DNA of 32,000 nucleotides, taken from assembly GCF_000022265.1 (NCBI RefSeq), contig NC_011979.1, positions 120,001-152,000 of the forward strand, in the 5' to 3' direction. Both the position numbers and the translations under genes were made by a program. The notes under the pieces were generated by a model. The model was not told the DNA's origin and searched no databases. It was given only the letters and a program-made list of their open reading frames with translations. Shown here piece after piece: positions 1-32,000 of this stretch (position 1 is the first letter of the stretch; each line of letters begins with the position of its first letter). Source of the stretch: Geotalea daltonii FRC-32. GTDB lineage: Bacteria; Desulfobacterota; Desulfuromonadia; Geobacterales; Geobacteraceae.

Positions 1-1
1 C

Positions 2-673
2 AACGAGTATGACGAATACGCCGTTGAGCAGGCTGTGCAGTTGAGGGAGCAGCTGGGTGACAGTTCCGAGCTGACCGTGCTTTCCATCGGTCCGGACCGG
101 GTCCAGGAGGCGATCAAGAAGGCATTGGCCATGGGGTGCGATCGGGGCGTCCATATCCAGGATCCGGATGTACACAAGAAAGACCCGTGGCAGGTTGCCT
201 CGATTATCGCCGCCTATGCCAAGGGTAAGAATTTTGACATCATCTTTACCGGCTTCCAGTCACAGGATCGTGGCTCCGCCCAAGTGGGGGTCACCGTTGC
301 CGAACTCCTGGGTCATGCCTGCGCAACCACCCTGGTCGGTTTCGAGTATGCAGACGGGGCAGTCAAGGCGAAGCGGGAGCTCGAGGGGGGAGTCAAGGGG
401 GTTGTCCGCCTGAAAGTGCCGGCCCTGGTGACCTGCCAGCTGGGTCTCAATATTCCACGTTACCCGACCCTGCCCAATATCATGAAGGCAAAGAAGAAAG
501 AGATAGAAGCCATAGGAGTAGCCGATGTGCTCACAGAGCAGCCGTTGTCGGTTACCGCCAGCTTCTACCCACCGGCCAAAAAAGGTGGTGGCATCGTTCT
601 CGAAGGGGATGTGGCGGATCTTAGTGACAGACTGATCAGCATACTCAAAGACAAAACTTCGGTTTTGAGATAG
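2..673 (+). CDS. etfB: Electron transfer flavoprotein beta subunit (EtfB), N-terminus cut off by the window edge
   Basis: The frame is open from nt 2 (NEYDEYAVEQAVQLREQ...), so the Met at 35 is internal. ETF-beta-like sequence (LSIGP..AIKKALAMGCDRGVHI..IIFTGFQSQDRGSAQVG). The stop at 671-673 lies 9 nt before the EtfA start. Confidence 0.85.
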   Translation, partial: NEYDEYAVEQAVQLREQLGDSSELTVLSIGPDRVQEAIKKALAMGCDRGVHIQDPDVHKKDPWQVASIIAAYAKGKNFDIIFTGFQSQDRGSAQVGVTVAELLGHACATTLVGFEYADGAVKAKRELEGGVKGVVRLKVPALVTCQLGLNIPRYPTLPNIMKAKKKEIEAIGVADVLTEQPLSVTASFYPPAKKGGGIVLEGDVADLSDRLISILKDKTSVLR

Positions 674-682
674 GAGATAACC

Positions 683-1594
683 ATGAAAGCATTGCTCGTT
701 GGTGAATACAGGGAAGGGAAGCTTCAGGACAATATTTACGAACTGGTTGCCTTTGCCGGCAAACTGGGGGCCGATGTTTCCATGGCGTTGGTCGGCGATG
801 CCGCCAATGTTCCACGTTGCAACGGCACACTTCATCTGGCGGATGTGGCCAAATACGGCGAATACAATCCGGGTCTGCACCGGGACCTGATACTGGAAGC
901 AGTGAAAAAGGAAGATCCCGACTACATTGTCTTTGCCCATTCATCCTATGGCTGGGACCTGGCTCCCCGCGTGGCGGCCAAGCTCAAGGCAGCCCAGATC
1001 TCGGAAGTGATCGGACTCAATGACGGCAGCCTGGAAGTGGGCTGCTGCAATGCCAAGATGCGCCGCACAGTCAAACCTGCAGCAGGCAAAGCTGTCGTGA
1101 CTTTGCAGGCAGGTGCTTTCTCCTTTCAGGGGGAGCAAGGGACGCCGGCAGTGGTGGCTCTTGAAGTGGCCGGAGCTCCAGATGTGGAATTCCTCGGCTA
1201 CGAGCCTGCCGAGGCAAAAGATGTGGATCTTACCAAGGCAGAGATCATCGTCAGTGCCGGCCGCGGCGTCGGCAAGAAAGACAATATTCCGGTTATCGCC
1301 GCACTGGCCAAGGCCTTCGGCGGCGAGCTCGGCGCGAGCCGGCCGGTGGTCGATGCGGGATGGGTTGAGCACAGCCACCAGGTGGGTACGACTGGGCAGA
1401 CGGTCAGTCCGAAACTCTATGTGGCCTGCGGCATCAGCGGCGCCATTCAGCACCTGGCAGGGATGAAGAAATCCGATTTCATCGTCGCCATCAACAAAGA
1501 CAAAGATGCACCCATCGGCGAGGTGGCGGATGTGCTGGTTGTGGCCGACGTGCTTCAGTTCGCTCCGGCCCTGACCGCAAAACTCCAGGGATAG
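683..1594 (+). CDS. etfA: Electron transfer flavoprotein alpha subunit (EtfA)
   Basis: 303-aa ORF with AGGAG upstream of the ATG. C-terminal ETF-alpha FAD-binding signature PKLYVACGISGAIQHLAGMKKSDFIVAINKD. Tightly follows etfB. Confidence 0.9.
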   Translation: MKALLVGEYREGKLQDNIYELVAFAGKLGADVSMALVGDAANVPRCNGTLHLADVAKYGEYNPGLHRDLILEAVKKEDPDYIVFAHSSYGWDLAPRVAAKLKAAQISEVIGLNDGSLEVGCCNAKMRRTVKPAAGKAVVTLQAGAFSFQGEQGTPAVVALEVAGAPDVEFLGYEPAEAKDVDLTKAEIIVSAGRGVGKKDNIPVIAALAKAFGGELGASRPVVDAGWVEHSHQVGTTGQTVSPKLYVACGISGAIQHLAGMKKSDFIVAINKDKDAPIGEVADVLVVADVLQFAPALTAKLQG

Positions 1595-1680
1595 CAGGCT
1601 GGGGTCGATTGTATCCTTAAATTAGTATTGCGGTACTCGTTTACTCTAAAATATAAGAAATGGAAATCAAAGGAGGCAAC

Positions 1681-2754
1681 ATGTCCGAAGTAGGCTATCG
1701 CTGGTCCATGACCGCCGTGGGGGAGCCCCTGGTGAGATCGGAATTCAATCCCTTTCCCCCTGCAGCCGGGGAAGTGGTGGTGGAGGTGGCAGGTTGCGGT
1801 GTCTGCCACACCGACCTGGGTTATTATTACGACGGTGTTCGCTTCAACCATCCTGCGCCGCTGGCTCTGGGCCACGAGATAAGCGGCCGCGTTGTCGCTG
1901 CCGGTGCAGGGGCGGAAGAATGGCAAGGCAAGGCTGTCCTGATACCGGCAGTCATTCCTTGCGGGACCTGCGATCTCTGCCTTTCCGGACATGGCACCAT
2001 CTGTCGTCAGCAGCTCATGCCGGGCAACGACATCCAGGGTGGCTTTGCCTCGCACATCAAGGTGCCGGCTCGCGGGCTGTGCCCGGTGGATGAAAAGAAG
2101 CTGTCTGCAGCTGGCTTCGAACTGGCGGACATTTCTGTTGTGGCCGATGCGGTGACCACCCCGTACCAGGCGGTGGTACAGGCCGAAGTTGCCAAGGGGG
2201 ATCTTGCCATCGTCATCGGTATCGGCGGGGTAGGGAGCTATGCCGTGCAGGTGGCCAACGCCTTCGGGGCAACGGTTATCGCCATCGACGTGGATCAGGC
2301 CAAGCTGGACAATATGGCAAAATACGGTGCGGCGCTGACCATCAATTCCCGCGAGGTGCAGGGCAAAGACCTGAAAAAAGTCATTCAGACCTTCGTCAAG
2401 GAAAAGGGGCTGCCCGCAACCTGCTGGAAAATTTTTGAATGTTCCGGGACCACCCCCGGCCAGGACACCGCCTTCGGCCTTTTGACCTTCGGCGCAACCC
2501 TGTCGGTGGTCGGTTTTACCATGAACAAGATTGAGCTGCGTCTCTCCAACCTGATGGCTTTCCATGCCAGGGCACTGGGCAACTGGGGATGTTTGACCGA
2601 GCTCTACCCGGCAGCCCTGGACCTGGTCCTGGATAAACGAATAGCCCTCGCTCCCTTTATCGAAAAGCATCCCCTTGACCAGATCAACGAGGTGTTTGCC
2701 GAGGCCCATGCCCACAAGCTGACCAGGCGGGCCATACTCGTTCCCAAAAAGTGA
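1681..2754 (+). CDS. bamQ: Zn-dependent medium-chain alcohol dehydrogenase, likely 6-hydroxycyclohex-1-ene-1-carbonyl-CoA dehydrogenase (Had/BamQ-like)
   Basis: Zn-ADH motifs [15 protein letters not shown] and GHEISGRV, plus a Rossmann [11 protein letters not shown]. Start moved to the ATG at 1681, which follows AAAGGAGG (the ORF track starts at 1660). The specific function rests on remembered similarity to Thauera Had and on the adjacent Dch-like gene. Confidence 0.65.
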
Positions 2755-2818
2755 AGTACCGGATGGACGTAACGCAGAACGCAAAACAAGGACTGAAAGA
2801 TAAAGGGAGGAGATGAAG

Positions 2819-3589
2819 ATGAGTGAAAGCCCACTGAAAGTATCCCTGGAGCGGGATGGCATGCTGCTCCGGCTGACTCTGGCCAGACCCAAGGCCAATA
2901 TTGTCGATGCCGCCATGATAGCAGCACTGCAGTCAGCCCTTACCGAACATCTGCCGAAGCCGAAGCTCCGGGCGGTGCTCTTGTCGGCGGAAGGCCCCCA
3001 TTTCAGTTTCGGCGCCAGCGTCGATGAGCACATGCCGGACTGTTGTGCCCAGATGCTGAAGAGCCTGCATGCCCTGGTCCTGCAGCTGGTGGAGAGCCCG
3101 GTGCCGGTGCTGGTTGCCATAAATGGCCAGTGTCTGGGGGGTGGACTTGAAGTTGCCGCCGCCGGCCATTTGCTTTTTGCCGCCCCCGGCGCCATGATGG
3201 GCCAGCCCGAAATCAAACTGGCAGTATTTGCCCCCGCTGCTTCCTGCCTGTTGCCGGAACGGATCGGCCAGGCCCAGGCTGAAGACCTGCTGTTTTCCGG
3301 ACGCAGCATCACCGCCGAAGAGGCACTGCGCATCGGCCTGGTGACTGCCATTGCTGAAGATCCCGACAAGGCGGCGCTGGATTATTTCGACAAGAACCTG
3401 GCTTCAGTCAGTGCCAGCACCCTGCGTTTTGCCGTGCGGGCCGCCAGGGGAGACGCCATGCAGCGTATCAGGGCCAAGCTGGCCGCCGTGGAAAAGATGT
3501 ACCTGGTGGAACTGATGTCCACCCATGATGCAGTGGAAGGATTGAAGGCGTTCGTGGAAAAACGGCCGGCAGTCTGGCAGGATCGTTAA
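2819..3589 (+). CDS. bamR: Enoyl-CoA hydratase/crotonase family, likely cyclohexa-1,5-diene-1-carbonyl-CoA hydratase (Dch/BamR-like)
   Basis: Crotonase fold (LRLTLARPKANIVD, AEGPHFSFGASVDEH, INGQCLGGGLEVAAAG). Close to my recollection of Thauera Dch over its whole length. GGGAGGAG is spaced better for the ATG at 2819 than for the one at 2813. Confidence 0.65.
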   Translation: MSESPLKVSLERDGMLLRLTLARPKANIVDAAMIAALQSALTEHLPKPKLRAVLLSAEGPHFSFGASVDEHMPDCCAQMLKSLHALVLQLVESPVPVLVAINGQCLGGGLEVAAAGHLLFAAPGAMMGQPEIKLAVFAPAASCLLPERIGQAQAEDLLFSGRSITAEEALRIGLVTAIAEDPDKAALDYFDKNLASVSASTLRFAVRAARGDAMQRIRAKLAAVEKMYLVELMSTHDAVEGLKAFVEKRPAVWQDR

Positions 3590-3638
3590 GCAGGAAGAAA
3601 ACAATACCTAAAATCAACAATCATAAACGGAGGAGCAA

Positions 3639-4382
3639 ATGGATCTGAAGGGAAAAAATGCAATCGTAACCGGAGCCAGTCTGGGAATCGGCAGTGCCAT
3701 CGCGCTGGATCTGGCAAAGAATGGCGCCAACGTGGCCATCAACTACCGCAAGCACAGTGAAGAGGCCAACGCCATCTGTGCTGAAATCCAGAAGATGGGA
3801 CAGAAAGCTATCGCTGTCCAGGCCGACGTGGCCAGCTTCAAGGATGCCCAGGCTATGGTGGACAAGGTCGTCGCCGAGCTGGGCAGCGTCGATATCCTGG
3901 TCAACAACGCCGGGGTCAACCGTGACGCCGTCATCTGGAAAATGACTGAAGAGCAGTGGGACGAATGCCTTGCCATCAACCTGAAAGGGTATTTCAACTA
4001 CTGTCGCGCCGTTGCCCCCGTGATGAAGGACCAGGGGAGCGGCAAGATCGTCAACGTCACCTCCATCAACGGTATGCGCGGCAAATTCGGTCAGACGAAC
4101 TACTCTGCCGCCAAAGCCGGCATCATCGGCTTGACCAAGGCCCTTGCCCGCGAACTGGCAAAATCCAACGTCAACTGCAACGCTATCGCCCCGGGCCTCA
4201 TCGAGACGGAAATGATGGCAGCCCTGCCGGAAGATGTGAAGCAGAAATCCCTGGCCGACATCGTGCTCGGCCGCATGGGCAAGCCGGAAGAAGTGGCCTG
4301 GCTGGTCACCTTCCTCTGTTCGGAAAAATCGCGCCACATTACCGGTGAGTGCATCAAAGTTGACGGCGGACAATATATTTAG
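3639..4382 (+). CDS. Short-chain dehydrogenase/reductase, FabG-like (probable 3-hydroxyacyl-CoA dehydrogenase)
   Basis: TGASLGIGSA (TGxxxGxG), NNAG and YSAAK (YxxxK) motifs. GGAGGAG RBS. Confidence 0.85.
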   Translation: MDLKGKNAIVTGASLGIGSAIALDLAKNGANVAINYRKHSEEANAICAEIQKMGQKAIAVQADVASFKDAQAMVDKVVAELGSVDILVNNAGVNRDAVIWKMTEEQWDECLAINLKGYFNYCRAVAPVMKDQGSGKIVNVTSINGMRGKFGQTNYSAAKAGIIGLTKALARELAKSNVNCNAIAPGLIETEMMAALPEDVKQKSLADIVLGRMGKPEEVAWLVTFLCSEKSRHITGECIKVDGGQYI

Positions 4383-4387
4383 AACCA

Positions 4388-4507
4388 TTCGGCATAACTC
4401 CCCCTGACCCCTTTAGGCCCCGCGGGTCCTCTTATCTTAAAGGGGGGGAATTCCTCTCCTCCCCTTAAGATAAGGGGAGGCCGGGAGGGATTATGAAGGG
4501 TGCCGAA
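4388..4507. repeat. Intergenic nested inverted repeat with G/C runs
   Basis: Inner arms CCTCTTATCTTAAAGGGG (4428-4445) and CCCCTTAAGATAAGGGGAGG (4461-4480). Outer arms TTCGGCA (4388-4394) and TGCCGAA (4501-4507). No T-tract follows. Confidence 0.6.
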
Positions 4508-4556
4508 CACGATACAGATATTTAAAAAATATTTGCACAATTTTATGGAGGCTCCA

Positions 4557-5756
4557 ATGCGTGAAGCAGTAATAGTAGATGCAGTACGGACGCCGGTCGG
4601 TAAATGGGGCGGCGCCCTTAAAAATGTCCGTTCGGACGACCTGGCCGCACATTGTATAGCCGAGCTGGTCAAGCGGACCAAGATCGATCCTAACCTCATC
4701 GAGGATGTGGTGCTGGGCTGCACCAACCAGGCCGGTGAAGACAACCGCAACGTGGGGCGGATGGCTGCGCTTTTGGCCGGCCTCCCTTATTCGGCTGCCG
4801 GGCAAACCATCAACCGCCTCTGCGCTTCCGGTCTCAACGCCATCAACAGCGCTGCCCAGGCCATCAAGGTGGGTGAGGGGGATGTTTTCATCGCCGGCGG
4901 CACCGAGTCCATGACCCGCGCCCCCTTTGTCATGGCCAAATCCGAGTCACCTTTTTCCAGAGACGTAAAAGTTTTCGACACCGTCATCGGCTGGCGTTTC
5001 ACCAATCCCAAGATGACCGAGCCCTATGCCAAGGAAGGGATGGGAGAAACCGCAGAGAACGTGGCGGTGCGCTACGGTCTGACCCGCCAGGAGCAAGATG
5101 AATTTGCCCTGGATACCCAGAAAAAATGGGCAGCTGCCGATGCAGCCGGTAAATTCAATGATGAGATAGTACCGGTGGTTATTCCCCAGAAAAAGGGTGA
5201 CCCGATAATCGTCAGCCGTGACGAGTTTCCCCGCGGAAACGACGTGACCATGGAGCAGCTGGCCAAGCTTCCTGCTGCCTTCAGGAAGGATGGCACCGTA
5301 ACTGCCGGCAATTCCAGCGGCATCAATGACGGGGCTGCGGCGCTCCTGCTGATGGAGGCCGAAACCGCCAAGAAGCTGGGTTACAAGCCTCTGGCGCGGG
5401 TCGTTGCCAGTGCCGTTGCCGGTTGCGACCCCTCTTACATGGGACTGGGCCCCATCCCGGCGATCCAGAAAGTCCTGAAAAGGGCCAATCTGAAGATCGA
5501 AGACATCGATTTATTCGAGCTGAACGAGGCCTTTGCCGCCCAGTCCATTCCCTGCATTCGCGAGCTGGGCATCGACCCGGCCAAGGTCAACGTCAACGGC
5601 GGCTCTATCGCCATCGGCCACCCTCTTGGCTCCACCGGCGCACGCATCACGGCAACCCTGGTGCATGAGATGAAGCGCCGCAATGCACGTTATGGCATCG
5701 TTTCCCTCTGCATTGGTGTCGGCCAGGGTATCGCTACGGTGTTCGAGCGGGTATAA
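4557..5756 (+). CDS. Acetyl-CoA acetyltransferase / 3-ketoacyl-CoA thiolase
   Basis: Thiolase motifs NRLCASGLNAI (active-site Cys), NGGSIAIGHPLGSTG and CIGVGQG. Start placed at the ATG at 4557, which is preceded by GGAGG (the ORF track starts at 4500). Confidence 0.9.
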   Translation: MREAVIVDAVRTPVGKWGGALKNVRSDDLAAHCIAELVKRTKIDPNLIEDVVLGCTNQAGEDNRNVGRMAALLAGLPYSAAGQTINRLCASGLNAINSAAQAIKVGEGDVFIAGGTESMTRAPFVMAKSESPFSRDVKVFDTVIGWRFTNPKMTEPYAKEGMGETAENVAVRYGLTRQEQDEFALDTQKKWAAADAAGKFNDEIVPVVIPQKKGDPIIVSRDEFPRGNDVTMEQLAKLPAAFRKDGTVTAGNSSGINDGAAALLLMEAETAKKLGYKPLARVVASAVAGCDPSYMGLGPIPAIQKVLKRANLKIEDIDLFELNEAFAAQSIPCIRELGIDPAKVNVNGGSIAIGHPLGSTGARITATLVHEMKRRNARYGIVSLCIGVGQGIATVFERV

Positions 5757-5780
5757 CGATCCTATGTCGGACTGACTCCT

Positions 5781-5811
5781 AGGGGCGTGGAATATCACGC
5801 CCCTTGTTTAT
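5781..5811 (+). terminator. Rho-independent terminator after the thiolase gene
   Basis: AGGGGCGTG (5781-5789), loop GAATAT, CACGCCCCT (5796-5804), then TGTTTAT. Confidence 0.7.
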
Positions 5812-5859
5812 GCTTCATCCGGGAATTCTGTGAAATAAAAGACAGTCGCGACATCGTCC

Positions 5860-6002
5860 GTTCGCTCTGTCGCCACAGCTGCGGACCTTGCAATGCCGCC
5901 CGCATAATGGTACACGATGCGTGAATTGGTAGGTTGCCTCCGTTCCACATGCGGCGGGTGTCCGCTCGCCGCTGTAGCTCGTCGCTCTCTCCCGATGCCA
6001 CG
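5860..6002. repeat. Structured repeat, copy A (conserved arms, variable centre)
   Basis: The 5' arm (5860-5891) matches 6932-6963 at 30 of 32 positions. The 3' arm (5953-6002) closely matches 7019-7069. The central ~60 nt are unrelated between copies. Confidence 0.75.
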
Positions 6003-6046
6003 ACTGTCTTCCCCGGAAATGTCTGAAGAATCTTGTTTTTCGGGGG

Positions 6047-6892
6047 ATGGTTATGTCAGAGAAGACACGAAAACTGCGCATTGATTTCCATGTTCATCTT
6101 TCGCAGTACACCTACCACAAGCCGTGGGTAACGGAATGGATGAGCCGCCAGCATCCCGAAGGTTATGAGGCATTCATCCGTCGCTACAGCGATCCGGGGG
6201 CATTCGAGGAACTGCTCTCGGCGGAAGGGGTCGATTATGCCTGCATCCTTGCCGAGCTGAGCTACGTCACCACCGGCGTCTGTACCAACAAGCAGGTGCG
6301 GGAGTTCTGCGCCGGGAGAAAACGGCTGATTCCCTTCTGCGACCTCAATCCCCACCTCTATACCGATCTGGGGGCGGAACTGCACCGCAAAGTGGAAACC
6401 GAAGGCTTTCGCGGCATCAAGCTTTACCCCACCTACCAGCATTACTACCTCAACGACACCAGGATGTATCCCCTCTACCGGGCGGCCGAGGATCTGGGAA
6501 TTCCGGTGCTCATCCATACCGGCTCATCGGTGTTCACGGGTTCGCGCATGAAGTATGGCGATCCTCTCCACCTGGACGACGTGGCCGGGGATTTTCCCTC
6601 GCTGAACCTGGTCATGGCCCATGCCGGACGCGGCTTCTGGTATGATAGGGCCTTTTTCCTTTCCAAGCTCCACGCCAATCTCTATATGGAAATATCAGGT
6701 CTTCCTCCGGCTAAATTGACTACCTATTTTCCGGAATTCTCCCGCAACACGGACAAAATCATCTTCGGCAGCGATTGGCCGGCGGTTCCCTCCTTGAGCG
6801 GCAACATGAAGGCAATTGGTGAACTCCCCATCTCCAAGGAAGGGGCAGATAACATCCTGGGGGGTAATGCGGCGAGGATTCTGGGATTATAG
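6047..6892 (+). CDS. Amidohydrolase_2-family metal-dependent hydrolase/decarboxylase (TIM barrel)
   Basis: Metal-ligand pattern typical of the ACMSD/LigW/LigI family: IDFHVH, VLIHTGS, VMAHAG, FGSDWP. The alternative start at 6053 is equally possible. Confidence 0.75.
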   Translation: MVMSEKTRKLRIDFHVHLSQYTYHKPWVTEWMSRQHPEGYEAFIRRYSDPGAFEELLSAEGVDYACILAELSYVTTGVCTNKQVREFCAGRKRLIPFCDLNPHLYTDLGAELHRKVETEGFRGIKLYPTYQHYYLNDTRMYPLYRAAEDLGIPVLIHTGSSVFTGSRMKYGDPLHLDDVAGDFPSLNLVMAHAGRGFWYDRAFFLSKLHANLYMEISGLPPAKLTTYFPEFSRNTDKIIFGSDWPAVPSLSGNMKAIGELPISKEGADNILGGNAARILGL

Positions 6893-6931
6893 CGGTTGGC
6901 GAGTGGCAGGTGCGGTTGCCGTGGCTTCATT

Positions 6932-7069
6932 GTTCGTTCTGTCGCCCCAGCTGCGGACCTTGCGCCGACTCTTGTCCTGACTTCCTGAGTATCCGATTGC
7001 TGCTTCTTCATACTTCGTGGCGGGTGTCCGCTCGCCGCTGCGGCTCGGTCACTCTCTCCCGAAACCACG
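6932..7069. repeat. Structured repeat, copy B
   Basis: Direct repeat of copy A (5860-6002). Lies between the convergent amidohydrolase stop (6892) and mocA stop (7108). Confidence 0.75.
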
Positions 7070-7107
7070 GCAACCTGGCAAATTTTTGCATTAGCACCGA
7101 AAACCCA

Positions 7108-7761
7108 TTAAAGCCTTGCCAGCAGGCGGCGATAGTCCTCTTCCGTATCCAGATCCATGAGAATGGCCGGAGTTTGGACTTCGATGCTTCGGATTCTTCC
7201 GGCATATTCCTGAAAGAGGGTCCTGGCGCCGCAGTCGCCGTTCAATGTGTCCATAAGGGGAAAGGTTTCCCGGCTGAAAAGAACCGGATTGCCCCGCTGG
7301 CCGTCAAAGGTGGGGATGACGATGGGGGCGTGGGAATCGGCAAAACCGGCCATGATCAGGTCGATGGTCTCAGCGGTGACCAGCGGCTGATCACCAAGGA
7401 GAAAGAGGGCGGCGTCGAAATTCACCGGAATCGCGTTCAGTCCAGCTTTCAGTGACGAACTCTGTCCCGTCTCATAGGCACTGTTGATAACGGTAGTGAC
7501 GCTTTTTTGCTCCAGAAGCGGCTTGATGCGTTCCGCTTCATGGCCGAGCACGACGATCACTCGCTGCAGGCTTGAAGCCAGGGCATTTTCCACCACCCGT
7601 TCAATGACGGTCCGACCCCGGAAGGGGAGAAGCTGTTTCGGTTGACCCATGCGGCGGCTGCTGCCGGCGGCGAGAACGATGCCGGCCACCTTGGGCTCAG
7701 GCTGATGAAAAAGCCCCGTCTGCCGCGTTGCCCTTACCATTCGTCGTTGCGGCGTACTCAT
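7108..7761 (-). CDS. mocA: Molybdenum cofactor cytidylyltransferase (MocA/YgfJ-like, MobA-like NTP transferase)
   Basis: GIVLAAGSSRRMGQPKQLL N-terminal nucleotide-binding motif and LGDQP motif. Last gene of the XDH-family maturation set. Confidence 0.8.
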   Translation of the reverse strand: MSTPQRRMVRATRQTGLFHQPEPKVAGIVLAAGSSRRMGQPKQLLPFRGRTVIERVVENALASSLQRVIVVLGHEAERIKPLLEQKSVTTVINSAYETGQSSSLKAGLNAIPVNFDAALFLLGDQPLVTAETIDLIMAGFADSHAPIVIPTFDGQRGNPVLFSRETFPLMDTLNGDCGARTLFQEYAGRIRSIEVQTPAILMDLDTEEDYRRLLARL

Positions 7762-7831
7762 AGGTGCGCCTCACTCCTCTGGTCTCGGGCGCCTTGCCCC
7801 TGGGACTTGTTGATCAGCCTGGCATACCCTG

Positions 7832-8617
7832 TCATTGGCTTCCTCCAACGTAGACACGGTGCACATTGATGCCTTCCAGAAGCTGACCGACCATGACCGC
7901 CTCGGCGACGGAGGGGGAGGCTCCGTTCAACTGGAGCGCGACGGCAGCTCCTTTCTCCTCCAGTTCGAGGGTATCAGCCTTGTTGAGGAAGATGAATCGT
8001 CGTGCCTGGGCCGGAGCCCCCTTGAAGGCACCGGAAGGATGGGCGAGAAGTCGGGCCAGGGCGGGAACGGTGATTGTTTCACCTGGCGAAAGCTGCATCA
8101 GTTCCCCTGCCAGTTCCGAGCGAAAGACCATTTCTTCTCCCAGGGGCCTGCCGAGCACCTCCAGCCCGGCCAGGGCGACGACGATGGAGGTATTTTCGGG
8201 GATGACCGGTTCATGGGCTGCCGGCGCCTTGAGGGGTTTTCTGGCTGCACCGTCGGCCTCCACGACCACCCAGTCGAATAGCCCGGAGTCTTCGAAGGTC
8301 CGGATCGCATCGGGGGGAAAGCCGTTCAGTTTATCGGTCTGGGGGAGATAGGCGGCTGCTGCCGAAATGTGCATTCCCGCAGCCTGATGGGTTTTGGCCT
8401 GGCGGAGGATGACCTGCGGGTCCTGGTCGATGAGGAGCGTTTCCGATTGCTCGGCGGTAGGAATGAGTATCTTGGTGGTGGTCGTCGTCAGAACCCGCTT
8501 GCCGGAGTAGGCCAGCTGCCTGGCCAGGTGAAACATCAGGCTTGTCTTGCCTCCTGCACCGACGATGCTCACTACGCCGTTCGGTCCGATCCCCACTATT
8601 TCGGCAAAGGATTTCAT
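7832..8617 (-). CDS. yqeC: YqeC-family accessory protein (selenium-dependent molybdenum hydroxylase marker)
   Basis: MKSFAEIVG..SIVGAGGKTSLMF (P-loop-like), VVVEADGAARKPLKAPAAHEPVIP. Start set at 8617, 5 nt after the yqeB stop (8622-8624). The longer ORF to 8710 overlaps yqeB. Confidence 0.7.
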   Translation of the reverse strand: MKSFAEIVGIGPNGVVSIVGAGGKTSLMFHLARQLAYSGKRVLTTTTTKILIPTAEQSETLLIDQDPQVILRQAKTHQAAGMHISAAAAYLPQTDKLNGFPPDAIRTFEDSGLFDWVVVEADGAARKPLKAPAAHEPVIPENTSIVVALAGLEVLGRPLGEEMVFRSELAGELMQLSPGETITVPALARLLAHPSGAFKGAPAQARRFIFLNKADTLELEEKGAAVALQLNGASPSVAEAVMVGQLLEGINVHRVYVGGSQ

Positions 8618-8621
8618 AGCC

Positions 8622-9428
8622 TTACCTGTTGTAAACAGCGAGTATCGCCTCCAGCACCGATCCCCCCAGCGCCCTGGCCTTCTCGGAAACTGTATGGCAA
8701 TAGCCTGCATCGCCCCGCGGATCGATATCGCCGATCTTGAGGCCGGTGGTGACCTGGGAGCCGGGGCGGATCAGGCCGCGCAGGATGCCGTCGATGGGGG
8801 CAGTAACTGCCTCGGTGCCGACCTGGCCGATGACGTCACCTTTGGTTATCTGGTCGCCGATCTTTCTATCGGTGGTGAAGGGGCCATTAGCCTTGGCACG
8901 GAGCACCCTTTCCTTGGTGAAGCCGCCGATGTTCCCAGGTATGCCGGTATTGGCTTCCGCCTGACCTGCGGTAATCAATCGCCCAAGATTATGTCCCCGA
9001 TTGGTTTCAACCACCACATGGCAATCGGTGCCGGCGGTAAAGCCGGGACCTAAGGCTATCACCAGCGGTGCATCGGTAATGGCTGTGCCCAGATTGCGTT
9101 TGGCAATGGTGGCGTCGATGAGGATATCGGGCTGCATACGGCCCACCGTGTCCCCTTTCGGATCGACCATGACGGCGATCCTTCCCGTTTCCCAGGCATG
9201 GGCGAGTCCTGCGCCGTCTTCAATCCTGACTGCTTCGATCCCTTCCACTGCCATCTGCCCGTCATGGACAGCTTCGCAGAAGGATACCTCCCGGCGAACC
9301 GCCAAGGGGAAGGAGGTCTCCAGCATGAGCAGGCGAGAGAACCCTGAGCGGTGAAGACGGCAGGCAATGCCGCTCGCCATTTCCCCGGCCCCTTTCATGA
9401 TGATTACCCGTTCCTTCAGCGCTTTCAT
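8622..9428 (-). CDS. yqeB: YqeB-family protein (selenium-dependent molybdenum hydroxylase system marker)
   Basis: MKALKERVIIMKGAGEMASGIACRLHRSGF..AVRREVSFCEAVHDG matches my recollection of the short YqeB/EF2563 family. Start at 9428, 5 nt after the xdhC stop (9433-9435). The ORF extension to 9638 overlaps xdhC. Confidence 0.7.
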   Translation of the reverse strand: MKALKERVIIMKGAGEMASGIACRLHRSGFSRLLMLETSFPLAVRREVSFCEAVHDGQMAVEGIEAVRIEDGAGLAHAWETGRIAVMVDPKGDTVGRMQPDILIDATIAKRNLGTAITDAPLVIALGPGFTAGTDCHVVVETNRGHNLGRLITAGQAEANTGIPGNIGGFTKERVLRAKANGPFTTDRKIGDQITKGDVIGQVGTEAVTAPIDGILRGLIRPGSQVTTGLKIGDIDPRGDAGYCHTVSEKARALGGSVLEAILAVYNR

Positions 9429-9432
9429 GACC

Positions 9433-10194
9433 TTACTCCCGGCCGTAATAGGTGGCAAGTAGCTGACTGGCAATGCTGATGGCGATTTCCCGTGGGGAAT
9501 TGCCGCCGTTGTCGTGGCCGATGGGGCAGCGGACGAGGGATAGGTCAAGCCCCTTTTCCCCCAGGTTTTTCTTGATGCCGGCCCACTTGGATTTGCTCCC
9601 CACCATTCCCACGTAGCGGGTGTGGTGCGGCAGCACATCCTCCAGCACCTGCTGGTCCATGGTGCCGCTGTAGGTCATGATGGTGACGAAGGTGCGTTTG
9701 TCGCACCAGTTGGCTTTACCGATGAAATCACTGTAGTGGCACTGGTGTCTGATGGCGGTACCGGGAAGGGTGGGGGCGTTGATCCATTCGTCCCGCTCAT
9801 CGATGAGGTGGACGCGGAAGGGGGTGCCTTCAAGGACATGGGCGAGGGACTGGCCGATGTGACCGGCACCGAAGATGTAGAGAACGGGGTTGTCATTGAT
9901 CAGTTCCATATGGTACTCCATGGTGCCGCCGCAGGCGGGAAATTCGCCCCTCGGTTTCAGGGGAACGGTGCCGGTGCCCCCCTGCATGCTTTCGAAGCAC
10001 TGACGGGCATCCTCCAGGGCGTAATACTCAGGCGTGCCTCCACCGACGGTGCCGAAAAAGGTCCCGTCCGGCAGGACAATCATCTTTGCCCCACCCTTGC
10101 GTGGCGTGGAGCCGCTGCTTTTGGTCACCGTCACCAGCACCGCCAGCTGATTGCTGCGCCGCAGTTCGTCCAATTTGCCGATCCAGTCCCACAT
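9433..10194 (-). CDS. xdhC: XdhC/CoxI-family molybdenum cofactor insertion chaperone
   Basis: XdhC N-domain (LVTVTKSSGSTPRKGGAKM..GTVGGG) and Rossmann domain (YIFGAGHIGQSLA..YVGMVGSKSK). Confidence 0.85.
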   Translation of the reverse strand: MWDWIGKLDELRRSNQLAVLVTVTKSSGSTPRKGGAKMIVLPDGTFFGTVGGGTPEYYALEDARQCFESMQGGTGTVPLKPRGEFPACGGTMEYHMELINDNPVLYIFGAGHIGQSLAHVLEGTPFRVHLIDERDEWINAPTLPGTAIRHQCHYSDFIGKANWCDKRTFVTIMTYSGTMDQQVLEDVLPHHTRYVGMVGSKSKWAGIKKNLGEKGLDLSLVRCPIGHDNGGNSPREIAISIASQLLATYYGRE

Positions 10195-10236
10195 GGCGTA
10201 CCTCGTTTAGTCAAAACCATAACCTGTAAAACCTCA

Positions 10237-10322
10237 GCCACGAATTTCACGAATGAACACGAATATAACTAAAAACTCCTTTTGCTTTTAAGTGATTCGT
10301 GCCAATTCGTGTCATTCGTGGC
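10237..10322. repeat. Heptad-array inverted repeat: 3x CACGAAT, spacer, 3x ATTCGTG
   Basis: CACGAAT at 10239, 10248 and 10258. ATTCGTG at 10295, 10305 and 10314. Flanked by GC...GC, in the 137-nt gap between the Mo-subunit stop and the xdhC start. Confidence 0.8.
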
Positions 10323-10331
10323 TAATTGGCT

Positions 10332-12635
10332 TTATGCCTTTGCCTCTTCCCGTTCCCGTTTTTCTTTCAATGCCCGCCAGACCTTTTCGTAGGTCAGGGG
10401 GAGGCTGTTGACCCGCACCCCCATGGCGTCGAAGATGGCATTGGAGAACATCCCCAGCGTCGGATTTGTCGAGCCTTCGCCGATTTCCTTCACTCCCCAC
10501 GGCCCGGACGGTTCGATGCTGTCCACAACCTCCGACTGGATGGGAGGCATGTCCATGGCGGTCAAAAGCCGGTAGTTGGCCAGCTCGGCATTCTTGATCC
10601 GTCCCTTGTCGTCAAAGAGGACCTCCTCCCAGACCGACTCCCCCATTCCCATGTAGAGGGCGCCATGGACCTGGCCGTGGAGCAGGCGCGGGTTGATGAC
10701 CTTGCCGCAGTCGTGAACATCCCAGATGCCGACGACACTGATTTCTCCAGTTTCCTTGTCGATGGATACTTCTCCCACCTGGGCGCCGAAGCTGTAGGCG
10801 GGGGAGGTGCCGACCGCTGCCCCCTTGAAGCTACCCCCCAGTTTGGGAGGCGTGTAGGCGCCCCGGCCCAAAAGCGGTCCCTTGAGGACAAAGTGCCGGC
10901 GGGCCGCCTCCTCGAAGGTAACTGATTTTCCAGTGCGGGATTTGGAGAAGATCACCCCTTCCTCGCATTCCAGGTCATCGGCGGGGAGCGAAAGCATGGT
11001 CGAAGCCATCTCCAGCAGCTGTTTCTTGATCTCTTCCCCGGCCTGCTTGACGGCGGCCCCGGACATGTAAGTCTGGCGGCTGGCATAGGCGCCGAAATCC
11101 AGCGGCGTTATCTCCGTATCGGCGGCGACGATCTTCATCTGTTCGTAGCGGTAACCCATGGCCTCGGCGGCCATCTGACAGAGTATGGTATCGGACCCCT
11201 GACCGATGTCAACGGAGCCGGTATAGAGCGTCGCTGCCGTGCCGTCTTCATGGACCTTGATGAAAGCGGCGGCGTGGGGGAGGTCGGTGCGGTAGATGGG
11301 GTAGCCTGCGCCAGTGACGAAGCTGCCGGTGGCAACACCGATGCCGCGGCCGTGGGGAAGGTTTTTCTTCTTCTCATCCCAGCCGGAAATTTCCCTGGCC
11401 CGCTCCAGGCACTCGCGCATCTTGCAGGAGTTGACCTGGAAATCATTGGGGGTGACCGTGTCGGCACGCCTGGCATTGCGGATGCGGATATCCATGGGAT
11501 CGATCCCCAGGTCAGCAGCCACATTGTCCAGGTGGCTCTCGAAAGCATACTTGGGCTGGGGTGCGCCGTGGCCTCGCTGGGCGCCACAGGCGGGGAGATT
11601 GGTATAGACCCGGAACATGTCGAACTGATAGTTGTCGAATTCATAGGTCATGGGGAGCAGAGCGCCGGCATAGTAGGCGCTGGCGATCCCCAAGCTGGTG
11701 TAGGCACCCCCATCCATGACGAAATTGGCCTTGGCGGCAAGGATCTTGCCGTCCTTGTCCACCCCGGTGGTTATCTCCATGTACTGTGCGTGCCGCCCCC
11801 GGTTGTGGGCGAACATCTCGGCCCGGTCATAGAAAGTGCGCACCGGCCGCCCGGTCCGCTTGGCAAGCACGGCCCCGGCGAACTCAAGACCGGTAGGCTC
11901 CAGCTTACCGCCGAACCCTCCGCCCAGATAAGGCTTGATGATCCTTACATCACCCATGGGCATGCCGAATTCCCGGGCGATGTAGTACTGGAAATAGTGG
12001 GGAGACTGGGTGCTGGCATAGATGGTCAGCTTTTCCCCTTCCCACATGGAGATGGAGGAATGGGGCTCGATGGGGGTCTGGTAGGTACGCTGGCCGACGA
12101 AAACGTCAGTGCGCACATGGTGCGCCTCTGCCAGGGCCTTTTCCACGTCGCCGAACTCCTGGTGGATCTCGGTGTTGATGTTCCGCTCGTACTCCTCGTG
12201 GACCAGGGGCTGCCCCTCATCCATGGCGTGGCGGAAATCGAGCACCGCCGGCAGCTCCTCGTACTCCACCTTGATCAGCTTCATGGCCTTGTAGCAGGTC
12301 TCCTCGTCGACGCAGGCGACGGCAGCCACCTTGTCGCCGACGAAACGGACCTTGTCGATGCAGAAGATGTTCTCGTCCCAGCGGGCCGGGCTCAGGCCGT
12401 ACTTCAATTCCGGCACGTCCTTGTGAGTAATGACCGCCTTCACCCCCGGCAGAGCCTCCGCCGCCGAGGTGTCGATGGAGACTATCCGGGCGTGGGCGTA
12501 GGGGCTGGTGAGGATCTTGCCGTAGAGCATGTTGGGGAACTTGAGATCGCCGGTGTACTTGGCGCCACCGGTAACCTTATCGGGGCCGTCGATACGCGGG
12601 ACGCTGCGGCCGATGACTTTATGGGTATCACTCAT
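10332..12635 (-). CDS. Xanthine dehydrogenase-family molybdopterin-binding large subunit (4-hydroxybenzoyl-CoA reductase alpha-like)
   Basis: 767 aa from the ATG at 12635, with a GGAG RBS (the ORF track starts at 12704). N-terminal VIGRSVPRIDGPDKVTGGAKYTGD and QRGHGAPQ-type motifs of aldehyde oxidase/XDH a/b-hammerhead and Mo domains. Probably one of pcmRST; I am not sure of the letter assignment. Confidence 0.8.
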   Translation of the reverse strand: MSDTHKVIGRSVPRIDGPDKVTGGAKYTGDLKFPNMLYGKILTSPYAHARIVSIDTSAAEALPGVKAVITHKDVPELKYGLSPARWDENIFCIDKVRFVGDKVAAVACVDEETCYKAMKLIKVEYEELPAVLDFRHAMDEGQPLVHEEYERNINTEIHQEFGDVEKALAEAHHVRTDVFVGQRTYQTPIEPHSSISMWEGEKLTIYASTQSPHYFQYYIAREFGMPMGDVRIIKPYLGGGFGGKLEPTGLEFAGAVLAKRTGRPVRTFYDRAEMFAHNRGRHAQYMEITTGVDKDGKILAAKANFVMDGGAYTSLGIASAYYAGALLPMTYEFDNYQFDMFRVYTNLPACGAQRGHGAPQPKYAFESHLDNVAADLGIDPMDIRIRNARRADTVTPNDFQVNSCKMRECLERAREISGWDEKKKNLPHGRGIGVATGSFVTGAGYPIYRTDLPHAAAFIKVHEDGTAATLYTGSVDIGQGSDTILCQMAAEAMGYRYEQMKIVAADTEITPLDFGAYASRQTYMSGAAVKQAGEEIKKQLLEMASTMLSLPADDLECEEGVIFSKSRTGKSVTFEEAARRHFVLKGPLLGRGAYTPPKLGGSFKGAAVGTSPAYSFGAQVGEVSIDKETGEISVVGIWDVHDCGKVINPRLLHGQVHGALYMGMGESVWEEVLFDDKGRIKNAELANYRLLTAMDMPPIQSEVVDSIEPSGPWGVKEIGEGSTNPTLGMFSNAIFDAMGVRVNSLPLTYEKVWRALKEKREREEAKA

Positions 12636-12660
12636 CTTGGATTCTCCATGTTCGCGTATG

Positions 12661-12721
12661 CGTAGGGGCGTACCCGTGTGTGCGCCCTTATCTCGGGCAG
12701 ACACATGGGTTTGCCCCTACG
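12661..12721. other. Nested three-tier stem-loop between the FeS-subunit and Mo-subunit genes
   Basis: CGTAGGGGC/GCCCCTACG (9 bp), CCCGTGTGT/ACACATGGG (9 bp, one G-U in the minus-strand RNA), GCCC/GGGC (4 bp). Confidence 0.7.
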
Positions 12722-12738
12722 AGGGTTGCGATGTTGTA

Positions 12739-13254
12739 TTAATGGTCTTCCGGCGCTGTCCGCCCCTGGGAGGCTGCCAGCACTGCCTCCACAATATGGA
12801 CATAGCCGGTGCAGCGGCAGAGATTGCCGGCGATGGCCTCCCTTACCTCAGTTTCAGTCGGGTGCGGGTTACGGGTCAAGAGCGCCTTGGCCGACAGGAC
12901 CATGCCGGGGGTGCAGTAGCCGCACTGGACGGCGGCATGATTGATCATGGATTCCTGGATGGCGTCCAGTTTGCCGTTGGCGGCGACCCCTTCGATGGTG
13001 GTGATCTCCCGGCCGTCCACCTCCACCGCCAGCATCAGGCAGGAATCAACCGGCTTACCGTCAAGAAGGACCGTGCAGGAGCCGCAGTCTCCCAGCTCGC
13101 ACCCCTTCTTGGTACCGGTAAGGTCCAGCTGGTCGCGCAGTACATTGGTCAGGATGGCGTTGCCCTTTACCAGCACCGTTTTTGCGTCACCGTTTACATT
13201 CAGGGTGATCAGGTAACGCTGCACCCCGTCTTTGTCAGTTATCATTTGTGGCAT
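12739..13254 (-). CDS. XDH-family [2Fe-2S] small subunit (4-hydroxybenzoyl-CoA reductase gamma-like)
   Basis: Plant-type [11 protein letters not shown] and second-cluster CGYCTPG..CRCTGY motifs. Start at 13254 behind GAGGAGG, 9 nt after the FAD-subunit stop (13266-13268). Confidence 0.85.
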
Positions 13255-13265
13255 ATCATTCCTCC

Positions 13266-14135
13266 TCACACGTGGCCTTCGTCAATAGCCTTGCGCAGTG
13301 CCCGTTTCGTCAGTACGCCAACCAGGTTACGCCGGTATTCGGCAGAACCGCGGATACTGTCCCGTGGGCGGCTTGCTGCCGCAGCCTTTTCCCCGGCTTC
13401 AGCCAACAGGTCGTCGTTTATTTTTTTGCCCCGCAGGAAGTCTTCCGCTCCCTTGGCCCGCATGACGGTAGGAGCTGCCGAGGCCAGGACGACCCGTGCG
13501 TCCTCCAGGATGTCTCCTGCAACCCTGACCGAGACGGCAACCCCCACAACGGCCAGGGCGCCGGAACGGCGCAAGCCGAACTTCATGTAGGTGCTGCCGG
13601 TGGTGGGCTGGTCCGGGATGGTGATGTCGGCAAGGAGTTCTCCCGGCGCAATCACTGTCTCGGCCGCACCATGGAAGAAATCCTCCAGGGGCATGGTTCG
13701 TTCCCCTTTGACGGATACCAGGCGGATAGAGGCATTAAGAGCAATGAGGATTGGCGGCAGGTCGGCGGAAGGGACACCATTGACAATGTTGCCTCCCACT
13801 GTCCCCATGTTGCAGATCTGGTTGGAGGCCATGGTGTGGGCAGCCATGGGAAGCGACAGAAAACGTTCCTGGAGAAGCTTCGAGGTGTAGATGGCATTGT
13901 GGCTGGTCAGCGCCCCCATGACGATGCCGCGGCCCGGTTCATGGCGAATGGTACGCAGGTCGTCCAGGTGCTTGAGGGAGACCAGGTTCTCCGGAGCCAG
14001 TTTTCCAACCTTCATCTTGTGCAGGACATCGGTTCCTCCCGCCAGAACGATGGCCTTGTTGCCAAGCTCTGCCAGGAGCGTGCAGGCCTCATCAAGGGTT
14101 TGGGGGGCATGATATGCAAAATCGGGCATGTACAT
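13266..14135 (-). CDS. XDH/CoxM-family FAD-binding medium subunit (4-hydroxybenzoyl-CoA reductase beta-like, without a Cys-rich insert)
   Basis: FAD_binding_5-type sequence ([20 protein letters not shown]). 289 aa with only two Cys residues. Confidence 0.8.
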
Positions 14136-14191
14136 GGTTCATCTCCTCAGGCTGTCGGGTCTTCCACAACTTTTGTCGGACCCTTGTCATT

Positions 14192-14220
14192 GTTATCTTG
14201 CATACAAGCTATTTCTTCAA
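14192..14220 (-). promoter_or_regulatory. Putative sigma70 promoter with a palindromic box upstream of the reductase operon
   Basis: On the minus strand: TTGAAG (14215-14220), 17-nt spacer, GATAAC (14192-14197). Box TCTTGCATACAAGC at 14196-14209 shares the 12-nt core CTTGCATACAAG (followed one base later by TAT) with the box at 14664-14677. Confidence 0.45.
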
Positions 14221-14236
14221 AAAAAATGGATGGTGG

Positions 14237-14671
14237 TCATTCCCTGAAATCCTTGAGAAACCGCTTAAGGAGAAGCCTTTCCTCCGGTGAAAAGCCCTTC
14301 AGCAGTTCGTCGTTGGTCTGTTCCATGGTTGCCGCCAGTTGGCCGATGGCGGCAGTTCCCTTTTCCGTCAGGTAAACCCTTGCCACACGCCCATCCTGTG
14401 CGTCGGCCTCTCTTCTCACCCAGCCCGACGTCACCAGCCGGTCAAGGATGCCGGCCAGGGTGGCGGTATCAAGGGAGATGCGCCGGCCGATCTCGCCGAC
14501 GGAAAGCCCGTCCTCCTCCCAGAGTGCCTCCATGAACAGGCATTGCATGGGAGTGAGGGCAAATGTCTGCAGCCGTCCTTTCAGGGTTCCCTGGGCGCGC
14601 TGATGGGCTTTGGCAAACAGAAAAACTATGTTGTCCCGGTAGGAGATCATCCTGGTCAATTCCTCTTGCAT
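14237..14671 (-). CDS. MarR-family transcriptional regulator
   Basis: Winged-helix MarR pattern (LTPMQCLFMEALWEEDGLSVGEIGRRISLDTATLAGILDRL..DGRVARVYLTEKG). The true start may be the Met at 14650, because the first ATG lies inside the predicted operator and -10 region. Confidence 0.85.
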   Translation of the reverse strand: MQEELTRMISYRDNIVFLFAKAHQRAQGTLKGRLQTFALTPMQCLFMEALWEEDGLSVGEIGRRISLDTATLAGILDRLVTSGWVRREADAQDGRVARVYLTEKGTAAIGQLAATMEQTNDELLKGFSPEERLLLKRFLKDFRE

Positions 14672-14702
14672 ACAAGATATCTCCAGTGTGGTTTTTTGTC
14701 AA
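14664..14702 (-). promoter_or_regulatory. Putative marR promoter with an autoregulatory palindrome
   Basis: On the minus strand: TTGACA (14697-14702), 17-nt spacer, TATCTT (14674-14679). Perfect inverted repeat TCTTG-CATA-CAAGA at 14664-14677. Confidence 0.5.
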
Positions 14703-14748
14703 TGGGAAATAAAACAGTGTTTCCCGGATTATATGTTTGTTGCCCTTG

Positions 14749-14943
14749 CTAGAGGGATGAAGGCTCTTTCTCATTGTCAGATTTACCATTGTCAGTCAAT
14801 GCGGCCGGCTCCTCAGAGCCCTTCTTGAAATTCCTGATTGCTCCACCCAGTGCCGAACCCAGCTGGGGGAGTTTTGCCGGTCCGAAGGCGACCAGCATGA
14901 TGACCAGGATGATGATGAGTTCCGGCATGCCGAATCCGAACAT
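14749..14943 (-). CDS. tatA: Twin-arginine translocase subunit TatA/E
   Basis: MFGFGMPELIIILVIMLVAFGPAKLPQLGSALGGAIRNFKKG is a canonical TatA TM helix, FG hinge and amphipathic helix. AAGGAG RBS. Confidence 0.9.
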   Translation of the reverse strand: MFGFGMPELIIILVIMLVAFGPAKLPQLGSALGGAIRNFKKGSEEPAALTDNGKSDNEKEPSSL

Positions 14944-14965
14944 AATTTGCGCTCCTTTAGAACTT

Positions 14966-15811
14966 TTACTGGCCTACTGCCTTGTCCTGGCCGTCAAGTC
15001 TGATCTCTTCGAATTCCATGTCCAAAAGATTGATGCTGAGTTTCCGGTTACGCAGAGTGTTGCCGGCGCCAAGGAGAATCTTGCAGACTTCCGCTACCTC
15101 TATGCTGGCCACCAGCGCCGGGGTAAAGGATGGATTGCCCAGCCGCTGCTCAAGGCCCTTGCCTTCCACCCAGCGGCTGTACAGCTGCCGGATTGTTCCG
15201 TCTCCGGGAAACTGGGTGACGACTTGGCCGAACCAGCCGCCGATGGCGCCATGCACCAGTGGAAGCCCCAAGCTGTCACAGCTGTCGGACAAAGCCAGCC
15301 TGGTCGAAACCGAATCCAGTGCATCTACCACCACCTGGACACCATGGAAAAGCTGGGCGGCATTTTTCGGTGCATAAGCAATCTGCACCGGGACCAATGC
15401 CACCGCCGGGTTGATTTCTGCCACCCGCGCTGCAGCTGACTCAACCTTTGCCTCTCCCAGCCTGGCTGGGCTGGAGAGCAGTTGGCGGTTCAGATTGTGT
15501 TCTTCGAACACATCCGGGTCGATGGCGACGATGGTGCCAACTCCGAGCCGCGCCAGCTCTTCGATGATATAGCCGCCAAGCCCTCCACAGCCAGCCACTG
15601 CTACCACCCCTTGGAAAAGTGTCAGTTGCTGGGCAATGTTGATCGCCTGACGATTGCGCTGGTAGCGGGCAGGAAGAATCTCCAGGAGCAATGCCGTTTC
15701 TTCCACCTGGGCAAGGGTGGTACGGAAGCGTTCGGCAGCGGCAACCTGGCTGGCCCAGGAGATAAGGCCATTTTCCGCCCGCTCTGCAAGGAATTGGCGC
15801 AATTCATCCAT
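14966..15811 (-). CDS. ThiF/MoeB/HesA-family adenylyltransferase (E1-like)
   Basis: VAVAGCGGLGGYI nucleotide-binding loop and NLNRQ motif. Start at 15811 behind AGGAGG, 1 nt after the MoaD-like stop (the ORF track starts at 15856). No paired CXXC zinc motif seen. Confidence 0.8.
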   Translation of the reverse strand: MDELRQFLAERAENGLISWASQVAAAERFRTTLAQVEETALLLEILPARYQRNRQAINIAQQLTLFQGVVAVAGCGGLGGYIIEELARLGVGTIVAIDPDVFEEHNLNRQLLSSPARLGEAKVESAAARVAEINPAVALVPVQIAYAPKNAAQLFHGVQVVVDALDSVSTRLALSDSCDSLGLPLVHGAIGGWFGQVVTQFPGDGTIRQLYSRWVEGKGLEQRLGNPSFTPALVASIEVAEVCKILLGAGNTLRNRKLSINLLDMEFEEIRLDGQDKAVGQ

Positions 15812-15812
15812 G

Positions 15813-16037
15813 TCAGCCTCCTGCCACCAAAGGAAAGAGGGCAAGACTGTCACCATCCCTCAGCCGTTGATCCGGATCGGCATGTCTGCCGTTGAGCATG
15901 ATCATGCTGATTTCAGAAACCGGAATCTGCAGTTCATCGATAATCTCGCTGATCTGCGTGCTTGGTGGGTATTGCCTTGTTGCTGCGGCAAAACGTCCGA
16001 AGCGGAATGTGGCGAACAATTTTACGGTTATGTCCAT
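15813..16037 (-). CDS. MoaD/ThiS-family ubiquitin-like sulfur-carrier protein
   Basis: 74 aa ending in ...LFPLVAGG followed directly by the stop, i.e. a C-terminal Gly-Gly. Sits between the AOR and ThiF-like genes. Confidence 0.75.
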   Translation of the reverse strand: MDITVKLFATFRFGRFAAATRQYPPSTQISEIIDELQIPVSEISMIMLNGRHADPDQRLRDGDSLALFPLVAGG

Positions 16038-16059
16038 TGCGCAGCCCTTTCATCCCGAT

Positions 16060-17790
16060 CTAGAAATTCCAGAACGCATCGATTTCCTCATCGGTAAAAT
16101 CCCACACGGCATTGTGGGGTGGAAGCGGTTCCCTGAAGAACTCCGGCAGCCGATCATCCTTGTTGGTGAAACCGGCCGCCAGATTGAAGGCACGCTCGGT
16201 CTTCAAGGTATTGACCCCCAGGCCGCCAATCCAGTCTGGGGTAAGCTCCAGGCCGAAGCGGGCATTGAGCATGTCGAGCAAAGCCGGGACGCAGGTGGGA
16301 ATATCTGCTGCGGGAAAACCTATGAATAGGCAGAGGCCGATGGAGTCGAGCATGACGGTGACGATCTGCAGGTGACGGGACAACTCAACTTGACCATCCT
16401 TCTTCAAGGGATCGACAATGCCTCCACCGACACCCATCAGATTGGTGGCGACGGCATAGCCCATCGTGTGGTCTGCACCCATGGTGCTGGTGGCGTAGGT
16501 GATGCCGATACCCTTGATAGATCGGGGGTCATAGGCAGGAATGGCCTGGTTTTTCACCACCGGTACCCGTGTGACGCCGTATACCTTGCCCACATGACCG
16601 GCGCCGCTGCCGATGATCCGGCCGAGGGGTGTCCCCTTACCGATATCTTCCTTCAGGATGCGGAGTACCCCTTCACCGTCGCCGAAAGGGAGCACTCCTG
16701 CCTCCATGGCTACGCCGAAAGCGATCGAGGTCTCGATGGAATCGACGCCGATGTCGTCCATGATACTGTCGGCAGTCGCAATCTGGTCAAGATCGCCAAG
16801 ACCGGCGTTGGCTCCCAGTGTTTCAATGGTCTCATACTCGAAGCCGGAGGTGACGTAATTGCCCTGCTTGTCGTGGTAGACCTGGGAGCATTGGATGATG
16901 CAGCCAGGCTGGCAGCCATGCTTCGGTTTGCCACCGCGCTCGATGATGGTTTCCCGCAAAGTCTCGCCGGAGATCTTCTCGTGCCCTTCGTAACGACCAT
17001 AGGTAAAGTTGCGGGTGGGAAGTCCCCCTGCCTCGTTGACGATGTTGACCATTTCCGCGGTGCCGAAGGTGGGCAGCCCCTGGCCGGTCCCTGGGTGTTC
17101 GAGGATGGCCTTGGCAAAGACCCTGGCGGCGGTGGTGAATTTTGTCGGATCGGCCAGCTTGATGCCGGGGGCATCGCTGTCGTCGATGGAAATAAACTTG
17201 ATCCTCTTCGAGCCCATTACCGCTCCAAGGCCGCCACGGCCGTGGCTGCGCAGCTTGCTGTCCGAGTCCTTCACCGAGATGTTGGCGGCCAGCATCTTCA
17301 TCTCGCCAGCCGGGCCGATGGTGATGACCCCTGTTTTCTTGCCGAGCCTCTTTTCAAGGGTTTCGACGACGGCAAAATTCCCCTTGCCGATCAGCTCCGA
17401 CTCTTCGGCGATGGATACTCCATCCTTGTTGACGTGCAGGCTGTGCCAGTTGTTTCCTTTGGGCAGACCTTCAATGATCAGCGCCTTGATCCCCAGGCGG
17501 GCGAACATCTGGGCGGCCAACCCGCCGGCATTGCTTTCCTTGATAGTGCCGGTGAGGGGGCTTTTGGCGCCTGCGGAAAAGCGCCCGCTGTTAGCGGCAG
17601 TGGTGCCGCTCAACAGTCCAGGGGCAAAGACCAGCTTGTTGTTTTCCCCAAGGGGGTGGCAGGTGGGGGGAACCTCCTTGGCCACGATGGTGGAAGTCAG
17701 GGCGCGACCGCCGAGAGCTGCCCATTCCTTTGGTACCGATTCGGTGCCGGTGGTGAGAGTCGTCATGTTGACGCGAAGGATCTTGTTCAT
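16060..17790 (-). CDS. aor: Aldehyde:ferredoxin oxidoreductase family (tungsten/molybdopterin-containing AOR)
   Basis: 576 aa. AOR_N-like N-terminus (ILRVNMTT..GGRALTS..LGENNKLVFAPGLLSG..SGRFSAGAKSPLTG). Central Cys cluster CQPGCIIQC. Confidence 0.85.
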   Translation of the reverse strand: MNKILRVNMTTLTTGTESVPKEWAALGGRALTSTIVAKEVPPTCHPLGENNKLVFAPGLLSGTTAANSGRFSAGAKSPLTGTIKESNAGGLAAQMFARLGIKALIIEGLPKGNNWHSLHVNKDGVSIAEESELIGKGNFAVVETLEKRLGKKTGVITIGPAGEMKMLAANISVKDSDSKLRSHGRGGLGAVMGSKRIKFISIDDSDAPGIKLADPTKFTTAARVFAKAILEHPGTGQGLPTFGTAEMVNIVNEAGGLPTRNFTYGRYEGHEKISGETLRETIIERGGKPKHGCQPGCIIQCSQVYHDKQGNYVTSGFEYETIETLGANAGLGDLDQIATADSIMDDIGVDSIETSIAFGVAMEAGVLPFGDGEGVLRILKEDIGKGTPLGRIIGSGAGHVGKVYGVTRVPVVKNQAIPAYDPRSIKGIGITYATSTMGADHTMGYAVATNLMGVGGGIVDPLKKDGQVELSRHLQIVTVMLDSIGLCLFIGFPAADIPTCVPALLDMLNARFGLELTPDWIGGLGVNTLKTERAFNLAAGFTNKDDRLPEFFREPLPPHNAVWDFTDEEIDAFWNF

Positions 17791-17934
17791 GGGGAGTCTC
17801 CCTTTCAGTGATTATTTGCAGTCTCCTTTCCGAAAGGGAGGTCCGGCCGTTTCCGGCCCGGCCTGCAGGCCTCCATGCCGTGGGGTTTGACGCCCTTTAG
17901 GCAATGGAGGCTCGGAGACTTGTTTTGTCATACG

Positions 17935-18702
17935 TTAGTGGAACGACAGGCCGCCGTCATGGACGATCATTTGGCCGGTGATGAAGGCGCTGTCGTCGCT
18001 GGCGAGGAAGAGCGCCAGGCCGACCAGGTCCTCCGGCACCGCTTCCCGCTTCAGGCAGCGAGCCTGGAGTTGGAGCTCTTCCAGGGGGGGCAGATCCAGC
18101 TTCTTGTTCTTGTCGAAATTGTTGCCGCCGTCGGAATGGGTGAAGCCGGGGGCAATTGTGTTGACGTTGATCTTGTAATCACCCATCTCACGGGCCATTG
18201 AGCGGGTAAGGGCCATGATGGCGCCCTTGGATGCCACATAATGGGGCATGCCGGGAACCCCTTCATTGATGGATGAGGAACCGATGTTGATGATCTTGCC
18301 CCCCTTGGCCTTCATGTGGGGAAATACCGCCTTCATGCAGTTGAACTGGCCGAGGACGTTGATCTCCAGGACCTTCATGAATTCCTGGGAGGTACATTCG
18401 GTAAACGGTTTCAAGACAATGCTTCCGAAGATGGCAGCGTTGTTGAGCAGTATGTCCACCGAGCCGAATTTTTCCTGGGCCGCCTTGGCCATGGCATCGC
18501 ACTGCTCCTGGTTGCTGACATCGGTTTTGACGTAAATGGCGTCGCTGCCAGCCTTTTTCACTGCCTCCACCGCCTTCTGCCCGTCAAGGACATCGGCAAT
18601 GACGATCTTTGCCCCTTCTTTCGCCAGGCCCACCGCGTATGCCGCACCGATTCCCTGTGCCCCCCCGGTGATGATGGCAACCTTTCCTGATAGTCTTCCC
18701 AT
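17935..18702 (-). CDS. Short-chain dehydrogenase/reductase (candidate benzyl-alcohol-type or acyl-CoA dehydrogenase)
   Basis: TGGAQGIGAA, NNAA and YVASK motifs. 255 aa. Confidence 0.8.
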   Translation of the reverse strand: MGRLSGKVAIITGGAQGIGAAYAVGLAKEGAKIVIADVLDGQKAVEAVKKAGSDAIYVKTDVSNQEQCDAMAKAAQEKFGSVDILLNNAAIFGSIVLKPFTECTSQEFMKVLEINVLGQFNCMKAVFPHMKAKGGKIINIGSSSINEGVPGMPHYVASKGAIMALTRSMAREMGDYKINVNTIAPGFTHSDGGNNFDKNKKLDLPPLEELQLQARCLKREAVPEDLVGLALFLASDDSAFITGQMIVHDGGLSFH

Positions 18703-18747
18703 GGTCTTTCTCCTTTATGCATATTTGGACTTCATTTCTTTTACTGA

Positions 18748-18823
18748 TTAGCGTCATTCTTCCGCCCGATGACCAAGTCCCCCTTTATAAAGGGGGGAAC
18801 TAGTGACGGAAGATTAGCGCTGA
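18748..18823. repeat. Intergenic palindrome with G/C runs
   Basis: Core TCCCCCTTTATAAAGGGGGGA (18778-18798). Outer arms TCTTCCG / CGGAAGA. GATTAGCG occurs on both sides. Confidence 0.6.
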
Positions 18824-18844
18824 TGCTTTTTGTTGTTCCGCTGC

Positions 18845-19936
18845 TCATGCCGCCTGCTCCTGCTTATAGATGGACAGCGCCTCTTCGTTGTTGAAATATC
18901 GCATGGCCGCGTCGGCCAGGGCTTCCATCTCGTTTTCGCCCGGATTGAGAAGAACGGGAGCAATGAATGAGATTTTTTTTTGCAGGCTGTTCAGCAGCAT
19001 CTTTGAATACACCAAACTTCCTGTCAGGGCGATGGCGTCTACTTCCCCTTCAAGTACCGCGGCGCAGGCGCCGATCTCCTTGGCTACCTGATAGATCATT
19101 GCCTCGTAGACCTGGGCTGCCTTCTGGTCTCCCGCGGCGATTCGCCGCTCGATCTCCTGGGCATCGGTGGTCCCCAGATAGGCATAGAGACCGCCGCCAC
19201 CGGTGAGCATTTTCAGCACTTCCTTCTTGCTGTACTCGCCGCTGAAGCAGAGTTTGACCAAATCGCCGGCGGGAAGCGATCCTGCCCGCTCCGGCGAAAA
19301 CGGGCCGTCACCGTCGAGGGCATTGTTGACATCTATGATCTTCCCTCTGCGGTGGGCTCCCACTGAAATCCCGCCACCCAGATGGGTGACGATCAGGTTC
19401 GCCTCCTCATATTTTTTACCCAGCTCGGCGGCAATTTTCCGGGCAGTTGCCTTCTGGTTCAGGGCATGGAAGCTGCTCTGCCTGCTGATCTGGGGGATGC
19501 CGCTGTACCTGGCCGAAGTGCACAACTCATCGGTCATGGGGGGGTCGGCAGTGAGCACCGGAATGTTGAACTGGTTTCCCAGGTCGAAGGCGACCAGCCC
19601 CCCGACATTGATGGGGTGTCCGCCGTAGATGCCGCTCTTCATGTCCTCGATCATTTTAGGGCAGATCCGGTAGATGCCGCCGGGAAGGGGCCTCACATTG
19701 CCACCCCGACAGGCGATGGCGTCCATTTCTCCCATGGATAGATCATTGTCCTGCAGAACCTTGAAGATGGCGTCCCGGCGAAAATCATATTGGTCCCAGA
19801 TGGTGGGAAACTTCCGCAACTCGGCGTCGTCATGTTTTACCGACTGGTTGATGACCATTTTCCCCTGGGTGAAAACGCCGATTTTGGTTGAAGTGGAACC
19901 AGGATTAACAATCAGTATTTTCTTGTCCGTTGTCAT
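18845..19936 (-). CDS. buk: Butyrate kinase (acetate/butyrate kinase family)
   Basis: MTTDKKILIVNPGSTSTKIGVF N-terminus and HLGGGISVGAH motif typical of Buk. Start at 19936 behind GGGAGA (the ORF track starts at 19987). Confidence 0.85.
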   Translation of the reverse strand: MTTDKKILIVNPGSTSTKIGVFTQGKMVINQSVKHDDAELRKFPTIWDQYDFRRDAIFKVLQDNDLSMGEMDAIACRGGNVRPLPGGIYRICPKMIEDMKSGIYGGHPINVGGLVAFDLGNQFNIPVLTADPPMTDELCTSARYSGIPQISRQSSFHALNQKATARKIAAELGKKYEEANLIVTHLGGGISVGAHRRGKIIDVNNALDGDGPFSPERAGSLPAGDLVKLCFSGEYSKKEVLKMLTGGGGLYAYLGTTDAQEIERRIAAGDQKAAQVYEAMIYQVAKEIGACAAVLEGEVDAIALTGSLVYSKMLLNSLQKKISFIAPVLLNPGENEMEALADAAMRYFNNEEALSIYKQEQAA

Positions 19937-19989
19937 GTTCTCCCTCGCTTGATTGCGTTTTGTAAAAATTAGGCGCCGGTTCTGCATCC

Positions 19990-20907
19990 TCAGAAGGAAT
20001 AAATCAGGTCTACCCAGAGCTGGTTTGCTTCGATGCGGTTTTCGGCGGAAATCGGCACCACGTATTTGCCCACAAGGCCGAACTTGCCGTTCTGGTAGCG
20101 CATGGCCGGGCCCATGGAGAACTCGAAGTCCTTGGTGTCATGCCGTTTCACGCCGCCGATCTCGTCGCTTTCCAGCCCCTGCCAGATCCAGCCGGTGACG
20201 CCGAGTTTAAAATCCTTGGTCAGGGCGTAGTTGACGTTGTAGTCCATGTGTATCGCCTGGCCGGTCTTATAGCCTTTGAGTAGGGTGCCCGGTTCCACAT
20301 AATCGCCGTTCTTGGTGGGAATGGAGTACATGAGCTTGGCGCTGGTTTCGAAGCCGTTGGCAAAGAGACCGGTTACGGCTACCACCGGTTCGATGACGAA
20401 GGCATTATTGCCGGCATTCATGGGCTTGTTAGGATCGAAATGGCCGGTGGGGGTAATGATGTCCAATACCGTCAGCCAGTGCCAGACCGGAGTGTGCCAG
20501 GCATTGCCTATACCGAAGTAGATATCTCCCAGACCGCCGTCATGCCCTTGTACGGTGATTGGCCCGCCAGGTGTCTGTGCGGTTACGTTAGCCTCCATTG
20601 ACAGCAGGGGAATGATGGAGTGGAACAGAAGGTTGCCGCCGAGAAGTCCCTTTTCCGCCACGTAGATCGGACGGAAGGCGAGGGCGGTAAGCGTTCCGGT
20701 CCCGTCCGTTAATCCCTGTCCCTTGTTTTCCACTTTTCTTATGTCCATATAGACGTTGTAGTCGATGAGGTGCAGCCCCGGAGGGGGGGCGGCGCCGGCG
20801 TAGAAGTCAGCCGTACCGTTGAAAGAACTTGAATTGAATGCCCAGGCCGGCTGGAGCAGAACGAGCGTTGCCAAGCAAACAAAAACCAAACCTTTTACCA
20901 GCTTCAT
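19990..20907 (-). CDS. Outer-membrane beta-barrel channel, probably the 'MetA-pathway of phenol degradation' transporter family
   Basis: Sec signal MKLVKGLVFVCLATLVLLQPAWA, alternating beta-strand pattern and a C-terminal ...DLIYSF aromatic terminus. Confidence 0.6.
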   Translation of the reverse strand: MKLVKGLVFVCLATLVLLQPAWAFNSSSFNGTADFYAGAAPPPGLHLIDYNVYMDIRKVENKGQGLTDGTGTLTALAFRPIYVAEKGLLGGNLLFHSIIPLLSMEANVTAQTPGGPITVQGHDGGLGDIYFGIGNAWHTPVWHWLTVLDIITPTGHFDPNKPMNAGNNAFVIEPVVAVTGLFANGFETSAKLMYSIPTKNGDYVEPGTLLKGYKTGQAIHMDYNVNYALTKDFKLGVTGWIWQGLESDEIGGVKRHDTKDFEFSMGPAMRYQNGKFGLVGKYVVPISAENRIEANQLWVDLIYSF

Positions 20908-20938
20908 GTGAGCCTCCTGTAACTGCTATTGAAAGAAA

Positions 20939-22504
20939 TCAGCCTAATGTGATGCCGGATTTGCCCGGTGCCAGGATGTTGTTCGGGTCCAGTGCCTTTT
21001 TGATGGTGCGGTTGAGTCTGGCCATGGCCGGACCGTAGGAATCGGAAACCTTGTTCATGAAAGCGGTGTTGGTGCGGTTGATCGCCCAGCCATGCTTGAT
21101 GAAGGATCCCACCAACTCGTCGTAGCATTTATAGGCACGCTTCGATTCAGCCGGATCAGCGTTGTTGAAACGTAAGTCCATGACGTGGCGTGCATCGCGC
21201 CAGAAGAAGCTGAACTCGCTGAGATAATCGAAGCCATGCCGGTTGATGATTTCGGTGGCCACCTTGACCTGCTGTGCGCATTCGGCCGGGCGGGCCGCTG
21301 CAGTGGGGCAGAAGAGCATTGAGCCGCCGCCGGCGCGCCATTTGTCAAGGGGGTTCTGCTGGGTAACGCCCCCCATCATCAACTGTTTTCGATATTCGAA
21401 GACCGGGTCTCCCTTGGCCTCCTTTTCGGTAATGATCTGAATCTTGTTGCCGAAGGCCTGCTTGAAGGTGCCGGATACATACATCCAGTTCAGTGCCACC
21501 TGCTCGGGAGAGCCGTAGACGGCGCCGTAAAGATTCCAGGCCCCGACCCGGTAGCTGTCCATGAGCTTTTTAGTGGGAACCGGGCCTCCGCCGTTTCTCA
21601 CGAAGCTGCCGTTGCTTTTCCCATTGGCACTGAAGACGGTTGCCGCTTCCCAGCCGGCATTGACCAGTGCAGCGGCATTGGGCACGATCTGGGTTTCACG
21701 CAGAAACATGAGGGGTTTGATGATCTCGCTGATCATTTCCACCTTCGGGAATTTGATGCAGAATGGCATGTACCCTCCGGGAGGAGGCGCCCCCATCAGC
21801 CAGGTGCCGAGCTTGGTGACGATGCCGTTATTCCCCTGGGAGAAGAGCCCATCAACATAGGGGCCAAATCCCCATTTGAACACCTGCCAGCTGGTCGATT
21901 TGGGAATCCCTCCCATGCCGGTCCGGAACAGGTTGCCATCGGCAAGCACCACTTCCATTCCACAGGAGAAGAGGAAATCTTCACTATAGGGAGTGTAGCC
22001 GGCGCCACGCTCCAGAATGTTTCCGACGACGCTCATCCCAGCGGCAGAGGCCGGGGCATCGAGCCAGAGATCGATTTTGTTATTCTTCAGGTACTGCTGC
22101 AGCTCGCCGTAGGTTACCCCCGGTTCCACCAGGCAGTAGCCCAGTTCCTTGTCGACCTCGATTACCTTTTTCATGTTCTTGAGATCGAGAACGATCTGGC
22201 CGTTCGTTGCCGGGGTTGCGCCGCCATAGCCCTCGTTCTCGCCGCCGTAATAGGTCCAGAGCGGCGTTTTGAACTTGTTGGCAATCTTGACGATTCGCTG
22301 AATATCGTTTGGCGCAGAGGGGTAGATCACCGCGGAAGGTTTACGGGACGTCCCGTTTTCGGCGATGGTGGTCCTCATATAGGGCTGCAGGGAAGCCTGA
22401 TCGGTCCGGACCTTGTTTTCCCCCAGAAGAGAGCGATACTCCCTGATGGCTCTGGCGAATATTTCTTCTTTCAATCCCTGGGGAAGTGCAATAAAGCTGC
22501 TCAT
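20939..22504 (-). CDS. pcmJ: p-Cresol methylhydroxylase flavoprotein paralogue (alpha-prime; VAO/PCMH FAD-linked oxidase) lacking the flavinylation Tyr
   Basis: 521 aa, collinear with the upstream paralogue, no signal peptide. Asp387 (codon 21344-21346) aligns with the paralogue's Tyr394. GAGGAGG RBS. Confidence 0.8.
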   Translation of the reverse strand: MSSFIALPQGLKEEIFARAIREYRSLLGENKVRTDQASLQPYMRTTIAENGTSRKPSAVIYPSAPNDIQRIVKIANKFKTPLWTYYGGENEGYGGATPATNGQIVLDLKNMKKVIEVDKELGYCLVEPGVTYGELQQYLKNNKIDLWLDAPASAAGMSVVGNILERGAGYTPYSEDFLFSCGMEVVLADGNLFRTGMGGIPKSTSWQVFKWGFGPYVDGLFSQGNNGIVTKLGTWLMGAPPPGGYMPFCIKFPKVEMISEIIKPLMFLRETQIVPNAAALVNAGWEAATVFSANGKSNGSFVRNGGGPVPTKKLMDSYRVGAWNLYGAVYGSPEQVALNWMYVSGTFKQAFGNKIQIITEKEAKGDPVFEYRKQLMMGGVTQQNPLDKWRAGGGSMLFCPTAAARPAECAQQVKVATEIINRHGFDYLSEFSFFWRDARHVMDLRFNNADPAESKRAYKCYDELVGSFIKHGWAINRTNTAFMNKVSDSYGPAMARLNRTIKKALDPNNILAPGKSGITLG

Positions 22505-22612
22505 GTGGATGCCTCCTCGACTTTAAGCGTCTGTTTCTCTCCGGCAAGGGCGCCGGCTGGGCTTTGCCGACAGTGGCCGATTTCGGCCTCTGTCATTGCT
22601 CCCGATTCCCGG

Positions 22613-24262
22613 TCACGGGACATCAAGCGGTCTGCCGTGGTTGAGTCCTTCGTTGAAGGCATAGCCGGGATTGTGGGGGTTAAGATCTATTCCCGATTTG
22701 CCTGGCGCCAGAATATTGTTGGGATCAAGCGCCCTTTTCAACCGGTAATGGATGTCGCGCATCCCCGGGCCATAGGAATGGGAAACCTTGTCCATGAAGG
22801 CGGTATTGGTTCGGTAGGTGCCCCAGCCGTTATTGGTGAAGACGGTCAGAAGCTCATCGAAGCACTTGTAGGCCTTGTTCATTTCTTCTCTGTCGGTACG
22901 ATCATAGAGGAGATCGATAATATGGTGCATGTCCCGCCAGCCGACGATGAACTCCGAAACATAGTCGAAGCCGTACTTGTTCAGAACTTCGGTGGCCAGT
23001 CTCATCTGCCTGTCGCATTCCGATGGCCTGGCTGCCGCCACCGGGGCGAACCACATGGAACCGCCACCCCCCCGCCAGTTATAGAGACCGAACTCCTGAA
23101 GGGTGCTGCCCCCCATCATCAGCTGCCGGCGATATTCGAAAATGGGGTCGTCCTTGGCTTCCTTCTCGGTAATTATCCTGACCTGGTTGCCGAACTTGGC
23201 CTTGAAGGCACCGGAAACATACTTCCAGTTGAGGGCCACCTGCTCCGGAGATCCATAGACGGCGGCGTAGAAATTCCATGCCCCCACGTCATACTTGTCC
23301 ATGATCTGCTGGAATACCTTGGGGGGAAGGCTGTCTTTCCCCTTGTAGAACGTTTCCCGATTGGTCCCCTTGCCGTTTTTGTCATAGGTGAAGTAACCGG
23401 CTGCCTCCCAACCGGCATTGACGACGATGCAGGCATTGGGGATGATCTGGGCCAGGCGGAGCGGCATCAGGGTCTTGATGATGTCGGCCAGCATCTCCAC
23501 CTTGGGGAACTTCATAAGGAAGGGGAAATAGCCCCCTGGAGGAGGGCCCTTCATCAGCCAGACCCCGAGTTTGGTGAGGATGCCGTAGTTGGACTGGGTA
23601 AAGATGCCGTCAACATAGGGGCCATAGCCCCATTTGTTGGCCTGCCAGCTGGTGGAGTTGGGGACCCCGCCGGTGCCGGTACGAATGACATCGCCATTGG
23701 CCAGCACCACCTCCATGCCACAGGAGAAGAGGAAATGCTCGCCGTAGGGGGTATAGCCGACCCCTCGATCGGCGGTGTTGCCCATGGGGCTGGCCATGGC
23801 CGAGGGGGCCGGAACATCGACCCACAGGTTCATCTTGTGTTTCTTGAAGTGCTGCTGCAGGTCGTAGTAGGTCACCCCCGGCTCCACCAGGCAGTATCCC
23901 AACTCTTCATCCACATGAATGATCTTCTTCATGGTTTTCAGGTCGAGTACGATCTGGCCCCGGGTCGCCGGTGCTGAAGATCCATAGCCCATGTTCTTGC
24001 CGGTGCTGACGGTCCAAAGGGGTGTCTTGTACTTGTTGGCGATGGCGACGATGGCCTGAATCTCTTTGACCGTTTTCGGGTACATGGCCGCAGAAGGTTT
24101 ATGCAGTTCTTCACTTTCCGGAATCATGATCTTCATATAGGACTGCAGGGAAGCCGGGTCGGTGCGGACCCTTCCCTCGCCCAATAGTGCGCGATATTCC
24201 TGGATTGCTTTAGCGAATGTTGCTTCTGACACTCCCTGGGGAAGCGCAACGAAACGACTCAT
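22613..24262 (-). CDS. pcmI: p-Cresol methylhydroxylase flavoprotein subunit (alpha)
   Basis: 549 aa of VAO/PCMH family with an FAD_binding_4 N-domain. FGLY(394)NWRGGGGS (Tyr codon 23081-23083) matches the covalent 8-alpha-O-tyrosyl-FAD site known for PCMH. No signal peptide. Confidence 0.85.
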   Translation of the reverse strand: MSRFVALPQGVSEATFAKAIQEYRALLGEGRVRTDPASLQSYMKIMIPESEELHKPSAAMYPKTVKEIQAIVAIANKYKTPLWTVSTGKNMGYGSSAPATRGQIVLDLKTMKKIIHVDEELGYCLVEPGVTYYDLQQHFKKHKMNLWVDVPAPSAMASPMGNTADRGVGYTPYGEHFLFSCGMEVVLANGDVIRTGTGGVPNSTSWQANKWGYGPYVDGIFTQSNYGILTKLGVWLMKGPPPGGYFPFLMKFPKVEMLADIIKTLMPLRLAQIIPNACIVVNAGWEAAGYFTYDKNGKGTNRETFYKGKDSLPPKVFQQIMDKYDVGAWNFYAAVYGSPEQVALNWKYVSGAFKAKFGNQVRIITEKEAKDDPIFEYRRQLMMGGSTLQEFGLYNWRGGGGSMWFAPVAAARPSECDRQMRLATEVLNKYGFDYVSEFIVGWRDMHHIIDLLYDRTDREEMNKAYKCFDELLTVFTNNGWGTYRTNTAFMDKVSHSYGPGMRDIHYRLKRALDPNNILAPGKSGIDLNPHNPGYAFNEGLNHGRPLDVP

Positions 24263-24285
24263 CTTCTACCTCCTCGCAAATCGGA

Positions 24286-24702
24286 TTACATCTGTGCGGA
24301 AAAGGTCACCCGATTCCGTTCTTCGTATTTAACGTAGTGGAAGCTGCCGCCGCTGTCGGCGATCGCTTCGTGGACAATGGCGAAGGTCGCCGGGTCAACC
24401 ACCCCGACAAAGGTATTGGCATTGCCCCTGGCCTCTTCATAGAGGTTCTTCGTTTCCAGATAGCAGTCCACCATTTCTCCCGGTAGCGGGCGGGCTGTCC
24501 ATTCGCCGGGGGCATTTCTGTTCATCTCCTCCACGAATTCGCTCGCTTTGCCCAGGCTGGGGACGTAAAGGCAGATACCTTTGATCTGACCGGTGTTTAC
24601 AGCTTCGGCGACATGGGTCTGACTGCCCATGGTGGAGGCTGCCAGGGCCGCCCCGGCGGTGAAAACGGTCTTGAAAAATCCTCTTCTGCTCTGGTTGATC
24701 AT
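24286..24702 (-). CDS. Small twin-arginine-signal protein of unknown function (no cofactor motif)
   Basis: MINQSRRGFFKTVFTAGAALAASTMGSQTHVAEA is a canonical S-R-R-x-F-F-K Tat signal. The start ATG overlaps the stop of the upstream cytochrome c gene (ATGA at 24699-24702). Probably pcmH. Confidence 0.7.
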   Translation of the reverse strand: MINQSRRGFFKTVFTAGAALAASTMGSQTHVAEAVNTGQIKGICLYVPSLGKASEFVEEMNRNAPGEWTARPLPGEMVDCYLETKNLYEEARGNANTFVGVVDPATFAIVHEAIADSGGSFHYVKYEERNRVTFSAQM

Positions 24703-25154
24703 TTCTTTGACCCTCCTTCCTGTACCGGTGCGGGCTTATAGTTGGGATGGCTCTTGCGATAAGCTGCCAGTTCTTTCAGGTATTTAACGATGCCGTCAAG
24801 CTCCTTTGGGCTCACTTCCGACAGTCGGAAGGCCGGCATGGCCTTAATACCGAACCGCACATTGTTCCGGATGAACTGCTCGTGCAGTGGGTTGCCGGTT
24901 TTGGACAGCATATCGAACATCCCCATCGGGCCGATCTGCACCCCTTCCTTGTGGCACATGAAGCAGTACATGCCAAAGACGTAGGGCATTTTCGGCGGTT
25001 CCTGTGCCTGGGCGGCTCTTCCCGGCAACATGCCGACCAATATCGCCCCTATGATGATCAGTAAATTAGAAATTGTTTTCTGCGTTTTTTGCGCAGTAAA
25101 AGATTTCGTCAATGCACTTATCCTGTTTATCAGGGCCAGATTTTTTCCGTTCAT
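24699..25154 (-). CDS. pcmG: Monohaem c-type cytochrome, PCMH beta-subunit-like, with a long N-terminal signal/anchor
   Basis: Single CFMCH haem site, distal AMPAF Met, hydrophobic segment ISNLLIIIGAILVGML..AAQA. Start placed at 25154 behind GAGGAG; the ORF also allows 25202. Confidence 0.75.
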   Translation of the reverse strand: MNGKNLALINRISALTKSFTAQKTQKTISNLLIIIGAILVGMLPGRAAQAQEPPKMPYVFGMYCFMCHKEGVQIGPMGMFDMLSKTGNPLHEQFIRNNVRFGIKAMPAFRLSEVSPKELDGIVKYLKELAAYRKSHPNYKPAPVQEGGSKK

Positions 25155-25204
25155 TTCGCTCACTCCTCTTTGTAAGGTCTTCCCGGTGCCAAGGATCGGC
25201 AAAG

Positions 25205-26131
25205 CTACTCGCTACTCTCTTCATCCTCCGAAGAACTGTATAACTCGGCTTCGGGGAGGGTGACGTCCACCTTGGGTGCAACAAAGTCCGCCTTCACCTT
25301 GGGGGTATACTGTCGCTGCAGATTTCGCTGGTTGAGGCTGAGTACATAGCTGGACAGCCACTCTATCTGCTGGTTGTTCATGGCATAGGTGCGCATGGGG
25401 GAACCGGGGCTGACCTTCTGCGGGTCTTTGAAGTGCTCGATGACCCAGATCTGTTTCGAGTGCTTCCCTTCAAGGTTCTCGAAGGAGAAGTTGCTGGGGT
25501 CCTTGTCGGCAAAGTTGCTCAGGTCGGGGCCTATGGCGCCCCCCTGTCCGTCGATCTGGTGACAACCGGCGCAATGCATCTCCTTATAGAGTTCCCGTCC
25601 CTTGATCAGCTTGTTTGCGCCAATGGCCTCGAAATCCTTGTGACAGTAGCCGCAGCGTGACTGCATCAGCTCCTTGGGCACCATGGGGAACGGCCAATTG
25701 GCAATGGTTCTGTGGGAGGCGCCATCATAGGTTGTCGCCAGCCCCTGTCCGCCATGACATATGGTGCAGCCGTACTTTTCCACCGGATGGTTCTTGAGCA
25801 GCTCCGGATAAGGGTGGGTCCTGAGGGGGAGAGCCGCATCGGTAAAGAGGGGATCTTCTATGCCCATATGGCAGCTCATGCACCGGTCGGTCGTCTTCCA
25901 CTCGTCGATAACGACCTGCTTTACCTCCGGTTCCATGCCGGCAATCCGGTCATAGAAAGAGGGATTGCGCTCCCGGTTCATCTTTTTCAGGAGCAGTTCC
26001 TTGTATTCGGCCTGATAATCCTTCCATTCCCTCTTTCCGTCGCGGAAGGCAGTTACCCCCAGAAGGGCAATTGCTGCAAATCCGCAGATGACACAGAGTA
26101 AGGTGAGTTTGCGTAAGACTGCCTTTTCCAT
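25205..26131 (-). CDS. pcmF: Membrane-anchored tetrahaem c-type cytochrome
   Basis: Four CXXCH motifs (CMSCH, CTICH, CGYCH, CAGCH). N-terminal TM helix LTLLCVICGFAAIALLGVTAF. GGAGGA RBS. Confidence 0.8.
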   Translation of the reverse strand: MEKAVLRKLTLLCVICGFAAIALLGVTAFRDGKREWKDYQAEYKELLLKKMNRERNPSFYDRIAGMEPEVKQVVIDEWKTTDRCMSCHMGIEDPLFTDAALPLRTHPYPELLKNHPVEKYGCTICHGGQGLATTYDGASHRTIANWPFPMVPKELMQSRCGYCHKDFEAIGANKLIKGRELYKEMHCAGCHQIDGQGGAIGPDLSNFADKDPSNFSFENLEGKHSKQIWVIEHFKDPQKVSPGSPMRTYAMNNQQIEWLSSYVLSLNQRNLQRQYTPKVKADFVAPKVDVTLPEAELYSSSEDEESSE

Positions 26132-26145
26132 TCTATCCTCCGTCC

Positions 26146-26664
26146 TCAGACTACGAGTTTGGTCCGTTTCTGGTTCACCTTGGACGTATCCACCACGAGA
26201 GTTCCTGTGTTATCCATATACACTTCGTACCAGGGAAGATCCTTGGGTGCGGGGCCCCCCAGGACCTCTCCCTTGAGAGCGAAGGTGGAGCCGTGACAGG
26301 GACAGGCATAGCCCACCTCCGAATCGTTCAATACAGGTTTCAACAGGCATCCCAGGTGGGTACAGACCAGGGAAACGGCGTGGACGCCATCCTTTTCCCT
26401 GACTATCTCAATGCCTCGTCCCTCGATGACCGTTCGGCTGCCGAAGGGAAACTTGTTCAACTCACCAACCTTGAAGGTTCTCGACGGTTCATACAGCACA
26501 TTGGGCTTGAAGAAGCGGCCCAGCTGGAGAACAGATCCACCGATCCCCAGCACCAGCGTTGTTAAGGTGAGTTTTTTGACAAAGCCCCTGCGATTCTCGT
26601 CAACCGCCTCGTCCGAGGCTTTAAGGGGCAAAATCGTAACATTTGAGTTGTTTCCCAATTCCAT
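26146..26664 (-). CDS. pcmE: Rieske [2Fe-2S] protein
   Basis: CTHLGC and CPCHGS boxes. N-terminal NRRGFVKKLTLTTLVLGIGG Tat-type signal anchor. Confidence 0.85.
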   Translation of the reverse strand: MELGNNSNVTILPLKASDEAVDENRRGFVKKLTLTTLVLGIGGSVLQLGRFFKPNVLYEPSRTFKVGELNKFPFGSRTVIEGRGIEIVREKDGVHAVSLVCTHLGCLLKPVLNDSEVGYACPCHGSTFALKGEVLGGPAPKDLPWYEVYMDNTGTLVVDTSKVNQKRTKLVV

Positions 26665-26705
26665 ATCAGTTCTCCTTTAAAGGGGATGGTAGTTTCAACC
26701 TGCCA

Positions 26706-27227
26706 TTACGACCAGGGCCAGTGCATAACCCAGTTCGGTCCCCGGACGTACTGGCCGATGATGATCAGAACGACCATGGCAACGACAAAAACGGTAAATA
26801 AAAGGTTGGCCAGCTTGCGATCCCGGGAGAACCAGACACCGGTACCCTTGGGATTCCTGTCCAGATAGGGGAGCAGCAGCAGGCCCACTACGATGCCGAT
26901 GGGCACCACGATCCCGCCGAGAAAGGCCGAATAGCTGACCAGTTCCTGGATACCGACGAAATACCAGGGCGCCTTGGCCGGATTGGTCGAGTGCAGCGGA
27001 TTGGCCGCTTCTTCAAGGGGGGCGTTGAAGAGCAGCGAGACGCCGAGAATGACGACCAACACCACCAGGAAGAGCAGAAGCTCGCGCACCAACAGGTGGG
27101 GCCAGGTCTGCACCGTATCTTCAGGGCCTCTTTCCACGTGGAAGGATTCCCCCTCCACAATTGCCATCAGGGAATAGGTCTTATTGGTGTCTTTTGGAAA
27201 AATCTCTTCTTTTTTAATTGCTTGCAT
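26706..27227 (-). CDS. pcmD: Cytochrome b C-terminal domain protein (b6f subunit IV-like)
   Basis: AKAPWYFVGIQELV (a PEWY-like motif) and three predicted TM segments. Directly follows the cytochrome b6-like gene. Confidence 0.75.
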   Translation of the reverse strand: MQAIKKEEIFPKDTNKTYSLMAIVEGESFHVERGPEDTVQTWPHLLVRELLLFLVVLVVILGVSLLFNAPLEEAANPLHSTNPAKAPWYFVGIQELVSYSAFLGGIVVPIGIVVGLLLLPYLDRNPKGTGVWFSRDRKLANLLFTVFVVAMVVLIIIGQYVRGPNWVMHWPWS

Positions 27228-27250
27228 GGTTTGCCTCCTCAGTTCTTTCG

Positions 27251-28003
27251 CTAGTCTTCAAGCTGGCTCGGCGGACGGGACAACCCTCCATCCTTGCGAA
27301 TCCTCCAGAAATGAACTCCCACCAGCACCGCCGCAATCAGGGGCAGCACCGCAACATGAAGTACGTAAAATCGCAAGAGCGCCATCTGACCCACCTCATT
27401 GCCACCCAGCATGAGGAAGCGAACTTTGTCGCCGATCCAGGGCATGTAGGAGGCGATGTTCGAGCCGACGGTAACAGCCCAGAAGGCCAGCTGGTCCCAG
27501 GGAAGCAGGTAACCGGTGAAACTCAGGAAGAGCGTTACGATCAGCAGGCAGACGCCGATCACCCAGTTGAACTCACGGGGAGCCTTATAGGCACCGGTGT
27601 AAAAGACCCGGCACATGTGCAGGAAGGCCAGGGCGACCATGGCATGGGCCGACCAGCGGTGCACATTGCGCAATACCACGCCGAAGGAGACCACGTATTC
27701 CAGATCCTTCATGTTCTGGTAGGCGAGCTCCGTGGACGGGGTGTAATAGAACATCACCAGGATCCCGGAAAGGACCAGAATGAGAAAAAGGTAAAAGGAG
27801 ATCAGCCCGAGCCCCAGGGTATAACCGGGGCGCAGGGCGTTCACATGCACCCTTACCGGATGAAGATGGAGAAAGACGTTGCCGAATACGTTGGCGGCCT
27901 GTTCCTGCTCCGGGGTTCCCGCTTCACGCCGGACGAAGGATTCCTTGATGTTTTTCGGCAGGTGCTTGATAGAGTCCATAATGCTGTAGGTCGATTCGCT
28001 CAT
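27251..28003 (-). CDS. pcmC: Cytochrome b N-terminal domain protein (b6-like, dihaem)
   Basis: Conserved His pairs in [12 protein letters not shown] and [13 protein letters not shown]. Four TM helices. Confidence 0.8.
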
Positions 28004-28050
28004 GATCTTCTCCCGCTAAAATCCCCATGGGGGGAGTTGTATTAAAACCG

Positions 28051-29892
28051 TTATTCCCATTCCTCTTGACAGTAAAACTCGGCCATGGTTATCGCTCCTC
28101 CGGGACAGCGGCGGGCGCACATGCCGCAGCTGGCACAGCGGCTGTCGTCCTTGATGATGGCCGTCATCCCTTTCTTGCCGGATGACTTCTCCAGGGCGTC
28201 GGTCAGCTTCTCCAGATTGCCGTCCCCCTGAATATCCGCCAGCCGGACCAGCCTCAGTGCCCCATTGACACAGGTATCGACGCAGGTCCCGCAACGGAGG
28301 CAGCGGGAGCGGTCAAAGACCGTCTGGATACTGCACTGCCGGCATCGGGCAGCCTGCTGACGTGCCTGTTCTTCGGCAAAGCCGAGGGTGATCTCTTCCT
28401 GGGTCCTGATCCGTTCGCCCGCTTCCCGTTTCGGCACCTTGACCGAGGCGATGGTCTCACAGCGGGTATTCTGAAAATCCGGGGCCACCGTCCGCATGTA
28501 TGCTTTCTTTCTGACCTGCAGATCTTTGCCGCTCAGGTAACCGTGGATGGCGCGAGCCGCCTTCTGCCCGTCTGCAATGGCATCGGTGGCATTCCTGCCG
28601 AAACGCCAGCGGTCATCTCCCCCGGCAAAGACTCCGGGCAGGTTGGTCGACAGGTCGTCATTGGCCCGGATCAGGCCGTTTGGCGTCAGCTCCAGACCCT
28701 CCATGCCGGAGAGGGAGGGAAGGGTGGAGGACTGTCCCACCGCCAGGATTACTGTGTCGGCCAGAAGGATGGTCGTGCTGTCCGGAACAAAGGTGGGATT
28801 GAACTTGCCTTCCGCATCGAATACCGAGCTTACCTTGAGAAACTCCACCCCGGTCGCGCGCCCCTCTTGTCCCACCACCCGTTGCGGTCCCAGGGACGGA
28901 TAAAAGGTGATTCCCTCTTCCTGGGCATCTTCCTTGTCCGAAAGGCTGGCAGGCATCGTTTCCCATGATTCCAGGCAGGCGATGGCCACTTGTATCGCCC
29001 CTTGGCGCAGGGCATGCTGGGCACAGTCGATGGCCACCCCGCCGCCGCCGATGACCACGCAACTCTTCCCCATGGTCATCTGGCCATGGTCACGCACATA
29101 ATCGATACCGGTGTAGACACCCTTTAATTCAGAGCCTTCAAGGGCAAGCTTCAGGGGGTCCTGGAGACCGATGGTGATGAAGATGGAGTCGTAGCCCTGT
29201 TGCCGGAGGTCGGCCAGGGATACGCCCCTGCCGATGGGGCTATTGAGCTTCAGCTCCACCCCAAGCTTCAGGATCGCCTCGATCTCCTCCATGACGATCT
29301 CCTTGGGCAGGCGGAAACCGGGGATGCCGGTCATCAGCTGGCCGCCGGGTTGCGGGGCGGCCTCGAAAATCGTCACCCGGTAACCGAGCAGGGCCAGGTC
29401 ATGGGCAGCCGACAGGCCTGCCGGGCCGGAGCCAACGATGGCGACCCGCGGAGAAAGCTTCGTGTCCCCCGTTTTCTCCTTGGCCTTCTGCAGCCACCTT
29501 GACATGGTCAGGATATTGTTGCCGGTTCGGTCGCTCATCCATTCATCCCACTGGGAGAACTCATCGAGCCGTTCGGCGACAGCAGCGGGTGAGGCCACGC
29601 CATGCCGGTCGCAGGCAAAACGCTTCAGTGCCCGGATATCCACCGGGCTTCCCTCTGCCCCTTTCCGGCAGTTCTTTTCGCATGGAGCAGTGCAGACCCT
29701 GCTGCAGACAGAGACCAGGGGGTTGGTCTGCCTGGCAATGAGGAAGGCCTTCTCGTAATCACCTTCGGTAATGGCTCTGACGTACCTCTTGGTATCGGTT
29801 CCCAAAGGACAGGCGCTTTGACAGGCCGTCAAGGCCTGATAATCCTCGATCCCTAGAATCTTTACCTGATACTTGCCGTTGAGGTTTCCCAT
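28051..29892 (-). CDS. GltD-like NAD(P)H-dependent FeS flavoprotein oxidoreductase with a C-terminal 2x[4Fe-4S] ferredoxin domain
   Basis: GltD-type N-terminal Cys motifs (CQSACPLG, VCSRVCTAPCEKNC). Dinucleotide folds VAIVGSGPAGLSAA and VVIGGGGVAIDCA. CLRCGTCVDTC and CASCGMCARRCP. No TM segment or signal. Probably pcmB. Confidence 0.75.
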   Translation of the reverse strand: MGNLNGKYQVKILGIEDYQALTACQSACPLGTDTKRYVRAITEGDYEKAFLIARQTNPLVSVCSRVCTAPCEKNCRKGAEGSPVDIRALKRFACDRHGVASPAAVAERLDEFSQWDEWMSDRTGNNILTMSRWLQKAKEKTGDTKLSPRVAIVGSGPAGLSAAHDLALLGYRVTIFEAAPQPGGQLMTGIPGFRLPKEIVMEEIEAILKLGVELKLNSPIGRGVSLADLRQQGYDSIFITIGLQDPLKLALEGSELKGVYTGIDYVRDHGQMTMGKSCVVIGGGGVAIDCAQHALRQGAIQVAIACLESWETMPASLSDKEDAQEEGITFYPSLGPQRVVGQEGRATGVEFLKVSSVFDAEGKFNPTFVPDSTTILLADTVILAVGQSSTLPSLSGMEGLELTPNGLIRANDDLSTNLPGVFAGGDDRWRFGRNATDAIADGQKAARAIHGYLSGKDLQVRKKAYMRTVAPDFQNTRCETIASVKVPKREAGERIRTQEEITLGFAEEQARQQAARCRQCSIQTVFDRSRCLRCGTCVDTCVNGALRLVRLADIQGDGNLEKLTDALEKSSGKKGMTAIIKDDSRCASCGMCARRCPGGAITMAEFYCQEEWE

Positions 29893-29922
29893 GTTCTTCT
29901 CCTCCTCTACTCTTACCTGGAG

Positions 29923-31173
29923 CTACGCGGCTGTCGGTTTCAGGGTTCTTTTCAAAAACAGGGACAGTAAAACGCCGATCATGGACGCTATGGAGATCAT
30001 GCTGATCGCCAGATAGAAATTGCCTGATTTGCTGATGCTCATGCCGCCCAGGTATAGGCCCGCCGCACCGCCGAAGGTGCCGAAGCCGAACCACCAGCCG
30101 ATCATCCTGCCGACAATGCCGGGGGGATAGTTCATGGCGATGAATGCGCTGATCGATGGGCCCATGAAGGGGATGCCCCAGCCGACAACGAGAAGGCAGA
30201 GTGCCAGGACTGTGATGCTTTTGGAGACCGCCGGCAGGAGAATGACGATGACGCAGGCGGAGATGAGAAAACCGATGATCGCGGCCAGTCGCGAATTTCC
30301 CTTGGCCACCTTGTCGAAAAAAAGACCGCCGAAAATGGTGGCGAACAGCCCGATGATGGTGACGGCAATGGAGAGCTTGCCGGACATGGCAGCCCCGAGG
30401 CCGAGTCCCATCGGGGCATCGGCCGCCAGGTAAGGAGGAACAAGGTTGTAAAGACCGTACATCGCCCAGGCGTTGCAGAAGACGATCAGGGACCCCAGCC
30501 AGGTAATGGGGCAGGCAAGGGCATCCATAAAACTCATTGAGGTGGGAGGGGTGTCGGAGGAGGAAATGGCTTCTTCAGTGCTGATTTGTGGAGGATTTTT
30601 CCGGGTGGCAATGATAGCGAGAAGGATTGCCGCCCAGCCGGGAATTCCCAGGGTGAAGATCGTTTTTTCCCAGCTTCCTGTCATTCCGAGAACCGCTGGA
30701 GATGCAAAAACACCGATTGCACAGCCCAGGGAGATTGAGCCGATCAGCAGGCCGCTGGCCATTCCGTGTTCCCTGGGATGAAACCAGAGGGCAAGAATAG
30801 GCCCGATGGTGGCGAAGACAAATCCAACCGATGCCCCTTGAACAAGCCGGGCCATCATCACCGCCGCATAATTGCCGCCTATCCATGGAATGATTGCCGT
30901 CGGCAGGGTTGAGCACAAAAGACCAAGGACAAGGGCTGTCGTGATGCCGAATTTGTCGCAGACAACCCCGCCCCAAATGAGAACGCAGGCCACGGATAAG
31001 ACAAAACCCATCATGAGATTGGTGGCGGCGCCCATTTCAATAGTGAGTTTTTTTGCAATCTCTCCCAGTATTGGGGCATAGGCAATCATGTCCATGTAAA
31101 TCGTGCAGATGGCCAGGCATCCCGCCAACAACACAAGCCATCTATAACTGGAATGCTTTTCGACAATTCCCAT
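29923..31173 (-). CDS. Major facilitator superfamily transporter
   Basis: 416 aa, hydrophobic throughout, consistent with about 12 TM helices. First gene downstream of the sigma54-type promoter. Probably pcmA. Confidence 0.75.
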   Translation of the reverse strand: MGIVEKHSSYRWLVLLAGCLAICTIYMDMIAYAPILGEIAKKLTIEMGAATNLMMGFVLSVACVLIWGGVVCDKFGITTALVLGLLCSTLPTAIIPWIGGNYAAVMMARLVQGASVGFVFATIGPILALWFHPREHGMASGLLIGSISLGCAIGVFASPAVLGMTGSWEKTIFTLGIPGWAAILLAIIATRKNPPQISTEEAISSSDTPPTSMSFMDALACPITWLGSLIVFCNAWAMYGLYNLVPPYLAADAPMGLGLGAAMSGKLSIAVTIIGLFATIFGGLFFDKVAKGNSRLAAIIGFLISACVIVILLPAVSKSITVLALCLLVVGWGIPFMGPSISAFIAMNYPPGIVGRMIGWWFGFGTFGGAAGLYLGGMSISKSGNFYLAISMISIASMIGVLLSLFLKRTLKPTAA

Positions 31174-31283
31174 GCTTCACCTCGGTTTGTTGATTGTTTT
31201 GCAAAGTTCCATTTAATTTATTAAAACATCGTTCTTTTAATTTTGTCGATTTGATCAAACCTTTGCGAGTTTGTTGTTATAAA

Positions 31284-31299
31284 AGCACGGCATATGCCA
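31284..31299 (-). promoter_or_regulatory. Sigma54 (-24/-12) promoter candidate for the MFS/pcm operon
   Basis: The minus strand reads TGGCAT-ATGCC-GTGCT, with GG and GC separated by exactly 10 nt. About 110 nt upstream of the ATG at 31173. A XylR/DmpR-type activator gene is divergent. Confidence 0.55.
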
Positions 31300-31463
31300 A
31301 AACAGTGTTGTATTATTTGTGACAATGTGGCAACCAGCTGAAAATATTAAGTTTACTTGTCTAAAAGAGGAAAAATGGGAGGCAGGTGGGCTCTGGCAAA
31401 TGGAGGGCGGACTAAAGAATTTTTGATCATTTGGTGAATTATGCTGATGAGGGGGGAATGTTT

Positions 31464-31481
31464 TTTTACCAATTGGTAAAA
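31464..31481. promoter_or_regulatory. Candidate enhancer (UAS) palindrome
   Basis: Perfect 18-bp palindrome TTTTACCAATTGGTAAAA about 170 nt upstream of the -24 element. A third TGGTAAA half-site at 31497-31503. Confidence 0.4.
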
Positions 31482-31690
31482 CCGGGCTGGTTCCCATGGT
31501 AAACCGTTGCCGTGGCCTCGTGAATTTTTCTCCCTTGCAAGGAGATAGTTGGCAATGTAATATAACAATGTTACTTTAAATATAGCAGCCGTCCTTGACA
31601 AAAAACGGGCTAATGTGCCGGCCTGCGGTGCTGTCGGTCTTCTGCCAGGACCTTTTCCGATAATAAAAAAACATAGTTATAGGATGAGCT

Positions 31691-32000
31691 ATGTACAAGC
31701 AAAGCGGCAAAACCAGAACTGTCAGCGACACTAATACCGGCGACCTGCGTGCGCGTTTGCGTTTTTGTGCCGAAACCGGCCAGATTTGGCTGCATGAACA
31801 TCGCATGCTTCTCGTTCATGCTGAAGCCCAGGCCTCGCTGCGGCGGGAATTGATCGATACACTCGGCATGGACCGGGCGCGGGGGCTTTTGACTCGCATG
31901 GGCTATGCGGCAGGGATGCGTGACTTTGAACTGGCCCGTACACGTCCCGGGAGCGACGGCGATGTGGAAGCATTCATGGCTGGTCCGGAACTGCACATGC
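31691..32000 (+). CDS. Sigma54-dependent transcriptional activator, XylR/DmpR-type aromatic-sensing N-terminal domain (3' end beyond the window)
   Basis: Not in the ORF track because it runs off the window end. My translation from the ATG at 31691: MYKQSGKTRTVSDTNTGDLRARLRFCAETGQIWLHEHRMLLVHAEAQASLRRELIDTLGMDRARGLLTRMGYAAGMRDFELAR... This matches the XylR_N 'activator of aromatic catabolism' domain. Confidence 0.75.
   Translation, partial: MYKQSGKTRTVSDTNTGDLRARLRFCAETGQIWLHEHRMLLVHAEAQASLRRELIDTLGMDRARGLLTRMGYAAGMRDFELARTRPGSDGDVEAFMAGPELHM

Follow-up and report, generated by a model that had tools for sequence, protein, structure and literature searches.

The closest described counterpart of the locus studied here is pcmRST-pcmUVWX of Geobacter metallireducens (Gmet_2134-2140), an orthologous p-cresol cluster from a sister genus that differs in nothing substantive. 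Gmet_2134-2136 have been assigned 4-hydroxybenzoyl-CoA reductase activity (Butler et al. 2007; Aklujkar et al. 2009), and pcmV, pcmW, and pcmX (Gmet_2138-2140) are annotated as encoding possible cofactor biosynthesis proteins of that enzyme. Table 1 of Zhang et al. (2008) gives the same order in G. metallireducens (Mo subunit, XdhC, HP1/YqeB, HP2/YqeC, and a MobA-related protein), with very short junctions. It also lists the exact cluster in Geobacter sp. FRC-32, with the enzyme named an aldehyde oxidoreductase. Those authors used the cluster as an example of a third selenium utilization trait and suggested that the Mo enzyme encoded there might use Se as well as Mo. RefSeq, too, already gives the two proteins the selenium cofactor names YqeB ([quoted passage not shown]) and YqeC. 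The selenium marker signature at the Geotalea daltonii locus is real and already annotated, and it is not a new observation. What is new here is the membership of the reductase in a tight clade of strict anaerobes, the absence of a [4Fe-4S] loop, and the linkage of yqeB and yqeC across that clade.

Thauera aromatica HcrCAB (PDB 1RM6 and 1SB3) is likewise a three-subunit enzyme of xanthine oxidase family architecture and presumably catalyzes the same reaction. Its alpha subunit, like those of its relatives in Magnetospirillum, Burkholderiales, and Sedimenticola, matches TIGR03194 as the G. daltonii alpha subunit does and has the same conserved Mo-site residues. The loci of these enzymes have an XdhC gene nearby and sometimes a MocA gene, and the order of the structural genes is gamma-alpha-beta in Thauera, compared to beta-gamma-alpha in G. 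daltonii.

The selenium-dependent Mo hydroxylases (nicotinate dehydrogenase of Eubacterium barkeri [PDB 3HRD], clostridial xanthine dehydrogenase, purine hydroxylase, and the 2,8-dioxopurine dehydrogenase [DOPDH] of C. sporogenes) belong to the same superfamily and have the same markers, YqeB, YqeC, MocA, and XdhC, as the G. daltonii locus. They act on N-heterocycles (purines and nicotinate), whereas the substrate of the G. daltonii enzyme would be a CoA thioester with a carbocyclic aromatic ring. Selenium is demonstrated in these hydroxylases and predicted in the G. daltonii enzyme. DOPDH runs the xanthine oxidase reaction reductively, as a ring dehydroxylation. In Escherichia coli, genes of the yqeB, yqeC, and mocA families are adjacent (b2875-b2877, beside xdhD/ygfK), as in G. 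daltonii, and the client enzymes are purine related. The original prediction described this as the same synteny. The three genes are indeed neighbors, but yqeC and yqeB are reversed on the opposite strand, mocA is divergent, and the operon order differs.

A predicted strict-anaerobe reductase in a p-cresol cluster

We analyzed a window of 32,000 nucleotides from Geotalea (Geobacter) daltonii FRC-32, to which all positions refer, and judged family membership against NCBIfam curated cutoffs. All seven genes of pcmRST-pcmUVWX lie on the minus strand of this p-cresol cluster, and the order and placement first proposed, with FAD, 2Fe-2S, and Mo subunits followed by xdhC, yqeB, yqeC, and mocA, hold for every gene. 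The encoded proteins are identical to database entries for G. daltonii, where they are described as 4-hydroxybenzoyl-CoA reductase and proteins of its cofactor biosynthesis. Around them lie p-cresol pathway genes, namely those for PCMH-like flavoproteins, cytochromes c, and an aldehyde:ferredoxin oxidoreductase, together with bc-type genes.

The molybdopterin-binding large (alpha) subunit (767 amino acids [aa]; positions 10332 to 12635, minus strand) has three Pfam domains and scored 1279.7 against TIGR03194, the model for the alpha subunit of 4-hydroxybenzoyl-CoA reductase (cutoff, 994.6); its mechanical open reading frame extends to a GTG at 12704. The top solved structure is Thauera HcrA (1RM6_A, 564 bits), with an identity of only 38.6%; nicotinate dehydrogenase (3HRD_A) scored 244 bits. 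Homologues with 74 to 92% identity occur in Desulfuromonadales-like, Deferrisomatales, Desulfosporosinus, Desulfoscipio, and Thermincola genomes. A neighbor-joining tree places the subunit in a tight clade of strict anaerobes, and in this tree the Geobacter-type and Thauera-type clades are each nearer to uncharacterized relatives than to each other. Judged by its sequence, the protein is the alpha subunit of a strict-anaerobe ("Geobacter-type") 4-hydroxybenzoyl-CoA reductase and not of the textbook enzyme.

The other two subunits depart further from the Thauera type. The FAD-binding medium (beta) subunit (positions 13266 to 14135, minus strand; Pfam FAD_binding_5 and CO_deh_flav_C) exactly matches G. 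daltonii ACM18482 and, by gene order, is probably PcmR. It falls below the TIGR03195 (HcrB) cutoff (107.8 versus 404.6), and its best solved structure is CutM of CO dehydrogenase (180 bits), compared to 61 bits for Thauera HcrB. The 289-aa G. daltonii protein belongs to the CoxM/XdhB type. Thauera-type beta subunits have 324 to 332 aa, and alignment with one of them shows that the Cys-rich [4Fe-4S] loop of ~37 residues is missing from the G. daltonii protein. The small (gamma) subunit (positions 12739 to 13269, minus strand; 176 aa when translated from GTG), which contains two [2Fe-2S] domains (Pfam Fer2_2 and Fer2), likewise scores below the TIGR03193 (HcrC) cutoff (187.9 versus 257.8). Its GTG start overlaps the stop codon of the FAD gene, and an alternative ATG start lies five codons downstream.

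Maturation genes and their linkage to the reductase clade

The family models named in the original prediction for YqeB and YqeC proved to be the right ones, and both proteins exceed the curated cutoffs. YqeB (PcmV; HP1/EF2563 family; 268 aa; positions 8622 to 9428, minus strand) scored 370.8 against TIGR03309 (cutoff, 220; E = 3e-111), and YqeC (PcmW; HP2/EF2564 family; 261 aa; positions 7832 to 8617, minus strand), which also matches Pfam PF19842, scored 198 against TIGR03172 (cutoff, 73; E = 2e-58). The XdhC-family Moco chaperone (PcmU; 253 aa; positions 9433 to 10194, minus strand) passes both Pfam domains, XdhC_CoxI and XdhC_C, and is slightly below the TIGR02964 cutoff (146.9 versus 161.6). 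The Moco cytidylyltransferase MocA (YgfJ, PcmX; at most 217 aa; positions 7108 to 7761, minus strand; Pfam NTP_transf_3) scored 212.4 against TIGR03310 (cutoff, about 186). The alignment to this model begins at residue 27, so translation may in fact start within the frame.

The 4-nucleotide spacings proposed for the xdhC/yqeB and yqeB/yqeC junctions are present as GAG TAA ggtc ATG and AGG TAA ggct ATG, each with a Shine-Dalgarno-like GGAG/AGG within the end of the upstream gene. YqeB was rightly called short, and its length is explained by the E. coli protein (541 aa), which is a fusion: XdhC of the window aligns to residues 9 to 248, and YqeB aligns to residues 268 to 529, with 48% identity. 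That the two are split here and fused in E. coli is an argument for a joint function of XdhC and YqeB. YqeB has a Rossmann-like N terminus, a highly conserved core (H137 and E141-T-N-R-G-H146), and a C-terminal biotinyl/lipoyl-like barrel. The barrel alone matched solved folds in a search with the AF2 model (pLDDT of 75), and this search gave no catalytic clue. YqeC aligns along its whole length with E. coli YqeC (35% identity). It has a P-loop (GAGGKTS, residues 20 to 26) and an invariant EADG motif, and its profile weakly matches the P-loops of FtsY, ArsA, and MurE (E of about 1e-3).

Linkage of these genes to the reductase extends well beyond G. daltonii. Within 10 kb, yqeB or yqeC occurs at 21 of the 42 nonredundant loci of the strict-anaerobe clade, compared to 6 of 63 other xanthine oxidase family loci (Fisher P = 6e-6) and none of 10 Thauera-type loci (P = 0.003). 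The association with the clade is beyond chance, and it is specific to the clade but not universal in it: about half of the clade loci, e.g., those of Desulfosporosinus burensis and Peptococcaceae CEB3, have neither gene within 10 kb. The 21 linked loci span several gene orders and phyla (Mo-IclR-yqeC-mocA-yqeB-xdhC in Desulfoscipio gibsoniae and Thermincola), and xdhC-yqeB is found in all 12 loci that are at least 84% identical and have sufficient downstream sequence. Several Geobacter-like loci (L081, L084, L086, and L129) have yqeB without yqeC, and selD is near none of the 168 loci.

Proposed selenium on the molybdenum site and alternative explanations

We consider a labile Mo-Se cofactor on PcmRST to be the best explanation of this gene set and a somewhat probable one. 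The original prediction raised this possibility, and our analysis supports it in part. PcmRST would be a strict-anaerobe 4-hydroxybenzoyl-CoA reductase, composed of a FAD subunit, a two-[2Fe-2S] subunit, and a molybdopterin cytosine dinucleotide subunit, that in G. daltonii reductively removes the para-hydroxyl to yield benzoyl-CoA; it would, in effect, be a selenium-dependent molybdenum hydroxylase running in reverse. The codirectional downstream genes xdhC, yqeB, yqeC, and mocA would form its dedicated cofactor maturation line. MocA would add CMP to Mo-molybdopterin, a reaction established for its E. coli counterpart. XdhC, translationally coupled here to YqeB, would hold the cofactor during exchange of the terminal ligand and then insert it into the apo-alpha subunit, a holding and insertion role established for XdhC and PaoD homologues. 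We infer that YqeB acts with YqeC, a P-loop protein, to place labile selenium on Mo, where it would replace or add to the sulfido ligand, and that the selenophosphate is supplied by SelD, whose gene lies at another place in the genome. Geobacter needs SelD for selenocysteine anyway, so the presence of SelD does not discriminate. For both FRC-32 and G. metallireducens, Zhang et al. (2008) list two copies of SelD and a single xanthine oxidase family Mo subunit. In each genome that subunit is the one in this cluster, so YqeB and YqeC have no other visible client. Selenium was originally described as not established for 4-hydroxybenzoyl-CoA reductases, and our literature search agrees, as none of the papers it covered reports or examines whether such an enzyme depends on selenium. 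Sequence alone does not decide selenium content or dependence; according to a 2025 preprint, no known active-site signature separates Se from S enzymes.

The main alternative, which is possible but in our view rather doubtful, retains the same operon and enzyme with an ordinary sulfido-Mo site. YqeB and YqeC would then help in maturation or insertion independently of selenium (for example, as a partner domain of XdhC and as an NTPase that loads or protects the cytosine dinucleotide cofactor), and a common anaerobic lifestyle would account for their correlation with SelD. Such a confounding effect is possible, because 80% of trait-bearing organisms are anaerobes (Peng et al. 2016), but TIGR03309 occurs only in genomes with selD, over a wide range of taxa and niches, and adjoins selD in the three orphan-selD genomes that Haft and Self name, those of E. 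faecalis, H. marismortui, and C. phytofermentans. Similarly, selD is near yqeB/yqeC in 5 of 10 orphan-SelD organisms (Zhang et al. 2008). Thauera-type reductases, with only XdhC and sometimes MocA nearby, need neither protein, and because they perform the same chemistry, selenium is not chemically required. Mutant phenotypes point both ways: in C. difficile, deletion of yqeC is silent, which favors the sulfido-Mo alternative, but deletion of yqeB phenocopies deletion of selD on xanthine and urate. DOPDH, which works reductively, as PcmRST would, is inactive when purified from a C. sporogenes selD mutant. YqeB or YqeC alone may serve processes unrelated to selenium, and only their co-occurrence marks the selenium cofactor trait (Peng et al. 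2016). The yqeB genes without yqeC in some close relatives would fit a sulfido-Mo enzyme, as would the uninformative YqeB fold, but in G. daltonii both proteins are present and both pass equivalog cutoffs.

It is very improbable that the Mo enzyme is some other xanthine oxidase family hydroxylase or dehydroxylase of aromatic or heteroaromatic compounds and lies in the p-cresol cluster by chance, as the low identity to the one crystallized reductase, the failure of the beta and gamma subunits against the HcrB and HcrC models, the missing loop (thought to feed low-potential electrons), the gene order, and the tree are outweighed by an alpha-subunit score about 285 bits above the TIGR03194 equivalog cutoff, the p-cresol/4-hydroxybenzoate context, genes for AMP-forming CoA ligases, UbiD-type carboxylases, and aromatic acid transporters at related loci, the activity assigned to the G. 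metallireducens counterpart, and a pathway that requires this step in genomes with no other family member (Zhang et al. 2008).

Regulatory features of the unit

Directly upstream of the reductase genes lies a MarR-family gene (positions 14237 to 14671, minus strand; Pfam MarR) whose product likely regulates the reductase unit, with a sigma-70-like promoter match beside it (positions 14702 to 14674, minus strand). Several Thauera-type operons are likewise preceded by MarR genes.

Between the structural and maturation genes, an intercistronic hairpin (positions 10227 to 10334, minus strand) begins at the stop codon of the alpha subunit gene and has three CACGAAT repeats per arm. This repeat pattern occurs nowhere else in the window, and the hairpin is missing from the homologous intergenic region of all related loci among the 164 compared. 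Across the 164, the repeat was matched once only, at the unrelated locus L025, which has one copy without a pairing partner. The predicted fold has an energy of -56.1 kcal/mol (z = -7.6), with none of 200 shuffled sequences equally stable, and the hairpin may allow the structural and maturation genes to be expressed separately.

The reductase and maturation genes of the p-cresol cluster

Seven co-directional genes occupy region 7108-14135 on the minus strand, and together they are predicted to be the pcmRST-UVWX unit, in which a strict-anaerobe variant of 4-hydroxybenzoyl-CoA reductase is accompanied by a putative dedicated maturation module of the selenium-cofactor type. The gene calls bear out the set read in the original prediction: the FAD (beta) subunit (14135..13266, 289 aa), the 2x[2Fe-2S] (gamma) subunit (13269..12739, with [2Fe-2S] domains by Pfam) and the Mo (alpha) subunit (12635..10332, 767 aa), followed by xdhC (10194..9433), yqeB (9428..8622, 268 aa), yqeC (8617..7832, 261 aa) and mocA (7761..7108). 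The 4-nt gaps that it had described at the xdhC/yqeB and yqeB/yqeC junctions are likewise present, as TAA-ggtc-ATG and TAA-ggct-ATG.

Four of the proteins score above curated NCBIfam cut-offs. These are the Mo subunit (TIGR03194, 1279.7 bits against 994.55, in an end-to-end alignment, 35-779 of 790), MocA (TIGR03310, 212.4 bits against 186.5), and the two marker proteins, for which the original prediction had proposed a check with TIGR03309 and TIGR03172: YqeB reaches 370.8 bits (cut-off 220) and YqeC 198 bits (cut-off 73.05), the latter also matching Pfam PF19842 (147 bits, cut-off 27.6). The N-terminal XdhC_CoxI domain (PF02625, 70.6 bits) and C-terminal Rossmann domain (PF13478, 109.8 bits) of XdhC are both over their cut-offs, and the protein falls slightly under that of the equivalog TIGR02964 (146.9 bits, 161.6). 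The genomic hallmarks of the selenium-cofactor trait are thus found together: YqeB with an adjoining YqeC, encoded 4 nt 3' of yqeB, and a xanthine-oxidase-family Mo enzyme clustered with these markers, MocA and XdhC, all co-directional and within 7 kb.

Comparison with Escherichia coli clarifies the accessory proteins. In E. coli YqeB (541 aa), an XdhC-like half and a YqeB half are fused; residues 9-248 align with the window XdhC, and residues 268-529 with the window YqeB (48% identity). From these alignments, the 4-nt xdhC/yqeB junction would be a split version of a single functional unit. The synteny with E. coli yqeB-yqeC-mocA, earlier described as the same, holds for shared neighbors but not for order and orientation, which differ from those of the window operon. 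Two motifs stand out in YqeC, an invariant GxGGK(T) P-loop and EADG, and its profile weakly matches the P-loops of FtsY, ArsA, and MurE, which points to a nucleotide-dependent step. The YqeB model (pLDDT 75) has a Rossmann-like N terminus and a C-terminal biotinyl/lipoyl-like barrel of ~70 residues, the sole match in a fold search; the most conserved core (H137, E141-T-N-R-G-H146) lies in residues 108-171, outside the confidently modeled part. The single-sequence model of YqeC reached a pLDDT of 33, and we found no sequence homologues of YqeB or YqeC among solved structures.

YqeB, YqeC, and the FAD subunit match Geotalea daltonii FRC-32 proteins exactly (ACM18478, ACM18477, and ACM18482, respectively). 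GenBank names the YqeB and YqeC entries putative 4-hydroxybenzoyl-CoA reductase cofactor-biosynthesis proteins, and RefSeq names them selenium-dependent cofactor-biosynthesis proteins YqeB and YqeC. The p-cresol (pcm) cluster makes up the remainder of the window, with genes for an MFS transporter, a GltD-like Fe-S flavoprotein, cytochrome b/Rieske/cytochrome c, two PCMH-like flavoproteins, an outer-membrane MetA-family protein, aldehyde:ferredoxin oxidoreductase, a MoeB/ThiF-like protein, a MarR regulator, and beta-oxidation and ETF proteins. The pcm cluster was reportedly described by Peters and coworkers in 2007; the Geobacter metallireducens orthologues of pcmV, pcmW, and pcmX are Gmet_2138-2140.

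The cluster also appears among organisms with the third selenium-utilization trait in Table 1 of Zhang, Turanov, Hatfield and Gladyshev 2008 (PMC2432076). There, Geobacter sp. FRC-32 (contig 252) is listed with HP1 (YqeB) at 9051-10067, HP2 (YqeC) at 8261-9046, a MobA-related protein at 7537-8190, XdhC at 9862-10623 and an "aldehyde oxidoreductase Mo subunit" at 10761-13064; these coordinates equal those of the window plus 429. The table gives FRC-32 two selD genes and no further Mo subunit of the family, and G. metallireducens likewise has one. Haft and Self 2008 include a metal-reducing delta-proteobacterium among the species with TIGR03309. Neither study identifies the enzyme as 4-hydroxybenzoyl-CoA reductase, the Geobacter papers on the G. 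metallireducens pcm genes do not mention selenium in that context, and our literature search pairing the enzyme with selenium or YqeB turned up no paper linking them, in line with the earlier statement that selenium is not an established property of these reductases. Therefore, the signature at this locus was already known and annotated, and the explicit hypothesis of a selenium-containing reductase appears so far unstated in the literature. The selenium proposal of the original prediction is reasonable but already implied by the existing annotation and the 2008 table. New here are a clade-specific, rearrangement-resistant linkage of the markers with the reductase and the absence of a [4Fe-4S] loop from the latter.

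The reductase clade and its linkage to yqeB and yqeC

The best solved relative of the alpha subunit is Thauera aromatica HcrA (1RM6_A, 564 bits), with an identity of just 38.6%. Hundreds of proteins are 74-92% identical to it, from Desulfuromonadales-like, Deferrisomatales, Desulfosporosinus, Desulfoscipio, Desulfotomaculum, and Thermincola genomes. A neighbor-joining tree recovers a tight Geobacter-type clade, the sister of which is a small uncharacterized group; the Thauera-type clade is more distant. The conserved Mo-site residues of the alpha subunit are intact (invariant alignment columns).

The other subunits differ more. The beta subunit scores 107.8 bits against the HcrB model TIGR03195 (cut-off 404.55) and is closer to CO-dehydrogenase CutM (180 bits) than to HcrB (61 bits). 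Aligned with a Thauera-type beta subunit (window 13266-14135; locus L015, 4324-5304), it has a gap of ~37 residues opposite the Cys-rich insertion CLDTRC...C...C...C, which binds the extra [4Fe-4S] cluster in the Thauera type and is absent from the window protein. This loop is the feature that defines the "inverted electron flow" of the Thauera enzyme. In G. daltonii, D. gibsoniae, Thermincola, and D. burensis the beta subunit is 289 aa long, whereas free-standing beta subunits of Thauera-type loci have 324-332 aa. The gamma subunit scores 187.9 bits against TIGR03193, below the cut-off of 257.8, and nonetheless has its 2x[2Fe-2S] domains. Gene order differs as well, being beta-gamma-alpha in the window and gamma-alpha-beta in the Thauera type.

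Several related loci have features of their own. In the Thauera-type locus L168 (12316-14904), the beta subunit and an AMP-forming CoA ligase make up a single 862-aa fusion product, which joins the activating and dehydroxylating steps. In Sedimenticola selenatireducens (L160, 13298-16411), the genes after a Thauera-type operon are xdhC, one for a MoCF_biosynth-MocA fusion, and one for a small NifU_N-like protein; this maturation module differs from that of the window and may be sulfur based. One contig carries paralogous Geobacter-type alpha genes (L120 and L121) ~9 kb apart, whose products share 67% and 74% identity with that of the window.

To evaluate linkage, 168 loci (80 genomic, 78 metagenomic, and 10 by exact-protein look-up) were scored by tblastn. 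For the genome scan, the window alpha subunit was aligned with Thauera HcrA and four strict-anaerobe homologues of the window type, and the matches listed, mostly distant family members, serve as a background set rather than an orthologue survey. Among the loci collected, yqeB or yqeC lies within 10 kb in 29/52 informative Geobacter-type loci (21/42 after removal of near-duplicates) and in 6/63 other xanthine-oxidase-family loci (p = 6e-6). None of the 10 Thauera-type loci has either gene within this distance (p = 0.003).

Among the matches listed, all 12 informative loci with an identity of at least 84% carry xdhC-yqeB directly 3'. The order in D. gibsoniae and Thermincola is Mo-IclR-yqeC-mocA-yqeB-xdhC-MoeA-like; therefore, the linkage has been kept through rearrangement across phyla. 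YqeB identity drops in parallel with that of the alpha subunit. The association is incomplete, as no yqeB or yqeC was found within 10 kb in D. burensis, Peptococcaceae CEB3, and several metagenomic sub-clades. Four Geobacter-like loci (L081, L084, L086, and L129; alpha subunits 85-91% identical) retain xdhC-yqeB with no adjacent yqeC, and in L081 mocA is directly 3' of yqeB; these loci fit the silent yqeC deletion of Clostridioides difficile. No selD occurs in the window or near any of the 168 loci. This absence is uninformative, because genomes that also use selenocysteine have selD far from yqeB (Haft and Self 2008).

In Desulfoscipio gibsoniae (L162, 8609-22183), two xanthine-oxidase-family operons flank the yqeC-mocA-yqeB-xdhC-MoeA-like module. 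One of them encodes the Geobacter-type reductase, and the alpha subunit of the second trio is only 41% identical. A single maturation module may serve both enzymes.

Possible selenium dependence of the reductase

Judged from its genomic setting, PcmRST would carry or need labile selenium, a reading toward which we lean slightly. We consider the chances evenly balanced that the strict-anaerobe 4-hydroxybenzoyl-CoA reductase genuinely belongs to the selenium-molybdenum enzymes. Among these it would be the first with a carbocyclic aromatic CoA thioester as substrate, and only 2,8-dioxopurine dehydrogenase would precede it in dehydroxylating reductively by xanthine-oxidase chemistry. If so, selenium on Mo and loss of the [4Fe-4S] loop would be an alternative answer to the problem of low-potential dehydroxylation. 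In favor of a selenium step, yqeB deletion in C. difficile phenocopies selD deletion on xanthine and urate, and the 2,8-dioxopurine dehydrogenase of C. sporogenes is inactive after purification from a selD mutant. Urate reduction by the latter enzyme is xanthine-oxidase chemistry run backwards, as the reaction of PcmRST would be; this recent example of a selenium-molybdenum enzyme that works reductively is also added here. We also count in favor that 80% of trait-bearing organisms are anaerobes (Peng et al. 2016).

The main alternative, which we regard as the less probable of the two but a serious one, is an ordinary sulfido enzyme with YqeB and YqeC as selenium-independent helpers. The Thauera-type enzyme shows that selenium is dispensable for the reaction, and Geobacter requires SelD anyway, for selenocysteine; selenocysteine proteins also take part in benzoate metabolism. 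Moreover, yqeC deletion in C. difficile is silent, the roles of YqeB and YqeC are putative, and two structural studies report no active-site signature that separates Se from S enzymes. [quoted passage not shown] 2016). Against this alternative stands the yqeB deletion phenotype of C. difficile.

It is very unlikely that the substrate of the Mo enzyme has been misassigned and that it is not a 4-hydroxybenzoyl-CoA reductase: the beta and gamma subunits fall below their family models, but reductase activity is assigned in the literature to the G. metallireducens orthologue, the window contains a pathway context that yields 4-hydroxybenzoyl-CoA (PCMH-like flavoproteins, cytochromes c, bc-type genes, an aldehyde:ferredoxin oxidoreductase, and beta-oxidation genes), and CoA ligase and UbiD carboxylase genes are present in related loci.

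The selenium reading matters in several ways. To our knowledge, purine and nicotinate metabolism are the only settings in which selenium-dependent molybdenum hydroxylases have been found to date; for nicotinate hydroxylase, 77Se hyperfine coupling in Mo(V) EPR was definitive. If this reductase carries selenium, the class would reach into the breakdown of phenolic pollutants by anaerobes. Geobacter-type bacteria that degrade phenol, p-cresol, and 4-hydroxybenzoate anaerobically would then be limited in this by their selenium supply, and selenium would be a possible limiting trace element in bioremediation by them. A genetic system exists for the sister species G. metallireducens. Both Geobacter genomes have a single xanthine-oxidase-family client beside a single yqeB-yqeC pair (PMC2432076), an arrangement that would suit the study of labile selenium cofactor synthesis and of the roles of YqeB and YqeC better than clostridia with several such enzymes. 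Two clades that catalyze one reaction, with the markers in one only, are a natural experiment on selenium replacing sulfur at the Mo center. If the enzyme is without selenium, the locus shows instead that the YqeB/YqeC signature over-predicts selenium use.

Other features of the locus

A very stable hairpin (window 10227-10334, minus strand; -56 kcal/mol, z = -7.6) begins at the stop codon of the Mo-subunit gene, and each arm carries three CACGAAT repeats spaced ~10 nt. The repeat pattern was not found elsewhere in the window, and among 164 loci only a single unpaired copy was seen, in the unrelated locus L025. The hairpin could be an mRNA-stabilizing or attenuating element between the structural and maturation genes; alternatively, it could represent an array of protein-binding sites or an inserted small repeat element.

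Elsewhere in the pcm cluster, a MoeB/ThiF-like adenylyltransferase gene lies directly 3' of the tungsten/molybdenum-pterin aldehyde:ferredoxin oxidoreductase gene (14966-17790, minus strand), forming a second pterin-cofactor-related pair. A 613-aa GltD-like NAD(P)-binding Fe-S flavoprotein (28051-29892, minus strand) is encoded toward the upstream end of the pcm set, immediately 3' of the MFS transporter gene. It is distant kin of YgfK and AegA from the purine pathway, and we rejected it as a member of the selenium-trait family (TIGR03315, 211 bits against a cut-off of 835). A comparable gene lies 3' of hcrB in a Burkholderiaceae locus (L161, 13313-15721), and the flavoprotein is a possible electron-supply partner.

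What the first reader, a model, noticed from the sequence alone, without database searches (positions are those of the whole stretch)
20939..31173. PCMH genes in one co-directional block with a split cytochrome b6/Rieske complex, a tetrahaem cytochrome c and a GltD-like FeS flavoprotein
Seen in sequence: the minus-strand order is MFS, GltD-like flavoprotein, cytochrome b6-like, subunit IV-like, Rieske, tetrahaem cytochrome c, monohaem cytochrome c, Tat-signal protein, two PCMH flavoprotein paralogues, outer-membrane channel. Gaps are short (14-108 nt) and there is one ATGA overlap.

Established: classical PCMH (Pseudomonas PchCF) is a soluble periplasmic alpha2beta2 flavocytochrome with no dedicated quinone-linked complex.

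Inference: here the hydroxylase is wired to a quinone-interacting Rieske/b-type complex, so cresol-derived electrons can be routed to or from the menaquinone pool.

From memory, this gene content matches the pcm cluster of Geobacter metallireducens, where PCMH was reported to be membrane-bound. The cluster itself is therefore probably described. As far as I know, the role of the bc-like module has not been demonstrated.
Basis: partly seen in the sequence, partly recalled or inferred. Interest (0 to 1): 0.75.

Follow-up and report, generated by a model that had tools for sequence, protein, structure and literature searches.

The report
Known Geobacter-type p-cresol (pcm) gene cluster
This is the p-cresol degradation (pcm) gene cluster of the iron-reducing bacterium Geotalea daltonii FRC-32, already annotated and a close copy of the one studied in Geobacter metallireducens; how its unusual cytochrome bc-like membrane complex works is still untested.

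Summary
All eleven minus-strand genes exist at the stated coordinates with the stated domains, short gaps and one ATGA overlap.

The window is Geotalea (Geobacter) daltonii FRC-32, not G. metallireducens. Nine of ten products are exact matches to GenBank entries already named "p-cresol methylhydroxylase alpha/alpha-prime", "PcmH" and "menaquinol oxidoreductase complex". The block is collinear with G. metallireducens pcmB to pcmM at 68-93 % amino-acid identity.

I found no report of a test.

- The pcmB-J order is conserved in every Geobacterales-type locus with enough flank, and absent from about 45 beta-, gamma- and epsilon-proteobacterial PCMH loci.
- The cytochrome b keeps its four His ligands but lacks the haem ci cysteine. 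The Qo motif is APWY and the Rieske protein is the "SF" type.
- The "GltD-like" protein is closest to NfnB. It is a regular partner of this cytochrome b clade in 45 of 50 evaluable metagenome loci, none of which carries PCMH.

Verdict: real, ordinary and already known. The mechanism remains open.

The parts
31691..32000 (+). N-terminus of a divergently transcribed XylR/NtrC-type (sigma-54-dependent) activator, cut off by the window end
   Evidence: Pfam XylR_N, E 1e-34. G. metallireducens has two XylR_N/Sigma54_activat genes upstream of its pcm block.
31284..31299 (-). Candidate sigma-54 -24/-12 element TGGCATATGCCGTGCT, 110 nt upstream of the first gene of the block
   Evidence: Pattern match with 2 mismatches, read in context. 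The number of such matches in the window is not above chance, so support comes only from its position and the neighbouring activator gene.
29923..31173 (-). MFS transporter, first gene of the block (Geotalea-specific; not in G. metallireducens)
   Evidence: Pfam MFS_1, E 2e-32. Exact match to ACM18501.1. Present in this position only in L001 and L014 (L013 has a 54 % MFS match elsewhere, downstream of its PcmJ-like gene); other loci carry a 381-aa protein with no Pfam hit.
28051..29892 (-). PcmB: cytoplasmic NfnB/GltD-like FeS flavoprotein with a C-terminal 2x[4Fe-4S] ferredoxin domain
   Evidence: Pfam Fer4_20 + Pyr_redox_2 + Fer4. Two GxGxxG/A motifs at 154 and 282, and CxxCxxCxxxC at 531 and 586. 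Closest solved structures are Stn/NfnB-type (E 1e-65 to 3e-70), ahead of GltD (5e-47). 75 % identical to the G. metallireducens orthologue.
27251..28003 (-). PcmC: split cytochrome b, N-terminal (b6-like) part
   Evidence: Pfam Cytochrome_B, E 8e-44. Best PDB hits are cytochrome b6, E 1e-44. His115/129/216/231 are kept; Gly64 sits at the position of b6 Cys35, so there is no haem ci attachment. 83 % identical to GS-15.
26706..27227 (-). PcmD: subunit IV-like C-terminal part of cytochrome b, Qo motif APWY
   Evidence: Pfam Cytochrom_B_C. NPAKAPWYF at residues 82-90. 81 % identical to GS-15.
26146..26664 (-). PcmE: Rieske [2Fe-2S] protein with a twin-arginine signal
   Evidence: Pfam Rieske. RRGFV at residue 25. 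CTHLGC and CPCHGSTF boxes. This is the 'SF' type, which PMC3509893 assigns 200-230 mV.
25205..26131 (-). PcmF: membrane-anchored tetrahaem cytochrome c
   Evidence: Four CxxCH at residues 84, 122, 160 and 187. Pfam Cytochrom_C. Hydrophobic N-terminal segment. No close solved structure.
24699..25154 (-). PcmG: monohaem cytochrome c, the beta subunit of PCMH (start revised to the ATG at 25154)
   Evidence: One CxxCH. Best PDB hit is the PchC cytochrome subunit of P. putida PCMH, 1DII_C, E 4e-6. 72 % identical to GS-15 PcmG.
24286..24702 (-). PcmH: small Tat-signal protein; its ATGA start overlaps the pcmG stop
   Evidence: SRRGFF motif. No Pfam family. GenBank name 'protein PcmH with twin-arginine translocation pathway signal'. 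Homologues occur only in Geobacterales-type loci.
22613..24262 (-). PcmI ('alpha-prime' in GenBank): catalytic PCMH flavoprotein with the covalent-FAD tyrosine
   Evidence: E 3.5e-186 to PchF (1DII_A). Tyr394 aligns with PchF Tyr384 inside LYNWRGGGGSMWFAPV. 88 % identical to GS-15 PcmI.
22505..22612 (-). Structured 108-nt pcmI-pcmJ spacer
   Evidence: Predicted RNA fold -41 kcal/mol, z -2.7 against shuffles. The spacer is only 26 nt in G. metallireducens.
20939..22504 (-). PcmJ ('alpha'): PCMH flavoprotein paralogue lacking the FAD-binding tyrosine
   Evidence: Pfam FAD_binding_4/FAD-oxidase_C. Asp replaces the tyrosine (PLDKWRAGGGS), as it does in GS-15 PcmJ.
19990..20907 (-). PcmK: outer-membrane channel of the Phenol_MetA_deg family
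   Evidence: Pfam PF13557, E 7e-46. 79 % identical to GS-15.
18845..19987 (-). PcmL: acetate/butyrate-kinase-family protein
   Evidence: Pfam Acetate_kinase. 90 % identical to GS-15.
17935..18702 (-). PcmM: short-chain dehydrogenase
   Evidence: Pfam adh_short. 93 % identical to GS-15.
16060..17790 (-). Aldehyde:ferredoxin oxidoreductase (AOR family), next co-directional gene
   Evidence: Pfam AFOR_N + AFOR_C. Found downstream of pcm genes in 8 other Geobacterales-type loci.

Best explanation
The block is the Geotalea daltonii FRC-32 orthologue of the G. metallireducens pcm system.

Shown by sequence:
- The hydroxylase consists of a catalytic flavoprotein (PcmI, with the covalent-FAD tyrosine), a paralogue without the FAD tyrosine (PcmJ), and a PchC-like monohaem cytochrome (PcmG).
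- It is encoded together with a small Tat-signal protein (PcmH).
- It is also encoded with a complete Rieske/cytochrome b complex: split cytochrome b PcmC/PcmD, Tat-exported Rieske PcmE, and membrane-anchored tetrahaem PcmF.
- A cytoplasmic NfnB-like FeS flavoprotein (PcmB) and an outer-membrane channel (PcmK) are in the same block.

Inferred mechanism:
1. p-Cresol enters the periplasm through PcmK.
2. The periplasmic hydroxylase oxidises it with water to 4-hydroxybenzyl alcohol and then to the aldehyde.
3. Electrons pass from FAD to the PcmG haem, then to the PcmF haems and the Rieske cluster.
4. They enter the menaquinone pool through the Qo site, so the complex runs in reverse. The driving force would be the proton-motive force and/or low-potential electrons fed in by PcmB.

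An iron reducer has no high-potential terminal oxidase, so this route would let it dispose of the high-potential electrons of methyl hydroxylation.

My confidence by step: identity of the cluster about 0.97; electron hand-over from PCMH to the complex about 0.6; net direction towards menaquinone about 0.4.
For: - Exact identity of 9 of 10 products to G. daltonii FRC-32 entries that already carry pcm names.
- Collinearity with G. metallireducens GS-15 at 68-93 % identity.
- Domain content confirmed by Pfam.
- PcmI Tyr394 aligns with PchF Tyr384. PcmJ has Asp there in both species.
- PcmG is most similar to PchC.
- The cytochrome b haem ligands, the Rieske boxes and the Tat motifs are intact.
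- The order pcmB-C-D-E-F-G-H-I-J is conserved in L001-L003, L005, L007, L008, L011, L012 and L025, partly in L004, L006, L009, L010 and L014 (no PcmI orthologue scored in that draft assembly), and as a variant in L017. No bc module lies within 10 kb of PCMH in about 45 beta-, gamma- and epsilon-proteobacterial loci.
- Gaps are short, there is one ATGA overlap, and terminator-like sites are not above chance.
- A XylR-type activator is divergently encoded upstream.
- The 'SF' Rieske type (200-230 mV per PMC3509893) suits a high-potential donor.
- The proposal is already published for G. metallireducens.
- A 2025 preprint calls PcmCDEF a 'membrane-anchoring complex'.
Against: - No experiment on the bc-like module turned up in the searchable literature.
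- Electron flow from a c-type haem to menaquinone (about -74 mV, textbook value) is uphill. It needs an energy input that the sequence cannot show.
- The same NfnB-like + Rieske/cytochrome b + cytochrome c module is widespread without PCMH: 0 of 80 metagenome loci carry PCMH. Its basic function is therefore not cresol-specific and may be ordinary forward quinol oxidation.
- The Qo motif APWY lacks the usual carboxylate, and PMC4122944 states that no member of that clade has been characterised.
- From my memory of the abstract, Peters 2007 found different transcriptional regulation among pcm genes.
Confidence: 0.6

Rival explanations
1. Shared-outlet model. The Rieske/cytochrome b complex runs in the normal forward direction as a p-cresol-induced menaquinol oxidase. 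The tetrahaem PcmF is a common hub. It collects electrons both from menaquinol (via Rieske) and from PCMH (via PcmG) and passes them to periplasmic cytochromes and on to Fe(III). PCMH is membrane-associated only because it docks on PcmF. No reverse electron flow occurs.
For: - The module is widespread without PCMH and looks like a self-contained quinol:cytochrome c oxidoreductase.
- It is also found next to a DMSO-reductase-family Mo enzyme in L067 and L068, where forward electron supply would make sense.
- It avoids the uphill step.
- From memory, the Peters 2007 abstract proposed alternative routes to cytochrome c or to menaquinone.
Against: - Geobacter already has several quinol oxidases (memory) and a separate conserved bc cluster, so a dedicated extra one for cresol needs a reason.
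- The strict PCMH-bc linkage across Geobacterales suggests more than a shared outlet.
- Known periplasmic Geobacter cytochromes are low-potential (memory), so they are poor acceptors for high-potential haem electrons.
Confidence: 0.22
2. Confurcation model, a specific variant of the main explanation. PcmB is an integral subunit on the cytoplasmic face. It feeds low-potential electrons from NAD(P)H (or ferredoxin) through the b haems to the Qo site. There they combine with high-potential electrons arriving from PCMH via PcmF and Rieske, and menaquinone is reduced. This is the reverse of the quinol-dependent NAD(P)+ reduction proposed for anammox Rieske/cytochrome b complexes.
For: - pcmB is adjacent to pcmC in every Geobacterales-type locus with enough flank.
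- A homologous flavoprotein gene adjoins the module in 45 of 50 evaluable APWY-clade loci.
- PcmB keeps both dinucleotide motifs and all FeS motifs, and it is closest to the bifurcating NfnB/Stn flavoproteins.
- The cytochrome b lacks haem ci.
- The mean of about +200 mV and -320 mV lies close to the menaquinone potential (textbook values).
- A bifurcation proposal exists for anammox complexes.
Against: - It rests entirely on gene neighbourhood and analogy.
- No contact between PcmB and cytochrome b has been shown.
- Homology to the Kuenenia subunit was not tested here.
- Spending NAD(P)H to oxidise cresol is costly.
- PcmB could be an unrelated cytoplasmic reductase that is merely co-transcribed.
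Confidence: 0.13
3. The adjacency has no functional meaning. The bc-like genes and the PCMH genes are simply neighbours in an aromatic-catabolism island and act in unrelated pathways.
For: - The window is a dense catabolic island. It also carries 4-hydroxybenzoyl-CoA-reductase-like Mo enzyme genes, beta-oxidation-type genes and ETF genes.
- Butler 2007 describes a 300-kb aromatics island in G. metallireducens.
Against: - Order and orientation are conserved in about 14 genomes spanning several genera. Protein identity falls as low as about 52-60 % for PcmG and PcmH, yet synteny is intact.
- Gaps are 14-108 nt with one ATGA overlap.
- From memory, PCMH activity in G. metallireducens is membrane-bound.
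Confidence: 0.05

Closest known systems
pcm gene cluster and membrane-associated PCMH of Geobacter metallireducens GS-15 (Peters et al. 2007, J Bacteriol 189:4729; Johannes et al. 2008, J Bacteriol 190:6493)
   Same: - Same genes in the same order from pcmB to pcmM, at 68-93 % amino-acid identity.
- Two flavoprotein isoforms, only one with the FAD tyrosine.
- PchC-like cytochrome, Tat protein PcmH, split cytochrome b, Rieske protein and tetrahaem cytochrome c.
- XylR-type regulator upstream.
   Different: - Different species and genus (Geotalea daltonii).
- The first gene is an MFS transporter instead of a 381-aa protein with no Pfam hit.
- PcmI has a 19-residue C-terminal extension.
- A 108-nt structured pcmI-pcmJ spacer replaces the 26-nt one.
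- An AOR-type gene follows the SDR, where GS-15 has PNPOx + aldehyde dehydrogenase within the stretch compared.
- No biochemistry exists for the G. daltonii proteins as far as I could find.
Soluble periplasmic flavocytochrome PCMH (PchCF) of Pseudomonas putida, PDB 1DII/1WVE
   Same: - The flavoprotein fold and the covalent-FAD tyrosine motif are conserved (E 3.5e-186).
- The cytochrome subunit is homologous.
- The gene order is the same: cytochrome c, small Tat-motif ORF, flavoprotein.
   Different: - No second flavoprotein isoform.
- No Rieske/cytochrome b genes nearby in any of about 45 beta-, gamma- and epsilon-proteobacterial loci.
- The electron acceptor is a soluble carrier such as azurin.
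Cytochrome b6f and other 'green-branch' Rieske/cytochrome b complexes with a split cytochrome b
   Same: - Cytochrome b is split at the b6/subunit IV boundary.
- Best solved-structure matches are cytochrome b6 (E 1e-44).
- All four haem-ligating histidines are kept.
- Seven hydrophobic segments in total (read from the sequence; consistent with PMC3509893).
   Different: - Gly replaces the haem ci cysteine.
- The Qo motif is APWY rather than PEWY.
- The c-type subunit is a tetrahaem protein, not cytochrome f.
- The gene order is cytochrome b, subunit IV, Rieske.
Rieske/cytochrome b complexes of anammox bacteria (Kuenenia) proposed to couple menaquinol oxidation to NAD(P)+ reduction
   Same: - The APWY clade includes Planctomycetes (PMC4122944), and Kuenenia has split cytochromes b in groups placed near the Geobacter split type (PMC3509893).
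- Multihaem cytochrome c subunits.
- From memory, the anammox complexes include a FAD/FeS NAD(P) oxidoreductase subunit. The NAD(P)H link is proposed in the literature quoted.
   Different: - Homology of PcmB to the Kuenenia subunit was not tested here.
- The anammox complexes are thought to run forward (quinol oxidation). They are not linked to a periplasmic hydroxylase.
NfnB / StnC / GltD family of FeS flavoproteins
   Same: PcmB has the Fer4_20 domain, FAD and NAD(P) Rossmann motifs. Its best solved matches are NfnI-L, NfnB and Stn.
   Different: - PcmB carries an extra C-terminal 2x[4Fe-4S] ferredoxin domain.
- It is encoded next to a membrane cytochrome b rather than next to NfnA or a glutamate synthase large subunit.

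Membership tests
Geobacter-type pcm cluster (membrane-associated PCMH system) | Orthology and collinearity with G. metallireducens pcmB-pcmM | tested here: met
   68-93 % identity for 13 proteins, in the same order and orientation.
Geobacter-type pcm cluster (membrane-associated PCMH system) | Two flavoprotein isoforms, only one carrying the covalent-FAD tyrosine | tested here: met
   PcmI has Tyr394. PcmJ has Asp at that position, as in GS-15.
Geobacter-type pcm cluster (membrane-associated PCMH system) | Rieske/cytochrome b/cytochrome c genes (pcmCDEF) directly upstream of the PCMH genes | tested here: met
Geobacter-type pcm cluster (membrane-associated PCMH system) | PCMH activity located in the membrane fraction, and induction by p-cresol | not testable with these tools
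   This needs cell fractionation and expression data for G. daltonii. For G. metallireducens I know it only from my memory of Peters 2007, which the paper library does not hold.
PCMH / vanillyl-alcohol oxidase flavoprotein family (PchF) | FAD_binding_4 + FAD-oxidase_C domains and high similarity to PchF | tested here: met
   Pfam. E 3.5e-186 to 1DII_A.
PCMH / vanillyl-alcohol oxidase flavoprotein family (PchF) | 8-alpha-O-tyrosyl FAD attachment site (PchF Tyr384) | tested here: met
   Met in PcmI (Tyr394). Not met in the paralogue PcmJ, which has Asp.
PCMH cytochrome subunit (PchC) | Small monohaem c-type cytochrome homologous to PchC, with a signal peptide | tested here: met
   One CxxCH. Best PDB hit is 1DII_C, E 4e-6. 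A hydrophobic N-terminal segment ending in AQA is read from the sequence.
Cytochrome b6f-type (split) Rieske/cytochrome b complex | Split cytochrome b with four haem-ligating histidines | tested here: met
   His115/129/216/231. Separate Cytochrom_B_C gene.
Cytochrome b6f-type (split) Rieske/cytochrome b complex | Cysteine that covalently binds haem ci (b6 Cys35) | tested here: not met
   Gly64 (Thr62 if shifted by two residues) occupies that position.
Cytochrome b6f-type (split) Rieske/cytochrome b complex | PEWY Qo motif | tested here: not met
   The motif is APWY at subunit IV residues 86-89. This places the protein in the uncharacterised APWY clade of PMC4122944.
Rieske [2Fe-2S] proteins of bc complexes | CxHxGC and CxCHxS boxes, Tat export | tested here: met
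   CTHLGC, CPCHGSTF and RRGFV.
NfnB/GltD-like FeS flavoproteins | Fer4_20 domain plus FAD and NAD(P) dinucleotide-binding motifs | tested here: met
   Pfam. Motifs at residues 154 and 282. PDB matches.
Flavoprotein-associated APWY-clade Rieske/cytochrome b module | NfnB/GltD-like gene adjacent to Rieske, cytochrome b, subunit IV and multihaem cytochrome c genes | tested here: met
   Met in the window and in all Geobacterales-type loci with enough flank. Met in 45 of 50 evaluable metagenome loci.
Anammox-type bifurcating Rieske/cytochrome b complexes | Sequence homology of the subunits to the Kuenenia complexes, and NAD(P)-linked activity | not tested
The link rests on the literature and on memory.

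The most novel reading that the evidence does not exclude
PcmBCDEF belongs to a widespread but uncharacterised class of Rieske/cytochrome b complexes that carry an NfnB-like flavoprotein on the cytoplasmic side. In the pcm system it would run as an electron-confurcating menaquinone reductase. High-potential electrons from a periplasmic hydroxylase arrive via cytochrome c and Rieske. Low-potential electrons from NAD(P)H arrive via PcmB and the b haems. They meet at an APWY-type Qo site. This would be the first concrete physiological role, and a tractable genetic system, for the complexes proposed to bifurcate in anammox bacteria.
Probability: 0.13. Interest if true: 0.75.

Novelty: already known. 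Interest (0 to 1): 0.3.

Why it matters
The cluster itself adds nothing new. It is an annotated orthologue of a system described in 2007-2008.

Two things give it residual value:
- Nobody appears to have tested what the bc-like complex does. The APWY clade of Rieske/cytochrome b complexes, with its NfnB-like flavoprotein partner, has no characterised member, yet it is common in soil and peat metagenomes.
- Geobacter and Geotalea are genetically tractable and offer a clean phenotype (growth on p-cresol). The pcm cluster is therefore probably the best entry point for finding out how this class of complex works. That includes the question of whether Rieske/cytochrome b complexes can run in reverse or confurcate.

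It also bears on how strict anaerobes dispose of the high-potential electrons released by oxygen-independent methyl hydroxylation.

Tried and rejected
- Primary papers. I tried to read Peters 2007 (PMC1913446), Johannes 2008 (PMC2566014) and Carmona 2009 (PMC2650882). None is held. Their content is cited only through other papers or marked as memory.
- Later experiments on the bc module. Six literature searches found none. A search for pchX returned only unrelated papers.
- Window identity. I expected G. metallireducens itself and rejected that. The exact matches are to G. daltonii FRC-32, and GS-15 proteins are only 68-93 % identical.
- True b6f type with haem ci. Rejected: there is no cysteine at the Cys35 position. 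This differs from what PMC3509893 reports for one of the two Geobacter Rieske/cytochrome b complexes. I did not establish which complex that paper refers to.
- Sequence homology of PcmH to the ORF between the cytochrome and flavoprotein genes in other proteobacteria. jackhmmer found only Geobacterales-type copies. Two hits at E 0.002-0.005 are not significant. Only position and the twin-arginine motif are shared.
- Intrinsic terminators and sigma-70 promoters inside the block. Counts equal those of shuffled sequence, so the scan gives no information on operon boundaries.
- Sigma-54 pattern. One well-placed match, but the window-wide count is below the chance expectation. I keep it only as a candidate.
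- EBDH-type hydroxylase in L067/L068. I considered whether the Mo enzyme next to the related module is one. Its best solved matches are DMSO/TMAO reductases, so that idea is not supported.
- PcmF. No informative solved structure.
- Tools not used. Structure prediction, fold search and the representative-protein search would not have changed the verdict.

Full report
**1. What is in the sequence**

Listing ORFs on both strands shows an uninterrupted run of minus-strand genes from 31173 down to at least 16060.
- MFS transporter: 29923-31173
- FeS flavoprotein with Fer4_20, Pyr_redox_2 and a C-terminal 2x[4Fe-4S] domain: 28051-29892
- Cytochrome b/b6: 27251-28003
- Subunit IV-like Cytochrom_B_C protein: 26706-27227
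- Rieske protein: 26146-26664
- c-type cytochrome with four CxxCH: 25205-26131
- c-type cytochrome with one CxxCH: 24699-25202
- 138-aa protein with an SRRGFF twin-arginine motif and no Pfam family: 24286-24702
- Two FAD_binding_4/FAD-oxidase_C proteins: 22613-24262 and 20939-22504
- Phenol_MetA_deg outer-membrane protein: 19990-20907

The gaps are 30, 47, 23, 41, 14, 2, -4 (ATGA), 23, 108 and 31 nt, most of them ending in a GGAGG-type ribosome-binding site.

One correction concerns the monohaem cytochrome. Its 167-aa ORF with a TTG start is the only product not found in the protein collection. An ATG at 25154 lies 8 nt after a GAGGAG ribosome-binding site. The gene is therefore more likely 24699-25154 (151 aa), with a 50-nt gap.

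The co-directional block continues downstream with an acetate-kinase-family gene, an SDR and an aldehyde:ferredoxin oxidoreductase.

**2. Where it comes from**

An exact-sequence look-up shows that nine of ten products are identical to GenBank proteins ACM18492-ACM18501 of Geotalea (formerly Geobacter) daltonii FRC-32. Those entries are already named:
- 'p-cresol methylhydroxylase, alpha subunit' and 'alpha-prime subunit'
- 'protein PcmH with twin-arginine translocation pathway signal'
- 'menaquinol oxidoreductase complex, cytochrome b subunit / membrane protein subunit / iron-sulfur cluster-binding subunit / cytochrome c subunit, 4 heme-binding sites'

So the window is not G. metallireducens, but the cluster is already annotated by analogy with it.

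I recovered the G. metallireducens GS-15 locus (L065, CP000148.1). It has the same genes in the same order. Pairwise identities are:

| Protein | Identity to GS-15 (%) |
|---|---|
| PcmB | 75 |
| PcmC | 83 |
| PcmD | 81 |
| PcmE | 74 |
| PcmF | 70 |
| PcmG | 72 |
| PcmH | 68 |
| PcmI | 88 |
| PcmJ | 74 |
| PcmK | 79 |
| PcmL | 90 |
| PcmM | 93 |

Differences from GS-15:
- Geotalea has an MFS transporter in first position, where GS-15 and most other loci have a 381-aa protein with no Pfam hit.
- PcmI carries a 19-residue C-terminal extension.
- The pcmI-pcmJ spacer is 108 nt and strongly structured (-41 kcal/mol, z -2.7), against 26 nt in GS-15.

**3. Anatomy of the hydroxylase**

- PcmI aligns end to end with P. 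putida PchF (1DII_A, E 3.5e-186). Its Tyr394 lies in LYNWRGGGGSMWFAPV opposite PchF Tyr384, the covalent-FAD site. Two preprints quote Tyr394 of G. metallireducens PcmI as the FAD attachment site, and one of them adds that deleting pcmI abolishes p-cresol degradation.
- PcmJ has Asp at that position in both species. It is therefore a flavoprotein paralogue without the covalent-FAD tyrosine.
- PcmG's best solved match is PchC, the PCMH cytochrome subunit.
- Neither flavoprotein has a signal peptide. PcmH, encoded between the cytochrome and flavoprotein genes, has a Tat signal.

**4. Anatomy of the bc-like module**

- Cytochrome b (PcmC) matches cytochrome b6 best (E 1e-44). It keeps His115, 129, 216 and 231. 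It has Gly64 where b6 has the haem ci cysteine.
- Subunit IV (PcmD) carries APWY instead of PEWY. This places the complex in the 'APWY clade' of Kao and Hunte (PMC4122944). According to that paper, no member of the clade had been characterised in vitro or in vivo.
- The Rieske protein has a Tat motif and the boxes CTHLGC and CPCHGSTF. This is the 'SF' type, which PMC3509893 correlates with 200-230 mV.
- PcmF has a hydrophobic N-terminal anchor and four haem sites. It has no close solved relative.
- PcmB has no signal peptide. It keeps both dinucleotide-binding motifs and two CxxCxxCxxxC motifs. It is closer to the NfnB/Stn flavoproteins (E 1e-65 to 3e-70) than to GltD (5e-47).

**5. Is the linkage meaningful?**

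I fetched 64 genomic loci encoding PCMH flavoprotein relatives and scored them with all eleven window proteins.
- The order pcmB-C-D-E-F-G-H-I-J is kept in nine Geobacterales-type loci with enough flank, plus L014 except that no PcmI orthologue scored in that draft assembly. These are Geotalea, Geobacter, Geomonas, Citrifermentans and Desulfuromonadaceae, plus one MAG labelled Anaeromyxobacteraceae. Four truncated contigs hold partial copies, and L017 holds a variant.
- None of about 45 beta-, gamma- and epsilon-proteobacterial PCMH loci has any bc-module gene within 10 kb.

This is good comparative evidence for a functional link in this lineage.

Terminator-like and sigma-70-like matches inside the block do not exceed chance. 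Upstream lies a 517-nt AT-rich intergenic region. It contains a candidate sigma-54 element (31299-31284) and ends at a divergently transcribed gene whose N-terminus is a XylR_N domain (E 1e-34). This mirrors the XylR-type activators next to the GS-15 cluster.

**6. The module beyond PCMH**

Cytochrome b relatives at about 69 % identity (L067, L068) lie in a cluster ordered as follows: NfnB-like flavoprotein (in L068 only a cut 118-aa ORF lies in this position), Rieske, cytochrome b, subunit IV, an approximately 710-aa multihaem cytochrome c. This is followed by a Fer4_11 protein, an SRPBCC protein, a Mo-bisPGD enzyme and a NarJ-like chaperone. The Mo enzyme's best solved matches are DMSO/TMAO reductases.

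A metagenome scan seeded with a subunit IV alignment (A1) returned 80 loci at 40-69 % identity. None encodes PCMH. In 45 of the 50 loci where the flanks allow a judgement, an NfnB/GltD-like gene directly adjoins Rieske, cytochrome b, subunit IV and cytochrome c (35 upstream, 10 downstream).

The flavoprotein is therefore a regular component of this cytochrome b clade. The PCMH association looks like a lineage-specific recruitment of a portable module.

**7. Mechanism**

*Shown:* the gene content, the cofactor-binding residues, the export signals and the conserved linkage.

*Inferred:* p-cresol enters through PcmK. The periplasmic PcmI/J/G enzyme hydroxylates it. Electrons pass from the PcmG haem to the PcmF haems and the Rieske cluster, and the complex connects them to menaquinone.

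This is the published hypothesis of Peters 2007 and Johannes 2008, as reported in PMC4122944. A 2025 preprint refers to PcmCDEF as a 'membrane-anchoring complex'.

The step from a c-type haem to menaquinone is uphill. It requires either a pmf-driven reversed Q cycle or a contribution of low-potential electrons through PcmB. The second option is the reverse of the bifurcation proposed for anammox complexes.

A forward-running complex that shares PcmF as a common outlet is a serious rival. Sequence cannot decide between them. I found no experimental test in the searchable literature.

**8. Comparison and novelty**

The cluster is a member of the Geobacter-type pcm system by every feature testable here. 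It is related to, but not a member of, the b6f type: no haem ci cysteine and no PEWY.

The cluster, its annotation and the wiring hypothesis are already known.
- the breadth of the conserved linkage;
- the specific cofactor-site observations for the G. daltonii proteins;
- the quantified association of the NfnB-like flavoprotein with the APWY clade. From memory, this association has been noted qualitatively for anammox and other multi-complex organisms.

**9. Verdict**

Novelty: already known. Interest 0.3.

The most novel reading that remains open is that PcmBCDEF is a confurcating menaquinone reductase. I give it a probability of about 0.13; it would be of high interest if true.

Noticed in passing
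window 24286-24702 (-); loci L016, L018, L019, L022, L032, L045, L049, L052, L054, L060 just upstream of the flavoprotein gene: In all ten of these twelve sampled beta-, gamma- and epsilon-proteobacterial PCMH loci, the ORF between the cytochrome c gene and the flavoprotein gene starts with a twin-arginine-like motif (RRSILKG, RRQFLKN, SRRHLL, TRRQLL, SRRELL, RRDFL, RRTFI, RRSFL). This is the position of pcmH (and, from memory, of pchX in Pseudomonas). The flavoprotein subunits have no signal peptide. These small proteins may therefore be Tat 'hitch-hiker' escorts that carry the folded, FAD-loaded flavoprotein into the periplasm. PcmH shares no significant sequence similarity with them. No literature on pchX was found.
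   Followed up: partly
L067:7610-17976 and L068:1-8900: A close relative of the module (cytochrome b 69 % identical) is clustered with a DMSO-reductase-family Mo enzyme, a Fer4_11 subunit, an SRPBCC protein and a NarJ-like chaperone instead of PCMH. It includes an NfnB-like flavoprotein gene (L067; at the L068 contig start only a cut 118-aa ORF) and an approximately 710-aa multihaem cytochrome c. The substrate is unknown.
   Followed up: partly
L070-L149 (metagenome loci): The APWY-type split cytochrome b/Rieske module with an adjacent NfnB/GltD-like flavoprotein gene is abundant in peat, soil and sediment metagenomes. The usual order is flavoprotein, Rieske, cytochrome b, subunit IV, cytochrome c. 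A subgroup has the flavoprotein gene about 4.8 kb downstream. The host taxa were not determined.
   Followed up: partly
window 22505-22612 (-): The 108-nt spacer between the two flavoprotein genes folds into a stable structure (-41 kcal/mol, z -2.7). Its core is an 11-bp hairpin, GACAGAGGCCGAAAUCGGCCACUGUC, and no U-tract follows. G. metallireducens has only 26 nt here. It may be an mRNA processing or stability element that sets the PcmI:PcmJ ratio.
   Followed up: partly
window 16060-17790 (-) and 14966-15856 (-): A tungsten/molybdenum-type aldehyde:ferredoxin oxidoreductase and a ThiF/MoeB-like gene follow the pcm genes. AOR relatives occupy this position in 8 other Geobacterales-type pcm loci. 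GS-15 has PNPOx and an NAD(P)-type aldehyde dehydrogenase directly after the SDR, and L003 has both. The AOR may oxidise 4-hydroxybenzaldehyde with ferredoxin as acceptor.
   Followed up: partly
window 10332-14135 (-), 7108-10194 (-): Three genes of a xanthine-dehydrogenase-family Mo enzyme are present: MoCoBD large subunit, [2Fe-2S] subunit and FAD_binding_5 subunit. This fits 4-hydroxybenzoyl-CoA reductase (PcmRST/HcrABC-like). A MarR regulator precedes them. XdhC, YqeC and MobA-like cofactor-maturation genes follow.
   Followed up: no
window 35-5756 (+) and 6047-6892 (+): Plus-strand genes for ETF beta and alpha, a Zn alcohol dehydrogenase, an enoyl-CoA hydratase, an SDR and a thiolase are present, followed by an Amidohydro_2 protein. 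They look like lower benzoyl-CoA-pathway or beta-oxidation-type genes, so the whole window is an aromatic-catabolism island.
   Followed up: no
window 29923-31173 (-): The MFS transporter that opens the block occupies this first position only in Geotalea loci (window, L001, L014; L013 has a 54 % MFS match in a different position). Other Geobacterales-type pcm loci have a conserved 381-aa protein with no Pfam family at this position.
   Followed up: partly
L017:6769-12162: A MAG labelled 'delta proteobacterium' carries a rearranged variant. It shows Rieske, tetrahaem cytochrome and PcmH-like fragments, apparently frameshifted flavoprotein ORFs, and no detected cytochrome b at 50 % coverage or more. 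This may be an assembly artefact or a decaying cluster.
   Followed up: no
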